Program-made: the position numbers and the translations under genes | Notes under the pieces: generated by a model | Databases searched by the model: none | The model's input: the letters and a program-made list of their open reading frames with translations, nothing else | Told to the model about the DNA's origin: nothing | NCBI GenBank assembly: GCA_930982035.1 | Contig: CAKNJL010000003.1 | Coordinates: forward strand, 858-64,857 | Direction of reading: 5' to 3' | Source of the DNA: an uncultured Clostridium sp. | GTDB taxonomy: Bacteria; Bacillota; Clostridia; TANB77; CAG-508 | DNA: 64,000 nucleotides | In this document: one piece after another, positions 1-64,000 of the stretch | How positions within the stretch are numbered: the first letter of the stretch is position 1 | Layout: every line of letters begins with the position of its first letter

Positions 1-253
1 ATATAAATTTTGCCCATTCTTTAGATGGTTTATCAAACTTCTTAATGTTTAATTCTTTGTCCTTGAAAATGCTTTCGTCTAATTCAAATGTATTTACTGT
101 TTTTACTCCGTCCTTGCCTTTTTACTACTCTTTCTGCCATGAATTCTGCTTGTTTTTTTATTGTTGTACAATAGAAACCTTTTCCAAAATCCTTATATGG
201 TCTACATTTTGATAAATCAATTTTACTAATTTTTAAATTTGAGCCATGATATA
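1..253 (-). pseudogene. DUF3990-family protein, 5'-proximal part (window edge), apparent frameshift in an A5 run
   Basis: Minus-strand translation from ATG at 253-251 reads MILYHGSNLKISKIDLSKCRPYKDFGKGFYCTT..., typical DUF3990 start; frame breaks after ...VVKRQ at gtaaaaagg and continues in another frame as ...TFELDESIFKDKEL...KFDKPSKEWAKFI to window edge; paired with DUF3791 gene downstream. Confidence 0.4.
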
Positions 254-256
254 ATA

Positions 257-481
257 TCATTTAATATCTCCTCCATTATTAATACATACTTGTTTTAAAT
301 CATCTATAGCATCATCTAATCCTACGGTGTGTTCTGCTTCATAATTTTCTTTTAAGAATTCAATTCCTTTAAAATTTCTTAAATATAAGTATGCTTCTTT
401 ACTTGTCATTTTAAATTGTTTTGCAAATTCGTTAATGCATATTACTATATAATTGATTATATTTTTTTGTTGCTTAGACAT
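257..481 (-). CDS. small DUF3791-like protein (commonly paired with DUF3990)
   Basis: 74-aa ORF, 4-bp gap from DUF3990 ORF, composition/length typical of DUF3791; RBS ggagg upstream. Confidence 0.45.
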   Translation of the reverse strand: MSKQQKNIINYIVICINEFAKQFKMTSKEAYLYLRNFKGIEFLKENYEAEHTVGLDDAIDDLKQVCINNGGDIK

Positions 482-664
482 ATTTTCCCTCCTGTCATTA
501 TTATTTATCTACTATAACTAGTATAACATTTTTTATATAGTATTTCCAACCTTATTGAGAAATCTTTTATCTTTCATAACCTTATTGCATACTTCTGTAC
601 TCTCTATAATATTTTACATATTCATATTAGAAATTCCTTTGTATATATATAATAACATTTCTAT

Positions 665-1231
665 TTATTGTAGACATTTTTCTTTCCTAATTTTCTTTAA
701 CATTTCTATCACATTATCTATATTTTTCCATTTTATAAATGTAAAGTTATCATCCTTGTTTTCATATGCTTTTTCCATTTCTTCAACAGTTATATATTTC
801 AAATCACTTACTTCCTCTTCTTGTTTAGTATAATCCTCTATTTTATAATCAACAATTGCAAAATAACTATATATAAAATGTCTATTAGTTACTTGATAAT
901 CTGGAATATAAACTTCTTCTTTTTTTACACTTAATAACTCAAATTTATCTAATGGAATTTTTACTCCAATTTCTTCGCAAGTTTCCCTTTGAACTGCTTG
1001 TAGTGGTGTTTCTCCACTATCAACATGCCCACCTGTTCTTGTCCATTTTCCTGGGTTTATTTTCTTTTGCATTGATCTTTGTTGAAATAGCAATTCTCCT
1101 TTTTTATTCATTATCCATACACCAACATGTATATGCCATAATCCTTTTTCATGTATAACTTTTCTTTCCTCTACCTGACCTGTATAATTTCCATTTTCAT
1201 CTAACACATCTAGCAATTCCATATTATTCAC
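665..1231 (-). CDS. NUDIX hydrolase
   Basis: Nudix box GGHVDSGETPLQAVQRETCEEIGV (GX5EX7REUXEEXGU); paralog of 20877..21425. Confidence 0.8.
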   Translation of the reverse strand: MNNMELLDVLDENGNYTGQVEERKVIHEKGLWHIHVGVWIMNKKGELLFQQRSMQKKINPGKWTRTGGHVDSGETPLQAVQRETCEEIGVKIPLDKFELLSVKKEEVYIPDYQVTNRHFIYSYFAIVDYKIEDYTKQEEEVSDLKYITVEEMEKAYENKDDNFTFIKWKNIDNVIEMLKKIRKEKCLQ

Positions 1232-1242
1232 CTCTTCTTAAT

Positions 1243-2904
1243 TTATTTTAAAAGTTCTTCAATTTTTACTTGCAATTCATTACAAATCTTTAATAAAGAT
1301 TCTAATCTCATGCCAGCCAGTCCTCTTTCTATTATACTCATATACCTACTACTAACATCTAATCTTTCAGCTAATTCTTCTTGTGTGTATCCTCTTTCCC
1401 ATCGTATCTTTTTTATATTTTGTCCTATCTTTCTACTATCAAATTTGTATTTTACTATATTTTCTTTTTTAGATTTGTCTTTTTCACTTAATGCCATTAA
1501 AATATCTTCTTTTGACATATCTTGTTCTTCCTTAGCTTTAACATCTTTCTTTTTTACTTTGCTTTTTTCTTGAAAAATCTTTACATTCAAAACTTCTAAA
1601 ATATCTTTAATATTTTGTTCTAAAATTTCCTGCTCATTACTTAAGTTTTTTAGTTTTTTTATTAAATTTTCTTCTTCTATTTTTGTTTTTTCTCTTTTTT
1701 TTCTGATATATTTTCTTATTGATAGATTATATTCATTCATTTTTATTTCATTTTTACTAACATTTCGCGAATATCCTTCTATATTTTTACTATTATGATA
1801 TGTATCTATAATCTTTTTTTGATTTTCTTCTGTTAATATATTAGTTCCTTTTTCTGTTTTATAGTCATTACTAGCATCTATAAACAATATTGTATCTTTT
1901 TTTCTATTTTTAGCTATAATTAATATAATAACTGGTATCCTTGTATCATAAAATAAATTTTCTGGAAGTCCTATAATAGCATCTATTTCATTTTTTTCTA
2001 TTAATGTTTCTCTTACCTTTTTTTCATTTTCTCTAAATAAAACTCCATGTGGTAAAATAACTGCTATTTTTCCATTATCCCCCAGTCTTTCTATCATTTT
2101 TATCACATATGCGTAATCCCCAACAGCATTTTCTGAAAGACCATATTCTTTGAATAATGGTGTATATTCTATATTTTCTTTCCAATTTTTTTGTGAAAAA
2201 GGAGGATTTGAAACTATGCAGTCAAATTTTATATTTCTTATTTTATCTTCGTTCTGATATATTTTCGGCTGACTTTCCATTTTCTTTAATAAAATTCTTG
2301 TCTTTAAAATATTATAACCTTCTATATTATCCTCTTCTCCAAAAGTCTCTACCTTGTTCTTTTCCATTGCTTTTATAAGAATATTTCCACTACTACACAT
2401 TGGATCATATATTTTTACATTTTCTTTTTCTACTATCATATCTACCATTGTGTTTGCTATTTCTTTTGGTGTATAAAATATTTTTTCTGTTCTTCTTACA
2501 TCTCCTTGCATTGCTGATTGTTTTATTGCAAATTCATATGCTTCTGCAACATATTTTTTATCATATTCTTTGCATAGCTCATAAATTTGATCAATTGCTA
2601 TAGTTAAAATATTTTTCTCTCCTAAATTTCTATAAAAAACTATATTTTTAAATTGTATATCAGAAAATAATTTTTTGTCGCCTATTTCATCTCTCAATTT
2701 TTCGATATTTTTATCTATTGCTATGTTTATATAATAATTATCTCTATCTTTATATATCATTTCAAAATTTTTTTCATTATTTTTATAATATCTTAAATAT
2801 AATAACGCAGACATATATTCCATATAGTTTGTATTCATATTTGTTTTATTCTTAAAATCACTGCACAATTTCCAAAATTGATCATAGATTTTATTCCTAT
2901 CCAA
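1243..2904 (-). CDS. N6-adenine DNA methyltransferase (type I HsdM-like) with C-terminal XRE-family HTH domain
   Basis: Motif I YDPMCSSGNILI and motif IV IVSNPPF; last ~65 aa IGQNIKKIRWERGYTQEELAERLDVSSRYMSIIERG = XRE HTH; 8-nt start/stop overlap with specificity gene. Confidence 0.7.
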   Translation of the reverse strand: MDRNKIYDQFWKLCSDFKNKTNMNTNYMEYMSALLYLRYYKNNEKNFEMIYKDRDNYYINIAIDKNIEKLRDEIGDKKLFSDIQFKNIVFYRNLGEKNILTIAIDQIYELCKEYDKKYVAEAYEFAIKQSAMQGDVRRTEKIFYTPKEIANTMVDMIVEKENVKIYDPMCSSGNILIKAMEKNKVETFGEEDNIEGYNILKTRILLKKMESQPKIYQNEDKIRNIKFDCIVSNPPFSQKNWKENIEYTPLFKEYGLSENAVGDYAYVIKMIERLGDNGKIAVILPHGVLFRENEKKVRETLIEKNEIDAIIGLPENLFYDTRIPVIILIIAKNRKKDTILFIDASNDYKTEKGTNILTEENQKKIIDTYHNSKNIEGYSRNVSKNEIKMNEYNLSIRKYIRKKREKTKIEEENLIKKLKNLSNEQEILEQNIKDILEVLNVKIFQEKSKVKKKDVKAKEEQDMSKEDILMALSEKDKSKKENIVKYKFDSRKIGQNIKKIRWERGYTQEELAERLDVSSRYMSIIERGLAGMRLESLLKICNELQVKIEELLK

Positions 2905-3460
2905 CCTCTTTTCCTCCTTCTATAATTTGCTCAATTATATTTGAATATAACATCTCTTTAGTATCTATCATGTCTTGCATAATCTTTTTTTCTTGATTCC
3001 ACACATCTATTAAATCTTTTATATTCTCTTGTTTTTTTATATCTACTTCTGGTATTTCTATTTTTTTTAATGATGCTATTGAGATTTTTTGTATGCTTGA
3101 ACCTATTTGCTCTATCAGAACTTTTTCTCTTCCTGATTGACTCTCTAAATACCATTTTAAGAAAGTTGGATTGATTTTTTCCTTATTTGCCCTTATTATA
3201 CATAATTGAGATGGAACTAATAAATTTTCCTCTTTTTTACTTACATAAATTATTTTGTTGGGAGCAACTAATCTGAAAAGTAGGTCTCCCTGCTTAGTTG
3301 TCCTATCAGAAAAATCTTTTTGCGTCTTTACTGTCTCATATTCGCGTTTTTCTTCATAATTTTTCAAGTTAAATATTTGATATTCATGTTCTCCTTCTTC
3401 TGATATTTCTCTATTTACTAGTATGCCAATTGATACATTTGCTATTTCACCTAATTTCAT
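2897..3460 (-). CDS. restriction-modification specificity subunit, half-length single-TRD (HsdS-like)
   Basis: 187 aa; MKLGEIANVSIG... TRD start and conserved C-terminal helical region typical of type I S subunits; translationally coupled to methyltransferase; no R subunit in window. Confidence 0.6.
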   Translation of the reverse strand: MKLGEIANVSIGILVNREISEEGEHEYQIFNLKNYEEKREYETVKTQKDFSDRTTKQGDLLFRLVAPNKIIYVSKKEENLLVPSQLCIIRANKEKINPTFLKWYLESQSGREKVLIEQIGSSIQKISIASLKKIEIPEVDIKKQENIKDLIDVWNQEKKIMQDMIDTKEMLYSNIIEQIIEGGKEVG

Positions 3461-4020
3461 TATTGCTCCCTCCTCTTCTACACTAAACTCTTCTTCCTTC
3501 TTGGTTTGTTACTTAGCTGTATTTTTATTGAAATTACAATAAAAAGCATTTCTCCATCTCCTTTCTTTTGTAATCCCAGAAGATGTGTTTTTTAGTACTT
3601 TGCTTTTTTTGTGATTATATGCTATAATTAGGTTGGTTTAAATACTGCAAAGTATTTTTTCTAGTTTTAAATAAGTGTCCGGCTTATTTAAAACTTTTAT
3701 TAATATTTTCTTCTGGTTGTACTCAAAGTCTAACAGAATTTTTGATGTTTGTCAAGTAAAAAAAACATTTAATTTTAAGAAATGTAATTTCTTTTGAAAA
3801 TAAAATATTTTATTTTCACTTTACACTGCAAAACTAAAGACTTTCATAGAGTTTCCTATAATAAGAAAGGCGTGCGTTAACGAAATCAAAGATTTCGACG
3901 CACACATGTGAAGACTGCTTCGCAGTACTTCACGAATATCAGAAGCCTAACCTTGTTGTATACGGAAAAATCCACATCGGGTCAAGATAAAATCCGATTT
4001 TTCCTATACAATAAAAAAAT

Positions 4021-4054
4021 ACTGAGTACCAAAGTTTAAACTTTATCACTCAGC
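4021..4054 (-). terminator. rho-independent terminator of GNAT gene (overlaps stop)
   Basis: minus strand ctgagtgataaagtttaaactttggtactcag followed by tattttttt. Confidence 0.5.
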
Positions 4055-4573
4055 TTTTATATCATAGATATATCCTACTTCTTTATATTTTTTTCCTTCT
4101 ACTTCGAAATATTTTTCATCTTCTAATAACTTCCCACCTATTTTTTCATAAAATTTTCTTGCATTTTCATTTTTTTCTAAACACCTTATTACCATTTTAG
4201 TTTTACTTTTATTTCTCAAGTCATTTATTGCATATTCTACCAATTTTTTTCCTATTCCATTACCCAATTTTTCATAATCAACATATAATGCTATAATCTC
4301 CGAATCTATATCTGTATCTTTATAAGTCACATTATCATCATATCTACAGTATCCTAGCACTATTCCCTCTTTTTCTGCTACTATTACATTACCAATATTA
4401 TAGCGTTTTTTCCATCTTTCTATTTTTTTATCTCTATCAATATTATTTAAAATTTCATCATCTATTATTCCTTTATATATCTTTTTCCAATCTTTAATGT
4501 TTATATCAACAATTTTTTCTATGTCCATATATTTTACTTTTCTAATTATCACATCATCTATAATCATTTTCAT
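4046..4573 (-). CDS. GNAT family N-acetyltransferase
   Basis: 175 aa, acetyl-CoA binding-like motif VGYCRY...GNGIGKKLVEYAI. Confidence 0.65.
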   Translation of the reverse strand: MKMIIDDVIIRKVKYMDIEKIVDINIKDWKKIYKGIIDDEILNNIDRDKKIERWKKRYNIGNVIVAEKEGIVLGYCRYDDNVTYKDTDIDSEIIALYVDYEKLGNGIGKKLVEYAINDLRNKSKTKMVIRCLEKNENARKFYEKIGGKLLEDEKYFEVEGKKYKEVGYIYDIKAE

Positions 4574-4690
4574 ATTTACTACCTCATTTCTTTAACATTT
4601 TATCACTTCTATATTTTTCTTTTCAATACTTTTTGTATCAATTATTTTAACTATTTTGACTTAATAAATATTTATATATAACATCCTTAT

Positions 4691-5239
4691 CTATATACTT
4701 TGAAAATAACTAATTATACCATTATATATTCCCCATGCTAATTGATTTTGATATTCATCTTGTTGAAGTTCTTTTTCTTCCTGCTGATTAGAAAGAAATC
4801 CACATTCTACAATTGATATTGGTATTTCTACATGTTTCATAATATATATTGTATTTAATTTCATAGCAATTCTATTATTTTCTTTTTGAATCGTTTCATT
4901 TAAGTTTCCTTGTATTTGTTCTGCAAGTTCTTTACTTTTTTCATTTTTTGTATTGTAAAATGTTTGCCAACCATAATATTGTTGTTGACTAATTTTATTT
5001 AAATGTATTGAAACAAATATGTCTGCTGATGATTCATTTCCTATTTTTACTCTATTATGAATATCTGAAACCTTTTTTTGTCTTAATGTTTTTGAGTCTA
5101 AATCATATATAGCATTTTCATCTGACCTTGTTAAAATTACTGTACATCCTGATTGCTCTAAGAGTTGTTGTAGTTTCAATGCTATTTTTAAATTAATTTG
5201 TGCTTCTGTTGTTCCATTACTACTTTCTGCTCCGTTCAT
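4691..5239 (-). CDS. Amidase_3 N-acetylmuramoyl-L-alanine amidase (CwlD-like), 3' portion of a gene interrupted by an integrated element; 5' portion at 21561..21764
   Basis: ADIFVSIHLN and surrounding Amidase_3 motifs; ORF lacks signal peptide and the IDAGHGG start of the domain; upstream in-frame stop 8 codons before Met. Confidence 0.8.
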   Translation of the reverse strand: MNGAESSNGTTEAQINLKIALKLQQLLEQSGCTVILTRSDENAIYDLDSKTLRQKKVSDIHNRVKIGNESSADIFVSIHLNKISQQQYYGWQTFYNTKNEKSKELAEQIQGNLNETIQKENNRIAMKLNTIYIMKHVEIPISIVECGFLSNQQEEKELQQDEYQNQLAWGIYNGIISYFQSI

Positions 5240-5307
5240 CTGATGGGTACTTTTTACTGCATTTTAATATTTAATTAAAAATCTAATTTTATTTAGATTA
5301 CTTTACA

Positions 5308-6825
5308 TTAAAAATTAAATTCTATCTCAACTTTCTTATCTTCATATACTTCAATTCTATTTATTACTTGTTTTAATATTTCATTTGTGAATTCTTTACC
5401 TTGTTTAAAATCCATAATAATTTTCTTTAAGTTTTCTTCTGATATTTTGCTTTTATTCTTTTCTTGTAATTGTTCTAAAGATTTTTTAGTTTCTTTTAAT
5501 TTACTTTTAAATTCATCATACTGCAATTTAAAGTCTTTTATTGATATTTTTCCATCTACTCTTTTACTATATAGTTTTTTCATTTCATTATCTATTTTCG
5601 TTTCATTGTTTTTGAGTAATTTCATTTGCTTATAAGTTATATCATTTTTTCTATATTCATCAGTAATTTTATTTGTGGCTATATTAATATTTATTGTATT
5701 CAATTTTTGTTTTACAGCATTTAATACTATTTCATTTAATGTACTCTCCATAATCGTATGTCCTTTGTCACATATACTAGGAAATTTATAAATCATTCTA
5801 CATTTAAAATACCAACATTTTTGAGGATTATCTAACACCTTATTTCTTATTTTAGTTCTTGTTCTATATTTATATTGCATTCTTGCCCTGCAATGTCCAC
5901 AATATACCAATTCTTTTAATAAATACTCATATTTGTTTTTAGGTTTATAAAACTTCTCTTTCAGCATTTTTTGTACTTTGTCAAATTGTTCTTGTGAAAT
6001 TATCGCTTCATGTGTATTCTCTTTAAAAATCCATTCTTCTTTGGGTGTTTTATATTTTTTCTTTGTTCTGTAATCTGTATATATTTTATTTATTATCATC
6101 TTACCTGTATAAAATGGATCTTTTAGAATTCTACTTATACTATCACTTCGCCATTCATTAATTGCTACCTTTTGCCCTTTATATTTTTTTGGTGTATCAA
6201 TTTTCATTTTAGTTAAATATTTTGCAATTTCTCCTTGTGAATGTCCTTGTAAATACATTTCATATATCAATTTCACATTATCAGCCACTTTTTCATCTAT
6301 AACCACTTTGTACTTATTTTCATCATCTTTCTTATATCCATAAGGTACATTTTTTTCAACATATTTTCCTTGTTTTTTCATATCAGTTTTTACAGATTTT
6401 ATCTTCTTAGAAATATCTGCAATATAACTTTGATTCATTATCCCTCTTAGCATTATAGTATCATCAATTTCATATCTTTCGCCACTATCTATAAATTCTG
6501 TTACAGAAATTAGTCTAACATCATTATCTGGGAAAAAAACTTCAGTATAATAACCTGTTTTATTTTTATCTCTAGTTAATCTCGATAAATCTTTAATAAT
6601 AACCATGTCTATTTTTTTTCTTAAAATATCTACTATCATTTTATTTAAAGCTGGTCTTGAGTCTAAAATACCTGAATATCCATTATCTACATATTCATTA
6701 ATTACATTAATATTATGTTTTTTAGCATAGTTTAAAGTAATATCTCTTTGTGCCTCTATACTATTATTCGTATTTGTATCTTCTTTTGATAGTCTTAAAT
6801 AAATTCCTGCTTTATATTCTTTCAT
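5308..6825 (-). CDS. large serine recombinase (resolvase catalytic domain + recombinase domain + zinc ribbon + coiled coil)
   Basis: N-term GIYLRLSKEDTN...DLSRLTRD catalytic domain, C-terminal CGHC.. zinc ribbon, 505 aa; 63 bp from element left junction. Confidence 0.85.
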   Translation of the reverse strand: MKEYKAGIYLRLSKEDTNTNNSIEAQRDITLNYAKKHNINVINEYVDNGYSGILDSRPALNKMIVDILRKKIDMVIIKDLSRLTRDKNKTGYYTEVFFPDNDVRLISVTEFIDSGERYEIDDTIMLRGIMNQSYIADISKKIKSVKTDMKKQGKYVEKNVPYGYKKDDENKYKVVIDEKVADNVKLIYEMYLQGHSQGEIAKYLTKMKIDTPKKYKGQKVAINEWRSDSISRILKDPFYTGKMIINKIYTDYRTKKKYKTPKEEWIFKENTHEAIISQEQFDKVQKMLKEKFYKPKNKYEYLLKELVYCGHCRARMQYKYRTRTKIRNKVLDNPQKCWYFKCRMIYKFPSICDKGHTIMESTLNEIVLNAVKQKLNTININIATNKITDEYRKNDITYKQMKLLKNNETKIDNEMKKLYSKRVDGKISIKDFKLQYDEFKSKLKETKKSLEQLQEKNKSKISEENLKKIIMDFKQGKEFTNEILKQVINRIEVYEDKKVEIEFNF

Positions 6826-6843
6826 AGTTATTCCATTCTAAAA

Positions 6844-8409
6844 CTATAATTTATCAAAAACATTATATTTGTAATTAATATAAATTTTATTTTCCTTGTC
6901 AATTTCTATATTGTAAATAATCTCAGATAATTTATCTCTATCCCAGTTTTCAATATTAGATAATTCATTCATAATAGATATTAATCTTTCTTTTGTTATT
7001 ATTGGTCTTTTTTCCTTTTCTTTTAAAATAGAATTAAGATTATTCTTTATGTTTGTTCTTCGTTCTATTTCTGTTTTATAGAATCTTTTATAATCATCAA
7101 TTTCTATAATATCATTTTTATAATCTTCATATAGTGAAGTTATTGTCTTATCAGTTTTCTCAAGTTGCTTTTCAAGAATTTTTATATTATCATCATATAC
7201 CTTTGTACTATTTTCTTTATACTGATTTAAAATTAAGTTTTCTAATTTATCGCTTTTACTTATATTGCTTAGCTTTTCTTTTACATTTCCTATAACTATT
7301 TTTTCAACTATTGTTTCATCAATTGCTTTGTACTTTCTGTTACAATCAGTAGTATTATTCTTTCTTACAGCAGTTCCACAATATATTTTTTTGGACTTAA
7401 TATTTCCATTTTTATTTCGATTTACTTTAATTACCATTTTTGTTCCACATTCTTTGCAAAATACAATTCCATTTAATTTCCATTCATATTTTCTATGCCT
7501 TGTTTTTTTATGAACACTTAATTTAGTTTGGACTCTTTCAAATTGTTCTTTTGAAATAATTGGCTGATGTGTATTTTCTACAATTTGCCATTCTTCTCTT
7601 GGTATAATTTTTACTTTTTTCGATTTATAACTTAGATTAATCTTTTTGCCATACTCTGTATGCCCAATATAGACTTTGTTTTTTAGAATCCTACTAATAG
7701 CCTCATCTCTCCAATTATAATCTCCGTTTTTAGCCCCTCCAAAATCGTAATAATCTGGACAATATATTTGTTGTTCTTTTAAATACTTGGCAATATCAGT
7801 AATCTTTTTTCCTTCATCATACATATTAAAAATCTTTTTTATAACTCTCGCTTGCTCTTTATCTATCTCTAATTTATTTTTATTATCTTTGCTTTTTTTA
7901 TATCCATAAGGAGCTTTTGCTGCTAAATACATTCCTTTTTCTTTTCTAGCCCATACACCGCTTCTTACTTTCCTTGAAATATCTTTACTATACCAGTCAT
8001 TAATTAGAGTTTTAAATTGTATCATATCATTATTTGAGTTTTTTAAATATGTATCTACATTATCTAAAATAGAAATGTACCTAATATTTTTTTCTAAAAA
8101 ATATATTTCTATGTAATAGTTAGCTTCAAAACTATTTCTTGAAAGCCTTGATAAGTCTTTAGTTATAACAGTATTAACGACACCATTTTCAATATCTGTA
8201 ATCATTTTTTTAAATGAAGGTCTATCTGTATTTAAACCAGTATATCCATCATCTATGTATAAATCATATAATTCAAATTCTTTTCCCAACTCTTTTATTT
8301 TATTTTCTATAATGCTTTTTTGACTAACAATACTATCACTTTCTTCCTTATCACCATCTTCCTTTGATAATCTTAAATAACCTGCCACTTTATATTTTGT
8401 ATTTTCCAT
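6844..8409 (-). CDS. large serine recombinase, second tandem copy (CcrA/CcrB-like pair arrangement)
   Basis: AGYLRLSKEDGD...DLSRLSRN, Cys-rich ribbon CKECGTK...C, 521 aa. Confidence 0.85.
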   Translation of the reverse strand: MENTKYKVAGYLRLSKEDGDKEESDSIVSQKSIIENKIKELGKEFELYDLYIDDGYTGLNTDRPSFKKMITDIENGVVNTVITKDLSRLSRNSFEANYYIEIYFLEKNIRYISILDNVDTYLKNSNNDMIQFKTLINDWYSKDISRKVRSGVWARKEKGMYLAAKAPYGYKKSKDNKNKLEIDKEQARVIKKIFNMYDEGKKITDIAKYLKEQQIYCPDYYDFGGAKNGDYNWRDEAISRILKNKVYIGHTEYGKKINLSYKSKKVKIIPREEWQIVENTHQPIISKEQFERVQTKLSVHKKTRHRKYEWKLNGIVFCKECGTKMVIKVNRNKNGNIKSKKIYCGTAVRKNNTTDCNRKYKAIDETIVEKIVIGNVKEKLSNISKSDKLENLILNQYKENSTKVYDDNIKILEKQLEKTDKTITSLYEDYKNDIIEIDDYKRFYKTEIERRTNIKNNLNSILKEKEKRPIITKERLISIMNELSNIENWDRDKLSEIIYNIEIDKENKIYINYKYNVFDKL

Positions 8410-9051
8410 AATAGTTACTCTCCTTCTTTCTCGATAGTAACTATTCCTTTATGTAACAAGGATTATACAAAATATTTTTGATAATATCCAGCATTTTTTT
8501 AATAATTACTATCTTTTAATTAGTGCTATTCAGTTTTTGAAGAGCATACCTACTCAGTATGTTATATATTTTTTCTATGTCATTATCTTTTTTAGTTCTT
8601 GCTATTACAGTATATTCTTGATTATCTATGGTATATGTAGTTTTTTCTTCTATGTAATCATTCACTCTAACACCAACTCCTTTATACACCATATTATCAA
8701 TCTATAAATTTTATTACTTTTGTTTATTAGTTATAATTGAATTTTCATTCACATAGGAGATTTGCCCTCCTCTCCTTTTCTAAGAAGCTATCCCTTTACA
8801 TTATGTTAGCCAGATAGAAGTTTCATTATATGTCTTATAACTAATTATGATACAAAATATTTGCTGTGTTTTTTTGACAATTATATTTTGTATATTTTTC
8901 AATGTGCTATTTTTGACTTTTATAGTATTTTGTAATACAATATTGTCAAACAACTTGTAATACGATTATAATTGTTTGATATTGGAAATAACACTATACA
9001 ACAGAAAAAAATTTTTTATTGATTTATGGTTGTTTGATAGGAGTGTAATTT

Positions 9052-9258
9052 ATGGATTTTTATATTGCTTTTGATAAAAATAGTAATACCGAATTTCTAT
9101 TATATAGGGATATGATTCATAAAGATAAAACTGATAAAACAGATGAACTTTATTATTCTGAACCTGTGTTCAAATGTAAAGTTATGCCAATTGGAACTTT
9201 CCTTTTAAATTTTTTAAATACAGATTTTAAAAGTAGAGATATTCGGAACTTTTATTAG
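9052..9258 (+). CDS. hypothetical small protein, possibly 5' part of a frameshifted gene continuing at 9377
   Basis: 68-aa ORF, different frame from downstream ORF, 118-nt gap. Confidence 0.25.
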   Translation: MDFYIAFDKNSNTEFLLYRDMIHKDKTDKTDELYYSEPVFKCKVMPIGTFLLNFLNTDFKSRDIRNFY

Positions 9259-9376
9259 CAAATATTGCTATTCATCTTTATATTATCCAAAATATCCCGA
9301 AAAGATAAAATCTGGAATTAATTTTATTGGTCTTGAATTAAATAAAAAAGATTATCTTTTAGGATTATTCGAACTT

Positions 9377-10171
9377 ATGCGTTCTGAAGAAGAACATTTT
9401 ATTAATGTCCAACATACATTTTTTAAACATTTGAATTTACCTTATGATAAGTCAATTGTAGATGATATTGAAGAAGATTATGATGATATACCTGCTACTC
9501 CTGAAGAAATAGAATTTGATAAAAAGTGGGATGAATATTTTGAGCAAAAAAGTAATCTAGCCCAAAAAAGACTTGATTTATTTAAGAAAAAATATCCCAA
9601 ATTATATGATGAGTATGAAAAACAACATTATAATCGTTTACAAAACTATAATGCAGAAAATGATATTATTGAAATCTCTGGATTAATAAATAGTTTAGCA
9701 TTAGACTTTACTTTTGGTGCATATTATTTATGTGGATATAATTTACCTTTGTATAATATACCTTATTGTTTTTGTAGTTCTGATGTTATAAGTATTTTAG
9801 CAATTGAATTTAAAGAGTTTATATCAGATAAACGCCATGTAATTAAGCAATGTAAAAATTGTGGAAGGTATTTTATTCCAGAAAATTTAAGGGATATTAA
9901 ATATTGTAATAATATTTTTAAAAATAACAAGACTTGTAAAGAATTAGGAAAACAACTAAGTTATAAAAAATCATTAAAAAACGATAAGTTACTTGATATG
10001 TATAGAAAAAGGTATCTTTCTTTGGCTAGTTCTGTTTCTCATTATGGTACTGAAAAAGCAATTGAAAGGTTTGAAAATTATAAAAAAGATGGAGCTATTA
10101 TGAAGAAGAAATATTTAGATAAGGAAATTAGTGCGAAAGAGTTTGAAAAGTGGATAAAAAATGCAAAATAA
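9377..10171 (+). CDS. hypothetical protein with CxxC...C zinc-ribbon-like motif
   Basis: 264 aa, CKNCGRYF...C motif; only plus-strand gene in this part of element. Confidence 0.4.
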   Translation: MRSEEEHFINVQHTFFKHLNLPYDKSIVDDIEEDYDDIPATPEEIEFDKKWDEYFEQKSNLAQKRLDLFKKKYPKLYDEYEKQHYNRLQNYNAENDIIEISGLINSLALDFTFGAYYLCGYNLPLYNIPYCFCSSDVISILAIEFKEFISDKRHVIKQCKNCGRYFIPENLRDIKYCNNIFKNNKTCKELGKQLSYKKSLKNDKLLDMYRKRYLSLASSVSHYGTEKAIERFENYKKDGAIMKKKYLDKEISAKEFEKWIKNAK

Positions 10172-10446
10172 TAATGTATAACATGATTTATGTAAAAATT
10201 ATAAGAATAAATATAAGAATATTAAATTTTACAATATAAGATAAAAGAAAGAGTAGTATATATTGTTAAATCAAACATTATATACTACTCCTTTTAACTT
10301 AGTCTTTCGGGTCTCTAACAACAGTTCTAAATGTAATGTTTGGGCTATCTTTTTCTGGATCTGCCCATGTTCTAAAAATAGGTGTATGTTTTTCTTTTTT
10401 CTTTATTAGTATTATTGTAATACTGTTGATTGTTTTGCTAATATAA

Positions 10447-11145
10447 TTATGATATGCATTTTTCTTCTCCAAAAATTCTACTTGCTTCAACTTGATTATA
10501 TAATGCCTTTTCTTTATCATAATAAAAAGCCCATTCTTTATCTCCGTATGAAAAATGCCACCATTCTCCATCATAAGGAGCAAATCCTTCTTTCATCATT
10601 ATTCTTCTTAATATTTTTCTATTGTTCTTTGCTTCTTCTGATATATCGTCAGCTTCATAATAGCATTGTGTAGTGCTATAATCTAATATTTCTGAACCAA
10701 AATCTAATATTCTATTTTCTTTACTATCATATATTGCTGCATCAACTGCTCCACCAGTTGGATGTCCTGAAACAAGTGGTACTGCAATTTTTTCATGTAT
10801 ATATTCATACATTTCCATTTCGTCTTGAAAATTTTCCTTTACCTCTTCTAGTATTTCATTAAAGTATCTTTCTTGTTTTTTCATATCTCTAAATCCATAT
10901 ACTACTATTACTTTATAATTTGCATTTATTTCTTTTAAATCTTTTGCAACATTTATAAGTTTTTCATATACTGTTTTTCTTACAGCAATTTGATGTCCAT
11001 ATTCTAACATATTTCTTCTTTCTTGATATCTTCCAATTACCAAATCATCTTCTAATGGAAGTAATACAAATTCTTCCTTATCTGTTTTTTCATCATATTC
11101 CTCTATTGTTATTAAATCTTCATATCTTACAAAATTATTTGCCAT
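10447..11145 (-). CDS. D-Ala-D-Ala dipeptidase (VanX/DdpX family, peptidase M15D)
   Basis: SGHPTGGAVDAAIYD and EWWHFSY motifs (Zn ligands/catalytic Glu of VanX family), 232 aa. Confidence 0.75.
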   Translation of the reverse strand: MANNFVRYEDLITIEEYDEKTDKEEFVLLPLEDDLVIGRYQERRNMLEYGHQIAVRKTVYEKLINVAKDLKEINANYKVIVVYGFRDMKKQERYFNEILEEVKENFQDEMEMYEYIHEKIAVPLVSGHPTGGAVDAAIYDSKENRILDFGSEILDYSTTQCYYEADDISEEAKNNRKILRRIMMKEGFAPYDGEWWHFSYGDKEWAFYYDKEKALYNQVEASRIFGEEKCIS

Positions 11146-11166
11146 TTGTTTATTGCACTTTCCTTC

Positions 11167-13323
11167 CTAATCTTTATTTTTTGCTTTTTGCACTACCGTT
11201 ATAGTTTCTTCTAATGTAATGGTATTTTGTTCTCCTGAACTCATATCTTTTAATGTTATTACATTATTTTTTATTTCATCTTCTCCTATAATTATTACAT
11301 ATCTTGCATTAATATTATTTGCATATTTAAATTTTTTTCCTAATTTTTGTTGTTCTATATTAATTTGTACATTTATATCTTCTTCTCTTAACTTTGAAGC
11401 TATTTTTGCACACATTTCACAATCTTCTGTCATTGAAATTATTAATACATCTGTAATTGATTCCTCATTTGCTGAAATTATTTCATTATCTACTAATTGA
11501 AAAAATAATCTTGATAGTCCTATTGAAATTCCTACTCCTGGCATCTTTCTTTCTGTATAATATTCTGTTAAATTATCATATCTTCCTCCTGAACATATAC
11601 TTCCTAAATTTTTATATTGATTTAGAAATGTTTCATAAACTGTTCCTGTATAATAATCTAATCCCCTAGCTATAGTTAAATCAATTTTATAATTTTCTTC
11701 TGGAACTCCAAAAATTTTGATAAATTTTGAAACTTCTTTGATTTCATTTATCCCCTCTTTAAAAATTGCATTATCAATATTCATACTTTCTAAAGCTTGA
11801 ATTTTTTCTTCATTTTTTCCTTTTATTTCTAAAAATTGCATTATTACATCAACTTTCTTCTCTGGTATAGATATTAATAATTCTCTTCTTACTTCTTCTT
11901 TTCCTATTTTCTCTATTTTATCAATTATTCTTAATATCTCAGGCGATATATCTTCAAGTTCTAAACTTGAAAACAATCCATTTAATATTTTTCTGTTATT
12001 AATACAAATCGTAAAATCATCAAATCCAAGTTTTTTAAAAGTATTATATATAATAGATGGAATTTCTGCATCATTTATTATAGATAATTCTCCATCACCA
12101 ATAATATCAACATCACATTGATAAAACTCTCTATATCTTCCTCTTTGTGGTTTTTCCCCTCGATATACTTTTCCTATTTGATATCTTTTAAAAGGAAAAC
12201 TTAATTTATCATAGTACTCCGTTACATATTTAGCTAAAGGAACTGTCAAATCAAATCTAAGAGCTAAGTCATTTTCACCTTTTTTCAATTTATATATTTG
12301 TTTTTCTGTTTCTCCACCTGCTTTTGCAAGTAAAACATTAGCATCTTCTATTATTGGCGTGTCTAATGGCAAAAATCCATATTTTTCATAAGATTTTTTT
12401 ATTATTTCTTTCATTTTATTAAATAAAATTTGTTCTTTTGGTAATAATTCCATAAAGCCTGGTAAAGTTTTTGGTTGTACCTTTCCTTTCATTATAATTC
12501 CTCCTTCAATTTGGTATGTCTTTCCGTCAGTTTCAACATTGCCTAAGATAGTAGCTTTTTTTAAACTGCCTTCATCATAGATTATATCTGCTGTAATAAT
12601 CAGTCCTGAAGGTTGTAAAATATCAATTTTTACACTTTGCTTTTTTAAATAAGCCTCTACCATACATGTAGCGGTGGTACCAGATCCACAAGCAGTTTCA
12701 TAAAATAGTGTATTTATTTCTTTAACCCAAACAATTGGATTTATTTTTATTACACCTTCTACATTTTCACAGAACATAACCCCTACTGCTTCACTATATT
12801 CAAGATGATATTTATGAATAAAATTCATTCCCATTGCTTTTAAATTATCTTTATTTACAAGATATTTTTTAGCAATTTCATCCTGAATTACTACAGTTAC
12901 CATACCATTCATTTTTACAATAAAAATTCCTAGTTCTTTTTCAGTGATTACATCATCACCATGATAAAGTGGAATTTCGCACCATGCTTTTCCTTCTTTA
13001 TCAACTCCAGCATTGATTAAGTCCTTAGAATTTACAAACATTTGTAAATCTCCCGGCTTTCCATTTAAGAAAATGGATGCTGCGCTTCTTGTTGCATTAC
13101 CACAAAACTCTCCTCCTGCCATTTGTAATTCCGGTTTAGGATTTAATTCGATAAATCCTACCTGTTCGACATTAGGATGTTTTGCCATAATCAAATCGTT
13201 GATTTTCTTTCTCTGTTTTTGCGTATATCCTAATCCATAGACAAAAGCTGTATCATTACCAGCAGGTCTATAAATTGAATATTTCACATTAGTTACAGAC
13301 ACTTTGCAAAGTTTCTCGCTCAT
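11167..13323 (-). CDS. fusion protein: N-terminal diaminopimelate-epimerase-fold domain (DapF-like, histidine-racemase-like) + complete class II histidyl-tRNA synthetase-like region with anticodon-binding domain
   Basis: N-term PAGNDTAFV (GNDF motif), first Cys FCGNATR, second Cys TACGSGTTA = DapF two-base fold; then HisRS motif 2 RGRYREFYQCDVDIIG, GGRYD, ARGLDYYTGTVYE, C-terminal HGTP_anticodon-like LGKKFKYANNINARYVIIIGEDE; no T-box leader upstream. Confidence 0.6.
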   Translation of the reverse strand: MSEKLCKVSVTNVKYSIYRPAGNDTAFVYGLGYTQKQRKKINDLIMAKHPNVEQVGFIELNPKPELQMAGGEFCGNATRSAASIFLNGKPGDLQMFVNSKDLINAGVDKEGKAWCEIPLYHGDDVITEKELGIFIVKMNGMVTVVIQDEIAKKYLVNKDNLKAMGMNFIHKYHLEYSEAVGVMFCENVEGVIKINPIVWVKEINTLFYETACGSGTTATCMVEAYLKKQSVKIDILQPSGLIITADIIYDEGSLKKATILGNVETDGKTYQIEGGIIMKGKVQPKTLPGFMELLPKEQILFNKMKEIIKKSYEKYGFLPLDTPIIEDANVLLAKAGGETEKQIYKLKKGENDLALRFDLTVPLAKYVTEYYDKLSFPFKRYQIGKVYRGEKPQRGRYREFYQCDVDIIGDGELSIINDAEIPSIIYNTFKKLGFDDFTICINNRKILNGLFSSLELEDISPEILRIIDKIEKIGKEEVRRELLISIPEKKVDVIMQFLEIKGKNEEKIQALESMNIDNAIFKEGINEIKEVSKFIKIFGVPEENYKIDLTIARGLDYYTGTVYETFLNQYKNLGSICSGGRYDNLTEYYTERKMPGVGISIGLSRLFFQLVDNEIISANEESITDVLIISMTEDCEMCAKIASKLREEDINVQINIEQQKLGKKFKYANNINARYVIIIGEDEIKNNVITLKDMSSGEQNTITLEETITVVQKAKNKD

Positions 13324-13587
13324 AATGTTCTCCTTTAATCAAAAAAGCTATATAGTTAAACAATATCTTTTATATAAATATTATTTACCTATATAGCTTT
13401 ATATTTTATTTTTATATAGGCACATCAAAATTGACTTGTGCCCATTACTAATTAGACACAAGTTTAAAAATGATGATGCACTTTGTTTATATTCTTACTT
13501 TTAAACTTCATTTTTATTCCTCTTTTTTCTAATTTTTTTATAATAATACACTATTTTTCAATATATGTCAAGTATAAATCAACATAA

Positions 13588-14902
13588 TGTTAAAGTTTTT
13601 TAGAAATGTCCTAATATAGTTTTCAGAAATGTCCTGTTTTTTATTAAATATTTTTAATGTATAATTCATCTCAGATTGGAGGTGATTTTTTTATGAAGAA
13701 CAAAAAATATGCATTACAATTGCTAAAAGATAAGATTAATGGAGAAAGGCTAATCTCTTTTGTTTCTATTTCCGAATTATCTGGATATTCTGAAAGACAA
13801 ATTAGACGTTGGTCAAAAGACATTGAAAATAGGGATATTGATTCTCTCCTTATTCACGCTAGTAAGGGCAAAACTCCCAATAATGCCGCTAGCAATACCG
13901 AACTAGAATATCTTAAGGATTTTAAGAAACAATATCCTAATATCAGTATATCACAATTTATGGACATCTACCACGAAGATATAATTTTCAATCCTGATAA
14001 ATCGGATGATGTTTATGAATTTAAGCTCAGAAAACGTAGTTACTCATTCTTTAAAGATTTTTATCGTAATAATGGTTATAAATCTCCCAGAAAACATAGA
14101 TGTTTTAAAGGTAAAGACTCCCATCCTTTGCGTGAACCATCTCCTAGAAGAGGTATTTTAATTATGATTGACGGTACTCCACATGATTGGTTTGAAAATG
14201 GTAAAAAATTTTCTTTGCATTTAGCTGTTGATGATGCTACAGGAGAAATTTTAGCTGGATGGTTTATGCCTACTGAATGTCTAGAAGGCTATTGTTATAT
14301 GCTTATAATTTTAATTCAAAAACATGGTATACCTGAAAATATATATTCTGATAAGCATACAATATTTAAAAGCCCTGTAGATGGAAATTTGACTCAATTT
14401 GGGCGTATGTCAGTAACATTTTTTGCATTAAAGAAAAAAGGAAAATACTAGATGGTTGTGTGTTTTCATATTCTAATAATTATTACCAATTGCTTGATGA
14501 GAATGGTGTAATAGTTAAAATTTTCAAAGGTACTGATATAACTGTAATGGAAGATATATTTGACCATACAATTAGAGCTGAATATCGAAAAAAAGTTTAT
14601 TCTACTAGGCAAATTGCTGGACATAGACAAGACCCTGTAAAAAGACAACAAAAAATTCAAAATCAAAAGGAACTTGATGAATACTTGCGATCACAAAACC
14701 AAAATAACTAGGTTATATGTTGTCAATGAAAGAAACGTATAAAATGACATACTTCTTGGCTTAGCTCCTTTATGCCGTTTCTGTAATTGTACAACATGAT
14801 GTAAATTTATAATTTTGTATAGGTGGTTAATCACATACTTTGTGATAACCACCTTAGTTACTTTATAAATTTCAAACCGGACATTTCTAAAAGACTTTAA
14901 CA
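13588..14902 (+). mobile_element. IS element, IS1202/ISNCY-like, 1315 bp, with 24-bp terminal inverted repeats and 16-17 bp target-site duplication
   Basis: IRL tgttaaagttttttagaaatgtcc (13588-13611) vs IRR ggacatttctaaaagactttaaca (14879-14902); direct repeats (a)gtataaatcaacataa at 13571-13587 and 14903-14919. Confidence 0.6.
13657..14711 (+). pseudogene. IS transposase (DDE, IS1202-group-like), interrupted by stop/frame change at 14451-14460
   Basis: N-terminal HTH (SGYSERQIRRWS), DDE-like region ILIMIDGTPHDWFE...LHLAVDDATGEIL; second ORF 14460..14711 continues the protein. Confidence 0.5.
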
Positions 14903-14923
14903 GTATAAATCAACATAAGTTTT

Positions 14924-15244
14924 CTAGTTTGGCAATATTAACTTTATTGAAGTTGTTGTAAAAATACTAACTATTTTTGAATTTACTACTTTATCCAAAT
15001 TTGGAATTCTATAAGCAATAAAACCAAATAGCGGTATTGCAAGTGAATTTGCTACAGCCCAAATAATAAATGGAATCCAACCTTTTGTTTGTACAGTTTC
15101 CATTCCTACCACTAATGATGTTCCCCATGCCCATGTTGCCGCTAAAGACATTGCATAAAATAATGTAGTGTTTCTTTTTAATAATCCTTTCATAATTTTT
15201 TTAATTCTACAATACTGTGAATTAATATTCCCCCCCTTAATCAC
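14924..15244 (-). pseudogene. N-terminal fragment of a polytopic membrane transporter, truncated next to the IS
   Basis: 106 aa with 2-3 TM helices only, ends 5 bp beyond IS target duplication; 8-nt overlap with upstream S66 peptidase gene suggests former operon. Confidence 0.4.
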
Positions 15245-16232
15245 TAAATTTTATCTCTATATTTTTATCTTTTGCTACTATATTAGCATTTCCTCCTATT
15301 GGAAATGTAAATATTGGAGTTGTATGTCCTATATCTGCATTAATTATTATAGGTATATTTTGTAACTCTGATTTACTTTCGATTATTTTATTCCATTTAT
15401 CATAGTTCATCTCTGAAACATTCTCTGCTCTTCCTATTACTAATCCTTTTATTTTTTTTCCTTTTGCACAATGTAACAATGATTGTAAATTTCTATCAAA
15501 TTCTTTAATAAATGCTTTTCCTGTTTCTCCATCATCTTCAATAAATAGAATTGAATTATCTAAATCAGGCATATATTCTGTTCCTTGTAATAGATTTAAT
15601 GTGCATAAATTACCACCTATTATTTTTCCCTCTGCTTCTCCTTCATTTATTATTTTCATTCCTTCATTATTAATAAAATTCCTATCTTCTTGATTTTTTA
15701 GCCATTTATCATTACTCCATTGTTTCGAAGTTAATACTTCTATTTTCTTATTTTCAAAAAACATTTTTTTAAAATATTCCATTGAATAGTCAAACCCATA
15801 TTTCATGCCAAAACTAAAAAATTGTACTCCAAGATATGTAATTACCTTTGTTTTAGCATATATAGCATTTACTAATGCTGTAATATCAGAAAAACCACAT
15901 ATTATTTTAGGATTTTCTTGTATTAACTTATAATCTATATAGTCTAGTATTTGATTTACATTATATCCACCTATTACTGTCATAACTGCTTTAACGTTCT
16001 TGTCTTTAAAAGCTTCATGTAAATCTTCTATTCTCTCCTCTATTGTTGCACATTTAAAGTATTCATCTTTATATTTCATCACATTCTTTCCAAATGTAAC
16101 TTTGAGACCTAATCTCTCTAATCTTTCAGTTGCTAATTTTATAACATCTTCTTTTAATACTCTCATACTTCTTGACGGAGCTATTATTCTTATTTCATCA
16201 CCCATTTTTAATTTTTCTGGAACAATTTTCAT
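15237..16232 (-). CDS. LD-carboxypeptidase, peptidase S66 family (LdcA/MccF-like)
   Basis: 331 aa; GFSDITAL (nucleophile Ser), C-terminal E...H triad region ADIGHTTP; family includes murein tetrapeptide LD-carboxypeptidase and microcin C7 immunity protein MccF. Confidence 0.7.
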   Translation of the reverse strand: MKIVPEKLKMGDEIRIIAPSRSMRVLKEDVIKLATERLERLGLKVTFGKNVMKYKDEYFKCATIEERIEDLHEAFKDKNVKAVMTVIGGYNVNQILDYIDYKLIQENPKIICGFSDITALVNAIYAKTKVITYLGVQFFSFGMKYGFDYSMEYFKKMFFENKKIEVLTSKQWSNDKWLKNQEDRNFINNEGMKIINEGEAEGKIIGGNLCTLNLLQGTEYMPDLDNSILFIEDDGETGKAFIKEFDRNLQSLLHCAKGKKIKGLVIGRAENVSEMNYDKWNKIIESKSELQNIPIIINADIGHTTPIFTFPIGGNANIVAKDKNIEIKFSD

Positions 16233-16318
16233 TATTTTCCCTCCTTTGTATAAATTTCGATGATATTATATCATAGGTTTTCTGATTTGTAAATGTTTTA
16301 TGTTAATTTTGACATAGG

Positions 16319-16558
16319 TTATTCTTTTTTATCCATAATTTCTTTTAATTCTTCTAAATGTTCTCCCAGTACATCTCTAAATTCTAATTCTATTGTATCA
16401 TTAGTTTTATTGTAGCAGATTTGCAATAAATCTAAATCTAGTAATGACTTATTATAAAAGCTAAATGTAATTTTATTATCATTTATTAATCTATTTAATA
16501 AATCTCTAAAAATCTTCATATCTATTTCTTCTTCATTTTTCCTTTTCATTAATCTCAC
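16319..16558 (-). CDS. hypothetical small protein
   Basis: 79-aa ORF, divergent from XRE gene. Confidence 0.3.
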   Translation of the reverse strand: MRLMKRKNEEEIDMKIFRDLLNRLINDNKITFSFYNKSLLDLDLLQICYNKTNDTIELEFRDVLGEHLEELKEIMDKKE

Positions 16559-16641
16559 CTTATATAATTTTTGTTTTACCCCTTGCTTGATGTCATAATA
16601 TCACAAACTTAAGGATAAAATCAATATAAATTATAAAAAAG

Positions 16642-16914
16642 GTGGAATATATTATGGCTGTTAGAAAATTAAATAATAATCTAAATGTTATTGGAGATAA
16701 TCTAAGAAAATACAGAAAAGAAAAACATCTATCTCAGGCAGATTTAACTATGGAACTAAATCTACTTGGAATCAATCTTCATAAAAATGATATTTATATG
16801 GTTGAAAACAATAAAAGAACAGTTAAAGACTATGAAATATGGGGTTTTATAAAAGTTTTAAATATAACTTTTGATGATTTATTTGCTGGGATAGAAAATA
16901 AGTTAGAAAATTAG
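16642..16914 (+). CDS. XRE-family HTH transcriptional regulator
   Basis: LRKYRKEKHLSQADLTMEL HTH. Confidence 0.65.
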   Translation: MEYIMAVRKLNNNLNVIGDNLRKYRKEKHLSQADLTMELNLLGINLHKNDIYMVENNKRTVKDYEIWGFIKVLNITFDDLFAGIENKLEN

Positions 16915-16957
16915 CTTTTTACTCAAAAAGTATTATTATAATACTTTTTGAGTATTC

Positions 16958-18229
16958 TTATATTTCCTCTTCTTCTTCAAACCAATTAAAACTACTAGAA
17001 TTCTTATTTTTCAAATACCATTCTTTTATAGCTTGTTTTGATAAACTCTTTTTCCAACCTTTTATTTTTCTTGGGTGCTTTATATTATTAGGTCTAGTCA
17101 TATTTGCTAATATATCAATTGCTATTAATGTAATAGAGTTATTATCCAACCTGCTATAATCCCTATAATTATCGCTATAAAAATTGTCTTTATTTTGAAA
17201 GCCATATTTTTTTCCTTGTATTTCTCTTCTTGATGTATAAATTCGTTCATCTTGTCCGTAACAATTGTTTCCACATTCTCTATCAATTTTTCTTGTAAAT
17301 CGTTCATAATGTTCTGTATTTCTTGCTTGTCCTTTTTCAAAGTTGTCCTTATTTCGTTTATATCTTCTGTCGCTTGTTTGTTCCAAATTATCATTTCTGT
17401 TATTATATCTGGATCTAGTAACATATATTTCATTATTATTGGTGTTTGTGTCATTTGTTGTTCTTCCGGTATATGTATTTGATTTTTCTTCTTTAATTCT
17501 TCCATTGATGGCATTTTCCATCTCCTCCTTTAAATATTTTTTATCATTTAATTTATTATCTCTACATTTCATTCCCTCAGGTGTTGTATAAGTTATATAT
17601 TTTCTTTTTTTAGTCCATAAAACTTGATATCCTAATTTATTCATATTCTTAAAAAATTCGGTTTTATTTTTACTTTTTTCTAATGAATAATCAATGGCAT
17701 TTGCTAATTTCATTTTCCAACTTTGCCCTTTTAATGCTACTTGATATTCATTTTTATTATATATTCCTTGATATTTTTTCTTTTCTATTATTTCTAGTCC
17801 CTCTTCTTTACAGAATTTATCGGAATAATCTTTTACTTTTTGCATATCATTTTTTGATTGATTAAATTTCTTTCCATTTTCAAAATTAACAGAATTTACA
17901 ATCAAATGATTATGTATATGCTTTCTATCAGTATGTGTAGCAACTAATACTTGAAAACCTTGAAAATAGTTTGCAAGTTTTATTCCTATTTCATGTGCTT
18001 TTTGAAAATCTAAATCATCTTTTGGACTAAATGATTGAACAATATGTATATATTGCCTTCCTCCATTTTTATTATAAAATTCTTTAACTGTTTTCATTTC
18101 TTCCAAACAACTATTGGCAACACAATCTTTTCCTGTTATTAAATTCGCATTTGTTTTATCTGTCCTTGTAACATAATCTATTATCGTTTTTAACTCTGCT
18201 TTTGAATTAGTAAATTTAATAATTGCCAA
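16958..18229 (-). CDS. relaxase/mobilisation nuclease (MobA/MobL family)
   Basis: HIHIVQSF...HTDRKHIHNHLIVNSVN three-His motif of MOB relaxases. Confidence 0.8.
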   Translation of the reverse strand: MAIIKFTNSKAELKTIIDYVTRTDKTNANLITGKDCVANSCLEEMKTVKEFYNKNGGRQYIHIVQSFSPKDDLDFQKAHEIGIKLANYFQGFQVLVATHTDRKHIHNHLIVNSVNFENGKKFNQSKNDMQKVKDYSDKFCKEEGLEIIEKKKYQGIYNKNEYQVALKGQSWKMKLANAIDYSLEKSKNKTEFFKNMNKLGYQVLWTKKRKYITYTTPEGMKCRDNKLNDKKYLKEEMENAINGRIKEEKSNTYTGRTTNDTNTNNNEIYVTRSRYNNRNDNLEQTSDRRYKRNKDNFEKGQARNTEHYERFTRKIDRECGNNCYGQDERIYTSRREIQGKKYGFQNKDNFYSDNYRDYSRLDNNSITLIAIDILANMTRPNNIKHPRKIKGWKKSLSKQAIKEWYLKNKNSSSFNWFEEEEEI

Positions 18230-18564
18230 ATAGACTTCATCTCCTTTTTTACATCTTCTAAATTTATATTTCTTAATCTTCCTTGATTACATAATTTAGT
18301 TAATTGATTTATGTTATTGCCTATTTTTCTTAATTGTATTATTATTTCTTCTAATCCATTTATAACTATAACATCTTTATCCATTGAAGTTCTTAATAAA
18401 TATTCGCTAGTATTTAATTTTGACTTTTCTATTTTACTTTTTATTTTGTTATACTCTTTTTCATTTACTCTAAAATTAAAATGTCTATTTTTATTTTGTT
18501 TTTTCTCTACCATAATTAACCTATCCTTTCCTTTTATGGGGTTTGGGTTCTCCCAATTCTTCAT
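18190..18564 (-). CDS. MobC-like relaxosome accessory protein
   Basis: ribbon-helix-helix-like NFRVNEKEYNKIKSKIEKS..EYLL; overlaps relaxase start. Confidence 0.65.
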   Translation of the reverse strand: MKNWENPNPIKGKDRLIMVEKKQNKNRHFNFRVNEKEYNKIKSKIEKSKLNTSEYLLRTSMDKDVIVINGLEEIIIQLRKIGNNINQLTKLCNQGRLRNINLEDVKKEMKSIWQLLNLLIQKQS

Positions 18565-18738
18565 CGCTAATCTCTATTTTCAAGTCCATTTGTATTACAA
18601 ATGGGAAGCTTGCCTAAAATAAAGTTAAACAGAACAAAAGCGACATGATTAAAATATCCTATCATTTTAGATTACTTATATGTCGCGTCTTTGTTCGTGT
18701 ACCAAATTTCTGTAAGAAATTTGTGTACAATTTTATAT

Positions 18739-18772
18739 GTGCTATTAGGTAATATAATTTCCTAATAGCACA
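18739..18772. promoter_or_regulatory. candidate oriT hairpin upstream of mobC
   Basis: inverted repeat tgtgctattagg...cctaatagcaca 190 bp upstream of mobC; a second IR gcgacat...atgtcgc at ~18643-18690. Confidence 0.35.
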
Positions 18773-18786
18773 TATACTTGTTGCAA

Positions 18787-19272
18787 TTACAAGTTTGTAT
18801 TTAGATTTGCATATAGTCCATTTAAAAATTCTTCTGGATATTCTCTGCCTATATACTTTTTATTTTTTATATTTCTTTTTATATCTTTATCATTTGTATT
18901 AATAGGTATTTTACAATTTTGATAATTCGTTTTATCATTTTTGTTAATAGTGTATCCACAATTTTGATAATACCTGTTCATAACTTCTTTTAAAGGTATT
19001 ATTTGTCTATTTTCTATTTCTTTTGAGTTCGATTTATAATTCATATTTATTTTTATATAGTTCTTTTTCTTTAAAGAATTTATTATTCTTGATATACTTA
19101 CAACTGTTACATTTAAAATATCAGAAAAATAATTATTGGTTGCAAAACAGTATCCTTTATCTTTACTTAAATATATAATCATAGATAATATTATTTTTTC
19201 CTTATCTGATAATTTGTTGTTTATCAATATTTCTGATGGCATCCATAATCCTTTTAAATCTGATTTGTTCAT
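18787..19272 (-). CDS. winged-helix/HTH protein, replication-initiator-like (as found on conjugative/mobilisable elements)
   Basis: 161 aa, N-terminal HTH LSDKEKIILSMIIYLSKDKGYCFATNNYFSDILNVTVVSISRIINSLKK. Confidence 0.4.
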   Translation of the reverse strand: MNKSDLKGLWMPSEILINNKLSDKEKIILSMIIYLSKDKGYCFATNNYFSDILNVTVVSISRIINSLKKKNYIKINMNYKSNSKEIENRQIIPLKEVMNRYYQNCGYTINKNDKTNYQNCKIPINTNDKDIKRNIKNKKYIGREYPEEFLNGLYANLNTNL

Positions 19273-19444
19273 CTTATTTCACATCATCTCCTATCAAAAA
19301 AAGACCAAGTATTTATGTACTCAGTCTTTAATAAAATCTATTTTATATAATTTATTTATCATAATTTTGTTTTTACTTTTATTTGTATTTCAGTTTTATT
19401 TTGATTATCATAATCTTATTTTTTGATCCTATATTTTTCATATA

Positions 19445-20152
19445 TCAGCATTCATTAATAAACTTTTCAAACAACCTAACTACATATTTTTCATTAAATA
19501 ATAACTCTGGATGCCATTTTATTCCCATAACAAATTTTTTATTTAGTAATTCAAAACTTTCAACAAGACCATCTTCAGAATATGATGAGATTTTTGCATA
19601 AGGTTCCACTAATTCTTTTGTTGCTATCATTGAATGAATACTATTAACATCTATTTCTTCTTTTTCTATTATTTTATATAGTTTAGTGCACTTTTCTATT
19701 TTAATTTTATGCCTATAATTCTTATCATATACATCATGACTTTTGCTCTTATCTAAAACTACATCACTACCTAAAGCTCTTAATATATTATTAAATCCAG
19801 CACATATTCCAATTAATGGTTTATCTAATTCTATAACCTTTTTTGTAATTTCAATTTCGTATTTACAACTATATAATCCTCCTTGTAAAATAAAACCATC
19901 ACATAATTCAATTTGCTTATATAATCCTTCTATTTCTTCGCTATTTAATTCCTTCTCATCTTTAATATCATTATCATTAAATTTCATTGTTGCTTCTGTT
20001 GGTAGCAATGTTATAGCAATCCCACCATTTTTTACTATTAGATATCTTATTTCATCTACTTCATCAATTCTATGCCATAAATCTTCATCATATTTTGGTT
20101 GTACTTTTCCTATTATTCCAATTATTGGTTTGTTTTTCATTATAAATTTCAC
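19445..20152 (-). CDS. class I glutamine amidotransferase-like / peptidase C26 (gamma-glutamyl hydrolase family)
   Basis: GICAGFN nucleophile Cys, WHPE His motif. Confidence 0.7.
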   Translation of the reverse strand: MKFIMKNKPIIGIIGKVQPKYDEDLWHRIDEVDEIRYLIVKNGGIAITLLPTEATMKFNDNDIKDEKELNSEEIEGLYKQIELCDGFILQGGLYSCKYEIEITKKVIELDKPLIGICAGFNNILRALGSDVVLDKSKSHDVYDKNYRHKIKIEKCTKLYKIIEKEEIDVNSIHSMIATKELVEPYAKISSYSEDGLVESFELLNKKFVMGIKWHPELLFNEKYVVRLFEKFINEC

Positions 20153-29114: not shown

Positions 29115-29918
29115 TTATGAATTTGAATCTACTATTCCTGTTCCTATTTCTGCTCTTATAGATGGATCATAACCTTTTACATAGTTTGTTGTTAATGCTG
29201 CTTTAATTTGTGTTGTTGTGTCATTAGTTATATTTTGAGCACTTAACATACGAGTATATAATTCATATTGAATTGTTTCTAGATGTTCTTTTACATTTTT
29301 AACTTTATTTTTTAATACATCTGAACTTAGTCCTGCAAATTTAATTGCTTGTCCATTTATCAAGTTAACTGTTATTAATTTTTTTATTTGTGTAATGTGT
29401 TCATCTATTCTATCAAACGATGTTGATACTGAATTAGCTAAATTTGTTAAAGCATTCCCATCTGCTATTAGAACAGCTCCTTCTTCACATTCTGATTTAC
29501 CTATAGTTCCTAAGTCCTTTTTTGTTATATTATCAATCAATACATATTGATTTACTGCATCGGCAAATTTTTGTATTTTTCCATATTTTGAATATGATTT
29601 TTTTGTTTGCTCTGAATTTTTCATTTTATGACATACATCTGTTGCTGTTATTCTTACTAATTCTTCTACCACTGTACTAATCTTGTTTAAGCGAACAACT
29701 CCTTCTGTATCCCACCAACTTGCAAAACTTGCAGCTGCATCATCATACCATTTTCCTTTCATCATAATTGTTTCTATAAATGTTCTTGCAACATTTCTTA
29801 CCTCTGTTTGTATCTCTCTTGTACTAAGTACTAAACTATTTAAATAAAGATTATATTCTGCTAAATTATATTGTCCATCTGCTTTAAATTTTCCTGATAA
29901 ATCTTTTAATTTTGGCAT
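29115..29918 (-). CDS. hypothetical helical protein upstream of essC (possible T7SS-associated substrate/accessory; unassigned)
   Basis: 267 aa, no TM, predicted helical; own terminator, so separate transcription unit from essC. Confidence 0.35.
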   Translation of the reverse strand: MPKLKDLSGKFKADGQYNLAEYNLYLNSLVLSTREIQTEVRNVARTFIETIMMKGKWYDDAAASFASWWDTEGVVRLNKISTVVEELVRITATDVCHKMKNSEQTKKSYSKYGKIQKFADAVNQYVLIDNITKKDLGTIGKSECEEGAVLIADGNALTNLANSVSTSFDRIDEHITQIKKLITVNLINGQAIKFAGLSSDVLKNKVKNVKEHLETIQYELYTRMLSAQNITNDTTTQIKAALTTNYVKGYDPSIRAEIGTGIVDSNS

Positions 29919-30041
29919 ATTCTTTTCCTCCTTTTATATCCTAACTATACAAATTTAAGTTTTTTTGTATGTTAAATTAACAATAACCTAAAAAAAAATG
30001 TTTGTCAATACATATTTTATAATTTTTTTATTTTTTAAATT

Positions 30042-30965
30042 CTATCTCCTTCTATCTACCGCATAGCTACTTCCCATTACTGATTTTGCCGCATGTTTTA
30101 CTTGTGCTCCTACTTCTCCTATTTCTAGTATATTACTAAATCTTCCTGTATCTGCAACAACAACTCCTATTGAAAGTGATGTTAGAGGAAATTGTTCTAT
30201 TATTCCTTTTCTATTTTCAACTTCAATATATCCTCTTTCTAAGTCCTTATCTGTAAAGAATCTTTTTACTTGACTATCAAACATTGTTAGTATATTTTGA
30301 CATATCTTTTCACAATTTATTGATGGCAATATTGCTACAAAATCGTCACCACCAATATGCCCTACAAATGCTTCTTCCGTAAGGTCTGTGTGTACTCCTC
30401 TTAAAATTGTTTCTGCTGTAAATTCTATTATTTGATCTCCTTTTACAAATCCATATACATCATTATATGCTTTAAAATTATCTAGGTCTAAATACAATAC
30501 AGAAAAAGGTTCTCCTTTTGATATTCTCTTTTTTAATTCAGCATGTATTTGGACATTTCCAGGTAGTCCAGTAAGAGGACTTACCTTTCTATTGTTAGTT
30601 AATAATCTATTTAAATTTTTTACTGTGTAATAAAGATATTCTTCATCTACTGGTTTCTTAATATAATATTCTATAGATTCTCTTAATATTTTCATTCTAT
30701 GTTCTTTATCATTGTTAGATGAAACAACTATAACTGGTGTTATTTTATTATCTTCATCTCGTCTTATCTGTTTGCAAATTCCTACTACTTCTCTATCTAT
30801 TGCATCTTCATTAATAATAATTAGAGAAGGTATGTTTTTTAATGCTATGTCTATTTGCTCAGATTTGACACTTATGAATTTGTAATCTTTATCATTTTTA
30901 AATAATTCTCTAAATATAACTATAGATGAATCGTCATCATCAATAATGTAAATTTCCTGAACCAT
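30042..30965 (-). CDS. response regulator with receiver domain and GGDEF domain (diguanylate cyclase-like, GGDDF variant)
   Basis: N-terminal REC (DD...K), C-terminal LTGLPG...YLDLDNFKAYND...GGDDFVAIL. Confidence 0.7.
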   Translation of the reverse strand: MVQEIYIIDDDDSSIVIFRELFKNDKDYKFISVKSEQIDIALKNIPSLIIINEDAIDREVVGICKQIRRDEDNKITPVIVVSSNNDKEHRMKILRESIEYYIKKPVDEEYLYYTVKNLNRLLTNNRKVSPLTGLPGNVQIHAELKKRISKGEPFSVLYLDLDNFKAYNDVYGFVKGDQIIEFTAETILRGVHTDLTEEAFVGHIGGDDFVAILPSINCEKICQNILTMFDSQVKRFFTDKDLERGYIEVENRKGIIEQFPLTSLSIGVVVADTGRFSNILEIGEVGAQVKHAAKSVMGSSYAVDRRR

Positions 30966-30966
30966 T

Positions 30967-31737
30967 TTAATCCCCCTCTTTTTTTCTCTTTTTTAATTCT
31001 ATTTTTTTATTAAGAATTTCTGTAAACTCTTTAGTATCTATTGCTGGGAATGCTTTCTTTAATCTATATGCCCTTTTATACAAATTTCTTAATGTTTTAT
31101 CTCTTTTAGTTTTTAATTTGTCTACTAGCATTTGAATATTATCATTTGTAACATTTTTTTCTTTTAGTTCTAACAATTTTTCTTTGATTTGCTCATTTAT
31201 TTCTTCTATTTTTTGTAATGTTGTTTGTATATTTTTTACTTTTACTATACTTATTATTGCATCAATTAATAATATTAGTGCTATTATGCTAGCTATTATT
31301 GCTACATATATATAATCTACATATCCTATTATGTGTTGTATAAATGGATGTATATATTTTATAAATAAAACTCCTAATACTCCCCAAGCTAATGAATTTG
31401 CTAGACATACTCTTCCTTTAAAATTAAATCTATTTTTAGAGTAATCCCAATATTTAGTTTTGAATAACTTTTCTAAAAGTACTCCTACTATATATTCCCA
31501 TATTGATAAAACTATAAAAGATATAAAAAACAATAAAATAATATTATTTTCAAATCTATTTAAAAATAATATCATTATTATGGCCCCGAATCCATATATT
31601 GGACAAAATGGCCCTATAAGAAATCCTGTATTTATTATTTTTCTTTCACATATAGTTCTTACTATACTTTCTAATGTCCAACCTAAAAATGAATAGATAA
31701 TAAAATATATTAATATATAAAAAAATGTATTATCCAT
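30967..31737 (-). CDS. polytopic membrane protein (putative ABC-transporter type IV / CmpB-like family) with C-terminal charged coiled tail
   Basis: 256 aa, 5-6 TM helices, FLGWTLE start motif; 1-bp gap to downstream GGDEF gene. Confidence 0.4.
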   Translation of the reverse strand: MDNTFFYILIYFIIYSFLGWTLESIVRTICERKIINTGFLIGPFCPIYGFGAIIMILFLNRFENNIILLFFISFIVLSIWEYIVGVLLEKLFKTKYWDYSKNRFNFKGRVCLANSLAWGVLGVLFIKYIHPFIQHIIGYVDYIYVAIIASIIALILLIDAIISIVKVKNIQTTLQKIEEINEQIKEKLLELKEKNVTNDNIQMLVDKLKTKRDKTLRNLYKRAYRLKKAFPAIDTKEFTEILNKKIELKKRKKEGD

Positions 31738-31892
31738 TTTTTCCCCTTAACAAAAAATATTTTAAAAATTTTGATTTAGTAACAAAATGTATTTTATTTA
31801 ACTACAAAATATTAGTTTTAATATGTTCTCATTCACAATTGTTATATTTTGTCGAAATCAAAATACATTTTGTTACCTGTCCCCAATTGTAT

Positions 31893-32804
31893 TTATTTAT
31901 TTGCTCTAACTTTTCTTGTATCAGATGCTATTCCATCAACATTATAAGCTGTTATTTCTAGTATATTTTCATCATTTTCTATTAGTGGAAATCTATATTT
32001 TACTTCTGTTGCATTATCTTCTACTGTAACAGTTTTGCTTTCACCTCTTAATGTAACTTCTACTCTATCTAATCCTGTTTCATCTGTAATTGTAACTAAG
32101 TAATTTTCTTTTGCTTCATCTGCTCCTATTTCTATAACTGGTTTTGTAACTCCTTTTACTTTTTGTTCTTTTGTAATTGTTTCATTATTTACATCTACTA
32201 ATATTACTGTTAAATTATGTTCTCCCATTGGTATATCTATTTCTTGATCAACTGTTGTTGAATTGATATCTATTCTTTGTTCTTCCTCATCATCCCATCT
32301 ATATGTCATATATGATATCTCTGTCTCATTTTCTGCTGTTATTTTTAATTTACTTCCAGATACAGCTAAATTAATTATATCTTCTGCTGTATAGTCTATG
32401 TCTGTAGATATTTCTTGTCCATTTATATCTATAGCTCTTACATTTAACGTGTTTGTTCCGCCTGGGATTTCTACTTCTATTTCTATATTTTTTCTTCCAT
32501 TTCCCGTTACTGTTTCTACTTCTCCATCATTCCATTTGTATTCGATTCTATCTATTGCCTTGTCATGTGCAACTGATACTAGTACTGTTTTTTCGTCTTT
32601 TTGTGTTTCTGTTATTGTTGGCTTGGTTACTTCTGAATTTTTACTTTCGTTATCTTTATACATTGCATATGAACCTGTCCCTATCATGAAAACTCCAAAT
32701 ACAATCATTACTATTGCAAATACTTTAACAATTGTTTTTATATCTGCCGGTCCGCTTCTTTTCTTTTTAGATGTAGCTTCACTTGTGGCTAAGATTTGAT
32801 TCAT
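31893..32804 (-). CDS. single-pass membrane protein with repeated Ig-like/beta-sandwich extracellular domains
   Basis: TM helix IVKVFAIVMIVFGVFMIGTGSYAMY; start moved to Met10 (RBS agaggtg; promoter TTTACA-17-TGgTATAAT at 32837..32865 overlaps the longer ORF). Confidence 0.5.
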   Translation of the reverse strand: MNQILATSEATSKKKRSGPADIKTIVKVFAIVMIVFGVFMIGTGSYAMYKDNESKNSEVTKPTITETQKDEKTVLVSVAHDKAIDRIEYKWNDGEVETVTGNGRKNIEIEVEIPGGTNTLNVRAIDINGQEISTDIDYTAEDIINLAVSGSKLKITAENETEISYMTYRWDDEEEQRIDINSTTVDQEIDIPMGEHNLTVILVDVNNETITKEQKVKGVTKPVIEIGADEAKENYLVTITDETGLDRVEVTLRGESKTVTVEDNATEVKYRFPLIENDENILEITAYNVDGIASDTRKVRANK

Positions 32805-32902
32805 ACTTTTCACCTCTTTAACATTCTTCATGGCAAATTATACCATACCAATTTTTAATTGTAAAGTCTAACTTTCATTAAACTTTTTTAAGGGCTGTTT
32901 GC

Positions 32903-33183
32903 AAAATCATTAAGTTATAGATTGGTAAAGGACACCACTATGTCAAAGTATATAATATAAAAAAATGAACGATTTTGCATATCTAAATTTGAATTAGAAA
33001 TTCTTAAAGAAAAAAAGGTGTGATATGCACGGTACTCTCGATAAGAGAGGGTCTGAGTGCAAGAACACCTCTTTTTCTTTTAAAATTTCTTTGAAAATTT
33101 AGCTTATATAAAATTGTGAATGATTTTATATTATATACTTTGACATAGTGGTGTCCTTTACCAATCTATAACTTAATGATTTT
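32903..33183. repeat. 58-bp perfect inverted repeat (32903..32960 / 33126..33183) flanking a 165-bp segment that contains a bidirectional terminator hairpin
   Basis: aaaatcattaagttatagattggtaaaggacaccactatgtcaaagtatataatataa and its exact reverse complement; core ggtgtgatatgcacgg..ctctcgataagagag..gtgcaagaacacc flanked by A and U tracts. Confidence 0.7.
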
Positions 33184-33184
33184 G

Positions 33185-33210
33185 AGGACACTCCTTTCGT
33201 TGAGTGTCCT
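33185..33210. terminator. perfect hairpin gaggacactc-ctttcgtt-gagtgtcctc
   Basis: 10-bp stem, U-run on plus strand. Confidence 0.4.
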
Positions 33211-33248
33211 CTATTTTCTAAAAACATATGTCTAAGAAGTATTCTTCA

Positions 33249-36200
33249 TTATAACACAAATCTCTTAATTAGGACTATTCCTCCTGCTAATGTTCCTAAC
33301 ACTGTAAATCCTAATGTAAAATACATTACTGCTCTACCTGTTTCTATTGATAACAATACTGGGGCGTCATCTATATCGTCTTCTCCCTCTACTTGGTTAT
33401 CTGGTGTTGAGTCTCTATCTGGTACTCCTTTGTCATTATAGTCTTCTGATATTTCTGCTATATTTGTCATTTGTCCCATATTGTCTTCTCCATTTATCCA
33501 TGTTAATACTACTTCCACTTCTGCTGACTCTCCTGGTTGTAATAATGTATTTTCCAATAATCTTGTTGATATTATATTATTTCCTTCATCTGTCCAGCCT
33601 GGATTATCTTCTGCTACAAACATTAGTCCTTCTGGTACATAGTCTGTTATTTCTTTTGCATATCCTGCTATGTCTCCTTCGTTTGTTACTCTTATTTTGT
33701 ATCTGAATTTTACTGTTACATCATTTAAGTTCTTTCTATATAATTCTACTTTTACTACTGGCTCTGGATCCATTTCTGCTGTGTGTCCTGTTTGTGTTAC
33801 TGTTTCTTTTCCGTCTTCTATTACTATTGCTTCTGTTACCCATTTTCTTAATGCTAAATCAAAATATGTTAGTTTGATATATTCTCTATCTTGGTCATCT
33901 TCTCCTTCATTCCATTCATTTGGTGTTGAGTCTATATCTTCTACTGGATTTCCATTTTCATCACTATCTTCTGATATCTGTGCTGAGTTTACTATTATTC
34001 TGTCTGAACCATTTGGCTCTACTACTTCAAATGCTATTTTTACATCTCTATAATCTGGATTTCCTTCTCCTATTGGCTCATCTGGGTTAAATGCTTGTAA
34101 TAGATTTTCTCCTTCTGTCTCTTCTTGTTCTTTTGATAAATAATCTGTTCTTATTTCTACTGCTTCGTCTACATTTTCTGTTACATTTCCTTCTTCATCA
34201 TACATTACCCATCTGTATTCTACATTTGTTGCATTTTCTGGTAAGAATCTTAGTCCGTCTGGTATATCATCTGTTATTTCACTTGCATATCCTGCCATAT
34301 CACCTTCGTTAAATACTCTTATTGTATATTCTACTACATTTCCTGTCACTACTTCTACTGGGTCTTTTGTATGATTATATGTTATTTGATTTTCTTCTCT
34401 GTTATAACTTACCTCTGGTACTCTTGTTGTCACTTCTCCTTCATCTACTTTTGTGATGAATTTTCTTAATGCTAAATCAAATTCTTTTTCTTCTATTATT
34501 ACTTTTTCGAAGTCATCATCATCTTCTTGTCCTGGTACATAATCTTTGTCTATTTCATCATCTTTATATCCTGGTAAGTCTTCTGGTATTTCTATATTGT
34601 CTGGCGTTGAATCTTTGTCTGGCACACCTTCTTCATTGTAATCATCTGTTATTTCTGCTAAGTTTGTTAGTTTTACATTTGTTTGTGCTGTCTCTTTTAC
34701 CTTACATGCTACTTTTACTTCTTTGTAGTCTAATGTTGTTCCATCAAATGCTTTTATTAGATTTTGTCTTTGTTCTGTCTCTTTTTCTCTTGATAAATAG
34801 TCTGTTTTTATTTCTACTGCTTCTTCTGCATTTTCTGTTACATTCCCTTCTGCGTTATACATTACCCATTCATATTGTTGATTTGTTTCATGTTCTGGTA
34901 AAAACTCTAGTCCTTCTGGTATATAATCTGTTACTTCTTCTGCATATCCGTCTATTTCTCCTTCATTATATACTCTTATTGTGTATATGATTTCACTATT
35001 TTTACTTACTGTTACTGGTTGTTTTGGATGATTATATGTTGCTGTTCCTTCACTTTCTATTGTACTTGTATCTACTACTGGCTCTCTATTATATGATGTT
35101 CCATCTACTTTACTTATAAATTTTCTTAATGCTAAATCAAATTCTTTTATTTCTTTATTTGGTACTGTTATTGTAATTATATTCCCATTTAAAGAAACTT
35201 TTGCTCCTTGGTCTCCTCCTGATGTTAAACTTACATTTGTTGCTTCATATGTATTACTGTCTTCTCCACTTACTCCTTTTTCTACTTCTACTGTTATATT
35301 TCCTACTATTATATTATATCCTTCTGGGGCTCTTGTTTCTGTTATTGTTATACTATCTGTTCCCGCTTGTGTAATTTGCACTGTCCCTAGATTTAATATT
35401 CCATTTACTGTTGTTCCTGTTTGAGCAGTGCTTTGCCCTGGTAATGTCCAACTAAATCCTGCTCCTGATGTCGTTATTAGATTTCCATCCTCATCTACTT
35501 TTTGTAATTGTAATTCATATGAACCTGTTCTTTCTGATACTAATACTTTTTCGAAGTCATCATCATCTTCTTGTCCTGGGATGTATTGATCTCCTCTTTC
35601 TATTTCTTCATCTCTATATCCTGGTAAATCTTCTGGTATTTGCAAATTATCTGGTGTTGAATCTTTATCTGGTTCATTATAGTCATTATAATCATCTGTT
35701 ATTTCTGCTAAATTTGTTAATTTTACATTTGATTCAACATCTGCTTTTACTTTACATACTACTTGTATTTCTTTATAACTTAATGTTTCTCCATCAAATG
35801 CTTTTATTAAATTCTGTCTTTGATCTGTTTCTTTTTCTTTAGATAAATAATCTGTTTTTATTTCTACTGCTTCTTCTGCATTTTGTGTTATATTTCCTTC
35901 TGCATTATACATTACCCATTCATATTGTTGATTTACTCCATTCTCTGGTAAAAATTCTAATCCTTCTGGTATATAATCTGTTACTTCTTCTGCATATCCG
36001 TCTATTTCTCCTTCATTATATACTCTTATTGTGTATGTTATTTCACTTTCTCTGTTTACTCTAATTGGTTCTTTTGTGTGATTATATGTCCCTGTTCCTT
36101 CACTTTTTATTGTACTTGTATCTACATTTGGTTGTCTATTATATGATGTTCCATCTACTTCACTTATAAATTTTCTTAATGCTAAATCGAATTCTTTTAT

Positions 36201-38312
36201 TTCTTTATTTGAAATTGTTATCTTTATTACTCCATTTTCTAGACTTGCACTCGCATTTGTATTTTCTGGAACAACTTTTGCATCTGTTACTGTATAAATT
36301 CCATTTACTAGTTCTTTTGTTATCTCTACTGTTATGTTTCCTATTAATGGATTGTATCCTGTTGGTGGATTTGTCTCTGTTATCGTTATTGTATCTGTTC
36401 CTGTTTGTGTAATTTCTACTGTTCCTAAATCTAGTAATCCATTTGCAGTAGTTCCTGTTCTATCTTGTTCTTCTCCTGGTAATCTCCAACTAAATCCTGC
36501 ATTTGATGTTGTTATTAGATTTCCATTTTCATCTACTTTTTGTAATTGTAATTTATAATTTCCTTCTGCCTTTGGTATTATTATTTTTTCAAAATCATCA
36601 TCATCTTGTTGTCCTGCAAAATAACTATTATTATCTGTTATGTCTTTTCCATTATTACTTGCATTTCCTCTATATCCTTCATCTTCAGTTACTAATTGGT
36701 CTTTTGTTTGTGTTTGTATCGTTGATGGTTCTGAATCTCTGTCTTTTCCTACTTCTGTTGTTATTGTTTCTCCTGTTACTCCATCTACTTCTTCTGCTAT
36801 CCATGCGATATTTGTTAATATTTTATTATTTGCTCCTGCTGTCCCTGTTACTTTACATTTTATTTGTATTACTTCTGAACTTAATGTTGTTCCATTATAT
36901 GCTGGTAAATTAGTTGTATTTCCTGATTTCCTTGTCAATGTTAATGTATTATTTGTTTGATCATATCCCCCTGCTAATACTTCAAAGTCTCCACTTACCA
37001 CTTCCGTAAATTCTAATCCTTCTGGTAATTGGTCTACTATTTTTGTTGCTCTTCCTTCTTTTTCTCCTTCATTATATATGCTTATACTATATGTAATATA
37101 ATCTCCTGTACTTACTACTACTGGGTCTTTTCTGTTATAATATTCTGCTGTTGTTGTTGTTCCTTGTATTGTTGTTTGATTTATATTTTTAACTGTTCCA
37201 TCTGTATTTAATTGTCTTTCTGCATTTTCTCCTTCTAGATTCGTAATTCCTTTTCCTGTTCCTTCACTATTTGTTATTGATACTATTGATTTTCTTAATG
37301 CTAAATCAAATTCTTGTGGATTTCTTTCTACTTTCATTAATGGTTGTGCATCTCTTTGTTTTGTTGAAGCATACAATATTAATTTATTTTTATGTTTAAC
37401 GTTTGAATCGGCATATTGATTTGCATTTGCTTTTGCTGTTTTTATTAGGTAATTATATAACTTTACAGCTTGTTGTTGTCTTGCATTACCTGCACCTTGA
37501 TCTTCAAATGTTGCCCCTGTTGGGTTATAACTTGCTAAATTTTGGTAAGTTGAAGAATCTGTTGTATAAAATAGCCATGATGACTCATCTGTTTTATCAT
37601 ATTTTCTTTCATCACCATACATTTCATCATAATTTGTAAAATACCATATTGCTGCTTGTTGAACTGACTCTATTTCATCATCTGTTATATAAAACTGTTC
37701 TTCTCCTTCTACTCCTTCAAATTCCTCCCATATATCTGTTACTTTTGCTTGTGTTAATAATTCTTCTCTTTCTGTTTCTGTTGATTCTCCTGGTAAATAA
37801 ATCAAATTAGCTAATGCAAGTAATTCATTATAATGTCCTCCATTTACAAGATTATATAATATTTTATTACTTGTACTTTCATCTTCTTTTGCTATTTGGT
37901 CTCTTTCTGTATACATATCAAATTCTAAGTCATATTCTTGTGTACCTCTTATACCTTCTCCTTCTGTAAATCCTACTCCAGCTTTTACACAATACACATT
38001 AACTTTCATTGGATTAGTTGCAGATGATGTATTATATTGCACAATATTCCATATTTTTGCAGATGGTCCCCCTGTTGTTCCATCGCCATTTGCTTTTGGA
38101 TCTCCAATTGAATACCCTATATTACTTCCTACTTCAATTTCTTGTATTCCAAAATATAGTGATGGATTCATTTGTTTAGCTTCTACTACATTATTCAATA
38201 AGCTTATAATTAAAATAATTATAAAAATAATAATTCCTTTTATTCTATTCATACTAGTTTTCCTCCAATAATTCTTTATTATAAGTATAATCGATTTTAT
38301 AAGTATTTTCAA
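33249..38312 (-). CDS. large surface adhesin: signal peptide, N-terminal thioester-like (TQXA-type) domain, multiple DUF11 and SpaA/CnaB-type isopeptide-fold repeats, C-terminal ETG + TM + KRFVL sorting signal
   Basis: YCVKAGVGF (Cys) and SVQQAAIWYF (Gln) motifs; repeats GDYITYSISIYNEGE..IVDQLPEGLEF (DUF11); ITITETNPPTGYN; C-term LLSIETGRAVMYFTLGFTVLGTLAGGIVLIKRFVL. Confidence 0.7.
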   Translation of the reverse strand: MKILIKSIILIIKNYWRKTSMNRIKGIIIFIIILIISLLNNVVEAKQMNPSLYFGIQEIEVGSNIGYSIGDPKANGDGTTGGPSAKIWNIVQYNTSSATNPMKVNVYCVKAGVGFTEGEGIRGTQEYDLEFDMYTERDQIAKEDESTSNKILYNLVNGGHYNELLALANLIYLPGESTETEREELLTQAKVTDIWEEFEGVEGEEQFYITDDEIESVQQAAIWYFTNYDEMYGDERKYDKTDESSWLFYTTDSSTYQNLASYNPTGATFEDQGAGNARQQQAVKLYNYLIKTAKANANQYADSNVKHKNKLILYASTKQRDAQPLMKVERNPQEFDLALRKSIVSITNSEGTGKGITNLEGENAERQLNTDGTVKNINQTTIQGTTTTAEYYNRKDPVVVSTGDYITYSISIYNEGEKEGRATKIVDQLPEGLEFTEVVSGDFEVLAGGYDQTNNTLTLTRKSGNTTNLPAYNGTTLSSEVIQIKCKVTGTAGANNKILTNIAWIAEEVDGVTGETITTEVGKDRDSEPSTIQTQTKDQLVTEDEGYRGNASNNGKDITDNNSYFAGQQDDDDFEKIIIPKAEGNYKLQLQKVDENGNLITTSNAGFSWRLPGEEQDRTGTTANGLLDLGTVEITQTGTDTITITETNPPTGYNPLIGNITVEITKELVNGIYTVTDAKVVPENTNASASLENGVIKITISNKEIKEFDLALRKFISEVDGTSYNRQPNVDTSTIKSEGTGTYNHTKEPIRVNRESEITYTIRVYNEGEIDGYAEEVTDYIPEGLEFLPENGVNQQYEWVMYNAEGNITQNAEEAVEIKTDYLSKEKETDQRQNLIKAFDGETLSYKEIQVVCKVKADVESNVKLTNLAEITDDYNDYNEPDKDSTPDNLQIPEDLPGYRDEEIERGDQYIPGQEDDDDFEKVLVSERTGSYELQLQKVDEDGNLITTSGAGFSWTLPGQSTAQTGTTVNGILNLGTVQITQAGTDSITITETRAPEGYNIIVGNITVEVEKGVSGEDSNTYEATNVSLTSGGDQGAKVSLNGNIITITVPNKEIKEFDLALRKFISKVDGTSYNREPVVDTSTIESEGTATYNHPKQPVTVSKNSEIIYTIRVYNEGEIDGYAEEVTDYIPEGLEFLPEHETNQQYEWVMYNAEGNVTENAEEAVEIKTDYLSREKETEQRQNLIKAFDGTTLDYKEVKVACKVKETAQTNVKLTNLAEITDDYNEEGVPDKDSTPDNIEIPEDLPGYKDDEIDKDYVPGQEDDDDFEKVIIEEKEFDLALRKFITKVDEGEVTTRVPEVSYNREENQITYNHTKDPVEVVTGNVVEYTIRVFNEGDMAGYASEITDDIPDGLRFLPENATNVEYRWVMYDEEGNVTENVDEAVEIRTDYLSKEQEETEGENLLQAFNPDEPIGEGNPDYRDVKIAFEVVEPNGSDRIIVNSAQISEDSDENGNPVEDIDSTPNEWNEGEDDQDREYIKLTYFDLALRKWVTEAIVIEDGKETVTQTGHTAEMDPEPVVKVELYRKNLNDVTVKFRYKIRVTNEGDIAGYAKEITDYVPEGLMFVAEDNPGWTDEGNNIISTRLLENTLLQPGESAEVEVVLTWINGEDNMGQMTNIAEISEDYNDKGVPDRDSTPDNQVEGEDDIDDAPVLLSIETGRAVMYFTLGFTVLGTLAGGIVLIKRFVL

Positions 38313-38516
38313 TAGTAAATTTAGCTATTTTTATTATTATTTATTCTACCTTAGGGAAATAGCCTTTTCAGTTTTACAATATCATTACAATTTCTTTAAA
38401 TTTTTATTACAAATAAAACTATTGAACAATAACGAGCATTTTTGACGTTTTTCCAAAAAAAGAGAATATTTTTCTATTTAATAGTTAAAATATTCTCTTT
38501 TTTTATTAATTATCTT

Positions 38517-41500
38517 TTATAACACAAACTTTTTAATTAGTGCTATTCCTCCTGCTAATGTTCCTAACACTGTAAATCCTAATGTAAAATACATTACTGC
38601 TCTACCTGTTTCTATTGATAACAATACTGGGGCGTCATCTATATCGTCTTCTCCCTCTACTTGGTTATCTGGTGTTGAGTCTCTATCTGGTACTCCTTTG
38701 TCATTATAGTCTTCTGATATTTCTGCTATATTTGTCATTTGTCCCATATTGTCTTCTCCATTTATCCATGTTAATACTACTTCCACTTCTGCTGACTCTC
38801 CTGGTTGTAATAATGTATTTTCCAATAATCTTGTTGATATTATATTATTTCCTTCATCTGTCCAGCCTGGATTATCTTCTGCTACAAACATTAGTCCTTC
38901 TGGTACATAGTCTGTTATTTCTTTTGCATATCCTGCTATGTCTCCTTCGTTTGTTACTCTTATTTTGTATCTGAATTTTACTGTTACATCATTTAAGTTC
39001 TTTCTATATAATTCTACTTTTACTACTGGCTCTGGATCCATTTCTGCTGTGTGTCCTGTTTGTGTTACTGTTTCTTTTCCGTCTTCTATTACTATTGCTT
39101 CTGTTACCCATTTTCTTAATGCTAAATCAAAATATGTTAGTTTGATATATTCTCTATCTTGGTCATCTTCTCCTTCATTCCATTCATTTGGTGTTGAGTC
39201 TATATCTTCTACTGGATTTCCATTTTCATCACTATCTTCTGATATCTGTGCTGAGTTTACTATTATTCTGTCTGAACCATTTGGCTCTACTACTTCAAAT
39301 GCTATTTTTACATCTCTATAATCTGGATTTCCTTCTCCTATTGGCTCATCTGGGTTAAATGCTTGTAATAGATTTTCTCCTTCTGTCTCTTCTTGTTCTT
39401 TTGATAAATAATCTGTTCTTATTTCTACTGCTTCGTCTACATTTTCTGTTACATTTCCTTCTTCATCATACATTACCCATCTGTATTCTACATTTGTTGC
39501 ATTTTCTGGTAAGAATCTTAGTCCGTCTGGTATATCATCTGTTATTTCACTTGCATATCCTGCCATATCACCTTCGTTAAATACTCTTATTGTATATTCT
39601 ACTACATTTCCCGTTACTACTTCTACTGGGTCTTTTGTATGATTATATGTTATTTGATCTTTATCTCTATCATAACTTACCTCTGGTACTCTTGTTGTCA
39701 CATCTTCTTCATCTACTTTTGTAATAAATTTTCTTAATGCTAAATCAAATTCTTGTAACATAATATTATCATAATCTTCGTCATCCTCATATTTTACCCA
39801 TTCTTCTGGACTTGAATCTCTATCATCTACTGGATTTCCTTCGCTATCAGCATCTTCTGTTATTGCTACTTCATTTCTTATAATACCTATACTTGGATCT
39901 TCAGCAGTTACTTTAAGTATTACTGATATTTCTCTATAATCTGGATTTCTATTATCTTCTGTGTCAGAGTATGGACTATTTGGATCAAATGCTTTTATTA
40001 GATTAGCTCCTGGTGTTGTTATTTCTTCTCCTTTACCTCTTCCTAAGTAGTCTGTTGAAATCATATTAGTGTCTCCATCAACATAAGTCCAGCCCATTGA
40101 TGTGTTAAATTCTACTGCTGATAATTTATCTTCGTCTGTTATTGGTTCCATATTTTCATCTACATTTGTTCCTAAAAATGTTAGTCCTTCTGGGATGTCT
40201 TCTGTTATTTCTTCTGCATATCCATCTATGCTTCCTTCATTATATATTCTAAATGTATATGTTACTAAGTCTCCAGTTTGTACTGTAATTGGATCTTTAT
40301 TTAATTGATAATCTGCTGTTGTTGCTGTTCCATTTGCTAGATTTGTAATATCTACACCTAATAATCTTTCTGGAACTGCTTCCCCATTTACTTCTGTAAT
40401 TCTTTTTATTAATGCTAAATCAAATTCATTACTATCAATAATTAATTTTTCAAAATCATCATCATCTTGTTGTCCTTCATAGAAGTAATCTGAATCTGTT
40501 AATTCTTCTTTATTATCTTCATTTCCTGTATAGTCTTCCATATTGTCTTTATCTACATTTGGTGCTGTTCCTGGTTCTGAATCTCTGTCAGCACCTGTTT
40601 CATTTATTATTTCATTTCCATATTCATCTACTTCTTTTGATATCCATGCTACATTTGTTAAAACTTTTCCATTTTCACTTGTATCTACAGTACATTCTAT
40701 TTCTATAGTCTCTGCTTCTGCTACTAGATTTCCTTCTGTGTATGCTGGTATATTTTCTGTGTTATCAGTATTTCTAGTTATTGTTAATCTGTTTGTTCCT
40801 TCATCATATGATGCTGTAAATCCTGGTGTATTTATTTTTGAGTATTTTAAACCTGTTGGCAATTGGTCAATTATCTCTGTTGCTCTTCCGTCTAAATCTC
40901 CTTCATTATATATTGTAATGTTATATGTAACTATATCTCCATTTTCAACTTTTACTGGATCTTTTCTATGGTTATATTCTGCTGTTGTACCATTTTTCAA
41001 AGTACTTTCGTCTACATTTGGTACTCTTGTATCTGTAACATTTACGCCATTTACTTTTGTTATATATTTTCTTAATGCTAGGTCAAATTCTTGGTCTTCT
41101 CTTTCAACTTTCATTAATGGTTGTGCATCTCTTTGTTTTGTTGAAGCATATAATGTTAATTTATTTCTATGTCTAACATTTGGGTTTGCATATTGGTCTG
41201 CATTTGCTTTCGCAGTTTCTATCAAGTAATTATATAATTTTACAGCTTGTTGTTGTCTTGCATTACCTGCACCTTGGTCTTCAAATGCTGCCCCTGTTGG
41301 GTTATAACTTGATAAATTTTGGTAAGTTGAAGAATCTGTTGTATAAAATAACCATGATGACTCATCTGTTTTGTCATATTTTCTTTCTCCATTATACATT
41401 TCATCATAATTTGTAAAATACCACATTGCTGCTTGTTGAACTGACTCTATTTCATCATCTGTTATATAATACTGTTCTTCTCCTTCTACGCCTTTAAATT

Positions 41501-42038
41501 CCTCCCATATATCTGTTACTTTTGCTTCTGTTAATAATTGTTCTCTTTCTGCATCTGTTGACTCCCCTGGTAAGTAAAGTAGATTTGCTAATGCAAGTAA
41601 TTCATTGTAATGTCCACCATTTACAAGATTATATAATATTTTATTACTTGTATTTTGATCTTCTGTAGCTATTTGATCTCTTTCTGTATACATATCAAAT
41701 TCTAAGTCATATTCTTGTGTACCTCTTATCCCTTCTCCTTCTGTAAATCCTACTCCGGCCTTTACACAATATACATTAACTTTCATTGGATTAGTTGCAG
41801 ATGATGTATTATATTGCACAATATTCCATATTTTTGCTGAAGGTCCTCCTGTACTACTATCACCATTCGCTTTTGGGTCTCCTATTGAATATCCCATTTC
41901 ACTTCCTACTTCAATCTCTTGAATTCCAAAATATAGTGATGGTGACATTGTTTTTGCATTTACTATACTAGGTAATATTGCTAAACATACTGCTAATAAT
42001 GTTCCGATAAAACTTTTTACAATTCTCTTTTTACACAT
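38517..42038 (-). CDS. paralogous surface adhesin (1173 aa) sharing near-identical N-terminal thioester-like domain and C-terminal ~470 aa with 33249..38312
   Basis: C-terminal ~1.35 kb of DNA nearly identical between the two genes (identical antisense ORFs 33347..34312 and 38615..39580); same sorting signal. Confidence 0.7.
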   Translation of the reverse strand: MCKKRIVKSFIGTLLAVCLAILPSIVNAKTMSPSLYFGIQEIEVGSEMGYSIGDPKANGDSSTGGPSAKIWNIVQYNTSSATNPMKVNVYCVKAGVGFTEGEGIRGTQEYDLEFDMYTERDQIATEDQNTSNKILYNLVNGGHYNELLALANLLYLPGESTDAEREQLLTEAKVTDIWEEFKGVEGEEQYYITDDEIESVQQAAMWYFTNYDEMYNGERKYDKTDESSWLFYTTDSSTYQNLSSYNPTGAAFEDQGAGNARQQQAVKLYNYLIETAKANADQYANPNVRHRNKLTLYASTKQRDAQPLMKVEREDQEFDLALRKYITKVNGVNVTDTRVPNVDESTLKNGTTAEYNHRKDPVKVENGDIVTYNITIYNEGDLDGRATEIIDQLPTGLKYSKINTPGFTASYDEGTNRLTITRNTDNTENIPAYTEGNLVAEAETIEIECTVDTSENGKVLTNVAWISKEVDEYGNEIINETGADRDSEPGTAPNVDKDNMEDYTGNEDNKEELTDSDYFYEGQQDDDDFEKLIIDSNEFDLALIKRITEVNGEAVPERLLGVDITNLANGTATTADYQLNKDPITVQTGDLVTYTFRIYNEGSIDGYAEEITEDIPEGLTFLGTNVDENMEPITDEDKLSAVEFNTSMGWTYVDGDTNMISTDYLGRGKGEEITTPGANLIKAFDPNSPYSDTEDNRNPDYREISVILKVTAEDPSIGIIRNEVAITEDADSEGNPVDDRDSSPEEWVKYEDDEDYDNIMLQEFDLALRKFITKVDEEDVTTRVPEVSYDRDKDQITYNHTKDPVEVVTGNVVEYTIRVFNEGDMAGYASEITDDIPDGLRFLPENATNVEYRWVMYDEEGNVTENVDEAVEIRTDYLSKEQEETEGENLLQAFNPDEPIGEGNPDYRDVKIAFEVVEPNGSDRIIVNSAQISEDSDENGNPVEDIDSTPNEWNEGEDDQDREYIKLTYFDLALRKWVTEAIVIEDGKETVTQTGHTAEMDPEPVVKVELYRKNLNDVTVKFRYKIRVTNEGDIAGYAKEITDYVPEGLMFVAEDNPGWTDEGNNIISTRLLENTLLQPGESAEVEVVLTWINGEDNMGQMTNIAEISEDYNDKGVPDRDSTPDNQVEGEDDIDDAPVLLSIETGRAVMYFTLGFTVLGTLAGGIALIKKFVL

Positions 42039-42295
42039 AACATATCTCTCCTTATTTTAATTACACTGTATTTATATTTTACATCATTTTTTTATTAAGT
42101 CAATAACATTTTTTTCTTATTTTTAGCTTTATAAGAATAAGAAAAATTTTCTGCTAGGGATATACGTTATACATGTTTTCCTCCCTTTTTTATCCCCACA
42201 TTACAATTATATTACATTTTTGTTATAAATTCAAGCATTTATGTTAATTTGTTTGTATTTTCCTTTATTTCCGTAGGTTTTATTCATTTTTACTA

Positions 42296-42612
42296 AGAAC
42301 AATAGCGGGCTTTCTTAAACATTTTTTTCTGTTCATAACATTTCAAAGCCCGCGTCATTGTTCGGCGCCAAATTTTACGCTAGTAAAATTTGTGTGCAAC
42401 CACTAGAGCGAAGCGACGTTCTTGAATAGGAAAAACTTGATTTTTCCTATTCAAGAACAATAGCGGGCTTTCTTAAACATTTTTTTCTGTTCATAACATT
42501 TCAAAGCCCGCGTCATTGTTCTGCGCCAATTTTACGGAAGTCAAAATTGTGTGCAACCGTTGGAGCGAAGCAACTTTTATACAATAGGAAAGTATCACTT
42601 TCCTATTAAAAA
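42296..42612. repeat. two tandem copies of a ~160-bp three-hairpin intergenic repeat (family A)
   Basis: gaacaatagcgggctttc..gaaagcccgcgtcattgttc; caaattttacgctagtaaaatttg; gttcttgaataggaaaaacttgatttttcctattcaagaac; third copy at 54856..55016, partial relatives at ~3965-4013 and 63961-64000. Confidence 0.7.
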
Positions 42613-42694
42613 TCCTTAATTTGTAATTATAATTTATAGTTACTACTACAAAAACATAAAAATATTCTTTTCTTAGATTCTTTTGTTTTTTTCT

Positions 42695-42770
42695 ATTCAC
42701 AGTCTCAAATTTATTTTATAGAATGTATATCTATAATATTGAGTAAATTTCGAATGTGATTGGAGCACTT
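42695..42770 (+). repeat. ~75-bp conserved upstream element (family D), second copy at 63847..63925
   Basis: ttcacagtct(c/t)aaat.tat.ttatagaatgtatat.tat.atattga.taaatttcgaatgtgattggag. Confidence 0.5.
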
Positions 42771-42843
42771 GTAAAGTTTTTTAATCTACATTTATGTCAT
42801 ATCTTTGTTTTTTTCTTCATAACATTATTAAGAGGTATGTTAT

Positions 42844-44148
42844 ATGAAAATTTCTCATATTTATAAAATTCTTTTACCATTTTTTCTTATAATGTTTATT
42901 ACTAATTATGTACTTGCAGATGATATATCACCATTAGATGATAAGTTTGATATTTACGAAGTTTTAGAAGATACAGAAAGTATAGAAACAAATAGTAATT
43001 CATCTGAACTTCCGACAATAAATTCTAGGGCTTATGTTGTTATTGATAGAAAAACTAATACTATACTTGTTGGAAAAAATGAAAATCAAAAAAAGAAAAT
43101 GGCTTCTACCACAAAAATTATGACAGCACTAATTGTCATTGAAAACTGTAATTTATCCGAAACTGTTGAAATTTCTAAAAAATCTGCATCTACTGGAGGC
43201 TCTAGACTTGGCTTAAAAACAGGTGACAAAATAACAGTCTATGACTTATTATATGGTCTAATGATGCGTTCTGGTAATGATTGCGCTGTAGCCTTAGCAG
43301 AACATACTGCTGGATCCATTAGTAGCTTTGCTGATTTAATGAATCAAAAAGCTATTGCATTAGGATTATCTAATACCCATTTTGTAACTCCACATGGACT
43401 AGATGAAGATGAACATTATACAACAGCTTATGAATTAGCACTTCTTTCTAATTATGCCATGAATAATGAAATATTCGCCAAAATAGTAGGAACTAAAAAT
43501 TATACAATAACAATTAATGGATATCCTAAATCTTTGACAAACACTAATGAACTACTAGGTTCTTTAAATGGTGTCTATGGTATAAAAACTGGTTTTACAA
43601 ATGGTGCAAATAGATGTTTAGTGACCTGTTGTAAAAGAGGTGAAATGGATTTAATTTGTGTGGTTCTAGGAGCTGATACAAAAAAATATAGAACAACTGA
43701 CAGCATTAAACTTCTTGAATACTCTTTTAGTAATTTCAAATATGTAAATATAGAAAAAATGGTCTCTAACTATTTTGAAACATGGAAAGAAAATAATGAA
43801 AATTCTTTTACTATAAATAAAGGATTTTCAAATTATCTAAGCTTAAAATATGAAGATTTAAAATATTCTACTATTCCTGTAAGAAATGATTTAGTTGACA
43901 AATTCCAGTTTTATATAACTTGTAACTATATCTTAGACTCTCCTATTAGTAAAGGAACATCTATTGGTACTATTACATTGTCTTTAGAAGATAAAACCAT
44001 TTATTCTGGCAATATCATAACTGACTCTGAAATTAAAAAGAAATCTGTTTTTGACTATATGTTTTATTTTTATAAAAACTTTTATAATATTCTTAATGAC
44101 TTTGGGGACGGAGAAAAAAATCATTTTTCTCCGTCCCCAAAATCATAA
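42844..44148 (+). CDS. D-alanyl-D-alanine carboxypeptidase (peptidase S11, PBP5/DacF-like) with signal peptide
   Basis: SxxK ASTTKIM, SGN, KTG motifs, 434 aa. Confidence 0.8.
   Translation: MKISHIYKILLPFFLIMFITNYVLADDISPLDDKFDIYEVLEDTESIETNSNSSELPTINSRAYVVIDRKTNTILVGKNENQKKKMASTTKIMTALIVIENCNLSETVEISKKSASTGGSRLGLKTGDKITVYDLLYGLMMRSGNDCAVALAEHTAGSISSFADLMNQKAIALGLSNTHFVTPHGLDEDEHYTTAYELALLSNYAMNNEIFAKIVGTKNYTITINGYPKSLTNTNELLGSLNGVYGIKTGFTNGANRCLVTCCKRGEMDLICVVLGADTKKYRTTDSIKLLEYSFSNFKYVNIEKMVSNYFETWKENNENSFTINKGFSNYLSLKYEDLKYSTIPVRNDLVDKFQFYITCNYILDSPISKGTSIGTITLSLEDKTIYSGNIITDSEIKKKSVFDYMFYFYKNFYNILNDFGDGEKNHFSPSPKS
44104..44139. terminator. bidirectional terminator hairpin ggggacggagaaaaa-aatca-tttttctccgtcccc between convergent carboxypeptidase and acpP
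   Basis: 15-bp perfect stem incorporating A/U tracts; member of GGGGACGGAG palindrome family. Confidence 0.55.
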
Positions 44149-44158
44149 AAGTTATTTC

Positions 44159-44401
44159 TTATTTTACATTTTCTTTTATGTATTCAACTACATCTCCTAC
44201 TGTAACAACTTTTTCAGCATCACTATCTGGAATTTCTATATCAAATTCTTCTTCTAATGCCATTACTAATTCAACTATATCTAATGAATCAGCTCCTAAG
44301 TCATCTATAAAAGATGCTTCCATTGTAACTGTGTTTTCAGCTACTCCTAATTGTTCTACAATTATTCCTTTTACTTTTTCTAAAATTTCTTCTGAACTCA
44401 T
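44159..44401 (-). CDS. acpP: acyl carrier protein
   Basis: DSLD phosphopantetheine site [17 protein letters not shown]; start at MSSEEIL with RBS gaggaggtg (track ORF has 15-aa N-extension). Confidence 0.9.
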
Positions 44402-44562
44402 TTTCCCGAGTTCACCTCCTCTCAAGTTTGCAAATGATTTATTCATTTGATATTTTTCATATTATATTTTCATTTATATTATATGTTTGTATATTTGTCA
44501 AGTAAAATTTGTAAATATTTTTATTTTGTACTATCAAGTCAATTTATTTTTGTCCAATTGAG

Positions 44563-44600
44563 TGTCAATGGGGACGGAGATTTTGACAACTCCGCCCCCA
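44563..44600. repeat. GC-rich hairpin caatggggacggag-N10-ctccgcccccattg between plsX and acpP
   Basis: imperfect 14-bp inverted repeat, same GGGGACGGAG motif. Confidence 0.5.
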
Positions 44601-44617
44601 TTGACAACCATTAACAA

Positions 44618-45631
44618 TCATTTCTGAAATTCTTCTATCATTTTTTCTACAGCTTTATTTTCAACAAATTTTTCTGCTTGTATAATTGTGTATTCAAATA
44701 ATAATTCATCACTACTTCCATGTGCTTTAACAACAGGCTTTTTTACTCCTAAAAATAATGCTCCTCCATATGATTTATAATCCATTGTTTTACTGAATCT
44801 TTTTATTGCTGGAAGTGCTGGAATAGATAATATTTTTGTTAGTAAATTTTTAGTTAAACTTTCTGTCAGAGTTCTTTTTACAAATTTTCCTAAACCTTCT
44901 GTTGTTTTTAAAAATACATTTCCTGTAAATCCATCTGTAACAATTGCGTCTATTTCACCAGAGAAAGCATCTCTTCCTTCAACATTTCCTACAAAATTTA
45001 TATTCAATTCTTTTGACTTTTCTTTTAATAAATTATAGCTTTCTTTTGCTAAATCATTTCCTTTTGTCTCTTCTGTTCCAATGTTTAGTAATCCTATTGC
45101 TGGTTTTTCTATACCAAAAGTATTTCTTAAATAAATACTAGACATTTGAGCAAATTGTAATAAATTGATAGGTTTGCAATTTGTGTTTGAACCTGCATCA
45201 ATTAATAATAATTGACTTTTATATGCAGGCAATATTCCTGCTAATGCTGGTCTATCTATTCCTTTTATTCTTCCTACTAATAGTGTTGCTCCTGTTAGTA
45301 ATGCTCCTGAATTTCCTGCTGATATAAATACATCTCCTTCATCTTCTTTTAGCATTTTGAAACCTACTACCATTGATGAATCTTTTTTGTGTTTAATTGC
45401 TAATGTAGGTGTATCACACATTTCTATTGTTTCTGTTGCATTTTTTATTTTTAATCTGTCAGATATTTCTTCGATTTCTTTTCCATAAAATTCTTTTACT
45501 TTACTTCTTATTACTTCTTCTTTTCCTACTAAAACTACTTCTGCTTTTACTTTATTAATTGCATTTACTGCTCCTTTTATATTGGCATCTGGTGCATTGT
45601 CTCCACCCATTGCATCTAGTATTATTTTCAC
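44618..45631 (-). CDS. plsX: phosphate acyltransferase PlsX
   Basis: DAMGGD N-terminal motif, full-length 337 aa. Confidence 0.9.
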   Translation of the reverse strand: MKIILDAMGGDNAPDANIKGAVNAINKVKAEVVLVGKEEVIRSKVKEFYGKEIEEISDRLKIKNATETIEMCDTPTLAIKHKKDSSMVVGFKMLKEDEGDVFISAGNSGALLTGATLLVGRIKGIDRPALAGILPAYKSQLLLIDAGSNTNCKPINLLQFAQMSSIYLRNTFGIEKPAIGLLNIGTEETKGNDLAKESYNLLKEKSKELNINFVGNVEGRDAFSGEIDAIVTDGFTGNVFLKTTEGLGKFVKRTLTESLTKNLLTKILSIPALPAIKRFSKTMDYKSYGGALFLGVKKPVVKAHGSSDELLFEYTIIQAEKFVENKAVEKMIEEFQK

Positions 45632-45847
45632 TTTTGACTCCTCCTAGTATTGTATTAATTAATTTTATTTATGATATATTTATTTTATTATTCTTTTTAT
45701 AAAAAAACAAGTACTTTTTTAATTTTTCTTGAAGCATTCTTAAGAAGTGGTTATAATTGACTTCAAAATACATAATTAGACTTAAAATTAATAATATTTA
45801 TAATAACTTTAATTAATTAGTTTTTAAGAAATTGATATAATATTTTA

Positions 45848-45877
45848 CCCAGCTACACATAATTATGTGTAGCTGGG
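45848..45877 (-). terminator. perfect hairpin cccagctacacat-aat-tatgtgtagctggg
   Basis: 13-bp stem downstream of 45885..46307. Confidence 0.5.
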
Positions 45878-45884
45878 TTGGAAT

Positions 45885-46307
45885 TTATTTTCGTATTATC
45901 TCGTTCATTATTCTTGCTCTCAGGTTATTTTTTTCCTGAATTTCTTTCGCTTCTATTTTTCTCATTGCAGAATAAAACCTATTGATTATTTTCATTTTCT
46001 CAGATTCTTCTTCTGCTAACAAAATTTCTTCAGAAGTTCTTTTCTTTAAAGTCTCCTTCTCTTCGCCATATTTTTCTTCAATTTCAGATGTTAGTCTTTC
46101 CATCTCTTCATTAAGGTTTAATAATCTCTCTTCTAACTCTCTTTCCGCCTTAGTCATATTATTTTCCTCTCTATTTGATGTTCTTGTTTTATCAGCTACA
46201 TTTTCCTGCCATTCATTTTGAATTAGAGCAATTAAAGCAGATATACTCATCCCTTCCTTCTGTGCTTGAATTACTAAATTCCGACAACTTGTTTCTACAA
46301 ATTTCAT
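45885..46307 (-). CDS. hypothetical coiled-coil protein
   Basis: 140 aa, E/K-rich helical. Confidence 0.4.
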   Translation of the reverse strand: MKFVETSCRNLVIQAQKEGMSISALIALIQNEWQENVADKTRTSNREENNMTKAERELEERLLNLNEEMERLTSEIEEKYGEEKETLKKRTSEEILLAEEESEKMKIINRFYSAMRKIEAKEIQEKNNLRARIMNEIIRK

Positions 46308-46397
46308 GGTTTTTACCTCCTAATGTTTTTTATATATACATTATACCTCGATATTTACATAAAATCAAGTTTTCTTTCATTCAAAATATAAAATTAT

Positions 46398-46425
46398 ACC
46401 CACTTATATAAAAATATATAAGTGG
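46398..46425 (-). terminator. hairpin cccacttatata-aaaa-tatataagtggg
   Basis: 12-bp stem, same ...tgggttgga tail as 45848 hairpin. Confidence 0.45.
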
Positions 46426-46432
46426 GTTGGAT

Positions 46433-46681
46433 TTACAGAGATGTTAATTTTTTAACGAATTCTCTTTGAAGTTCTACATAATCTTCTGTTTGTCTTTTGC
46501 TGAGAAGATCCATCTTTCGTTTATAGTCTTGGTCAATTTTTTTTACTTCTCTGGCCGTTTTCGCACCTTCAAGTGCCTCATGTGCTTCAATTTTTACCTC
46601 TTCCCATTCTTTATCGTGTTTTTCTTTCATCCGTTCTAACTCTTTTTCTGTTTCTTGATGTAATCTCTGCAATTTATCCAT
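46433..46681 (-). CDS. hypothetical small coiled-coil protein
   Basis: 82-aa ORF with RBS. Confidence 0.4.
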   Translation of the reverse strand: MDKLQRLHQETEKELERMKEKHDKEWEEVKIEAHEALEGAKTAREVKKIDQDYKRKMDLLSKRQTEDYVELQREFVKKLTSL

Positions 46682-46743
46682 TTTGCTACCTCCTTTTTAG
46701 TATATATATATATTATAGCACAAATTTTACATTATGTAAAAAA

Positions 46744-46771
46744 GATTACCAAAATCGAGTTTTTGGCAATC
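46744..46771 (-). terminator. tuf terminator
   Basis: minus strand gattgccaaaaactcgattttggtaatc + tttttt. Confidence 0.55.
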
Positions 46772-46784
46772 TTTTTATTTCTTA

Positions 46785-47987
46785 TTATTCTAATATATCA
46801 GATACAACTCCTGAACCAACTGTTCTACCACCTTCACGAATAGCGAATCTTAATCCTTTTTCGATAGCGATAGGTGTAATTAATTCAATTGTCATTGATA
46901 CGTTATCACCTGGCATAACCATTTCTGTTCCAGCAGGTAATTCAATAACACCTGTAACGTCTGTTGTTCTGAAATAGAATTGTGGTCTATATCCATTGAA
47001 GAATGGTGTATGTCTTCCACCTTCTTCTTTAGTTAAAACGTATACTTCTGATGTGAATTTTGTATGTGGATGAATTGTTCCTGGTTTACAAAGAACTTGA
47101 CCTCTTTCGATGTCTTTTCTATCAACACCTCTTAATAATGCTCCTATATTATCTCCAGCTTCTGCTTGATCTAATAATTTTCTGAACATTTCAACACCTG
47201 TAACAACTGTTTTTCTTCTTTCAGTTGTAAGACCGATGATTTCAACTTCGTCTTGTAATTTAACTGTTCCTCTTTCTACTCTACCTGTAGCAACTGTTCC
47301 TCTACCAGTAATTGTGAATACGTCTTCTACTGGCATTAAGAATGGTTGGTCAACTGGTCTTTCTGGTGTTGGGATATAGCTATCAACAGCTTCCATTAAT
47401 TCTTTGATTGGTTGATATACTGGATCATTAGGATCTGTTGATGTACTTTCTAATACTTTTAATGAAGATCCTTTAATCATTGGAATTTCGTCTCCTGGGA
47501 AACCATATTCTGTTAATAGGTCTCTAACTTCCATTTCAACTAATTCTAATAATTCTGGGTCATCAACCATATCGCATTTATTTAAGTAAACAACGATATA
47601 TTTAACTCCAACTTGTCTAGCAAGTAAGATGTGCTCTCTTGTTTGTGGCATTGGACCATCAGCTGCTGAAACAACTAATATTGCTCCATCCATTTGAGCT
47701 GCACCTGTAATCATGTTTTTAACGTAGTCAGCATGTCCTGGGCAGTCAACGTGTGCATAGTGTCTTTTATCTGTTTCATATTCTACGTGAGCTGTGTTGA
47801 TTGTGATTCCTCTTGCTTTTTCTTCTGGAGCTCCATCGATTTGATCATAAGCTTCATATTTAGCTTTTCCTAATAATGATAAATATTTTGTAATAGCTGC
47901 TGTTGTTGTTGTTTTACCATGGTCAACGTGTCCGATTGTACCAATGTTAACGTGTGGCTTTGTTCTTTCAAATTTTGCTTTTGCCAT
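46785..47987 (-). CDS. tuf: elongation factor Tu
   Basis: [18 protein letters not shown]; 400 aa. Confidence 0.97.
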
Positions 47988-48149
47988 TTTTTTATTCCTC
48001 CTTTTAACTTAGGTAAAGGATAGCTTTCATGTGCTTCCTTTCCTTTTTTTATATAATTTAAATTTAATGACGTAAGTTTCTTTTAGTATAAGCATTTTAT
48101 AACATTTTATTGAAAAAATCAAGCATTTTTCATAAATATTATAAACTCC

Positions 48150-48420
48150 TATCTATAATCTCATTTTTAATTTTGTATAAAATTGCTATAATGTGCATTT
48201 TCGAAATGTTATTCAAGCCGAAGGCGTACGTTGTGTACGTCAAAGTTTGAATAACATAGCAAAAATGTGCAAGATAGTGATTTTAGAAACCTCTATTTAA
48301 AATTTTGTATAAAATTGCTGTAATGTGCATTTTTGAAATGTTATTCAAGCTGAAGGCGTACGTTGTGTACGTCGAAGTTTGAATAACATGGCAAAAATGT
48401 GCAGGACAGTGATTTTAGAC
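48150..48420 (-). repeat. two tandem ~130-bp copies of structured intergenic repeat family B between fusA and tuf
   Basis: (ctatttaaaattttgtataaaattgct.taatgtgcatttt.gaaatgttattcaagc.gaaggcgtacgttgtgtacgtc.aagtttgaataacat.gcaaaaatgtgca) x2; nested hairpins; minus-strand loop gccUUCGgc. Confidence 0.7.
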
Positions 48421-48424
48421 AAAA

Positions 48425-50506
48425 TTAGTCTTTTTTAGCACGAGACGCAACAATCTGCTCAAATACAGATTTTGGTACTTCTTCATAATGAGAAGGTTCC
48501 ATTGAATAAGTTCCTCTACCTTGTGTTTTAGAACGTAAATCTGTTGCATAACCAAACATTTCAGATAATGGTATAAATGCATGGATTTCTTGCATTCCAT
48601 CATTACCATCCATACCTTCCATTCTTCCTCTTCTTGAGTTTACATCTCCAATAACATCTCCCATATATTCTTCTGGAACTGTTATTTCAACTTTCATGAT
48701 TGGCTCTAATATAACTGCTTTAGCTTGTTTACAACCTTCTTTGAAAGCCATAGATGCTGCAATTTTGAATGCCATTTCAGAAGAGTCAACTTCGTGGTAT
48801 GAACCGTCAACTAATGTACATTTGAAATCTATAACTGGGTAACCAGCTAATATACCACTTTCTGCTGCTTCTCTCATACCTTGTTCAATAGCTTTGAAAT
48901 ATTCTTTAGGAACTGCTCCTCCAACGATTTTGCTTTCGAATTCAATTCCTTTACCTGGTTCTAATGGTTCCATTTCAAACCAAACATCACCATATTGTCC
49001 TTTACCACCAGATTGACGAATAAATTTACCTTGAACTTTTACTTTATTTCTTATTGTTTCTTTGTAAGCAACTTGTGGTTTACCAACATTACATTCAACC
49101 TTGAATTCTCTTTTTAATCTATCAACGATGATATCTAAGTGTAATTCACCCATACCTGCAATGATAGTTTGTCCAGTTTCATGGTTTGTATATGTTTTAA
49201 ATGTTGGATCTTCCTCTGCAAGTTTTGATAGCGCAATTCCCATTTTTTCTTGAGCTACTTTATCTTTAGGCTCTATTGCTATATCGATAACTGGCTCTGG
49301 GAATTCCATTGATTCTAGTATAACAGGTGCATTCATATCACATAATGTATCTCCTGTTGTTACTTCTTTTAATCCTACTGCTGCTGCGATATCTCCAGCA
49401 TATACTTTTTCGATATCTTCTCTATGATTTGAGTGCATTTGTAGAATTCTTCCTATTCTTTCTTTTTTATCTTTATTAGAGTTTAATACAGTAGAACCTG
49501 ATTCTAATGTACCTGAGTAAACTCTAAAGAAACATAATTTTCCAACAAATGGGTCTGTTGCAATTTTAAATGCTAATGCTGCAAATGGTTCTTTATCATC
49601 AGTTTTTCTTTCAACTTCATTACCATCTAAATCAACACCTTTGATATGTGGTATATCTAATGGTGATGGCATATAGTCAACTATAGCATTTAATAATTCT
49701 TGAACACCTTTGTTTTTATATGAAGAACCACATGTTACTGGAACTATTGTGTTATCAATTGTTCCTTTTCTTAATCCTTTTTTGATTTCTTCCTCTGTTA
49801 GTTCTTCACCATCTAAATATTTCATCATTAATTCTTCATCTTGATCTGCAACAGCTTCTATCATAATATCACGATGTTTTTTTGCATCTTCTATCATATC
49901 TTCTGGAATATCACATTCCTCTATTTCTCTTCCTAAATCATCTTTATGAATAAAAGCTCTCATTTTAATTAAGTCAACAATTCCTTTGAAATTGTCTTCT
50001 GCTCCAATTGGTAATTGGATAGCTATAGCGTTTGCTTTTAATCTATTTTTTAATTGATCAATACATAGTTCAAAGTTAGCTCCTGTAACATCCATTTTGT
50101 TAACATATACCATTCTTGGAACTTTGTATTTATCAGCTTGTCTCCAAACTGTTTCTGTTTGTGGTTGAACACCACCTTTGGCAGCCAAAACTGTAACTGC
50201 TCCGTCAAGAACTCTTAGAGATCTTTGAACCTCTACTGTAAAGTCAACGTGTCCAGGTGTGTCAATAATATTGATTCTATTATTGTTCCAGAAACATGTT
50301 GTGGCAGCAGATGTAATTGTAATACCTCTTTCTTGTTCTTGTTCCATCCAGTCCATTGTTGCTGCACCCTCATGAACTTCTCCTATTTTATGAGTTTTTC
50401 CTGTATAGAATAATATTCTCTCTGTTGTTGTTGTTTTACCAGCATCAATATGAGCCATTATTCCTATATTTCTTGTTCTTTCAAGTGGGTATGCTCTTCC
50501 TGCCAT
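48425..50506 (-). CDS. fusA: elongation factor G
   Basis: [17 protein letters not shown], 693 aa. Confidence 0.97.
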
Positions 50507-50710
50507 TTTTGTATTTCCCCCTCTCTATATTTAAAATTCACTAAATTCGTTTTTAGCGTTGTCAAACTTCTCAAAAATATTTTCAATATACAAAAGTATT
50601 ATTTCAAATATTTTTGCTCGTTTTCCTAGCTAAAATTCGAATTTATTAAATTTTATTGTTTGGATAAATTTTATTTTGTAATTTTTAAATTTTGATTTAA
50701 AATGGTAAGA

Positions 50711-50800
50711 TGTGCATTTTTGATAAATAAGACAAGCCGAAGGTGTACATTTGTACATCGAGGTTTGTATTATTTAGCGAAAATGTGCAGATTGCCGTTT
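50711..50800 (-). repeat. family B repeat copy between rpsG and fusA
   Basis: gatgtgcatttttgataaataagacaagccgaaggtgtacatttgtacatcgaggtttgtattatttagcgaaaatgtgcag; stem changes compensatory vs other copies. Confidence 0.65.
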
Positions 50801-50812
50801 TCAATCAAAATT

Positions 50813-51293
50813 TTACCATTTATAATGTGCAAAGGCTTTGTTTGCTTCTGCCATTCTATGTGTATCTTCTTTTTTCTTAAATGCTCCACCGTTTCCGTTT
50901 ACAGCATCTATTAATTCTCCTGCTAATTTTTCAGCCATTGTTTTTTCATGTCTGTTTCTAGCATAAGTTACAATCCATCTTAAACCTAAAGTTTGTCTTC
51001 TTTCAGGTCTAATTTCTAATGGAACTTGGTATGTTGCACCACCAACTCTTCTTGCTTTAACTTCAAGAACTGGCATAACATTTTCTAAAGCTGCTTCAAA
51101 AACTTCTAGTGGATTTTTTCCTTCTTTTTCTTTTATGATGTCAAATGCATCATATACGATTCTTTGTGCTACAGATTTTTTACCATCAAGCATAATATTA
51201 TTTACTAATTTAGTAACAACTTTGCTATTATATATTGGATCTGGTAACACATCTCTTTTTGCTACATATCCTTTTCTTGGCACTATTCTTCCC
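50813..51293 (-). CDS. rpsG: 30S ribosomal protein S7 (GTG start, MPRKGYV...)
   Basis: RBS aggaggg then GTG; track ORF extended upstream to an ATG without RBS. Confidence 0.9.
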
Positions 51294-51565
51294 TCCTTAA
51301 ATATCTTTGTCAGGGGACACACCTTTCTTATTAGATATCTCACTTGGGTTAAGGTATGTCCCCTCCCCTTGTGAATATATAATGTCATATTTGATGTTTC
51401 CTCCTTTATTGAATACTCACTAGAGTATTCTAGGTACTCTGAAAAGTTTCCTTTCCCGTATAGTGCTATATATTCTATCTAAATTTAAGTACCTTAATTT
51501 AGCAAGAGTACAAGCACTAGTTCTTTTTAATTTGTTTTGTTTAAAATAAAGCAAATTAGGTATAT

Positions 51566-51648
51566 TGTGCATTTTTGATAAATAATACAAGCTGAAGGCG
51601 TACTTCTTGTACGTCAAAGTTTGGATTATTTAGCGAAAATGTGCAAGA
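51566..51648 (-). repeat. family B repeat copy between rpsL and rpsG
   Basis: tgtgcatttttgataaataatacaagctgaaggcgtacttcttgtacgtcaaagtttggattatttagcgaaaatgtgcaag. Confidence 0.65.
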
Positions 51649-51670
51649 TGCCTGATTTCATTTATTTTAA

Positions 51671-52084
51671 TTATTTTTTAGGCTTCTTAGCCCCATACTT
51701 AGAACGCGCTTGCATTCTGTCTTTAACACCTGCTGTATCTAATGTTCCTCTGATGATATGATATCTAACACCTGGAAGGTCTTTTACCCTACCACCTCTA
51801 ATTAATACAACACTGTGTTCTTGTAGGTTATGTCCTATACCTGGGATATAAGATGTAACTTCATAACCATTTGAAAGTCTAACTCTGGCAACTTTTCTTA
51901 ATGCTGAGTTTGGCTTTTTAGGTGTAACTGTTTTTACAACTGTACATACTCCTCTTTTTTGTGGAGCTCTGTTGTTTGTTAATCTCTTATTTTTTGAATT
52001 CCATCCATGTTGCAATGCTGGAGATTTTGATTTTGTTACTCCTGTTTGTCTTCCTTTTCTTACTAATTGATTAATTGTTGGCAC
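51671..52084 (-). CDS. rpsL: 30S ribosomal protein S12
   Basis: [13 protein letters not shown], 137 aa. Confidence 0.97.
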
Positions 52085-52310
52085 TTAAATTTCACCTCCT
52101 GAATTTTTAATTTTTATCTATATTTATATGAAACTTTTTTGTAATATTTTATAGATATTTGTTTCATATAAAATAAATATACCGTTACGGAACTGCATAA
52201 AACATGCAATCTATCATAACGGTATATATTTTATCATTTTTATGTTGATATGTCAATGAATTTTTTCATTTTTTCAAACTATAAATTACGTTTTTTCAAA
52301 TTTGAAGGAA

Positions 52311-54167
52311 TTACTCTAATTCTTCCTCTTCTTCCTTATCATCTTGTACAACTTTTTGTTCTTTTGAACTATCACTTCTATTCATTAACTCTTTTGGTGG
52401 ATTTATTTTACATTTTTCAACCACATTATCTTTTTTGGCATTTGTTGATTTTTTTGATTCCTCATTTTCTTTTTCAATTTCTAATCGTTGTGGTATTGTG
52501 TCACTTTCTATTGTTTTATTATTCTCTAAACTTTCTATTACTTCATTGTATTTTGCATAAATTGTTTTTGCTTTTTCTCCACTAACAATTTTTTCTAATA
52601 ATCTACGTAATTCTTGAGTTTCATATACTGCCATTTGTGATTTTGAAGGTTTTCCAAATAATTTTCTAATTTTTCTTTCTATCCATCTTGTCTTTTTCTT
52701 TGCATCAATTTTTAAAACTCTTAATTCTTCTATGTATTCTTCAGATGTTAATAATGGGCTAACTTCTCCTCCATCACATATTGTATAAACTTTATCAGAT
52801 AAATCATCGAATTTCTTTTGACATTCTTTTATTATTTTTTCATCTTCTTGTGTTATGGTTGGCTTATCAGTAATTTCAAGGTATTTTCTTCTTATTTGAT
52901 TTATTTTTCCTATCTCTACTAAATCTGCCGCTGTAAATGATTTTTCTTCATACAAATTTTCTTTATCATCTAAAACTTGTATTTTTAATGGTACATATTT
53001 TAATGCTTTATCCATTTCTTCTTTTGTATATCCTTTTTCTATACAACTTTTATAATATTCTCTTATTTTCTCACTCTTCTCTACTAATTCTTCTGGTTCA
53101 ATATCTGGTCTTATTTTATTTACAATCATACTTATTCTATTTTCTATAGCCTTTGTTCTTCTGTCATCATCTTCTTGTTCTTCTTTTTTTGCTTCACTAT
53201 CACTTGTTTTAGTTTCTTTTGATTTTTTATCATCTTTATTTTCTAAAGATTGTTCATTGTTAGTTTCATTCTTTTTATTTTCATCTTCTTTTTTACTATC
53301 TTTTTCTTTGTCCTCTTTTTTTGATTTATCATCTTTTGGTTTATCTTCTTTTTCTTCTTTGTTACCTTCTTGAAAATTATCTTTTCCTTTTGAATTAGTA
53401 TTATCTTTGACTTTATCTTTCATATATTTTTCTTTTATTGATTTTAACATATCGCTAAGTTTGTTTTTTTGCTCAATTAATTCTTCTTTTTCTCTCTTTA
53501 ATTCTTCGCTTTGTAGTTCTTTGTTATCTACAGTTGTTTCTGCAACTAAAGCATTAATTTGTTTGTCTAAATCTATAACAGCTTTTTCTACATTTTCATT
53601 AAGTCTTTTTCCCTCTGTTCCTTTATATGTTTTTGTTTTTTGATGCAAGTTACTCATTTTATTTTTAGCAACTCTTAGTTTTTCTCTTTTTTCAACTTTT
53701 TTTATAACTTCCTCTTTTTTGGCAATTTCATCATCAATTTTTTTCTTTTTTTCTTCAATAATTTCTTCTAATTGATTTAATACTTCTTCTATAATGTCAT
53801 CTACTGATATTGATTTTTGTGGTTCTTTTAAAAATCCTGCTTTTTCCAATGAAACTTTTTCTAAGATTTCATCAGCAATTCCATCTTTTGCTTGTTGTTT
53901 TAAATCATTTTTTAGGACGTCATCTTGAATCTCTTCTAATACACCTTCACCTTTTAATTGTTGAAGTTCTTTAAATCCTTCTTTTTCTTCTTCTAGTGCT
54001 TCATCAACTGTTTTTTGAGCTACAAAATCTCCAATTTTTTTCTTATTCACTTCTATAAGCTCTTCTACAATAGTTTGTACTTGCTCTTGAAACTTTTCAT
54101 CCTTTGTATCTAATCCATTAAATTTTTCTTTCAAATCTTTCTTCATATCATCTGTTAAAATATCCAT
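52311..54167 (-). CDS. hypothetical K/E-rich low-complexity coiled-coil protein
   Basis: 618 aa, long charged repeats KKEDKEKDSKKEDENKK, acidic C-terminus. Confidence 0.45.
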   Translation of the reverse strand: MDILTDDMKKDLKEKFNGLDTKDEKFQEQVQTIVEELIEVNKKKIGDFVAQKTVDEALEEEKEGFKELQQLKGEGVLEEIQDDVLKNDLKQQAKDGIADEILEKVSLEKAGFLKEPQKSISVDDIIEEVLNQLEEIIEEKKKKIDDEIAKKEEVIKKVEKREKLRVAKNKMSNLHQKTKTYKGTEGKRLNENVEKAVIDLDKQINALVAETTVDNKELQSEELKREKEELIEQKNKLSDMLKSIKEKYMKDKVKDNTNSKGKDNFQEGNKEEKEDKPKDDKSKKEDKEKDSKKEDENKKNETNNEQSLENKDDKKSKETKTSDSEAKKEEQEDDDRRTKAIENRISMIVNKIRPDIEPEELVEKSEKIREYYKSCIEKGYTKEEMDKALKYVPLKIQVLDDKENLYEEKSFTAADLVEIGKINQIRRKYLEITDKPTITQEDEKIIKECQKKFDDLSDKVYTICDGGEVSPLLTSEEYIEELRVLKIDAKKKTRWIERKIRKLFGKPSKSQMAVYETQELRRLLEKIVSGEKAKTIYAKYNEVIESLENNKTIESDTIPQRLEIEKENEESKKSTNAKKDNVVEKCKINPPKELMNRSDSSKEQKVVQDDKEEEEELE

Positions 54168-54283
54168 ATTTTATCTCCCCTATCTTTAATAAACTCTTTT
54201 TCCATTATATCATATATTTTACATTTTCGCAACTTTTTATGTAAATTTTTAGAGAGAGCTTACAAGCTCTCTCTCGATAATAA

Positions 54284-54721
54284 CTAACTTTTTAATTTTT
54301 TTATTATTTCTCTTATCTTTTGTTTTTGAGTTTTTCTTAGCAATTTACTACTACTTAACGCCTCTCCTTCTATAATCAATTTTTTCTCTAAATTTTCAAG
54401 CGTTCCTTTTAATACTTTTGCGTGTTCAGGTCCTTCTTGTTTTTCAAGCATTCTACATAACGCTTTTATTTCTAGCACCCAACTACAGAACCAACAATAC
54501 TCCCGCACTGCATTTCTGGCAAGTATGATTGTTTTAAATACTTTATATGCTATATATATCAATATAGTTAAAAATATAGCATAATTAATTGCTAATAAAT
54601 CCACTGCTATTTCGTTCATTTTCCCTTGAAAAAAAATAACAGATGCATAACCTGTTAATCCTACATAAATTGCTAACAAAATTAAAATAATTTTTACCAT
54701 TGTTTTTGCTTTCTTAGTCAT
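54284..54721 (-). CDS. hypothetical membrane protein (2 TM) with C-terminal basic tail
   Basis: 145 aa. Confidence 0.4.
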   Translation of the reverse strand: MTKKAKTMVKIILILLAIYVGLTGYASVIFFQGKMNEIAVDLLAINYAIFLTILIYIAYKVFKTIILARNAVREYCWFCSWVLEIKALCRMLEKQEGPEHAKVLKGTLENLEKKLIIEGEALSSSKLLRKTQKQKIREIIKKLKS

Positions 54722-54855
54722 TATCTAATCCTCCTAAAAATTTTTTTATATATTGTCTTCACCTATAAAAAATGAAGAAAGCTACTACTTGTTACACCTC
54801 TATTATACTATATTATGCACTTTTATGTAAACTTTTCTAGTTTCAGATAATAACA

Positions 54856-55016
54856 GAACAATAGCGGGCTTTCTTAAACATTTTTTTGTTCATAACATTT
54901 CAAAGCCCGCGTCATTGTTCGGCGCCAAATTTTACGCTAGTAAAATTTGTGTGCAATTACTAGAGCAAAGCGACGTTCTTGTATAGGAAAAACTTGATTT
55001 TTCCTATACAAGAACA
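54856..55016. repeat. third copy of family A three-hairpin repeat
   Basis: near-identical to 42296..42458. Confidence 0.7.
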
Positions 55017-55227
55017 AATCTAGTTTGCTAGATCTTTTATCTACTTTTTAACAGTTGCTACATTAATTAAGATCTAGGAAGAAGCGTATAAGATTTGTTG
55101 TGCGAAAAATTGTGAAATAGCTTTTCTGTGCAATCCTTTTTTAAATCCTAGTAAATGCAAATTCCTAGAATTTAAAAAAGATTTATTCATATTAATATTG
55201 AATAAATCTTTTAATCATTTTATATTT

Positions 55228-55533
55228 CTATATTTTTCCTTCTTTTTGTAGTTGGTCAATATCATGTTTTAATATCTCATTGAAACATTCTGACCCCGCT
55301 TTTACTACTAATTCATCAAATAATTCTTCATCTTCAACATGTGCGAAAATATCATCCTTTACTTTATATAGAAATGCTACTTCTAAATTTTTATTATTAA
55401 CAGTCGCTAAATCTATAGCATAAAAATACTCTTTATTTTCATAAACAAATTGTTTAATAATGTACATTTTTTTTCCTTGATATTCAATTGTCTTATTTTC
55501 CCAATCTACTATCAAACTTTCTCTTAATCCCAT
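55228..55533 (-). CDS. hypothetical small protein immediately downstream of large repeat protein
   Basis: 101 aa, 24-bp gap to upstream gene. Confidence 0.4.
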   Translation of the reverse strand: MGLRESLIVDWENKTIEYQGKKMYIIKQFVYENKEYFYAIDLATVNNKNLEVAFLYKVKDDIFAHVEDEELFDELVVKAGSECFNEILKHDIDQLQKEGKI

Positions 55534-55557
55534 AAAATCCTCCTCATCATCTTTTGA

Positions 55558-58500
55558 TTATCTTTCTTCTGAGTTATCTTTTTTCTTATCATCATCAACC
55601 TCTTCTCTATCTTCCTCTGGTTTTACTTTATATTTATCTCTTCCTTTGAAAATATCAATAACTGGAGCTGATAATGTTGTGAAAAATTGTGCAAAAGGTC
55701 CTATTAAATCTGCTTTAAAATCTTGTGTCATAGTTTTTAGAGTTGGTGCTTTCATTTTCAAAAATCCTTGACCTTGGTCATATAAATCTGCAAATTTATC
55801 ATATAACTTAGCAACATTTTTATTATCCCTAATTGCTGTTTGTTGTAAATCTATCTGACTTAAATGGTCTACACCTGCTCCAGAATGTATATTACCTGCT
55901 AAATTTTGTGACTCTTTTAATGTTGCTGTACTTTCACCTGATTTCAAATAGTCTGCTAGCCATCTTAATTTATCTGAAACTGAACTATTTGATGGGAATT
56001 TTCCTATATTTTGTGACATTGTATCAATCCTACTATTAATTACTTTATCTGATTGCACATAACTTGGATCTAAACTTGCATTTCCATTTAAACGCATACT
56101 GTTTATTTCTCCTGCATCTGCTATTCCTTTAGCATGTGCTCTAGCTGCTCTTGTTATATTACTATCTGTAATACTTGTACTAGCATTTGTAAAACTATTT
56201 TGTTGGTTATTAAATTGATTTGCAAAATTGTTTACAGTATTTGCATCTTTATTATATTGATCAACCACTTGTTCAACTGCCTCGTTTGCTTTATATAACC
56301 CTCTTAATGTTCTAGTTATTGAAGCCCATGCCATAGCAAACATTCCAACATTTCTTACTGTATGATCTTCTCTATCAGAAACTACTCTTGCTGGCGCACT
56401 TCTCATATTAAATGGACTTCTTAATATCCTTAAACCATTAGTATATGTATTCTTTTCTCCAGTTTCTTTCATTTCCTTTTGAGCTTTAGCTGCTGAAATA
56501 GCATCTCCTTTTTTTTCTGCTTCAAGCATTTCCTTTTCCTTATCTGCATATTCATTTAATGCATCTTTATACTCTTGAGTAGTTGAATTTCTTTTATGGA
56601 ATATATTTAGTATCTTACTTCCCCTTATATTTCCTTTATATGCTGCACTTATTCTTTCTTTTCCTCTTCTTGCCTCTTTAGCTCTCCTTTCATTATCCTC
56701 CATTTCTTTTACTTTATCATCTATTTCTTTTTTTAGAGTTTCAAGTCTTTCTTTTTCTGATTCAGTCAAAGGCTCTTCTCTAGCCAATAACTCATCTCTT
56801 TCCTGTTCTGCTTCATTCATTTCTCGTTCCAAATCTGCATTCTCACGTTGAGCAATTGTTCTGAGACTACGATTTAGAGCTCTCAATATTACAGCATTAG
56901 GTTTTAAATCTATAATTCTTTCTTCTGTTAGATAATCTGCCATTGCTTTTAATTCTTTAGGATCCATATCATTAAATTGTTCTGTAATTTGTTTTTCTAA
57001 TTTCGATTGTCCTGTGATTTTTCTAAGTAATGGCTTTGCTCCGAAGTATGATAAAGCTGCTACTCCAGCTGCTCCAGCCCATCCAATCGGACCTGTTACT
57101 ATGCCTGCTGTAGCTAATGCTAATGCAACTGAACCTGGTAATGGCAATAAAGGATTTTCTGAAAAAGTATGCTTTTTCAATATTTCAGGCATCTCGTTAA
57201 ATTCTCTTCTAAATATTTGTAAACCTGTTTGTATTGTTGGATGTAGATCTGGATCATCTCCACGTCCTCCACCTGGACCTACTCTATGGTCATCTGGACC
57301 TCCTATTATTTTGCCTCCATCGTCTTCTGGATCTTCTTTGCCTCCACCTGGTCCATCTGTACCTCCACCTGGCCCCTCTGGTCCTTCTGAATCATCATCT
57401 CTTCCTTTTGGTTCTTTTTCTTTATCTTTTTCAAATGGGTTTATTCCATGATCCCACAAATATCTATTGTATTCTTGGTCTCCTGGTTCTATTCCCTCTG
57501 CTATTAATTCTTCTATTTGTTCTGGTGTTAATCTTGGATGCCATTTTGATTCAACTTTATCTGTTTTCTCATTTTCTTTACCTTTTTCAAATGGGTTTAT
57601 TCCATGATCCCACAAATATCTATTGTATTCTTGATCCCCTGGTTCTATTCCTTCTGCTATTAATTCTTCTATTTGTTCTGGTGTTAATCTTGGATGCCAT
57701 TTAATTTCACCATTTTGTGCGTTTTCTTCTATTTCTTTATCATTCTGTTCATTCTCTTTTTCTCTATTCTTTAATTCATTTATTTTTGTTAAAATTCTAT
57801 TGTATTCTTGATGTTCTCCTGATGCTTGATCATAAAATCCATTCCTTCTATATTCAGCCATTCTTTCTGCTGATTGTTTCAATAATTTTTCTAAGTCTTG
57901 TATTTGTTGTTGTATTGAATTTTCTTGAGCTTGTTCTTCTTTACCTTTCAATTCATTTATCTTTGTTAATATTCTATTATATTCTTGATGTTCTGCTATT
58001 TCTTGATTTTCAAATCCACCTCTTTTATATTCAGCCATTCTTTCTGCTGATTGTTTTAATAATTTTTCTAAGTCTTGTATTTGTTGTTGTGTTGAATTTT
58101 CTTGAGTTTGCTCTGTTATTTCTTTCAACTCATTTATTCTTGCTAAAATCTTATTATACTCTTGATGCTCGGCCGCTTCTTGATTTTCAAACCCATTATC
58201 CCCATATTCTTTCATTCTTTTTGCAGTCTCTTGTAATTGTTTTTCTAGATCAGCAATAGTTTGCTCAATTTCATTTTCTGGTTCTTTAGTTTCTGGAGCT
58301 TTCTCGCCTTCTGGAACATCTTTTGAAATTTCCACATCATACTTATCAAACATTTCTTCAAGTTCTTTATTAATTGGGTATAGCTTATAGCTTGGATTAT
58401 CTTTTCTACTTGGTTTAATACCATTTTTTCTATTATTTGCTATTTCATCTCTGTATTTTTTTCTTTCTGTAAGTAATTCATCAAGTCTTTTATTGTCCTC

Positions 58501-58632
58501 TTCTAAGACATTTAATTCTTCTTCTCTACCAACTCTCTCTTCTTCATTTAGATTTTGAATCTCATTAATTTTACTCTCTAATAATCTTTTTAATTCGTTC
58601 AAATCTTTTCCATTAATTAAATTATCTTCCAT
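55558..58632 (-). CDS. large hypothetical protein with N-terminal coiled-coil tandem repeats (3 x ~48 aa and 2 x ~45 aa), Gly-rich linker, central hydrophobic segment and C-terminal domain
   Basis: repeats QQQIQDLEKLLKQSAERMAEY.R.GF.NQE.AEHQEYNRIL.KINELK and KWHPRLTPEQIEELIAEGIEPGDQEYNRYLWDHGINPFEK; hydrophobic LALATAGIVTGPIGWAGAAGVAALSYFGA. Confidence 0.5.
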   Translation of the reverse strand: MEDNLINGKDLNELKRLLESKINEIQNLNEEERVGREEELNVLEEDNKRLDELLTERKKYRDEIANNRKNGIKPSRKDNPSYKLYPINKELEEMFDKYDVEISKDVPEGEKAPETKEPENEIEQTIADLEKQLQETAKRMKEYGDNGFENQEAAEHQEYNKILARINELKEITEQTQENSTQQQIQDLEKLLKQSAERMAEYKRGGFENQEIAEHQEYNRILTKINELKGKEEQAQENSIQQQIQDLEKLLKQSAERMAEYRRNGFYDQASGEHQEYNRILTKINELKNREKENEQNDKEIEENAQNGEIKWHPRLTPEQIEELIAEGIEPGDQEYNRYLWDHGINPFEKGKENEKTDKVESKWHPRLTPEQIEELIAEGIEPGDQEYNRYLWDHGINPFEKDKEKEPKGRDDDSEGPEGPGGGTDGPGGGKEDPEDDGGKIIGGPDDHRVGPGGGRGDDPDLHPTIQTGLQIFRREFNEMPEILKKHTFSENPLLPLPGSVALALATAGIVTGPIGWAGAAGVAALSYFGAKPLLRKITGQSKLEKQITEQFNDMDPKELKAMADYLTEERIIDLKPNAVILRALNRSLRTIAQRENADLEREMNEAEQERDELLAREEPLTESEKERLETLKKEIDDKVKEMEDNERRAKEARRGKERISAAYKGNIRGSKILNIFHKRNSTTQEYKDALNEYADKEKEMLEAEKKGDAISAAKAQKEMKETGEKNTYTNGLRILRSPFNMRSAPARVVSDREDHTVRNVGMFAMAWASITRTLRGLYKANEAVEQVVDQYNKDANTVNNFANQFNNQQNSFTNASTSITDSNITRAARAHAKGIADAGEINSMRLNGNASLDPSYVQSDKVINSRIDTMSQNIGKFPSNSSVSDKLRWLADYLKSGESTATLKESQNLAGNIHSGAGVDHLSQIDLQQTAIRDNKNVAKLYDKFADLYDQGQGFLKMKAPTLKTMTQDFKADLIGPFAQFFTTLSAPVIDIFKGRDKYKVKPEEDREEVDDDKKKDNSEER

Positions 58633-58842
58633 ATTTTTACCCCTTCTCTTAAAAATTACCTCTGTCCACTATTATAGCATAAAAAATAGCCTTTCGCAAC
58701 AGATTATGTAAATTTATTTTTTTATAATCTCCTTCAATATCATAGCATAATATTACCATAACAATTATTTTTTTACAATTACTTAAACATTTTTAACATA
58801 AATTTAATATTTTTGTAACATTTTAGTAATGTTTGTAAGTAA

Positions 58843-60240
58843 TCATAGACTATCCAAACTTCTCTCTGCCAATTTTTTATATCTTTCTTTTTTATCTTTT
58901 ATCTTCTTTCCTTCCAATTCAGGTAAAATTCCAAAATTGGCATTCATTGGTTGAAATCTAGAATTAGGGGTAGAAATATATTTTGCTAAAGCACCAATCA
59001 CTGTAAACTCTGAGAAAATAACTTTGTCTCTAGTTTGTGTTAAGCTTTTCTCTGTATTTTTATATTTTTCAAATTGAACAACTGCATTTATTCCTGCTAC
59101 TAATCCAGAGGAAATTGATTCTACATATCCTTCTACTCCAGTTATTTGGCCTGCAAAAAATATATTATTATTATATTTTAAATTATAAGTTTCATCTAAT
59201 AATTGTGTAGAATTTATATATGTATTTCTGTGCATTACACCATACTTAATAAAATCTGCATTTCCTAGTCCTGGAATCATACTAAATACTCTTTTTTGTT
59301 CTCCATATTTTAGGTTTGTTTGAAAACCTACTATATTATACATTGTTGCCTGCTTATCATCTTGTCTTAACTGAACGACTGCATATGGTCTTTTTCCAGT
59401 TCTTGGGTCATCAAATCCAACTGGTTTTAGTGGTCCAAATCTTAAAGTATCAATTCCTCTTTTAGCCATAATCTCTATAGGCATACATCCTTCAAATATT
59501 TCTCTTTTTTCAAATTCATGTAATGTCACAACTTCTGCATTTATTAAGTTATTGCAAAAGTTTTCATATTCCTCTTTATTCATTGGAAGATTGATATAAT
59601 CTTTTTCTATATCTTCCTCTTCTAGTTTTTTTAATCTATCTTTCCATTGCTCTACTGTTTCTTCTTTTTTCTTTTCCTGACTATATCTATTTCCATAAAA
59701 TGCGATATTAAAATCAATACTATCTTTGGTGACAATTGGTGCCACTGCATCATAAAAATAGAGCTTATCTTGGCTTGTAAGATTTTGAATATCTTTTGCT
59801 AAAGCATCTGAGGTTAATGGTCCTGTAGCAATTATTACAATTCCGTCTTTTGCTAACTCTTCAATATTTGTAACTTCTTCATTTATCACTTCTATCAACG
59901 GATTTTCTTTTATTCTCTTTGTAACTTCTTTAGAAAATATTTCTCTATCAACAGCTAGTGCTTGTCCTGCTGGCACACTTGTCTCATCTGCTATTTTTAT
60001 AAGTAATGAATCTAATCTCCTCAATTCCTCTTTTAATAATCCACATGCATTTGTAAGAAGATTAGATTTAAAAGAATTACTACATACAATTTCTGCTAAA
60101 TTTTCATTACTATGTGCTGGTGAAAATTTTACAGGTTTCATCTCATATAATTTTACTTTTATTCCTCTTTTGGCGATTTGATAAGCAGATTCTGTTCCTG
60201 CTAGGCCTCCACCTATCACTACTATATAATCTTTTTTCAT
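58843..60240 (-). CDS. trmFO: methylenetetrahydrofolate--tRNA-(uracil-5-)-methyltransferase TrmFO
   Basis: FAD motif [17 protein letters not shown] active-site motif, 465 aa. Confidence 0.85.
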
Positions 60241-60244
60241 AAAA

Positions 60245-64000: not shown

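Follow-up and report, generated by a model that had tools for sequence, protein, structure and literature searches.

Probable remains of two histidine-centred cargo cassettes on a mobilizable element in an uncultured Clostridium sp.

In the DNA analysed here, a 64,000-nucleotide window from an uncultured Clostridium sp., genes for an M15 and an S66 peptidase lie on either side of an open reading frame joining a racemase-like domain to a histidyl-tRNA synthetase (HisRS), and a shortened transporter gene lies next to an insertion sequence (IS). The question is whether these genes form one functional set, and on what such a set would act. The sequence-only reading had proposed a single module, serving either immunity to or uptake of a microcin-C-like or D-amino-acid-containing compound, or cell-wall stem-peptide remodelling. 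The explanation favoured here, with a probability of about 0.55, is that the genes are left over from two cargo cassettes, both centred on histidine, which a mobilizable element carries, and that the M15 peptidase, the racemase and HisRS handle D-/L-histidine.

The integrative element is ~16 kb long (5237–21570, ends approximate) and interrupts a cwlD-like Amidase_3 gene, which is split into an N-terminal piece (21486–21764, ending ...GHGTPDEGG) and a C-terminal piece (4691–5239, starting NGAESS). Two large serine recombinases (5308–6825 and 6844–8409), a relaxase (16958–18229) and MobC (18190–18564) were found in it. The M15, S66 and shortened transporter genes are all located within this serine-recombinase/relaxase element, so their earlier description as mobile-element cargo was confirmed, and these genes and the IS were all present where they had been described.

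The S66 gene (15237–16232; this and all other cassette features are on the minus strand) is intact, encodes a serine peptidase of 331 aa and is the first gene of what is termed here cassette A. Its N- and C-terminal Pfam domains were both detected (E=7.8e-38 and 6.1e-28), and the motifs GFSD, IEDD and GHT start at residues 113, 231 and 302. The top solved relatives are BA_5613 ('MccF-like', 364 bits) and Lmo1638 (355 bits), members with the S66 protein of a clade for which no reported function was found in the literature searched. Next come MccF from B. anthracis (151 bits) and E. coli (137 bits) and then LdcA (71 bits), so that the protein resembles MccF more than LdcA; against the NCBIfam LdcA equivalog it scored 125 bits (cutoff 378). 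A long loop containing a Trp residue (W172 in WSND) aligns to the WSDE segment of B. anthracis MccF. Upstream of the gene lies a promoter-like site (16265–16293; TTTACA, 17-nt spacer, TG-TATAAT), identified by consensus match alone at 11 of 12 positions.

In its full form cassette A comprises genes for S66, a LeuT-fold transporter, a HisRS-like protein, a PanC-like ligase and a PurD-like ligase, an order kept in all 11 loci with sufficient flank (L107, L110, L112–L117, L119, L120 and L122, retrieved by a PanC-like scan and one transporter look-up). Identity across these loci is 56–91% for S66, the PanC-like protein is conserved at 82–90%, and a radical-SAM enzyme and a second HisRS are sometimes added. 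The cassette may be a separate operon, in which the PanC-like protein would act as an adenylating ligase and the PurD-like protein as an ATP-grasp ligase, beside a degenerate HisRS-like protein. As the latter is without both the RGLDYYTG histidine-binding motif and the motif-3 arginine, the link of cassette A to histidine is weak.

In the window (14924–16293) the S66 gene and a transporter stub are all that remain of cassette A. Comparison with intact relatives showed that the stub (14924–15244, 106 aa) is the 5' third of a 339-aa gene, reconstructed from the overlap of L022 3700–4488 with L003 1–309; homology ends at 14953, leaving ~96 native codons. The AF2 model of the intact protein has a LeuT fold of the APC superfamily (pLDDT 89.5), with Foldseek matches to CHT1 (SLC5) and to the APC amino-acid transporters AdiC, ApcT and LAT1; searches of Pfam and NCBIfam gave no match to it, and about 146 homologues were found. 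A broken transporter next to the IS had thus been recognised correctly, and its intact version exists in relatives. The 8-nt overlap with the S66 gene stands only if GTG at 15244 is the start codon (an ATG lies 51 nt downstream), and it is not conserved in L107. Since the deletion left only S66 and these first codons of the transporter, S66 in the window is probably an orphan of the ligase/transporter cassette, with a substrate that the window copy no longer makes.

The IS itself (13588–14901, plus strand) is a defective member of the ISNCY family (IS1202 group). Its transposase matches NF033594 with E=2.5e-38, below the cutoff, and is split into ORFs of 264 aa (13657–14451) and 83 aa (14460–14711). 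Terminal inverted repeats of 28 nt (13584–13611 and 14879–14906) were found, and the IS looks like a simple insertion because it is bordered by a 17-nt direct repeat, TTATGTTGATTTATACT (13571–13587 and 14902–14918). The transporter truncation junction lies 35 nt beyond this repeat. The IS is restricted to the reduced allele (100% identity in 11 loci), copies of which are also 100% identical across the truncation junction.

On the other side of the IS lies cassette B (10299–13571), which in fuller relatives consists of the leader MKFKSKNINKVHHHF, hisZ, hisG, a histidine-racemase::GNAT fusion, hisIE, hisS, M15 and an FGE-like gene. HisG, HisZ and HisIE come without the other enzymes of their pathway, a pattern not explained by simple salvage. 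In the window a single 718-aa ORF follows the leader. Residues 1–277 (12493–13323) form a CntK_N/HisR-like domain that scored 76 (cutoff 300, E=3.7e-21) against NCBIfam CntK and 72 (cutoff 400, E=6.7e-20) against HisR; its best solved match is histidine racemase 9cr6 (E=8e-15), and Cys74 and Cys212 align with the catalytic C67 and C209 of HisR. The D-amino-acid theme of the sequence-only reading was therefore upheld, and the context suggests histidine as the substrate of this domain. Residues 278–718 (11167–12492) are a complete HisRS (TIGR00442 hisS, 410 bits, cutoff 287) that keeps its own AAGGAGG ribosome-binding site and ATG, and is 100% identical to the 441-aa HisRS of 'Clostridium sp. 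CAG:440', which in relatives is stand-alone and follows hisIE. It is ~78–80% identical to the ordinary chromosomal hisS of related MAGs, a comparison that gave no sign of a resistant variant.

The DNA of the racemase domain is 97.8% identical to the 5' part of the 454-aa racemase::GNAT gene of relatives. Blastn against L003–L012 gave collinear blocks with three gaps, and the deletion junctions sit at AAGGAG(G) ribosome-binding-site microhomology. The alignments indicate that two deletions removed hisZ–hisG, and then the GNAT domain and hisIE, to leave the leader, racemase::HisRS and M15. These deletions explain the "epimerase-HisRS fusion" noted earlier: the two domains do share one ORF, but it is an in-frame deletion product and its N-terminal domain is histidine-racemase-like. 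At the end of the cassette only a 3' remnant of the FGE-sulfatase-like gene is left (10299–10395, the blastn alignment breaking at window 10395, which corresponds to L004 12722); its tail ...FRTWADPEKDSPNITFRTVVRDPKD matches L004 12144–12821. This gene is intact in relatives (225 aa) and matches Pfam FGE-sulfatase weakly (E=0.017).

The M15 gene (10447–11145), 22 nt 3' of hisS, encodes a VanX-fold zinc peptidase of 232 aa (Pfam Peptidase_M15, E=1.9e-18, 67 bits, cutoff 27), with the motifs SGHPTGGAVD at residue 126 and EWWH at residue 194. R86, H128, D135, E194 and H197 are invariant among 26 homologues, and the best fold match of its AF2 model (pLDDT 90) is VanX 1r44. Identification as VanX or DdpX itself was rejected, the NCBIfam scores (56.7 and 46.3) being far under both cutoffs (320 and 176).

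The neighbourhood of M15 was compared in 80 loci from other genomes, a set biased to relatives keeping two sequence motifs. A racemase gene was found on the same strand within 2.5 kb in 63, and ~3–5 kb away in nine further close relatives (72 of the 80 in total); HisRS was near in 49. Where M15 is at ≤50% identity (44 loci), the racemase is present in 42, HisRS in 31 and HisG in 10; going by record titles, these loci belong to Clostridia, Oscillospiraceae, Erysipelotrichaceae, Patescibacteria, Nocardia, Nitriliruptoraceae and Chlamydiae. The conserved neighbours of M15 are thus the racemase, with or without GNAT, HisRS and HisG, and fusions occur between them: M15::HisG (6 loci), racemase::M15 (2), racemase::GNAT (many) and, in Nocardia, GNAT::racemase. 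GNAT, deleted in the window, belongs to the core set of most lineages; should D-His be what it acetylates, its action would run counter to that of a hydrolase of N-acyl-D-His. Natural minimal sets without GNAT also exist, each with an HHH leader: racemase, a HisRS-type gene and M15 in L046, and racemase and M15 in L048 and L050.

No S66 gene was found within 10 kb of M15 in any of the 80 loci. The two best promoter-like sites between 10200 and 16700 are that upstream of S66 and one upstream of the leader (13543–13571; TTGACA, 17-nt spacer, TATTAT), which abuts the IS direct repeat, matches the consensus at 11 of 12 positions and lies in a region homologous to that upstream of hisZ in fuller relatives. 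Judged by these sites, S66 and M15 are in different transcription units, each behind a separate strong promoter-like site. Each also has its own conserved partners, and the three genes do not make up one module.

The leader ORF (13464–13511) has 15 codons, three consecutive ones for His, and diverged relatives keep it as ...KVHHHF(YTCV). Folding and alignment predict an attenuator RNA downstream (13341–13463), comprising a hairpin, a His-codon-pairing segment, an antiterminator arm CCUAUAUA and an intrinsic terminator with a U-run (13341–13400). The fold has z=-5.98 against shuffles and is retained in an alignment of 8 leaders, with both-sided changes at 8 pairs; no Rfam family matched it. In 30 cases, some of them in candidate-phyla-radiation (CPR) loci, a module gene has within 450 nt upstream an ORF that ends in a run of at least three His codons; over all loci, such ORFs number 45 on the strand of the module and 14 on the other. 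A hairpin and U-run follow the leader in 13 of 16 further leaders. Cassette B may therefore be an operon under a sigma-70-type promoter and a ribosome-mediated attenuator; the three His codons, and the antiterminator and terminator hairpins behind them, which exclude each other, predict transcription when His-tRNA(His) is scarce.

M15 enzymes cut the amide bond immediately before a C-terminal D-residue. The target here is probably the amide before a C-terminal D-histidine, in an X-D-His dipeptide or N-acyl-D-His; we know of no natural source of D-His-terminated peptides. The racemase would interconvert D-His and L-His and the extra HisRS would capture L-His, so that together the three may provide D-histidine salvage or detoxification under limiting histidine charging. 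S66 would likely act on a C-terminal amide of the ligase product or the transporter cargo.

Other explanations have to be weighed. MccF cleaves an aminoacyl-nucleotide-like amide and MccE2 acetylates its alpha-amine. By the same logic the genes could protect against (or both produce and protect against) a histidine-derived compound that inhibits histidyl-tRNA charging: S66 would cleave such an amide, GNAT acetylate the alpha-amine, M15 degrade the peptide carrier and the extra HisRS titrate the inhibitor, while in cassette A the ligases would serve to make it and the transporter to export it, which would leave the window copy as an immunity-only derivative. The MccF-ward position of S66 and its Trp loop fit this, as do the two ATP-dependent amide ligases and transporter, the adjacency of the two cassettes in three different gene orders, the fuller elements with up to three HisRS-type genes and HisZ, and the retention of exactly S66, HisRS and M15 in the reduced allele; HisRS inhibition would also trigger the His-codon attenuator. 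Immunity to microcin C is classically conferred by two enzymes, S66 peptidases and GNATs (PMC8323819), but the same 2021 review of natural Trojan-horse aaRS inhibitors mentions neither HisRS nor histidyl. Moreover, no MccA-, MccB- or MccC-type genes are conserved around S66 or M15, the relatives' gene lists being without an MccA-like peptide, an MccB/ThiF adenylyltransferase or an MccC exporter. In L115–L119 cassette A is found without any HisRS in range, cassette B is present in very small CPR genomes, surrounded by housekeeping genes (such as DnaB, a release factor and L31), the element HisRS resembles ordinary hisS, and fusion of the racemase to GNAT points to free histidine as substrate. 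On balance, this explanation seems quite unlikely.

A cell-wall recycling or remodelling role, with S66 as an LdcA/YkfA-type LD-carboxypeptidase and M15 as a VanX/DdpX-type D-Ala-D-Ala dipeptidase, is the default activity suggested by the family names; the BA_5613/Lmo1638 clade could be the Firmicute LD-carboxypeptidase, and the element lies in an amidase gene. That gene, however, is the integration site only. No peptidoglycan genes are conserved beside S66 or M15, whose actual partners are PanC-like and PurD-like ligases and racemase, HisRS and HisG respectively, so the proposal finds no contextual support and is very improbable. Nor was a picture of LdcA and DdpX housekeeping clades without co-occurrence obtained, S66 lying towards MccF and M15 scoring below the cutoffs. 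It is also possible, but unlikely, that the window cargo is decaying debris, whose genes bring no benefit and have survived only because the allele is of recent origin: there are at least four rearrangements within 6 kb, the transporter and transposase are broken, GNAT is lost, and the identity of the copies leaves no time for selection to show. Yet the reduced allele is found in contigs of many samples, all three ORFs are intact, and the cassette B deletions are precise: they spare M15, the promoter, the leader, the frame and the ribosome-binding site of HisRS, and the set of racemase, HisRS and M15 that they leave resembles the natural GNAT-less sets.

The histidine-centred explanation is therefore preferred. 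The M15 enzyme set is apparently undescribed and spread over many bacterial phyla, and it looks to be switched on when charged histidine tRNA is low.

The element lies in low-GC DNA (about 25% G+C) and its cargo genes are on the minus strand: an M15 peptidase (10447-11145), a 718-aa ORF joining a racemase domain to a histidyl-tRNA synthetase (racemase::HisRS, 11167-13323), a 106-aa membrane ORF (14924-15244) and an S66 peptidase (15237-16232). Fragments of an ISNCY-type transposase are on the plus strand (13657-14711). All of these had been described correctly in the sequence-only reading, which tentatively proposed that the peptidases and the broken transporter form one module acting on D-amino-acid or peptide-nucleotide compounds or remodelling cell-wall stem peptides. 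Comparison with related loci from other contigs and genomes (L-numbers) firmly shows that the cargo consists of two cassettes. Cassette A comprises S66, a LeuT-fold transporter and HisRS-like, PanC-like and PurD-like proteins; cassette B comprises a His-codon leader/attenuator, hisZ, hisG, a histidine-racemase::GNAT gene, hisIE, hisS, M15 and an FGE-like gene.

The exact 718-aa and S66 proteins were found on many human-gut metagenome contigs in an arrangement identical to that of the window. Over its last 441 residues the fusion matches, at 100% identity, a stand-alone HisRS annotated in "Clostridium sp. CAG:440", and contigs carrying this stand-alone HisRS have the recombinase, DUF6076 and M15 end as in the window with a much larger cargo. 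Alignment of the window with these fuller relatives by blastn gave collinear blocks interrupted by gaps: 13582-13328 corresponds to the region upstream of hisZ, 13336-12505 to the 5' part of the 454-aa racemase::GNAT gene and 12506-10452 to hisS and M15. The junction sequences point to recombination between AAGGAG(G) ribosome-binding-site motifs. One deletion removed hisZ-hisG, placing the racemase start behind the leader. Another fused the linker between racemase and GNAT to the ribosome-binding site of hisS, with loss of the GNAT domain and of hisIE and its stop codon, after which the racemase domain reads in frame into HisRS, whose own AAGGAGG and ATG are retained. A further deletion took most of the 225-aa FGE-like gene downstream of M15. 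This history firmly establishes the window cargo as a deletion derivative. The idea that racemase-HisRS is a natural functional fusion was rejected, as it is a microhomology deletion product; no other racemase::HisRS ORF occurs in 80 related loci (the best 80 of 247 M15 relatives).

The 106-aa membrane ORF is also a remnant. An uninterrupted membrane ORF follows S66 in L022 and overlaps the 3' end present in L003, giving an intact 339-aa protein. This has no Pfam or NCBIfam match and about 146 homologues; its AF2 model (pLDDT 89.5) has a LeuT fold, the nearest structures being CHT1 (SLC5) and APC amino-acid transporters. Transporter homology in the window stops at 14953, close to an ISNCY (IS1202-group) insertion sequence (13588-14901) that has 28-nt inverted repeats and directly precedes the -35 box of the next operon. 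Its transposase scores 132 against NF033594, below the cutoff of 250, and is split into two ORFs; the copy is probably defective. The exact 17-nt direct repeats on both sides, with the truncation joint 35 nt outside the repeat, suggest that the IS simply inserted close to a deletion joint that was already there, which weakens the case for the IS as the cause of the truncation. Both the IS and the joint are confined to the reduced allele (the deletion-derivative cargo found in the window), with 100% identity in 11 loci. The LeuT-fold family extends beyond cassette A: more distant homologues (49-62% identity) are encoded at L108 6863-7846 and L109 10001-10978, where the settings are a polysaccharide-type cluster (UDP-glucose dehydrogenases, PIG-L, radical SAM, AMP-binding) and a prophage.

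The cargo is flanked by genes for two large serine recombinases, a DUF6076 protein, an HTH protein, a relaxase and MobC, and the whole element splits an Amidase_3 (cwlD-like) gene. The N-terminal amidase piece (21486-21764) ends ...GHGTPDEGG at about 21570 and the C-terminal piece (4691-5239) starts NGAESS at about 5237. The target encodes an N-acetylmuramoyl-L-alanine amidase that is also used by relatives L003-L007, and the arrangement resembles the serine-recombinase 'intervening elements' of sporulation genes. Clostridial mobilizable transposons of the Tn4451/Tn4453 type carry cargo between large serine recombinase(s) and a Mob relaxase. The window element shares this organisation but has two recombinase genes, a histidine-related cargo in place of antibiotic resistance and a site in the cwlD-like gene. 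A megablast search of PLSDB plasmids with window 9300-19300 gave no match. In a variant of the same element (L014), a gene for a 546-aa ABC-F-type double ATPase (4935-6575), possibly a ribosomal-protection resistance protein, and a duplicated nucleotidyltransferase/HEPN pair occupy the place of the window's NUDIX gene. Just outside the element, at 22719-23463, the window has a nucleotidyltransferase gene (Polbeta/NTP_transf_2) paired with a HEPN gene, a combination typical of toxin-antitoxin systems and identified through its identity with L013 2776-3514. A 1549-aa EssC-like protein with FHA and FtsK/SpoIIIE domains (24096-28745), identified through identity with the L013 gene list, suggests type VII secretion. 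Adjacent ORFs of 1687 and 1173 aa (33249-38312 and 38517-42038) lie in a stretch of higher GC and strong AT skew; matching antisense ORFs (119 and 127 aa) at equal relative offsets suggest large proteins that are paralogous and internally similar.

To find the partners of M15, genomes were scanned with an alignment of M15 homologues, giving 247 relatives, and the best 80 loci were searched by tblastn with the cluster proteins. A racemase gene was found within 2.5 kb on the same strand in 63 of these 80 and anywhere in the module in 72, the difference being nine close relatives with the gene at about 3-5 kb. HisRS was present within 5 kb in 49/80 and HisG in 17/80; S66 was within 10 kb in none of the 80. 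At 50% M15 identity or less the association held, with racemase in 42 and HisRS in 31 of 44 loci. The loci are labelled Clostridia, Oscillospiraceae, Lachnospiraceae, Erysipelotrichaceae, Nocardia, Nitriliruptoraceae, Chlamydiae and, in many cases, Patescibacteria; some are MAGs labelled Gammaproteobacteria but sharing CPR-like synteny. The surroundings of four relatives that have no racemase (L055-L058) were uninformative. M15 is firmly shown to be linked, across phyla, to a histidine-racemase-like gene and to HisRS or HisG. Continuous ORFs fuse M15 to long-form HisG in six loci and racemase to M15 in two, and join racemase and GNAT in either order. The M15::HisG ORFs (HisG plus HisG_C; L062 9944-11731, L065 9370-11136, also L061, L063, L066 and L079) are an unexpected fusion of a peptidase with long-form ATP phosphoribosyltransferase, the first enzyme of histidine biosynthesis. 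A gene of the Trp_repressor family (PF01371, ~100 aa) is directly upstream of a racemase::GNAT-M15 pair in 15 loci (L064, L067, L068, L073, L074, L076, L080, L085, L090-L092, L095, L096, L098 and L104), mostly CPR/Patescibacteria with some MAGs labelled Gammaproteobacteria; its product itself ends HHH in three of the 15, and others have a separate HHH mini-ORF after it. In the literature searched there was no description of a racemase-M15-HisRS module, including any link between racemase, dipeptidase and HisRS.

The window M15 protein has the H-x6-D...H zinc ligands, the catalytic Glu of ExxH and the transition-state Arg of the family (H128, D135, E194, H197 and R86), invariant in 26 homologues. 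Its AF2 model (pLDDT 90.2) best matches VanX (1r44, E=3e-10), followed by VanXYc, LdcB and VanY. It thus shares the zinc-peptidase fold, the SxHxxGxAxD and ExxH motifs and the conserved Arg with VanX, VanY and LdcB. Identity to VanX is only about 24% over 156 aligned columns, and the scores against the equivalog models for VanX (NF033115, 56.7 bits, cutoff 320) and DdpX (NF007557, 46.3, cutoff 176) are far too low for assignment to either; the one threshold that it clears is that of the broad Pfam family (67.4 bits, cutoff 27). Unlike VanX and DdpX (MEROPS M15D), it carries a ~100-residue N-terminal extension, and its neighbours are histidine racemase, GNAT, HisRS and HisG, with fusion to racemase or HisG in some genomes.

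The nearest solved structure to the racemase domain is the histidine racemase HisR, with whose C67 and C209 Cys74 (EFCGN) and Cys212 (TACGSG) align. The domain is DapF-like with both catalytic cysteines, as are HisR and CntK, although its scores of 75.8 bits against CntK (cutoff 300) and 71.9 against HisR (cutoff 400) place it within neither NCBIfam family. HisR from Fusobacterium nucleatum and CntK from Staphylococcus aureus are cofactor-independent and racemise histidine; the 2024 paper calls the purpose of HisR unclear and describes its Fusobacterium gene neighbours (PMC11602996). The window-type racemase has neither those neighbours (PMC11602996) nor the cnt staphylopine genes, and is usually fused to GNAT and paired with M15 and HisRS. 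This context of HisRS, HisG and a His-codon leader supports histidine as its likely substrate. The GNAT resembles N-alpha-acetyltransferases. The synthetase qualifies as HisRS by its score against TIGR00442 (410.5 bits, cutoff 286.75) and by matches to both PF13393 and PF03129, for the catalytic and anticodon-binding domains. A divergent, resistance-type enzyme is unsupported, as it shares 78-80% identity with chromosomal hisS genes whose surroundings are housekeeping and have no M15.

Upstream of the fusion, a promoter-like TTGACA-17-TATTAT precedes a leader ORF, MKFKSKNINKVHHHF*, with consecutive His codons, and then RNA that folds far better than shuffled sequences (z=-5.98). The leader His codons pair with UGAUGUGC further downstream. 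Next to this segment lies CCUAUAUA, which could base-pair with the 5' arm of a perfect terminator hairpin followed by UUUUUU. Sequence and fold thus provide a cognate-codon leader ORF and mutually exclusive terminator and antiterminator, as in his-type leaders. Eight diverged leaders retain this architecture, with eight pairs changed on both sides (compensatory), and the attenuator architecture is firmly shown. In 30 cases a module gene has, within the 450 nt that precede it, a short ORF ending in a run of at least three His codons; across loci such ORFs number 45 on the module strand against 14 on the other. Among 16 further leaders, several of them from CPR loci, 13 lead into a hairpin plus U-run. 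From the leader, the fold and their conservation, the cassette B operon is predicted to be induced when charged tRNA-His is short. A riboswitch or known leader family was rejected: Rfam searches of the whole window at the gathering threshold and of 13250-13700 at an E-value threshold found no T-box or His_leader and gave chance miRNA-like hits only. The enterobacterial his leader likewise has a short His-run ORF followed by alternative antiterminator and terminator hairpins; that of E. coli has seven His codons. The window leader has three, and precedes the racemase-HisRS-M15 set rather than a full biosynthetic operon, and similar leaders extend to Clostridia and CPR loci. Some relatives have a second, different leader (...HHH(H)IKPVSLQ*) ahead of hisIE or hisS (L034 6002-6127, L036 8116-8193, L040 8420-8482), so that at least L034 and L036 have two attenuators.

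The S66 protein has the two-domain architecture of its family (PF02016 and PF17676), and its GFSD, IEDD and GHT motifs, starting at residues 113, 231 and 302, align with the Ser-His-Glu triad of MccF-type chains; both features are shared with MccF and LdcA. Its best solved relatives are the structural-genomics proteins BA_5613 (364 bits) and Lmo1638 (355 bits), to which it is about 58-62% identical. It is far less similar to MccF (B. anthracis 151 bits, E. coli 137) or LdcA (5z01 from E. coli, only 71 bits; equivalog model NF008424, 124.9 against a cutoff of 378). By sequence it belongs with BA_5613 and Lmo1638 in a third clade, apart from MccF and LdcA; no relevant report on the function of this clade, or of YkfA, was found in the literature searched. 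Its loop is of MccF-like length, and in the sequence alignment W172 is aligned with the Trp of the 'WSDE' segment of B. anthracis MccF, which has a similar long loop. In E. coli MccF the substrate-loop residue W186 stacks on adenine (PMC8323819). The partners of S66 differ from those of MccF, being the LeuT-fold transporter and the PanC-like and PurD-like ligases. When metagenome contigs were scanned with the PanC-like protein (82-90% identity), together with one transporter look-up, all loci with sufficient flanking sequence had the order S66, transporter, HisRS-like, PanC-like, PurD-like (L107, L110, L112-L117, L119, L120 and L122), the S66 proteins being 56-91% identical to the window copy. 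The cassette occurs alone, with a second (HisS2-type) HisRS, or adjoining cassette B in several gene orders. The PanC-like and PurD-like proteins score just under the panC and purD cutoffs and so have the look of paralogues put to a new use. In the HisRS-like protein the RGLDYYTG histidine-binding motif and the motif-3 Arg have both been lost, which makes activation of histidine by it doubtful. A gene for a 293-aa radical-SAM/SPASM protein with an N-terminal CxxxCxxC (L004 3012-3893; L111, L112, L113) lies between the PurD-like gene and the second HisRS in some, not all, full-length cassettes. The window retains only S66 and the transporter stub, behind a strong promoter-like site. Cassette A, a conserved, mobile and uncharacterised five-gene unit, had no description in the literature searched.

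Because M15 enzymes (VanX, VanY, LdcB) cleave before a C-terminal D-residue and HisR and CntK racemise histidine, a route for salvage of D-His can be proposed for cassette B. From the chemistry of its family, M15 would release D-His from an amide. The Geobacillus operon of N-succinylamino-acid racemase, GNAT and M20 hydrolase, known from the enolase-superfamily literature, brings about irreversible conversion of D- to L-amino acids. Cassette B similarly combines an acyltransferase, a racemase and a metallo-amidohydrolase in one operon, but its racemase has the DapF-like fold for free amino acids rather than that of the enolase superfamily, and its hydrolase belongs not to M20 but to M15, a family whose typical specificity is for a C-terminal D-residue. 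By analogy with HisR and CntK (PMC11602996), the racemase would then convert D-His to L-His, which HisRS would use when histidine charging is limiting. The scheme leaves the GNAT and the HisG/HisZ/HisIE trio unexplained.

A microcin-C-like immunity role for the cargo is possible, S66 and GNAT being two classic types of McC immunity enzyme (PMC8323819), with extra HisRS copies and an adjacent ligase/transporter cassette. However, no mccA, mccB or mccC-type genes are present in the gene lists of the window or its relatives, and the role fits poorly with a module that lies among housekeeping genes in CPR genomes. A broader proposal is that the full-length relatives encode both synthesis of, and self-protection against, a small histidine-derived inhibitor of histidyl-tRNA charging. 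The PanC-like and PurD-like ligases, the radical-SAM enzyme and the LeuT-fold protein as exporter would provide the synthesis, and the S66 hydrolase, GNAT, M15, extra HisRS copies and attenuator-driven his genes the protection; the window copy would be an immunity-only derivative spread among human-gut Clostridia. We consider this unlikely (a probability of roughly one in eight). A cell-wall role for S66 and M15 finds no support in the gene context. Neither the window nor any of the 80 related loci (best 80 of 247) has vanH-vanA or ddp transport genes. The window copy could also be young debris, although its deletions are precise and frame-preserving and recreate natural GNAT-less modules (L046, L048, L050).

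The window copy illustrates how deletions running from one ribosome-binding site to another strip cargo from a mobile element, and such deletions can create a spurious-looking "Rosetta stone" fusion. The kinds of system involved, an amino-acid attenuator operon and enzymes handling D-amino acids, are known. If the D-His salvage reading is true, a VanX-type peptidase has come to work alongside HisRS and a histidine racemase, the latter mostly with an acetyltransferase as fusion partner, in a compact operon responsive to histidine limitation, which recurs from gut Clostridia to CPR/Patescibacteria and Actinobacteria. This would provide a physiological role for bacterial D-histidine outside staphylopine synthesis, and a further example of attenuation by a leader peptide from lineages with few such descriptions. 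The value lies less in the decayed window copy than in the conserved modules to which it points.

Follow-up and report, generated by a model that had tools for sequence, protein, structure and literature searches.

A histidine-racemase-like enzyme joined to histidyl-tRNA synthetase by an apparent deletion within a mobile, probably histidine-responsive operon

Introduction

What does it mean when one open reading frame (ORF) carries a histidine-racemase-like enzyme and, directly behind it, a complete histidyl-tRNA synthetase (HisRS)? The ORF lies in the 64-kb stretch of DNA analysed here (the window), and the initial annotation suggested for it a coupled activity of racemisation and adenylation or tRNA charging. 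We know of no earlier aminoacyl-tRNA synthetase that is physically coupled to an amino-acid racemase. Literature searches returned no description of any racemase-HisRS fusion, in agreement with the annotation's remark that no such protein has been characterised. The reading favoured here, at a probability of roughly 0.7, is that a deletion made the join within a histidine-responsive mobile operon, which would act as a module for histidine salvage and tRNA charging.

Results

The fused reading frame and its two enzymes

11167..13323, minus strand: fused ORF, 718 aa, ATG start
12505..13323, minus strand: racemase domain, residues 1-273, of the CntK/HisR-like, PLP-independent two-cysteine type (profiles, fold, alignments)
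11167..12492, minus strand: HisRS part, residues 278-718, with class II catalytic core, histidine-pocket motifs and anticodon-binding domain

The ORF is genuine and encodes a complete histidine-racemase-like enzyme (residues 1-273) followed by a complete, canonical HisRS (residues 278-718). Every motif quoted in the initial annotation is found in the 718-aa product: GND (22-24), FCGNATR (73-79) and TACGSGTTA (210-218) on the racemase side, and RGRYREFYQCDVDIIG (394-409), ARGLDYYTG (552-560) and GGRYD (579-583) on the HisRS side. Because the identical protein recurs on five further public contigs and a variant with five substitutions on two more, the fusion is not an assembly artefact. The reading frame is kept in both of these haplotypes, and the fused form is confined to a single clade with DNA identity of at least 95% (L007, L018). 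Neither the 120 best homologues of each half nor the 150 best matches among 1.84 billion representatives of 50% clusters show the order racemase to HisRS. Two long proteins with HisRS at the C-terminus (P0488, P0521) were considered as same-order fusions and rejected, as they combine a SLOG/LOG-like part with HisRS. Searches of known plasmids and phages gave generic hisS similarity only. The element itself is absent from the species-representative genomes searched, where the best match is an 80% relative in which racemase, leader, hisS and M15 dipeptidase are separate genes.

The domain assignments made earlier stand for both halves. The C-terminal half scores 410.5 bits against the TIGR00442 hisS model (cut-off 286.75) over residues 286-703, with Pfam tRNA-synt_His at 289-606 and HGTP_anticodon at 625-713 (E 8.1e-20). 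In its score above the curated cut-off, its class II motif 2, its histidine-pocket motifs and its anticodon-binding domain it resembles canonical bacterial HisRS, from which the window allele differs by a 277-residue N-terminal racemase extension. It is identical at 439 of 441 positions to the free-standing HisRS of the full operon described below (P0001), and no second hisS was found within the 64-kb window.

For the N-terminal half, residues 12-265 match the NCBIfam histidine-racemase models CntK (E 3.7e-21) and HisR (E 6.7e-20), at scores below the equivalog cut-offs (75.8 bits against 300 for NF033599 and 71.9 against 400 for NF052224), and the PDB entry of HisR, 9cr6, matches with E 8e-15. 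An AF2 model of the domain (pLDDT 93.4) has the DapF-like two-domain alpha/beta fold; in a Foldseek search of the PDB its nine top matches are CntK and HisR (E 5e-20 to 1.5e-15, TM 0.66-0.76), with DAP epimerases ranking next at about 1e-11. The catalytic cysteines, Cys74 (GGEFCGNATR) and Cys212 (YETACGSGTTA), one in each domain of the fold, align with HisR Cys67 and Cys209 and are invariant in 27 homologues. Glu53, Glu72 and Glu209, invariant in alignment A2, are the counterparts of HisR Glu49, Glu65 and Glu206, acidic residues that have been proposed to bind the imidazole (PMC11602996). Fold, cysteine pair and proposed imidazole-binding glutamates are thus shared with HisR of Fusobacterium nucleatum (PDB 9cr1/9cr6) and CntK of Staphylococcus aureus (PDB 6jis), although identity is just 21-25% and the scores lie far under the equivalog cut-offs. 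The genomic settings of CntK, in cntKLM, and of hisR, in a folate-gene neighbourhood, are not seen here either; unlike those of CntK and HisR, the neighbours of the present branch are HisRS, tRNA-His, M15 or M20 peptidases, GNAT proteins and a leader peptide with three consecutive His codons (HHH leader). Precomputed Pfam hits place the domain in a separate, deeper branch of CntK_N. It is predicted to interconvert L- and D-histidine, and its membership of a histidine regulon and its linkage to HisRS and tRNA-His are consistent with this.

Two deletions in a parent operon

13328..13336, minus strand: deletion junction 1, coincident with the Shine-Dalgarno (SD) sequence of the racemase start (blastn against L001)
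12505..12510, minus strand: deletion junction 2, where racemase codon 273 meets the hisS upstream region (blastn, alignment)
12490..12504, minus strand: hisS SD (GGAGG), 7-nt spacer and ATG (Met278), read as the linker GGII-M

Related contigs show a parent operon in the order leader-hisZ-hisG-racemase(+GNAT)-hisIE-hisS-M15 dipeptidase, and L001-L006, L099 and L100 have it in full, with HisRS as a separate protein of 441 aa. The full-operon copy that carries the 439/441-identical HisRS has panC and purD as flanking genes. A further full operon, at 77-81% DNA identity (L008), lies in a chromosomal setting without mobile genes, and there racemase and GNAT are separate genes. The window operon is without hisZG and without the GNAT domain and hisIE, the result of two deletions at SD-like microhomologies. 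At the first junction the leader abuts the racemase gene, with loss of hisZ-hisG, which take up about 1.7 kb in L001: window positions 13582..13328 align by blastn with L001 1886..2138 and positions 13336..12505 with L001 3851..4682, the two segments overlapping by 9 nt within AAGGAGAA. At the second, a segment of about 1.3 kb with the GNAT domain and hisIE (L001 4683..5983) was lost, as was the downstream end of the racemase gene, and the frame now crosses the ribosome-binding site of hisS and continues into that gene. Each domain is complete, with its catalytic residues intact. L001 encodes a 454-aa racemase-GNAT protein, whose residues 1-273 share 97% identity with the racemase domain. Translated in frame, the SD and spacer of hisS, GGAGGAATTATA-ATG, give the four-residue linker GGII.

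The sister contigs L015-L017, which carry the same deletion scar, read GGAGGAATTTATAATG, one T longer, and here the ORFs are out of frame and specify separate proteins of 296 and 441 aa. This two-ORF allele is found on about 10 contigs from several independent assemblies. The fused architecture is unconserved among divergent homologues, its linker consists of an SD sequence, a spacer and a start codon, and the fused state is unfixed. The join is best read from these junctions as a recent accidental deletion between neighbouring genes and not as an evolved bifunctional enzyme. Coupled racemisation and adenylation as the purpose of the fusion is not borne out by a deletion scar of about 1.3 kb, an SD-derived linker and unfused +T sisters, and that proposal is weakened further by the lack of the same-order architecture among the best homologues and cluster representatives. 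The window fusion was probably tolerated, not selected, and free 441-aa HisRS may still be initiated at its own SD and ATG (Met278).

Both domains also occur in one polypeptide in the opposite order. A HisRS-to-racemase family of about 60 clusters (56-100% identity, about 691 aa; P0255-P0331, loci L175, L181 and L183) resembles the window fusion in joining the two enzymes, in having an HHH leader in front and in adjoining a metallopeptidase gene. It differs in domain order, in a seamless linker without internal SD or ATG, in a PRK12420-like HisRS and in its partner, an M20 peptidase behind the fusion rather than an M15 enzyme. The reverse architecture is conserved, in a lineage other than the window clade. 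Since this family shows that coupling can be selected, and since the frame has been kept in two haplotypes, the window fusion may itself be beneficial.

A predicted His-codon attenuator

13543..13571, minus strand: sigma-70-type promoter, TTGACA, 17 nt, TATTAT (11/12 positions)
13464..13511, minus strand: leader peptide ORF, MKFKSKNINKVHHHF*, read from the sequence
13434..13463, minus strand: hairpin P1, attenuator segments 1 and 2 (RNA folding)
13413..13427, minus strand: switch segment 3, UGAUGUGCCUAUAUA (constraint folding)
13341..13400, minus strand: intrinsic terminator, with an interrupted stem of 24 bp and a U-run behind it

T-box control is the norm for hisS in Firmicutes. The window hisS differs in lying on a mobile element under a predicted leader-peptide attenuator, and the earlier statement that it has no T-box was right: the T-box model (RF00230) matched neither the window nor L001, L008, L009 or 18 further loci. 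At gathering thresholds the window has no Rfam match, and relaxing the limit to E<=10 for 13250..13650, upstream of the fused gene, brought up nothing relevant. The gene is nonetheless equipped for regulation by a leader with His codons. The promoter is the best match in 10300..13700 and is kept in L001 and L008. The leader peptide of 15 codons, preceded by an SD (AGAGGA, 13523..13518), ends in ...VHHHF, with its three consecutive His codons at 13478..13470. Equivalent HHH (once HHY) peptides are encoded at L001, L008, L019, L011, L106, L169, L175, L181 and L183; such peptides stand upstream of racemase, HisRS or M15 genes at no fewer than nine divergent loci, compared with two ORFs of this kind on the control strand.

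Hairpin P1 begins right behind the leader stop codon, and its 3' arm can pair alternatively with segment 3 in a helix that is common to nine leaders and includes one covarying pair (AU in four sequences, GC in four). In constraint folding of eight leaders with three ribosome states, segment 3 can pair with the His codons, with the P1 3' arm or, as antiterminator, with the terminator's 5' arm. The terminator has a free energy of -22.7 kcal/mol (z = -6.2 against shuffles; z = -7.4 for the whole leader). Equilibrium folding of the complete leader gives the terminator every time, and the switch is visible solely with transcripts that end before the terminator 3' arm and with ribosome masks. An initial four-segment model was dropped for the three-state model once RNAalifold had revealed the conserved segment 2:3 helix. 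At L008 and L019 the antiterminator is not cleanly missing in the state without a ribosome. The leader thus combines tandem His codons in a short translatable ORF with a terminator and an antiterminator that are, in silico, mutually exclusive and dependent on the ribosome.

According to the folding model, when a ribosome stalls at the three His codons P1 would stay in place and segment 3 would be free to sequester the terminator's 5' arm, while a ribosome that reached the stop codon would melt P1, upon which segment 2 would capture segment 3 and the terminator would form. The operon is predicted to be induced when charged tRNA-His is low. In the classical his-leader model, ribosome stalling on His codons leads to antitermination, a logic that the predicted window leader matches. 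It is like enterobacterial hisL (RF00514) in its short ORF with consecutive His codons, its alternative hairpins and its terminator before histidine genes; it differs in having three His codons rather than seven, in giving no sequence or covariance-model match, and in governing an aminoacyl-tRNA synthetase, a racemase and a dipeptidase besides his genes, in low-GC Firmicutes-like genomes.

Neighbouring genes and the mobile element

10447..11145, minus strand: VanX-like M15 zinc dipeptidase, the final gene of the operon, with SGHPTGGAVD and EWWH motifs
5308..8409, minus strand: two large serine recombinases (context; Pfam Resolvase, Recombinase, Zn_ribbon_recom)
16958..18229, minus strand: MobA/VirD2-type relaxase (context)
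13588..14901, plus strand: insertion sequence (IS), about 1.3 kb; its transposase is disrupted (ORFs 13657..14451 and 14460..14711)

The M15 gene (Pfam Peptidase_M15, 1.9e-18; PDB VanX 1r44, 2.7e-10) shares zinc-ligand motifs and fold family with the D-Ala-D-Ala dipeptidases VanX and DdpX (M15D). Unlike these, it scores 56.7 against an equivalog cut-off of 320, is unaccompanied by van ligase or dehydrogenase genes and is co-regulated with histidine genes. Among 80 metagenome racemase loci, M15 is the commonest neighbour (36/80), HisRS occurs in 24 and both together in 13, and 10 of the 19 tRNA genes in racemase loci are tRNA-His. The neighbourhood is kept among loci whose racemases are a mere 35-45% identical; at L011 the racemase-M15 pair stands alone downstream of an HHH leader. 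The GNAT part of the parent operon matched generic N-acetyltransferases alone in the PDB. These gene associations indicate that the partnership of racemase and HisRS, unlike this particular join, is real and widespread in nature, and it is uncharacterised. The cooperation of the two enzymes suggested earlier gains independent support from the conserved neighbourhood, the enrichment of tRNA-His, the HHH leaders and the reverse-order fusions.

The initial annotation placed the gene in accessory DNA, and its position between a relaxase/MobC module and the serine recombinases, with an IS adjoining, supports this. A MobC/NikA-like gene lies just upstream of the relaxase, as in L007, and an FtsK-like ATPase is also encoded on the element. 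The IS, whose inverted ends are 23 bp long and whose direct repeat is 17 bp (TTATGTTGATTTATACT), is inserted directly upstream of the promoter and is missing in L018 and L015. The DNA common to the window, L018 and L015 ends near 4714 and 21604, beyond which the genomic flanks differ. An S66 (MccF/LdcA-family) peptidase gene is located 2 kb upstream. With its recombinase and relaxase modules, the element is an integrative, mobilisable or conjugative one, and the operon remnant is cargo of an integrative, mobilisable element in a low-GC gut Clostridia-like bacterium.

Discussion

The favoured reading, a deletion-made join within a histidine-responsive mobile operon for salvage and charging, would assign the genes to a route from dipeptide to D/L-His, to L-His and to His-tRNA. 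The M15 dipeptidase would free histidine from dipeptides, possibly including those that contain D-amino acids, the racemase would turn D-His into L-His, and HisRS would trap L-His on tRNA-His and so draw the racemase equilibrium towards L-His. In this scheme we infer the substrate of the racemase, the direction of flux, the substrate of the M15 enzyme and the mechanism of the attenuator. Salvage leaves unexplained why a GNAT protein occurs with the racemase, both in the parent operon and at many other loci. A bolder proposal, offered tentatively and with some doubt, is that racemases of this branch and HisRS, often with tRNA-His and an M15 or M20 peptidase, form a dedicated module, induced by lack of histidine, in which D-histidine, or histidine freed from unusual dipeptides, would be racemised and passed straight to HisRS.

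Alternative explanations differ in whether they concern the join itself or the purpose of the operon. That the fusion is a selected bifunctional enzyme channelling histidine from the racemase site to the HisRS site, the view of the initial annotation, would fit two domains that are complete and catalytically intact by sequence and model, a frame preserved in two haplotypes on seven contigs, and the large, independent and seamless HisRS-to-racemase family, which suggests that coupling is favoured somewhere. It is nevertheless unlikely, since the junction is a deletion scar whose linker is the hisS SD and spacer, the two-ORF +T scar is present on about as many contigs, and the fused form occurs in a single clade (identity at least 95%) with no counterpart in the 120 best homologues per half or the 150 best representatives. 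An artefact of assembly or sequencing, for example a base missing in the T-run of the spacer, deserves next to no weight: fused and unfused forms do differ by a single T in a short T-run, but the 718-aa product is found on five contigs and its variant on two, from differing samples and assemblers, and the +T form likewise comes from several independent assemblies.

Mobile aminoacyl-tRNA synthetase genes often confer resistance, and by analogy with plasmid-borne ileS2/mupA the hisS gene and its helpers could protect against a natural HisRS inhibitor or a histidine antimetabolite, with the HHH leader sensing a block in charging. An extra synthetase gene on a mobilisable element, the S66 peptidase upstream, the GNAT beside the racemase in the parent operon and induction by uncharged tRNA-His, which would fit a response to an inhibitor, all agree with this. 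We consider it quite improbable, however, for a canonical HisRS (TIGR00442) whose histidine-pocket motifs are unaltered and which is nearly identical (439/441) to the panC/purD-flanked full-operon copy and about 80% identical to a purely chromosomal one; hisZG and hisIE of the parent operon indicate histidine supply, the GNAT has been lost from the window copy, and no natural HisRS-specific inhibitor is known to us. Least convincing among proposals for the operon's purpose is that the racemase supplies D-histidine for a product, be it an opine metallophore of the staphylopine kind, a cell-wall component or a peptide, with HisRS and M15 serving the pathway. CntK does provide D-His for staphylopine, and the M15 family does cleave peptides containing D-amino acids, but no cntL- or cntM-like, ligase or NRPS gene was seen in the operon or the related loci inspected, and the starvation induction implied by the HHH leader would work against a pathway that uses up L-His, making such a role very improbable. 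A staphylopine-type context was rejected outright, cntL and cntM being missing at every locus inspected.

The preferred reading, a join made by deletion in an operon for histidine salvage and charging, presents the window's join as a gene fusion by microhomology deletion caught in the act, in which a ribosome-binding site has become a linker and an indel of one base toggles between the fused and the unfused state. Beyond this single join lies a widespread and unstudied association: under a His-codon attenuator, histidine-racemase-like enzymes occur together with HisRS, tRNA-His and metallodipeptidases, and in one established family the racemase is fused to HisRS. Leader-peptide attenuation would join the known controls of aminoacyl-tRNA synthetases in low-GC anaerobes. 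The physiological role of HisR-type racemases is still unknown (PMC11602996). The association offers a testable hypothesis for that role, namely salvage of D-His or of dipeptides feeding tRNA charging. If direct hand-over of racemised histidine proved true, the conserved HisRS-to-racemase proteins and, accidentally, the window fusion would be bifunctional enzymes that racemise and charge, which would constitute the first coupling of an aminoacyl-tRNA synthetase to a racemase and give HisR-type racemases a physiological role.

A histidine-racemase-like domain joined to a complete histidyl-tRNA synthetase

The fused gene lies where the initial annotation placed it, and all of the motifs quoted for it are found in the translated sequence.

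11167..13323, minus strand: fused ORF, 718 aa, ATG start (ORF call)

Profile searches bear out the histidyl-tRNA synthetase (HisRS) identity proposed for the C-terminal half, with TIGR00442 (hisS) giving 410.5 bits to the C-terminal 441 residues (cut-off 286.75) and both Pfam tRNA-synt_His and HGTP_anticodon found in the same region. Several lines of evidence likewise uphold the claim of an N-terminal DapF fold resembling histidine racemases. Residues 12-265 match the curated models of the PLP-independent histidine racemases CntK of Staphylococcus aureus (E 3.7e-21) and HisR of Fusobacterium nucleatum (E 6.7e-20), both with scores far under the equivalog cut-offs. The closest solved structure by sequence is HisR 9cr6 (E 8e-15), and the alignment to it pairs both catalytic cysteines. 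AlphaFold modelled residues 1-273 with high confidence (pLDDT 93.4); the nine PDB structures nearest to the model in fold are all CntK or HisR, with DAP epimerases about six orders of magnitude weaker. Imidazole binding in HisR has been proposed for Glu65, Glu206 and Glu49 (PMC11602996); their counterparts here are Glu72, Glu209 and Glu53, invariant across 27 homologues. Five additional public contigs encode the exact 718-aa protein and 2 more a variant differing by 5 substitutions, which rules out an artefact and confirms the observation. Full-text literature searches found no paper on a HisRS-racemase fusion or linkage, in agreement with the earlier remark that no characterised protein has this architecture.

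The location in accessory DNA also stands: the remnant operon (leader, racemase::hisS and a VanX-like M15 dipeptidase gene) sits between a relaxase/MobC module and large serine recombinases.

~15.2-19.3 kb: relaxase/MobC/HTH module and S66 peptidase, on one side of the remnant
5.3-10.2 kb: DUF6076 and two large serine recombinases, on the other side
13588..14901: insertion sequence (IS), ~1.3 kb, disrupted transposase (two ORFs), 23-bp inverted ends
24096..28745, minus strand: 1549-aa FtsK/SpoIIIE (FtsK-like) ATPase with FHA domain
33249..42038, minus strand: a pair of very large surface proteins, of 1687 aa and 1173 aa, carrying TED (thioester) and DUF11 domains

The window shares DNA with related contigs between 4714 and 21604; outside these limits the flanks differ. 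The ATPase and surface proteins probably serve the same element in conjugation and adhesion; tuf and fusA (46.8-50.5 kb) are chromosomal. The IS is bounded by a 17-bp target duplication (direct repeat, TTATGTTGATTTATACT), lies 17 bp upstream of the operon -35 box, and is absent in the sister contigs L018 and L015. The window is rich in cell-wall-peptide enzymes. A peptidase of the S66 LD-carboxypeptidase/MccF family, which a 106-aa ORF overlaps, lies on the element immediately 5' of the operon (14924..16232, minus strand); the others are the M15 dipeptidase, an Amidase_3 (4691..5239) and, at 42844..44148, an S11 D-Ala-D-Ala carboxypeptidase.

Origin of the fusion by deletion

The top database match to the whole fused ORF is P0001, a free-standing 441-aa HisRS named for Clostridium sp. 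CAG:440, which is identical to residues 278-718 at 439 of 441 positions; all of the best 120 HisRS matches are 424-454 aa long. Contigs encoding P0001 share the order HisRS#1, 94-aa ORF, 310-nt leader, hisZ, hisG, 454-aa racemase+GNAT, hisIE, HisRS#2 (P0001) and M15 dipeptidase, followed as in the window by DUF6076 and two serine recombinases. Residues 1-273 of the 454-aa protein have 97% identity to the N-terminus of the fused ORF. By blastn the window is collinear with these contigs apart from clean gaps, as the alignment to the full-operon contig L001 illustrates.

Window 13582..13328 = L001 1886..2138: leader
Window 13336..12505 = L001 3851..4682: racemase
Window 12510..10405 = L001 5984..8089: hisS and M15

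At these gaps hisZ-hisG (~1.7 kb) and GNAT+hisIE (~1.3 kb) are absent from the window relative to L001; at a third gap, 3' of M15, a 225-aa gene is gone. Both operon junctions fall within Shine-Dalgarno-like microhomologies (AAGGAGAA, and ATTGAA/ATTAA beside GG(A/G)GG). At the second, the racemase frame reads on through GAAGGAGGAATTATA-ATG, so that the ribosome-binding site and spacer of hisS are translated as the linker 'GGII'. Three contigs (L015-L017) carry an identical scar with a spacer one T longer, and they encode the racemase (296 aa) and HisRS (441 aa) separately, the L015 hisS being in fragments. On that long contig several short ORFs stand in place of hisS and the serine recombinases (L015:8833-10150), which could reflect decay of this element copy or lower-quality assembly.

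L008, at 77-81% identity in DNA, also has a full operon with separate racemase and GNAT genes; its location there is chromosomal, with a tRNA-His gene on one side and yebC/spoIIIA on the other. Since this divergent locus holds the full operon and the scarred form is limited to one clade of at least 95% DNA identity, the polarity from full operon to scarred form is clear. HisRS#1 of the full-operon contigs is PRK12420-like; upstream of it, beside panC and purD, lies a third HisRS-like paralogue of 427 aa with only the tRNA-synt_His catalytic domain (L099:332-1615). The conserved 94-98-aa ORF between HisRS#1 and the operon leader (L001:1549-1833; L008:2228-2524) had no family match.

The initial annotation read the fusion as suggesting a coupled racemisation/adenylation or tRNA-charging activity. 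The deletion scar, the linker made of a hisS ribosome-binding site and the unfused sisters with the extra T do not bear out a fusion shaped for such coupling, and we consider the fusion a recent by-product of deletion (probability about 0.9). The fusion is a tolerated polymorphism, and translation of HisRS probably still starts at its own Shine-Dalgarno sequence and ATG. No HisRS domain occurs among the best 120 racemase-domain homologues, which are stand-alone (~241-341 aa) or racemase+GNAT (~454 aa) proteins, and the racemase→HisRS order is absent among the best 150 representatives of a 1.84-billion-protein library. Two long members of the 150, P0488 (696 aa) and P0521 (726 aa), were rejected as same-order fusions: they join an N-terminal SLOG/LOG-like (LDcluster4) domain, with no relation to the racemase, to a full HisRS, a further unreported HisRS architecture.

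Fusions in the opposite order

In the metagenome locus L175, a 695-aa ORF places an N-terminal HisRS before a C-terminal racemase. Used as a query, it retrieved ~60 clusters (685-708 aa, 56-100% identity) whose precomputed Pfam content is tRNA-synt_His, HGTP_anticodon and CntK_N.

L175:2126-4213, L181:6001-8076 and L183:6001-8079: genes of the HisRS→racemase fusion family (family proteins P0255-P0331, ~691 aa)

Aligned family members retain the HisRS motifs and the two racemase cysteine motifs, and their domains join seamlessly at a junction whose length varies. Examples occur in ordinary chromosomal contexts, with an HHH leader 5' and often an M20 peptidase 3'. These fusions are an established, unnamed family. 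A 649-aa protein (L155:501-2450) combines the racemase domain with an M20 (ArgE/DapE-like) peptidase; depending on the lineage, the racemase family is fused to GNAT, M20 or HisRS.

A candidate histidine attenuator

No T-box was found upstream of the fused ORF, as the initial annotation had stated. The 250 nt 5' of it hold the following elements.

13571..13543, minus strand: promoter TTGACA-17-TATTAT, top promoter match of the region
13511..13464, minus strand: leader ORF MKFKSKNINKVHHHF with stop, 15 codons, preceded by a Shine-Dalgarno sequence
13463..13434, minus strand: hairpin P1, beginning directly after the leader stop codon
13427..13413, minus strand: switch segment
13400..13341, minus strand: long terminator and U-run, -22.7 kcal/mol, z = -6.2

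The leader as a whole has a fold z-score of -7.4, and 13341..13571 (minus strand) matched no Rfam family. Comparable short ORFs with HHH close to their end lie 5' of the operon in several other loci: MNIMLTVNKVHHHFYTCA in L008, MKDIRLLNEAHHHIKPVSLQ directly 5' of hisS in L019, MNFKIFLNQLHHHCRSL 5' of a bare racemase-M15 pair in L011, those 5' of racemase genes in L106 and L169, and MKSNIFLNQLHHHRRSL 5' of the HisRS→racemase fusions in L175 and L181; HHY stands in the L183 leader. When eight leaders were cut before the 3' arm of the terminator and folded under constraints, they gave the same three states. With no ribosome, the switch segment would pair with the His codons. With a ribosome stalled at the first His codon, P1 would form and the terminator 5' arm would pair with the switch segment as an antiterminator. 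With a ribosome at the stop codon, the switch segment would pair with the P1 3' arm, leaving the terminator arm free. Nine leaders share a conserved helix between the P1 3' arm and the switch segment, in which one base pair covaries (RNAalifold). This switching logic, here computed, is that of the classical his attenuator, and the operon is likely under His-codon attenuator control. A leader-peptide attenuator would then, with good probability, govern an aminoacyl-tRNA synthetase/racemase/dipeptidase operon in a low-GC Clostridia-like genome.

Function of the module

We surveyed 80 metagenome loci, on average 6 kb long, whose racemase homologues have 35-97% identity. The M15 dipeptidase is present in 36, mostly adjacent, HisRS in 24, both together in 13, and a recognisable GNAT in 16. 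The leader, racemase, hisS and M15 occur as separate genes in L019, and the trio of enzymes in several distant loci. Across the racemase loci scanned (the 80 and earlier ones), 10 of 19 tRNA genes are tRNA-His, some directly beside racemase/M15/HisRS modules.

L008:500-575: tRNA-His
L118:3883-3958: tRNA-His
L120:1608-1683: tRNA-His
L121:2545-2621: tRNA-His
L140:6458-6533: tRNA-His
L143:5-81: tRNA-His
L154:1788-2728: tRNA-His, three copies

If, as the leader makes probable, a drop in charged tRNA-His turns the module on, its products should raise His-tRNA-His. The dipeptidase (M15 here, in which the VanX zinc and catalytic motifs are retained, M20 elsewhere) would free histidine from dipeptides, the racemase would turn D-His into L-His, and HisRS would withdraw L-His irreversibly; such withdrawal could explain why fusing racemase and HisRS was favoured in another lineage. 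A pathway using up L-His to make D-His products is argued against by starvation induction, which runs counter to such consumption, and by the absence of cntL- or cntM-like genes from the operon and the related loci examined. A mobile hisS acting as a resistance gene is conceivable but less likely, because its product is a canonical HisRS that almost matches the full-operon copy. Salvage and charging of histidine is the most economical reading, albeit a tentative one that leaves the GNAT of the parent operon unexplained. The initial interpretation thus holds in part: this join is a product of deletion rather than an evolved bifunctional enzyme, but the functional partnership of racemase and HisRS appears to be real, widespread and uncharacterised.

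Follow-up and report, generated by a model that had tools for sequence, protein, structure and literature searches.

We examined an intergenic spacer in a 64,000-nucleotide stretch of DNA (the window) from an uncultured Clostridium sp., whose genus comprises uncultured gut Firmicutes with small (about 1.6 Mb), low-G+C genomes. Every gene around the spacer lies on the minus strand. Upstream is a gene for a large surface adhesin with a thioester domain (TED), DUF11/CLIPPER repeats and a SpaA-like fold (Pfam accessions PF08341, PF01345 and PF17802). Downstream is an operon with its own promoter. The 445-nt spacer between the end of the adhesin gene (33249) and the start of the first operon gene (32804) holds a non-coding inverted-repeat element of 281 bp (32903-33183). 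Features of the locus are listed in Table 1.

Table 1. Features in and around the spacer that carries the inverted repeat (window coordinates).
Feature	Coordinates	Strand	Description
Response regulator gene	30042-30965	-	GGDEF domain; third in operon
CmpB-like protein gene	30967-31737	-	Second in operon
First downstream operon gene	31893-32804	-	303-aa protein, N-terminal hydrophobic segment; anchor for locus search
Downstream operon promoter	32837-32865	-	TTTACA, 17 nt, TG-n-TATAAT; 11/12 matches with TG
12-nt tail	32891-32902	-	GCAAACAGCCCT on minus strand; confined to element-carrying alleles
Arm nearest promoter	32903-32962		60 nt, perfect; inward AGGACA-16-TATAAT
Core between arms	32963-33123		161 bp; 73% identity to own reverse complement
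Apex of palindrome	33006-33080		Branched hairpin flanked by A-tract and T-tract
Arm nearest adhesin gene	33124-33183		60 nt, perfect; inward AGGACA-16-TATAAT
Hairpin 3′ of adhesin gene	33184-33211	-	10-bp, G+C-rich, GAGGACACTC..GAGTGTCCTC; -18.6 kcal/mol
Adhesin gene	33249-38312	-	1687-aa surface protein; stop codon 65 nt from element

Structure of the inverted repeat and its terminator

The two arms match with 0 mismatches, and 0 of 100 shuffled sequences gave any match. The original prediction had described a perfect inverted repeat at this place. Its outer limits hold, but the arms measure 60 rather than 58 nt and the core 161 rather than 165 bp. An additional C/G pair (32902/33184) extends the match to 61; the C of this pair belongs to the hairpin 3′ of the adhesin gene and is also found in alleles that lack the element. 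The core contains two AU-rich halves that can be distinguished from each other. A repeat finder reports the wider region (32890-33196) as an imperfect palindrome with 132-nt arms and 81% complementarity, and both strands of this region are predicted to fold into one long hairpin (-156 and -162 kcal/mol, z about -23). The 445-nt spacer is base-for-base identical in four independent metagenome assemblies and is therefore not an assembly artefact.

The element is AT-rich, has terminal inverted repeats and spans 281-293 bp. It contains no conserved small open reading frame: the longest and only one has 10 codons and is broken in a relative (L021). Rfam searches of the window at gathering scores and of the region at E<=1 returned only miRNA-precursor noise.

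The apex of the palindrome is a predicted symmetric, bidirectional intrinsic (Rho-independent) terminator. It folds about equally well on the minus strand (-30.5 kcal/mol, followed by U7) and on the plus strand (-30.8 kcal/mol, followed by U5CU4), in agreement with the earlier description of a bidirectional stem-loop with A and U tracts inside the segment. A simple terminator scan missed it because the loop is branched. Across lineages, the 43-nt tip of the apex is nearly invariant, and the basal stem varies by compensating substitutions.

The hairpin that directly follows the adhesin gene has a T-tract on the opposite strand only, and the terminator scan flags it on the plus strand only. Since this hairpin lacks a U-tract on the sense strand, the apex is probably the first canonical terminator that the adhesin transcript meets. 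The hairpin is kept in empty-site alleles and resembles a genus-wide hairpin unit, TCTCCGTCCCC-AAAATCA, represented in our comparison by the copy at 44097-44145. On the other side of the element, the 12-nt tail repeats the 3′ half of the adhesin hairpin in inverted and degenerate form. The tail and the element together account for the difference between filled and empty alleles. Comparison with one locus of a distant clade described below (L089) places the tail at the position of that clade's right repeat unit, GTCTCCGACCCC. We also considered the tail AGGGCTGTTTGCAAAA as an IS6-family end, by its resemblance to GGTTCTGTTGCAAAG, which we take to be such an end, and rejected this candidate as other variants do not share the resemblance.

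The operon promoter lies beyond the arm (32865-32837), as originally described, outside the element, and is conserved in all loci of the genus-level relative set. The original prediction had proposed that inversion could modulate read-through from the adhesin gene into the operon. Because the terminator is symmetric and the operon promoter lies outside and downstream of the segment, flipping should not alter read-through, and this proposal is not borne out. We found no orientation-dependent regulatory content and no outward promoter within the segment. An outward TTGACA in the window arm was rejected as a promoter since it is not conserved (TTCCCA in L021, CCCCCA in L075).

Inversion and loss of the element in related genomes

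Related loci were located with the 303-aa protein as an anchor, and their spacers were compared. An identical element is present in four loci with an identical anchor protein (L001-L004, 100%). In a sister lineage (L075, L076 and L078; anchor identity 96%), the element is present with its core in the opposite orientation. The cores of the window and L075 are identical at 149 of 169 positions (88.2%) when one is flipped, versus 114 of 169 (67.5%) as they stand. The latter value is close to the 71-73% background that follows from the core's self-complementarity. The flgB inversion of Clostridioides difficile was recognised in the same manner: an identity of ~66% between strains rises sharply once the segment is reverse-complemented (PMC5386303). 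With the flanking genes as reference, one orientation is shared by the window, L001-L004 and L021, and the other by L075-L078. These alignments show that the core has been inverted between sister lineages. The original idea of an invertible segment thus stands, and the plain long-stem terminator that had been offered as its alternative is contradicted.

Orientation is constant within lineages. None of 34 consensus contigs (0/34) differs in orientation from others of its lineage; these comprise 5 contigs of the window type, 4 of the L075 type and, by type, 7 (P0132), 8 (P0121/P0122: L089, L093 and L101-L106) and 10 (P0141). Two technical readings were tried and rejected. Assembler choice as the source of the inversion is at odds with window-type contigs built at k = 87-141, which spans the 60-nt repeat, and with L075 arms that are perfect over 44 nt only. 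Logan contigs break 30 nt into the arm, which might suggest that orientations are mixed; any repeat longer than k = 31 makes contigs end at k-1 = 30 nt.

The remaining loci form a series of altered and empty alleles. L021 (anchor identity 92%) has the window orientation, with one core end converted to the sequence of the other end and the repeat lengthened. L077 (96%) carries the flipped form, from which the central ~110 nt are deleted at an AATTT repeat. L083 (98%) retains the arms and a 15-nt loop, with a deletion between two AAAATC direct repeats. L009-L013 (96%) carry a scar allele: of one arm, the outer 20 nt remain (TCATTAAGTTAAAGATTAGG), directly next to the -35 box. Clean empty sites are found in L015-L020 (94%), where the hairpin is followed by TAAAAAG, and in L079 (96%), whose 303-aa protein is identical to that of L075. 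The element is absent from L023-L026 (76%). In a relative at 83% (L081), some of the inner sequence forms ordinary spacer. Loss or truncation of the element affects about half of the close lineages. Comparison of these spacers shows partial or complete apparent deletion of the element in other lineages at short direct repeats. Both ends of filled alleles carry the same junction 4-mer, TAAA (L075 and L083) or AAAA (the window and L021). The empty site predicted from this junction repeat is one base off the observed one, and A-runs are common in the spacer.

We found no second copy of the arms or the element in the 64-kb window or in the 120 fetched loci. Collection scans, which used exact matching, extended the search. 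A window-specific 20-mer had no match in GTDB (one genome per species). A partly degenerate 19-mer of the arm end, which allows the window, L021 and L009 arm forms and not the L075 form, had 46 unrelated GTDB matches, mostly in Vibrio, and none was an arm copy. Neither an arm pattern scan of JGI metagenomes nor three viral scans of IMG/VR with arm or apex patterns gave a match, and BLAST of the whole element against phage and plasmid records likewise gave none. The original prediction had also raised a mobile miniature element. [quoted passage not shown]

The window was also searched for enzymes that might act on the element. The window's open reading frames of at least 150 aa include neither a tyrosine recombinase nor a small invertase. 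Recombinases are limited to a pair of large serine enzymes (5308-8409), 25 kb from the element; a relaxase and a methylase lie beside them, and the group has the appearance of an integrated mobile element. No transposase is present in the window, and no RAYT-type transposase was seen. None of the fetched contigs of relatives has an invertase near the locus. Together with the constant orientation within lineages, these searches give no support to the site-specific, programmed switching that had originally been suggested.

We reached a more distant clade (anchor protein identity 61%, contigs up to 1.5-1.6 Mb) by scanning a second metagenome collection with the protein family and by further look-ups. 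Its spacer holds an 80-180-nt segment with a predicted bidirectional terminator and inverted repeats of ~29-40 nt (TGATTTTGGGGACGGAGACAAAAATCATT / AATGATTTTTGTCTCCGACCCCAAAATCA), flanked by arrays of TGATTTTGG / CCAAAATCA motifs. The comparison shows that an analogous repeat-bounded, putative terminator segment occupies the same spacer in this clade. The left repeat adjoins the terminator module and a TTTATAATATAAT flank in L089 and L101-L106. The module is reverse-complemented and at the right repeat in L111-L120 and, less strictly, in the L091 type. The comparison of L089 with L091 is by itself weak (alignment score 133 flipped versus 113 as is). The flip became convincing once L101 was set against L112: there the module and its TTTATAATATAAT flank stand reverse-complemented at the other repeat. 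Orientation is uniform inside each type of this clade (7, 8 and 10 contigs).

Divergence within and between elements

The two arms of one element resemble each other more closely than they resemble the arms of other elements. Arm mismatches within an element number 0 (the window), 1 (L021) and 4 (L075), versus 5-12 between elements. Substitutions that distinguish lineages are mirrored in both arms, as the suggestion of ongoing homogenisation would have it, and this sharing of substitutions by the arms of each variant indicates concerted evolution. The residual mismatches within elements all fall in the outermost 16 nt of the arms, a distribution that conversion tracts starting within the repeat would produce.

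Divergence is unevenly distributed along the element. Divergence is low (4-7%) in the 43-nt apex, in the two AU-rich parts of the core, in the TATATAATATAAAA block and in the outermost 30 nt of the arm. The neighbouring gene varies more, by 12-15% at third codon positions (P 1e-4 to 1e-2 versus the 4-7% of the element), and 7 of 36 positions differ in the unconstrained stretch just after the adhesin stop codon. Two parts of the element change faster. A 15-nt patch in each arm diverges by 27-47% and the terminator stem by 22-47%, and the changes are always mirrored on the pairing partner. As judged from this pattern, the low divergence outside the two patches suggests a sequence-level function beyond the terminator. 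Since the apex should terminate transcripts arriving from both sides, complementarity between the arms is probably kept at the DNA level and not as a selected RNA helix.

In the inward direction, the arm gives a gap-free alignment with the L009-type native operon promoter; the TATAAT boxes coincide, and the block upstream matches at 17 of 19 positions. Duplication of local sequence in inverted orientation may therefore be how the arms arose.

Recombination, switching and mobility as explanations

The account that we favour, with about even confidence, is that of a resident non-coding foldback terminator element in which recombination between the arms flips, homogenises and deletes sequence without the need for a dedicated invertase. 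Intramolecular recombination between the arms with gene conversion, template switching at the quasipalindrome during replication, or both would keep the arms identical. Quasipalindromes are known to mutate by template switching (PMC7202029). The same recombination would occasionally flip the core and would make the palindrome prone to deletion; a dedicated invertase would be unnecessary for flipping. The element would provide the adhesin transcript with its first hairpin-plus-U-tract terminator and lengthen the adhesin 3′ UTR by about 190 nt, and termination at the apex would insulate the operon from read-through in either direction. Because the terminator and arms are symmetric, flipping would have little or no regulatory effect.

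By rough rate reasoning, exchange between 60-bp repeats should occur many times over a divergence such as that between the window and L075 and should be rare among near-identical strains. These expected rates match the observed orientation pattern, which is thus consistent with flipping that involves no dedicated enzyme. Long inverted repeats flip-flop, as in the inverted-repeat isomers of plastids, and SbcCD provokes the loss of palindromes. The element resembles long inverted repeats and quasipalindromes in its flip-flop, arm homogenisation, mirrored clustered substitutions and deletions at short direct repeats. These are general phenomena of DNA metabolism with no defined family, and they leave the conservation of most of the element above synonymous sites unaccounted for. 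Plain gene conversion does not predict the accelerated, yet mirrored, divergence of the 15-nt arm patches and the terminator stem. The 29-nt repeats of the distant clade, which are short for RecA-dependent exchange, hint at a maintained architecture or a site-specific enzyme. The explanations considered here (foldback element, inverton, MITE and small-RNA cassette) are not all mutually exclusive.

A programmed inverton, in which a recombinase encoded elsewhere in the genome reversibly flips the 161-bp segment as a form of phase variation, seems unlikely to us. Orientation would then modulate the 3′ UTR of the adhesin mRNA, antisense transcripts that enter the adhesin gene, or read-through that reaches the GGDEF operon. 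Both orientations occur among close relatives, detected as for the C. difficile flagellar switch (PMC5386303), and the segment of the 61%-identity clade, with its 29-nt repeats, also occurs in both (L089/L101 versus L112/L091). A position beside a variable surface adhesin is typical of invertons (PMC11892184). The arrays beside the distant-clade segment could be putative protein-binding sites, and the conserved arm flanks with a co-varying patch resemble recombination sites that need a matched crossover core. The closest parallels are the RecV switches of C. difficile (cwpV / Cdi1 and flgB / Cdi4), which are likewise 150-200-bp non-coding segments with inverted repeats beside a surface-protein gene in a low-G+C Firmicute. 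They contain neither promoter nor coding sequence, and in the case of cwpV the switch acts via an intrinsic terminator, which is a precedent for a terminator-based switch (PMC2784873). RecV switches have imperfect 21-bp repeats in a 5′ UTR, cultures contain them in both orientations, and their recombinase is known (PMC2784873, PMC5386303). The element differs from cwpV and flgB in the length of its repeats, its place relative to the promoter, the symmetry of its terminator and the lack of a known recombinase. Its arms are perfect and far longer; it is placed after the 3′ end of the adhesin gene and before the next promoter rather than between promoter and open reading frame; its terminator is the same in both orientations instead of being present in one only; and consensus contigs show no mixed populations. 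The invertible content is thus functionally symmetric, and several further observations weigh against an inverton: the operon promoter lies outside and downstream of the segment, the element is lost or truncated in many close lineages, no invertase lies near the locus in any fetched contig and the variable patch is not surrounded by dyad-symmetric binding arms. A broader variant of switching is that a recombinase-driven invertible cassette is maintained genus-wide behind adhesin genes, with a terminator and two convergent promoter copies, the arm patch serving as a lineage-specific crossover core of a switch at the 3′ end of a surface-protein gene; we consider this distinctly improbable. The promoter-like sites of the arms could instead define convergent small transcription units, in which the arm promoters drive ~110-nt RNAs that end at the shared apex as a sense/antisense pair and the conserved AU-rich halves and apex are functional RNAs. 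The inward sites of both arms score 10/12, the gap-free alignment to the L009-type native promoter is in keeping with promoter function, and the -10 block and transcribed halves are conserved with a hypervariable -35/-10 spacer. We nonetheless judge such a pair very unlikely: the -35 hexamer is not conserved and decays in other variants (AGGACG, AGGATG), the extended -10 is absent, no Rfam family rises above noise, the lack of a conserved small open reading frame argues against a type I toxin-antitoxin pair and the element is dispensable in many strains.

The element might also be a low-copy MITE or foldback transposon inserted between the terminator and the promoter, with the empty sites as the pre-insertion state, which we regard as quite unlikely. 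In size (<500 bp), AT-richness, lack of an open reading frame, terminal inverted repeats and intergenic position it fits the definition of a MITE, and a genome may contain as few as 1 copy of such an element (PMC10969869). The same traits are shared by prokaryotic MITEs and terminator-like repeats such as Correia, RUP, ERIC and SPRITE. MITE-type repeats can carry terminators or promoters and have filled and empty sites between strains (PMC10969869, PMC3184786, PMC3049150). The clean empty sites (L079 versus L075 with an identical neighbour protein), the 4-nt direct repeat at both junctions and, over most of the element, a divergence below that of host genes, which could reflect recent spread, are in line with an insertion. 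Unlike MITEs, the element has no second copy in the window, the 120 loci or the database collections scanned; its 60-nt arms are twice the usual maximum (4-30 nt; PMC10969869); it is asymmetric, with the tail on one side only; the target duplication is unconvincing, given the one-base difference between predicted and observed empty sites; and no cognate transposase is encoded in the window. The presence of inner sequence as plain spacer in L081 and the resemblance of the arms to the operon promoter suggest a local origin and not an arrival. Finally, a static long-stem terminator and nothing more would agree with the single copy, the one orientation in all five sequences of the window lineage and the strong apex terminator. 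This reading is scarcely credible in view of the inverted core in the sister lineage, the concerted evolution of the arms and the frequent deletions and losses, and 60-bp arms set 50 nt from the stem would be superfluous for termination.

The element is thus intergenic, unstable and subject to recombination, and not a proven genetic switch. If flipping is a by-product of recombination, the locus is a clean natural example of the behaviour of long inverted repeats in a bacterial chromosome, as one spacer displays flip-flop, arm homogenisation, mirrored mutation clusters, deletion scars and complete loss. It would also be a warning for inverton surveys that rely on repeat geometry or on orientation differences between genomes. 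If flipping is programmed, this uncultured gut lineage would have a switch that follows a variable adhesin gene and precedes an operon for c-di-GMP signalling, and the recombination site would be unusually long and co-evolving.

The spacers of this genus also contain a family of short G+C-rich palindromic units. The motif GGGGACGGAGA occurs 7 times in the window versus 0.04 expected, with sites in the hairpin at 44097-44145, as a single copy at 44570 and in a palindrome with 63-nt arms at 60270-60440. A literature search for the motif returned unrelated primer sequences only. The repeats that bound the distant-clade segment are copies of the same unit, TGATTT(T)GGGGACGGAGA..AAAATCA. REPs in BIMEs are organised singly, as hairpins and as inverted arrays (PMC3184786), and GGGGACGGAGA units recur in window spacers in these same arrangements. 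In contrast to REP/BIME palindromes, whose units are about 35 nt, the element has 60-bp arms without the GGGGACGGAGA unit. Only its flanking features resemble decayed copies: by sequence, the adhesin hairpin with AAAATCATT, and the 12-nt tail, look like degraded GGGGACGGAGA units. The window thus holds other palindromic intergenic repeat families, and palindrome-rich spacers are a property of this genome.

Repeat families in and around the focal spacer

The window contains seven occurrences of a G+C-rich hairpin unit, TGATTT(T)GGGGACGGAGAAAAAATCA, where 0.04 would be expected; the unit looks like a REP/BIME-like family of the genus. At one site it takes the form of a terminator-like hairpin, at another a copy stands alone, and each arm of the palindrome between the SNF2 and GidA-like genes carries two tandem units (Table). 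In the distant clade, the relatives whose anchor protein (the 303-aa operon protein) is 61% identical, copies of this unit delimit the focal spacer element. In one distant-clade strain (L096), the left repeat unit is present as a tandem duplicate (TGATTCTGGGGTCGGAGACAAAAATCA twice) and the right flank carries additional CCACAAAAT(C/T)A units. The bounding repeats, as this spacer shows, undergo expansion and contraction.

At locus L074, the 303-aa protein is the same as that of L073, which has a window-type arm. The L074 spacer upstream of the -35 box, within positions 1-126 of a short contig, nevertheless differs (TTACCAATTCTATTGTTTTTATAAAATCAG...) and may represent a further rearranged allele.

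We also identified four copies of a second palindromic repeat family in the window, each of about 130 nt and with the conserved core TGTGCATTTTTGA...CAAGCYGAAGGCGTACGTTGTGTACGTCGAAGTTTG...GCAAAAATGTGCA. These copies occupy the spacers that separate tuf, fusA, rpsG and the gene that follows, and all four share one orientation. The family has no match to any Rfam family.

Genes flanking the focal element

The window encodes two tandem TED/DUF11 adhesin paralogues with a common conserved C-terminal anchor. Across strains (the window and loci L015, L021, L023, L102 and L103), the adhesin immediately 5' of the conserved operon ranges from 891 to 1687 aa. The gene adjoining the focal element is thus itself a variable cassette.

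On the other side, the genes past the GGDEF regulator are not the same in all relatives, being NUDIX, amidase or ParA-like. In the window, the region downstream of the operon encodes an EssC-like protein (type VII secretion or DNA translocase) that combines an FHA domain with FtsK/SpoIIIE ATPase domains.

A candidate mobilisable element

Two large serine recombinases, 505 aa and 521 aa long, are encoded side by side in the window. Nearby lie genes for a MobA/VirD2 relaxase, an HTH_36 protein and an N6 DNA methylase that carries a fused HTH domain. This association suggests an integrated mobilisable element adjoining chromosomal genes, such as that for HisRS.

Table. Positions of the features discussed (L096, within its own locus; all others, along the window)
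Feature	Position	Setting
Recombinase/methylase/relaxase/HTH_36 gene group	1243-2904, 5308-8409, 16958-19272	
FHA and FtsK/SpoIIIE protein (1549 aa)	24096-28745	
TED/DUF11 adhesin paralogues	33249-38312 (1687 aa), 38517-42038 (1173 aa)	
Hairpin unit, terminator-like hairpin	44097-44145	3' of D-Ala-D-Ala carboxypeptidase gene
Hairpin unit, lone copy	44570-44580	
Hairpin unit palindrome (63-nt arms, 98%)	60270-60440	SNF2 gene/GidA-like gene spacer
Second palindromic family	48162-48432 (two copies), 50674-50826, 51535-51676	
Spacer of L096 with duplicated left unit	about 800-1130	Upstream of gene at 1201

Follow-up and report, generated by a model that had tools for sequence, protein, structure and literature searches.

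Tandem thioester-domain adhesin genes of an uncultured gut Clostridium with a proline-free tail motif and 3′ ends probably homogenised by gene conversion

Two Adjacent Adhesin Genes on the Minus Strand

The window analysed here, a stretch of 64,000 nucleotides (positions 858 to 64,857 of contig CAKNJL010000003.1) from an uncultured gut Clostridia bacterium of the "Clostridium sp. CAG:389 / 26_22" type with a GC content of ~26%, carries two adjacent paralogous genes on its minus strand. Gene A (42038..38517, minus strand), the upstream member of the tandem pair, is supported by its ORF and by Pfam and TIGR01451 matches, and encodes a protein of 1173 residues identical to P0126. Gene B (38252..33249, minus strand), supported by its ORF, a GGAGGA-spaced ATG and Pfam matches, encodes 1667 residues identical to P0032. 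The ORF list starts gene B at TTG 38312; this start was rejected in favor of the GGAGGA-spaced ATG at 38252 downstream, which yields the 1667-residue form found as P0032. Both ORFs match the Pfam models for the thioester domain (TED) and for DUF11 (CLIPPER in the current Pfam naming), in agreement with the first-pass annotation, made by a model from the letters and a list of ORFs, which had described 33249..42038 as encoding two paralogous thioester/DUF11 adhesins.

The gene A protein comprises a signal peptide (residues 1–28), the TED (29–315), four CLIPPER units, D1 (316–536), D2 (537–761), D3 (762–967), and D4 (968–1136), and a tail (1137–1173). The gene B protein has the same overall plan, with a signal peptide (1–25), the TED (26–312), CLIPPER D1 (313–560), a SpaA-like domain S1 (561–685), D2 (686–908), a second SpaA-like domain S2 (909–1035), D3 (1036–1255), D4 (1256–1461), D5 (1462–1630), and a tail (1631–1667). 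The two signal peptides end at VNA↓K and VEA↓K.

Sequence inspection identified a hairpin followed by a T-run after gene A (AAAGAGAATATTTT...AAAATATTCTCTTTTTTT; 38455..38505, minus strand), which is likely to be an intrinsic terminator, so that gene B would probably have its own promoter. A consensus terminator scanner does not list this hairpin because its stem is AT-rich. Searches of the entire window and of both leader regions against Rfam gave no match, and no c-di-GMP riboswitch was found despite the adjoining GGDEF gene; a tblastn search against plasmids likewise gave no match.

A Divergent Thioester Domain at the N Terminus

The TEDs of gene A (41094..41954, minus strand; residues 29–315) and gene B (37317..38177, minus strand; residues 26–312) are 90.2% identical by blastp, with a dN of 0.058 and a dS of 0.288. 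The N-terminal block common to the two proteins spans 287 residues at 90% identity (91.3% at the DNA level over 877 bp, 41942–41066 versus 38165–37289); a shared N-terminal domain had been proposed earlier and is present, although it is shorter than the ~330 residues suggested and is not "near-identical".

Both domains score above the cut-off of 22 bits for the Pfam TED family (PF08341; 30.6 bits for gene B, 28.9 bits for gene A). In gene A, Cys91 lies within VYCVKAG and Gln201/Gln202 within SVQQAAMW. Among 63 homologues clustered at <88% identity, Cys91, Gln202, and Trp206 are invariant (63/63 each) and Gln201 is present in 62/63; the Gln motif in the homologues reads [AS][VI]QQAAxWYFTN, with the usual Thr replaced. 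An AlphaFold2 model of the gene A TED (pLDDT 89.2, pTM 0.91) was compared with the PDB using Foldseek: the best 12 matches are all TEDs (4c0z, 5a0l, 5a0g; probability 0.8–1.0, TM-score on the target 0.5–0.6), and the matches with a probability of at least 0.8 are exclusively the TEDs of Cpa, SfbI, and a C. perfringens protein. The TM-scores against the solved TEDs are low (0.4–0.6) because of a ~90-residue helical insertion. The resemblance of the Cys and Gln positions to those of TQXA thioester adhesins, noted in the first-pass annotation, is thus borne out by the Pfam score, the conserved Cys and QQAAxW residues, and the fold.

With respect to the class I TEDs of S. pyogenes Cpa and SfbI and of the C. 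perfringens Cpe0147 type (4c0z, 5a0l, 5a0g), the domain is similarly placed directly after the signal peptide, has its Cys in a YC motif and its Gln in a TQxA-Φ-W-like motif, and its fold gives those TEDs as the sole significant structural match. In contrast, sequence identity to the solved TEDs is only ~12–14%, the present domain is ~90 residues longer with additional helices, and its motif is VQQAAxW rather than TQxAxW. PDB sequence searches with the whole protein (phmmer) and with a TED profile gave no meaningful match to solved TEDs, and no TQXA-type or thioester surface-protein model was matched in NCBIfam, where only TIGR01451 was returned. These missing matches mark a divergent TED subfamily and are compatible with TED membership. 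We propose that this class-I-like TED forms the adhesin tip, where the Cys of YCVKAG and the Gln of VQQAAxW would form an internal thioester that may react with a nucleophile on a target, resulting in covalent binding.

CLIPPER and SpaA-like Domains Form Stalks of Different Length

Pfam identified five CLIPPER domains (PF01345) in gene B and four in gene A (86–87 bits, above the family cut-off), and both proteins match TIGR01451 (73–106 bits, NCBIfam). SpaA (PF17802) was matched in gene B only, by a single domain (32.2 bits versus a cut-off of 23.1); a second SpaA-like copy in gene B was recognized by its 54% identity to the first (S1/S2). The DUF11 and SpaA/CnaB-fold repeats assigned earlier are therefore present, with the SpaA type restricted to gene B. 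The earlier description of the middle repeats as "shuffled", however, is overstated: the middles differ in domain content, and a permutation is not demonstrable.

Self-comparison by blastn located an internal tandem duplication in gene B (34487..36616, minus strand), in which [S1-D2] (36616–35531) matches [S2-D3] (35578–34487) with 81% DNA identity over a unit of ~350 residues, i.e. one SpaA-like domain plus one CLIPPER unit; a direct duplication of ~330 residues had been noted from the letters alone. The protein identities of the duplicated units are 79% for D2/D3 and 54% for S1/S2, with dS values of 0.32–0.49. With its two SpaA/CnaB-type domains and the internal duplication, gene B therefore has the longer stalk.

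Intramolecular isopeptide chemistry has been demonstrated for a CLIPPER domain (PDB 9IFR; PMC12617251). In all nine units considered here (9/9) the Lys of FDLAL[RI]K, the Asp/Glu of ItDxxPxGL, and the Asn of xxNxAxI are kept; the roles given to them are those of K715/D748/N806 in 9IFR, by analogy rather than by structural superposition. A model of the C-terminal region returned 9IFR at rank 2 in a comparison with the PDB, in keeping with a CnaA-like Ig fold, and a PDB sequence search with a single CLIPPER unit gave no meaningful match. The units thus resemble the 9IFR stalk domain in their Pfam and TIGR01451 assignments, fold, Lys/Asp/Asn columns, and tandem use in a stalk. They differ in being longer (170–260 residues versus ~120), with variable insertions, and in their last unit, which next to the anchor forms a separate subtype of high conservation with a WVTEAIVIEDGKETVTQTGH insertion. 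A CLIPPER stalk, putatively cross-linked through these Lys/Asp/Asn positions, would hold the tip off the cell.

In this arrangement the proteins are similar to the TIE proteins, which also have a cross-linked Ig-like stalk after the TED, followed by an xxxTG motif, a helix, and a basic tail. The stalk here, however, is of CLIPPER type rather than of ester-bond or CnaB repeats, and the tail motif contains no Pro.

A Proline-free xxxTG Tail

Both proteins end in ...APVLLSIETG, followed by a membrane helix and KKFVL (gene A) or KRFVL (gene B). The SIETG codons lie at 38604..38618 in gene A (minus strand; residues 1141–1145), where a 23-residue hydrophobic segment and KKFVL follow, and at 33336..33350 in gene B (minus strand; residues 1635–1639), where a hydrophobic segment and KRFVL follow. 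Translation therefore confirms the tails as first reported (LLSIETG, a TM segment, and (K/R)FVL in place of LPXTG). None of LPXTG, (S/P)PXTG, NPQTN, LAXTG, LPNTA, or QVPTGV occurs near the C terminus of either protein. An LPXTG motif further upstream, raised at the outset as a finding that would count against the unusual signal, was searched for and is absent; an internal NPPTG within a SpaA-like domain (gene B, residue 628) is all that was found.

Across 244 unique tails the logo reads A-P-V-[LMI]-L-[STA]-[IV]-x-T-G, where Thr is present in 95% and the Gly is fixed by how the tails were aligned. The motif [STA][IV]xTG is kept across >1000 protein clusters, 32–36 residues from the C terminus, so that of the proposed "ETG-type" signal the xTG part stands and the specificity for ETG does not. 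The ~5% of tails without Thr have xxxPG, AG, LG, or SG, and rare divergent family members have SPSTG, SPATG, QPATG, or MPKTG at this position. Within the helix, 85% of tails have Tyr at +5, and the family consensus shows recurring AGG and LIKK[FY]V. The AlphaFold2 model of the C-terminal region contains a strand at model residues 180–186 (VLLSIET; pLDDT 60–77) followed by a helix at 190–213. A search of the isolated tail against Pfam and NCBIfam at E ≤ 10 matched no sorting-signal model, and nothing relevant on SIETG, SVETG, or SISTG as motifs was found in the literature.

We propose that the highly conserved last CLIPPER unit runs into APVLLSIETG, then a single membrane helix and a tail with KK or KR, by which the C terminus would be fixed to the envelope. 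There is about an even chance that [STA][IV]xTG, the helix, and the KK tail constitute a cell-wall sorting signal, which a sortase of undescribed specificity would cut between Thr and Gly and link to peptidoglycan. The proteins have a signal peptide and the three-part layout of motif, hydrophobic segment, and basic tail; Thr is kept in most tails, while, as in LPXTG, x and the positions following Gly are free to vary; and Pro-containing variants occur at the motif position in the divergent members. A related MAG (locus L029) encodes a canonical LPKTG protein beside its adhesin locus, and sortase-type anchoring therefore probably exists in the lineage. The C. difficile SrtB substrates ((S/P)PXTG) share the xxxTG motif, hydrophobic segment, and basic tail and include the predicted thioester protein CD3246 (SPKTG), a TED adhesin that is a sortase substrate (PMC5569036). 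Against a sorting signal, Ile/Val replaces the Pro at position 2 family-wide, in contrast to those substrates, and no flexible linker precedes the motif; instead, VLLSIET is predicted to be a β-strand continuous with the last CLIPPER unit and ending 3 residues before the helix. That the tail matches no sorting-signal model, that a minority of tails have no Thr, and that positions within the helix are conserved also argue against it, as does the sortase search: none was found among the window ORFs, nor by the TLxTC pattern in 1.16 Mb of flanks of 70 related loci. The closest studied motif, NVQTG of C. difficile CbpA, shares the Val at position 2 and is not cleaved in vitro by C. difficile SrtB (PMC4155245; PMC5569036). 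NVQTG was therefore rejected as proof that clostridial sortases accept Val at this position.

At a probability a little short of even, the tail may be a plain C-terminal TM anchor that is never cleaved, with the V-L-[IV]-T face forming the buried side of the last strand and the Gly acting as a hinge. The conservation alternates in the manner of a strand that is buried on one side (Val −7, Leu −5, Ile/Val −3, and Thr −1 kept; −6, −4, and −2 variable), APVLL aligns with the last strand of the internal units, and the AlphaFold2 model passes from the strand to the helix. The particular residues kept inside the helix and the loss of Thr from some tails are likewise consistent with a TM anchor, as is the finding that the C. 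difficile NVQTG proteins are not sortase substrates (PMC4155245; PMC5569036). However, canonical-looking variants (SPSTG and MPKTG) occur at the motif position, the near-invariance of T-G across 50%-identity clusters exceeds that of adjacent exposed positions, the confidence of the modeled strand is moderate, and a membrane-tethered stalk must thread the entire wall. More tentatively, and on balance improbably, A-P-V-L-L-[STA]-[IV]-x-T-G, linker-free on the terminal CLIPPER unit, could represent a distinct proline-free anchoring signal, with either a sortase whose specificity is new or a mechanism other than sortase to read it. Conserved residues of the tail helix might also dock to a 312-residue membrane Ig protein encoded in synteny.

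Gene Conversion at the 3′ Ends

The 3′ ends of genes A and B share a block of 1238 bp (39754–38517 versus 34486–33249) at 98.7% identity, with 16 mismatches, all at its two edges, and the corresponding protein block common to both C-terminal ends is 412 residues; the ~1.35 kb of identical sequence and ~470 common residues first estimated are both too large. An exact tract of 1069 bp lies within it (38543..39611 in gene A and 33275..34343 in gene B, both minus strand, by string identity), covering in gene A most of D3, the whole of D4, and SIETG, and ending 26 bp before the stop codon. This core is the sole exact repeat of at least 200 bp in the window. Metagenome assembly could in principle sharpen an exact 1-kb repeat, which is countered by the recurrence of the two proteins on several independent contigs and of similar tracts in other species.

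Between genes A and B, dS varies by segment: 0.71 for the signal peptide, 0.29 for the TED, 0.62 for D1, 0.04 for D3/D4, and 0.02 for D4 plus tail. Tandem pairs occur at 16/67 related loci, and in 12 of these 16 the 3′ 630 bp are closer to the neighboring paralogue than to the copy of any other species; tracts in two of the related loci extend over 1410 bp at 99.8% (L005) and 1230 bp at 99.0% (L024). Judged from these comparisons, the 3′ likeness is the product of recurrent gene conversion, because an exact 1069-bp tract with sharp edges is combined with a mosaic of dS values and with concerted evolution in other species. The first-pass annotation had left gene conversion and recent duplication side by side; conversion agrees with the mosaic dS and the sharp edges, and a single recent duplication does not. 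One recent whole-gene duplication followed by divergence, or an assembly collapse, is very improbable: although the genes are tandem and in the same orientation, and repeats in MAG-derived sequence can mis-assemble, dS differs ~30-fold between segments of one pair (0.02 versus 0.62–0.71), the tract edges are sharp, the short-upstream/long-downstream pair is common to many species, yet the 3′ ends are alike species-specifically, and the identical two proteins are seen again on several independent contigs.

In this reading, gene conversion would have homogenised the anchor end very recently, by a tract no shorter than 1069 bp, and the TED in an older event, with the middle stalks and signal peptides staying divergent. 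The outcome would be a pair of adhesins alike in tip and anchor but different in reach.

A Family of Fibrillar Adhesins in Gut Clostridia

Taken as a whole, the locus very probably encodes two tandem, separately transcribed paralogues that are Sec-exported, TIE-type fibrillar adhesins subject to gene conversion. The adhesins belong to the thioester/isopeptide fibrillar kind and their anchor is mildly novel; the findings on genes A and B do not overturn current understanding. A TED tip on two stalk lengths, with only the anchor end kept uniform by gene conversion, offers a simple model of how surface adhesins may diversify reach and specificity. With its proline-free xxxTG motif, the tail is in addition a candidate, open to testing, for an anchoring specificity that has yet to be described.

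The family comprises >2900 homologues (1126 clusters at E ≤ 1e-30), and all 70 of the 70 genome loci analyzed are from MAGs of uncultured gut Clostridia. These abundant, small-genome bacteria probably use the adhesins as major organelles for binding to a host or partner. Synteny is conserved in the order plsX-acpP-dacF, adhesin(s), the 312-residue membrane Ig protein, CmpB, and RR-GGDEF. Strain-level variation is concentrated in the TED, with 81.5% identity versus 95–98% in the stalk.

Gene Organization and Domain Architecture

The ORF listing places two long minus-strand ORFs in 33249..42038. Gene A, the upstream gene (42038..38517), encodes 1173 aa, identical to database protein P0126. The listed ORF of the downstream gene B starts at TTG 38312; the ATG at 38252, preceded 8 nt ahead by a GGAGGA box, gives a 1667-aa product that equals database protein P0032 letter for letter. 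Direct reading identifies an AT-rich hairpin and T-run 3′ of gene A (~38505–38455), which, together with the 204-bp spacer between the genes, suggests that A and B are probably transcribed separately. The GC content of the adhesin genes (~31%) is slightly above that of the window (~26%).

In Pfam, both proteins match the thioester domain (TED; PF08341; 30.6 and 28.9 bits; cut-off 22 bits) and have four or five DUF11 stretches each, and gene B additionally has one SpaA prealbumin-fold domain; the sole NCBIfam match is the DUF11-type repeat TIGR01451. DUF11 was recently renamed CLIPPER, and its crystal structure (PDB 9IFR) reveals a CnaA-like domain in which Lys and Asn form an intramolecular isopeptide bond (PMC12617251). 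Delimiting the stalk units at recurring FDLALRK and EDDDD landmarks and comparing them with each other gave, for gene A, a signal peptide, TED (29–315), four CLIPPER units and the C-terminal tail, and for gene B, a signal peptide, TED (26–312), CLIPPER, SpaA-like, CLIPPER, SpaA-like, three CLIPPER units and the tail. The first-pass annotation, which had proposed a thioester-type N-terminal domain followed by DUF11 and SpaA/CnaB-type repeats, was a good reading of the sequence overall; its errors are quantitative, concerning the domain sizes, the description of the repeats as “shuffled”, the length and degree of the 3′ identity, and the term “ETG”. Three positions are conserved in each of the nine CLIPPER units, namely the Lys in FDLAL[RI]K, the Asp/Glu in ItDxxPxGL and the Asn in xxNxAxI; by analogy with 9IFR, we infer that they form the isopeptide triad. 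Genes A and B are new, divergent members of the known thioester/isopeptide class of fibrillar adhesins, and TED-plus-CLIPPER architectures have already been described in general terms (PMC12617251).

The Thioester Domain

Comparison of 63 N-terminal domains from homologs (35–83% identical to gene A after clustering below 88% identity) showed Cys91 to be invariant within [VY]-Y-C-[VI]-[KR]-A-G, and the segment [AS]-[VI]-Q-Q-A-A-x-W-Y-F-T-N to be almost invariant. An AlphaFold2 model built from 23 of these sequences is confident (pLDDT 89.2, pTM 0.91), and its significant PDB fold matches are only to TEDs, i.e. those of Cpa (4c0z), SfbI (5a0l) and C. perfringens (5a0g), with the class II TED 6fwy ranking far lower. 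TM-scores against solved TEDs are modest (0.4 by query, 0.5–0.6 by target) because the A/B domain exceeds these in length by ~90 residues. At the sequence level, the TED gave no match in the PDB, including by profile. Together these observations identify the domain as a divergent class-I-like TED, in which Gln201 or Gln202 would be the bonding partner of Cys91.

Anchoring of the C-Terminus

Both proteins end in ...GEDDIDDAPVLLSIETG, 23 hydrophobic residues and KKFVL or KRFVL. The layout of an xETG motif, membrane helix and (K/R)FVL end noted in the first-pass annotation is therefore present in both; the motif, derived from 244 unique tails, reads A-P-V-[LMI]-L-[STA]-[IV]-x-T-G, where x is S, E, K, V, T or A, and hence is not specifically “ETG”. 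Thr is present in 95% of these tails, and a Tyr lies five residues past the Gly in 85%. A search for an LPXTG-like motif further upstream found none, in agreement with the annotation, and the sorting-signal models of Pfam and NCBIfam do not match the tail. This family-wide, proline-free and linker-less xxxTG tail is the only mildly novel element of genes A and B.

Sortase-type processing of the tail has, in our assessment, roughly an even chance of being correct. It is favored by the three-part layout, by the near-invariant T-G beside a free x position, and by rare family members carrying SPSTG, SPATG, QPATG or MPKTG at the exact site of the motif. A canonical LPKTG protein also adjoins the locus in a related MAG (L029, Clostridiaceae bacterium S24_Bin1): the gene for a 263-aa secreted protein (2167–2958) is inserted beside the adhesin gene, with plsX and dacF on either side, and its product has a Gly/Ser/Asn/Thr-rich linker, LPKTG, a helix and a basic tail, so that canonical and proline-free tails coexist in the lineage. 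However, the A/B tail lacks both Pro and a flexible linker. When the last domain and the tail are modeled together with AlphaFold2 (pLDDT 84), VLLSIET forms a β-strand and the membrane helix starts after three residues; APVLL aligns with, and takes the place of, the last strand of the internal CLIPPER units, and tail conservation alternates as in a strand with a single buried face. Furthermore, ~5% of tails are without Thr, conserved positions lie inside the helix itself, and no sortase gene was found among the window ORFs or in 1.16 Mb of related flanks. Among clostridial systems, the best-studied one offers CbpA, whose NVQTG is the nearest analogue; SrtB does not cleave it (PMC4155245; PMC5569036). 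That the helix is instead a retained membrane anchor is a serious contender, falling a little short of an even chance; some other fate of the tail is improbable.

Segmental Divergence of the Paralogs

Self-comparison revealed 98.7% identity between A and B over 1238 bp at their 3′ ends and 91.3% over 877 bp of the TED-coding parts. In the 3′ block, the 16 mismatches are confined to the margins (11 in the first 115 bp, 5 in the last 26 bp), flanking 1069 exactly identical bp (38543–39611 in A, 33275–34343 in B); the shared block reported previously is thus real, but is shorter and less uniform than the identical ~1.35 kb claimed. The reported internal direct duplication was also recovered, as a 1.09-kb tandem (81% identical) of SpaA-like plus CLIPPER in gene B. 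Synonymous divergence between A and B is segmental, with dS values of 0.71 for the signal peptides, 0.29 for the TED, 0.62 for the first CLIPPER unit, and 0.04 and 0.02 for the last two units. Gene conversion or recent duplication had been offered as the origin of the 3′ identity; a single duplication with clock-like divergence cannot yield a mosaic with dS ranging from 0.02 to 0.71, and this mosaic and the exact 1069 bp are best explained by gene conversion. Gene conversion is common among paralogous surface-protein genes. The A/B sequences derive from metagenome assemblies, yet the same proteins occur on several independent contigs.

Distribution and Concerted Evolution

The adhesin family is large, with >2900 homologous proteins at E ≤ 1e-10 and, for a profile built on the terminal domain and the tail, 1126 clusters (50% identity) at E ≤ 1e-30; no named protein was found among these matches and cluster records. 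All 70 loci returned from species-representative genomes belong to uncultured Clostridia MAGs (e.g. Clostridium sp. CAG:389, 26_22, 27_14 and UMGS1673) from human, chicken, rabbit and mouse gut. The conserved order is plsX-acpP-dacF, adhesin(s), a single-pass membrane protein of ~312 aa bearing Ig-like repeats, a CmpB-like protein and a response regulator-GGDEF protein.

A short upstream and long downstream adhesin gene are paired in 16 of 67 loci, and in 12 of the 16 pairs the last 630 bp are closer between paralogs than to any other species’ copy. The near-identical 3′ tracts differ in length between loci; for instance, that of L005 spans 1410 bp (99.8%) and that of L024 spans 1230 bp (99.0%). 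Homogenization of the 3′ ends has thus recurred, which amounts to concerted evolution. The TEDs of tandem pairs are either homogenized (85–92%) or clearly different (46–50%). Among strain-level gene A alleles (P0001, P0127, P0132, P0134 and P0135; ≥90% identity overall), the TED, compared with window 41094–41954, is most divergent (81.5%), and stalk units are 95–98% identical, a pattern suggesting that alleles of the adhesive tip are replaced or under diversifying selection.

Flanking Elements and Other Window Content

In the window, the genes downstream of the adhesins (29115–32831, minus strand) are syntenic across species. They encode a single-pass membrane protein of 312 aa that carries three Ig-like repeats and matches no Pfam family, a CmpB-like membrane protein (PF06541), and a response regulator whose GGDEF-type domain has the motif GGDDF. 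These products could be linked functionally to the adhesins, either by c-di-GMP control or by providing the conserved helix with a membrane partner; the syntenic block also contains housekeeping genes.

Immediately 3′ of gene B lies a ~285-bp palindromic element (32900–33184) with perfectly complementary outer arms of ~70 bp and a fold energy of −145 kcal/mol, which may represent either a MITE-like insertion or a very strong terminator acting in both directions; a related copy lies immediately 3′ of the adhesin gene in locus L011 (9684–9895). The 800-bp divergent spacer upstream of gene A holds a tandem pair (89% identical; minus strand, 42295–42591) of a ~150-nt structured element containing a long hairpin, GAACAATGACGCGGGCTTT...AAAGCCCGCTATTGTTC (MFE about −42 to −47 kcal/mol). 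The element recurs a third time at 54855–55002 (96% identical), and partial copies occur in other MAG loci (L008, L036, L038, L011 and L002). The element has no Rfam match and could be a dispersed repeat, small RNA or leader element.

Four ORFs at 52311–58632 (minus strand; 618, 145, 101 and 1024 aa) match no Pfam family, the 618- and 1024-aa products being acidic, coiled-coil-rich and without signal peptides; the four are flanked by rpsL/rpsG on one side and a gene of the GidA family (PF01134) on the other, a location where one might expect rpoB/rpoC. The content of 1243–23463 resembles a mobile element, with an N6 DNA methylase with an HTH domain (1243–2904), two adjacent large serine recombinases (5308–8409), a MobA/VirD2 relaxase (16958–18229), a HEPN/nucleotidyltransferase pair (22719–23463) and a VanY/M15 peptidase beside a HisRS-like gene; the related contig L001 lacks this block between its GGDEF gene and amidase/GNAT genes. 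A 1549-aa EssC-like protein with FHA and two FtsK/SpoIIIE stretches (24096–28745, minus strand) adjoins a 267-aa helical protein with no Pfam family (29115–29918, minus strand), and the two could represent a type VII secretion locus, either as its remnant or as its core.

Follow-up and report, generated by a model that had tools for sequence, protein, structure and literature searches.

A polar family of palindromic hairpin repeats at the stop codons of highly expressed operons in uncultured gut Clostridia

REP and REPIN sequences are recognized by a short palindrome with a stem of 5–13 bp and a terminal GTAG or CGTC tag that stays unpaired, and no GTAG- or CGTC-tagged REP superfamily has been reported in Firmicutes (PMC3733652). 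Parasitic repeats such as BOX, RUP and SPRITE of the pneumococcus avoid operon interiors and accumulate between convergent genes, where they are over-represented, with only about 61% on the leading strand (PMC3049150). Here we describe a hairpin repeat that occurs in a clade of uncultured gut Clostridia of ~27% G+C. We consider it an even prospect that this is a previously undescribed family of palindromic interspersed repeats of the REP/MITE-like kind. Its niche is the opposite of that of typical parasitic repeats, an inversion that suggests either a host function or targeted insertion.

The window, a 64,000-nucleotide stretch of DNA from an uncultured Clostridium sp., carries a str operon on its minus strand. 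The first gene is rpsL (ribosomal protein S12; 51671..52084), assigned from its open reading frame and translation and from the Pfam domain Ribosom_S12_S23 on the identical protein of relatives. It is followed by rpsG (S7; 50813..51283; translation, Pfam Ribosomal_S7), whose true start is the GTG at 51283, giving a protein of 156 aa that is colinear with its relatives over 156 aa (tblastn). The next reading frame, fusA (EF-G; 48425..50506), has homologues named elongation factor G [Clostridia bacterium], and a protein look-up found no record of the exact EF-G protein of the window. The last gene is tuf (EF-Tu; 46785..47987; open reading frame and translation, Pfam GTP_EFTU on homologues). A probable str operon promoter, called purely by consensus match, lies at 52228..52256 on the minus strand (TTGACA, 17-nt spacer, TAAAAT, with TG ahead of the second hexamer); it agrees with the consensus at 11 of 12 positions and is the best match of the region. 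No terminator-like site was found on either strand between 47900 and 52300.

All four copies reported by the initial annotation were recovered, one after rpsL, one after rpsG and a tandem pair after fusA, and all lie on the plus strand. Element D (51542..51670; hairpin 51541–51670) is located between rpsL and rpsG, its 3′ end lying directly against the rpsL stop codon at 51671–51673 (stop offset −3). Element C (50687..50814), between rpsG and fusA, overlaps the rpsG stop codon at 50813–50815 with its 3′-terminal TTTTA (offset −1), and its inverted repeat I1 has 59-nt arms. Element B (48300..48428), the first of the tandem pair in mRNA order, overlaps the fusA stop codon at 48425–48427 (offset +1). 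The second, element A (48168..48296), lies 132 nt from element B, is 93% identical to it across 125 nt, and has a partly decayed outermost stem. In the covariance model (CM), elements B, C and D scored 148.9, 134 and 136 bits on the plus strand and 71.5, 65 and 62.6 bits on the minus strand, respectively; element A scored 123 bits with filters off. The minimum free energies of the RNA on the plus and minus strands were −45.7 and −32.0 kcal/mol for A, −65.0 and −39.1 for B, −59.6 and −29.2 for C, and −56.7 and −29.2 for D. The core pattern CAAGCYGAAGGYGTAC has four exact matches in the window, against 0.28 expected by chance. The palindrome at 60274–60431 is different and symmetric, and was rejected as a fifth copy. 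A small open reading frame starting from the ATG of ATGTGCA was likewise rejected, since it is unconserved when read from the sequences.

Each element is one palindromic hairpin of ~128 nt. The ATGTGCA sequences that had been described as its ends do flank every copy (the first box of copy D is TTGTGCA), but the hairpin runs ~25 nt past them on each side, giving arms of 49–59 nt and a length of ~128 nt instead of the ~80 nt noted before. The two UGUGCA boxes pair with each other via tandem U·G/G·U pairs. The inner stem stands as annotated and reads GGCGTAC/GTACGTC, so that the conserved apical hairpin is GGCGUAC-N4-5-GUACGUC with a true terminal loop of 4–5 variable nt between GTAC and GTAC. 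The supposed CUUCGG/CUUCAG tetraloop of the minus strand in fact forms part of the internal loop that separates the middle stem from the apical one; the antisense strand of this loop is rich in purines (GAA opposite RA), the sense strand in pyrimidines. The middle and outer stems are hypervariable yet self-complementary. The element termini often read TAAAAY...RTTTTA, and the terminal sequence varies by subfamily with complementarity kept. The stems listed as complementary in the initial annotation are so on the plus strand when G·U pairs are counted, but contain C·A mismatches on the transcribed minus strand.

The proposal of a structured family with complementary stem variation proved robust among 35 distinct copies. 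In these copies 95.3% of cells were paired, compared with 78.7% in shuffles and 35–47% in slid controls. Changes on both sides were found in 32 of 50 pairs, a level reached by 0 of 500 shuffles; among the four window copies the corresponding count was 18 of 54.

The CM was built from the four window copies and searched in relatives and gut metagenome contigs, where it identified 63 copies (39 distinct sequences) at 78–149 bits. It found none in 720 kb of unrelated DNA, and the negative control consisted of 120 chance matches of the loose pattern CAAGCNGAAGGNGTAC in contigs of high-G+C genomes. Plasmids, phages and viral contigs gave no match to the element. Rfam returned nothing at the gathering threshold in the whole window, and its E-value scans gave generic long-hairpin miRNA-precursor matches only (mir-5014, for instance, reached 44 bits where the threshold is 101). 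The initial annotation described the family inside the str operon; it is not confined to that operon, and the same element also occurs in the operons L11, S10/spc, fab, gap-pgk and nifU-like, including the spacers rplK|rplA, rplN|rplX, rpsH|rplF, rplF|rplR, fabG|fabF and gap|pgk. All 12 distinct sites in the window and in loci of up to 20 kb are intercistronic or gene-downstream, with a single polarity, and the upstream stop codon starts at an offset of −4 to +1 in every non-tandem copy with an identifiable upstream gene. In the sampled loci, every copy seen lay either between co-directional genes of a very highly expressed operon or immediately 3′ of a gene, and the flanking genes belong to core operons, ribosomal and metabolic, whose gene order is canonical. 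Elsewhere in these genomes there may be copies in another setting or in the opposite orientation. In one relative, the S10-spc cluster has almost all of its spacers filled by several unrelated hairpin families of the same polarity, an observation suggestive of a general niche and not of an accident of one family.

Comparison of relatives revealed filled and empty sites, tandem pairs and one deletion remnant. The fusA copies are missing in 10 of 10 relatives, locus L121 lacks the rpsG copy, deletion has removed the rpsL copy from L132 and L139, and the S10-spc cluster of a related species has no copy at all. Because copies are missing at the str sites of relatives and in the S10-spc cluster of the related species, the elements behave as insertional, recombining repeats. 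The initial annotation had held two outcomes against its own reading, namely pairing support that fades with more copies and str copies that are absent from relatives and insertional in behavior; the latter was observed in part, whereas the pairing support persists. The stem modules form mosaics that do not follow the relationships of their flanks, which are 97–99% identical, and paralogues of one genome share modules. Copies are gained, lost and duplicated in tandem, copies or strains trade modules with one another, and the “compensatory substitutions” mostly amount to whole stem modules whose distribution is at odds with that of the flanking genes, and not to changes compensated position by position at the site. 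Mosaic stems could also result from allelic recombination between strains, and in-place compensatory evolution may have played a part. Most copies have TA at both ends, inseparable from the terminal motif, and comparison of the empty L121 with the filled L122 and L153 gave no clean target-site duplication. At the loci examined there was no autonomous partner (transposase or recombinase), and neither an integrase nor an HUH transposase adjoined a copy. Y1_Tnp was absent from the Pfam lists of L121–L162 and from the 10 window ORFs scanned; the sole HUH protein seen in the window, a MobA/VirD2 relaxase, is encoded 30 kb away.

The two strands of the element are not equivalent. The element strand, antisense to the operon, has 251 G·U against 21 A·C juxtapositions in the 35 copies, and its mean folding energy is −56.7 kcal/mol, compared with −28.3 kcal/mol for the mRNA strand, all 35 copies agreeing. 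The consensus fold (alifold) gave −46.0 kcal/mol for the element strand and −18.1 kcal/mol for the sense strand, and DNA parameters gave −29.4 and −18.1 kcal/mol, again in the same direction in 35/35 copies. Composition or mutation bias as the source of the G·U asymmetry was rejected, since the element strand has a GC skew of +0.32 inside a strand whose skew around the elements is −0.24. The known biases of deamination affect the sense strand. These results indicate that the well-paired strand is the opposite of the mRNA, and the reading as an mRNA regulator specific to the str operon fails.

Selection of the structure on the operon mRNA itself, as the initial annotation proposed for str, would make the hairpins cis-acting stabilizer or processing elements, whose C·A mismatches are deliberate weak points that avoid termination or RNase III cleavage, or else define cleavage sites. 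The location exactly at stop codons of highly expressed polycistronic operons fits this proposal, as does the absence of a U-tract, with which transcription would read through; moreover, the mRNA-sense copies fold far better than shuffles (approximately −21 to −45 kcal/mol; z-scores −4.8 to −8.7, still significant), and seven mismatch positions are conserved in 20–34 of the 35 copies, without drift to Watson–Crick pairs. We nevertheless regard it as unlikely, since the conserved mismatches are essentially all G·U on the other strand (the 251 against 21 above), the alifold energies favor that strand, the conserved internal loop is purine-rich on the antisense and pyrimidine-rich on the sense strand, and the element is dispensable, close relatives and a related species being empty at the same sites. 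Somewhat more doubtful is a functional RNA from the antisense strand, either a one-way insulator that stops or destroys spurious antisense transcripts as they enter highly expressed operons or a small antisense RNA gene. Strand asymmetry and G·U pairs are typical of RNA; columns T20-A21-N3-T25 are nearly invariant and resemble a −10 hexamer, with TG upstream in about half of the copies; on the plus strand, the sequence 3′ of copies B and D is U-rich; and the enrichment lies in the top-expressed operons of a very AT-rich genome, in which spurious promoters would be expected. However, no conserved −35 element accompanies the TAnnnT of columns 20–25, and a consensus scan detected 18 promoter-like sites against 20.1 in shuffles, that is, no excess, so that a promoter or terminator carried by the element is unsupported. 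An intrinsic terminator was rejected, as the stem base is AU-rich and there is no G+C-rich stem with a direct U-tract; U-tracts are missing after most copies at other sites, and the left flanks are unrelated from site to site.

The same asymmetry could instead reflect folded single-stranded DNA, a strand-specific substrate for recombination or insertion comparable to attC, IS200/IS605 or REP ends, inserted into or kept on the leading-strand template where an encounter of replication with heavy co-directional transcription leaves it single-stranded. From the negative GC skew of the window's plus strand, the leading-strand template is probably the element strand. The asymmetry under DNA parameters is consistent with this possibility, as are the strict polarity, the post-stop location, the conserved boxes with a variable self-complementary center, the tandem arrays, the module exchange and the confinement to highly transcribed operons. 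In the IS608 paradigm, the active strand lies on the lagging-strand template. The polarity found here is opposite to that, the loci examined offer no integrase or HUH transposase beside a copy and only the distant relaxase in the window, most subfamilies deviate from the attC R-box consensus, and the flanks are core operons in canonical order and not cassettes; we rate this DNA substrate as the least probable of the possibilities weighed here. Put more broadly, a functional single-stranded structure of the non-mRNA strand, whether leading-strand-template DNA or antisense RNA, that is mechanistically tied to very heavy transcription is improbable in our judgment. In one form, it would be a mobile element entering the single-stranded DNA exposed where replication hits RNA polymerase arrays; in the other, a one-way insulator that would keep antisense transcription out of the most expressed operons.

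We favor, at roughly even chances, a new REP/MITE-like repeat of strict polarity that is co-transcribed as the weaker hairpin. We infer that the structure is kept for the sake of the G-rich strand in a single-stranded form; the simplest such form would be a DNA or RNA intermediate in the propagation or homogenization of the repeat. Presumably, only the orientation that gives the mRNA the weaker, C-rich and G-poor complement is tolerated or produced. The mRNA copy, folded directly after the stop codon and without a U-tract, would probably act as a barrier to 3′-exonucleases or as a cistron-processing point, and not as a terminator. Against a REP/MITE-like repeat stand the lack of both an autonomous partner and a clean target-site duplication at the loci examined, and the variation of the outer stems by subfamily with complementarity kept, which one would not expect of repeats whose conserved ends are read by a transposase.

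Even if only selfish, the family would be unusual, as it sits solely in the most expressed and constrained operons, at the stop codon and in one orientation; classical bacterial MITEs have the reverse niche. The strand asymmetry provides a handle on whether bacterial palindromic repeats are kept up through RNA or through single-stranded DNA. The repeats are carried by abundant Clostridia of the human gut that have not been cultured; short-read assemblies appear to break at them in ribosomal-protein operons, and the hypervariable stems are potential strain markers.

The element can be compared with several known systems. A ribosomal-protein autoregulatory leader was rejected, because the same element is found in the fab, gap-pgk and nifU-like operons and the str sites are empty in relatives. 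The RNase III hairpins of phage T7 early mRNA are likewise long, internal-looped and located between the cistrons of a heavily expressed polycistronic RNA, and leave the upstream message with a 3′ hairpin; in contrast, they are selected on the sense RNA, while the sense strand of the element is poorly paired. Integron attC sites are imperfect palindromes of similar length (e.g., the 123–126-bp Vibrio cholerae repeats) that start at or over the stop codon of an ORF, combine conserved boxes with a variable self-complementary center in uniform orientation, and function as the folded bottom strand, antisense to the ORF. Assignment to attC was rejected, as the R″/R′ consensus RYYYAAC/GTTRRRY is not matched and only the AAC...GTT of the TAAAAC...GTTTTA subfamily fits; unlike attC sites, the elements have neither an integrase nor a cassette array and are flanked by core operons.

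The label “REP-like” in the initial annotation pointed to the right general neighborhood. REP/BIME and REPIN sequences of E. coli and Pseudomonas (GTAG- or CGTC-tagged; PMC3733652) are also interspersed palindromes 3′ of coding regions, often between co-directional genes, and are co-transcribed as imperfect hairpins, with REP dimers folding to ~100-nt hairpins and mRNA-stabilizing roles proposed. However, REP units are 20–40 bp long with an unpaired GTAG or CGTC tag, whereas the element is a single 128-nt hairpin; membership among CGTC-tagged REPs was rejected, as the CGTC is base-paired in the apical stem GGCGTAC/GTACGTC and a GTAG tag is missing. Unlike REPs, the element had no RAYT partner at the loci examined and is strictly polar and exclusively operon-internal. 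Correia/NEMIS of Neisseria, ERIC/IRU of enterobacteria and RUP/BOX/SPRITE of the pneumococcus (PMC3049150) are MITE-like repeats that fold in mRNA; like the element, they are 100–160 bp long and fully palindromic, and they share its presence/absence polymorphism among strains and BOX-like modular build, and may share with it their orientation-dependent transcript effects. The wholly palindromic element with its TAAAAY...RTTTTA ends agrees with the terminal inverted repeats of DDE-type MITEs. It differs from MITE-like repeats in that the loci examined showed neither a parent IS nor a clear TA duplication and in that its outer stems covary, unlike conserved terminal inverted repeats. In contrast to the pneumococcal repeats, it keeps a single polarity at 12 of 12 sites, inside operons or just 3′ of genes.

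The str operon lies on the minus strand, where a strong promoter-like site (52256-52228) precedes rpsL (51671-52084), rpsG (50813-51283, GTG start), fusA (48425-50506) and tuf (46785-47987). Three of its spacers hold all four copies of the repeat, each on the plus strand: copy D (51542-51670) after rpsL, copy C (50687-50814) after rpsG, and the tandem pair B (48300-48428) and A (48168-48296) after fusA. The core CAAGCYGAAGGYGTAC has four exact matches, against 0.28 expected by chance, and a search with a covariance model built from these copies, with filters off, revealed no others across the 64 kb. The sole other strong match was a near-perfect inverted repeat at 60274-60431, between an SNF2-family helicase gene and a GIDA-family (trmFO-like) gene, with GATTTGGGGACGGAGAAAAA twice per arm and an AT-rich centre. 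It is a symmetric palindrome that scores equally on both strands, and was rejected as a copy, being unrelated to the TGTGCA family.

Each copy forms a single imperfect hairpin of ~128 nt with arms of 49-59 nt, longer than the roughly 80 nt of the initial annotation. The outer stem is AU-rich, with termini that are often TAAAAY...RTTTTA; it is followed inward by a second stem and by two (A)UGUGCA boxes that pair with each other via tandem U.G/G.U pairs. Inside the boxes lie a U-run/A-run pairing and a hypervariable middle stem, then a CAAGC/GUUUG pairing, an internal loop of GAA opposite RA, and the apical stem GGCGUAC/GUACGUC with a variable terminal loop of 4-5 nt. The CUUCGG sequence once read as a tetraloop corresponds to the internal-loop region in reverse complement, and in minus-strand folds it is an unpaired internal loop.

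The complementary variation first seen in the stems holds with 35 copies. Paired cells amounted to 95.3%, whereas shuffles gave 78.7 ± 0.6% and slid controls 35-47%. Both partners had changed in 32 of 50 pairs, with a covariation score of 0.445 versus 0.150. None of 500 shuffles reached the observed value for pairing, double changes or covariation score. As a pattern, the covariation is real.

The initial annotation placed the structure on the transcribed minus strand; our analysis revealed that the element strand, antisense to the mRNA, folds better in all 35 distinct copies. The RNA folds of the window copies reached -45.7 to -65.0 kcal/mol (z -7.4 to -13.3) on the plus strand, versus -29.2 to -39.1 kcal/mol (z -4.8 to -8.7) on the minus strand. 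Over the 35 copies, the element strand averaged -56.7 versus -28.3 kcal/mol with RNA parameters and -29.4 versus -18.1 kcal/mol with DNA parameters, and RNAalifold gave -46.0 versus -18.1 kcal/mol. The consensus structure comprised 1413 Watson-Crick, 251 G.U, 21 A.C and 61 other cells, with G.U at seven positions in 20-34 of the 35 copies; 95% of cells are paired on the element strand versus 82% on the mRNA strand. Background composition was rejected as the source of this asymmetry, since the GC skew is +0.32 on the element strand and about -0.24 on the same strand around it, including neighbouring non-repeat spacers.

An exact-protein look-up of RpsL yielded ten loci in genomes of uncultured "Clostridia bacterium / Clostridium sp.". 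The rpsL-site copy was present in all ten. Seven had the rpsG-site copy, two had it in degenerate form, and L121, where the entire rpsG-fusA spacer is 27 bp, had none. No relative (0/10) had a copy after fusA, and a tandem pair follows rpsG in L123, L128 and L129. In two further loci, L132 and L139, the rpsL copy is missing and ~17 nt of its distal arm is retained, so its absence looks like deletion.

One metagenome scan with the apical-domain pattern added 23 loci; a viral scan returned none. These loci carry the element at rplK/rplA, rplN/rplX, S14/rpsH, rpsH/rplF, rplF/rplR, fabG/fabF, gap/pgk and nifU-like/GGGtGRT, and after one unannotated gene, so the supposed specificity for the str operon was not borne out. 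The well-paired strand is antisense to the flanking genes at all 12 distinct sites. In all non-tandem copies with a recognisable upstream gene, the upstream stop codon starts at -4 to +1 from the element's first base, mostly within its terminal TAAAA. No copies were found in ~60 kb of the window together with the non-operon flanks of the ten relatives, nor across the entire S10-spc cluster of a related species, whose spacers are short, and the model had no match in 720 kb of unrelated genomes.

In one relative, L154 (3290-20540; also in L155), nearly all S10-spc-alpha spacers are 110-350 nt, each with a long hairpin. This cluster contains one TGTGCA-family copy, at rplN/rplX; a second family with heptad repeats (GGTTGGA TGTTAGA ... 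TCTAACT TCCAACT) in at least seven spacers; and a third at L23/L2, L5/S14 and L6/L18, with the apical GGCGTAC..GTACGTYGA hairpin in common. All have the same polarity. Many short metagenome contigs (L131, L135, L136, L142, L144, L152) begin or end inside or beside an element, and contigs with RplE homologues are mostly <5 kb, as expected if short-read assemblies of ribosomal-protein operons break at the repeats.

At four of the relatives' loci (L121, L123, L124, L126), the flanking genes are 97-99.8% identical, and 93-100% at fourfold-degenerate sites. The rpsL-site elements between them differ by 21-29%, with a middle-stem identity of 39-48% (L122 was compared in place of L126, both having the same rpsL-site copy). 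D and L121 have a 100% identical middle stem, yet their fusA genes are 11% different. Furthermore, paralogues in one genome have common modules: C is like D, A is like B, and in L136 the rplF/rplR copy resembles the rplN/rplX copy. Divergent elements between near-identical flanks, together with modules shared by paralogues, therefore indicate that the stems behave as exchangeable modules. Any of three processes could bring about the exchange: inter-copy conversion, re-insertion, or recombination between the alleles of different strains.

The str spacers have other features. The rest of the rpsL-rpsG spacer (51284-51541) holds a mRNA-strand sequence, agtgcttgt...aggtacttaaatttag...agcact...cttttcagagtacc, conserved in 7/7 relatives compared, which may be an S7 (rpsG) leader. 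A window-specific insert with a GGGGACA/TGTCCCC stem, ~100-130 nt long (at roughly 51300-51430), is lacking in the relatives. About 175-180 nt of extra non-coding sequence beyond the repeats is found in each of rpsG-fusA (50507-50686, with a 17-nt inverted repeat at 50572-50616) and fusA-tuf (47988-48167). Just outside C, the final rpsG codons GCA CAT TAT give TATAATGTGCA on the plus strand (50825-50831); this box motif is probably a coincidence, because the relatives read ATAGTGAGCA there. About 30 kb from the operon, a minus-strand ORF (16958-18229) with a MobA/VirD2 relaxase domain (HUH nuclease) suggests an integrated mobilisable element; no link between it and the repeats was found.

The element matched no Rfam family, was not found in plasmids and phages, and contains no convincing promoter. 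It was rejected as an intrinsic terminator and as an operon-specific ribosomal-protein leader, and is not a member of the GTAG- or CGTC-tagged REPs. The family is probably a REP/MITE-like interspersed palindrome and appears to be new. The initial annotation was right in kind, as a structured REP-like repeat, and its observation was largely real, while its strand, loop and operon specificity were wrong.

We favor a three-step account, probable rather than certain, of G-rich-strand maintenance, orientation limit and mRNA hairpin role. Pairing would be kept for the single-stranded form of the G-rich strand, serving propagation or homogenisation. Inside essential operons, the sole orientation found gives the mRNA the weaker, G-poor complement. 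In the mRNA the element would still form a sizeable stop-codon hairpin, probably blocking 3'-exonucleases or marking a processing point. Three alternatives remain alongside it: the sense RNA may be the functional molecule, its weak points being deliberate; antisense RNA may act as an insulator or be an sRNA; or folded single-stranded DNA may serve as a substrate tied to transcription-replication conflicts. The polarity and niche of the family are unusual. Classical parasitic repeats are over-represented between convergent genes, with only a weak strand bias (PMC3049150), and the TGTGCA family differs from them in its distribution.
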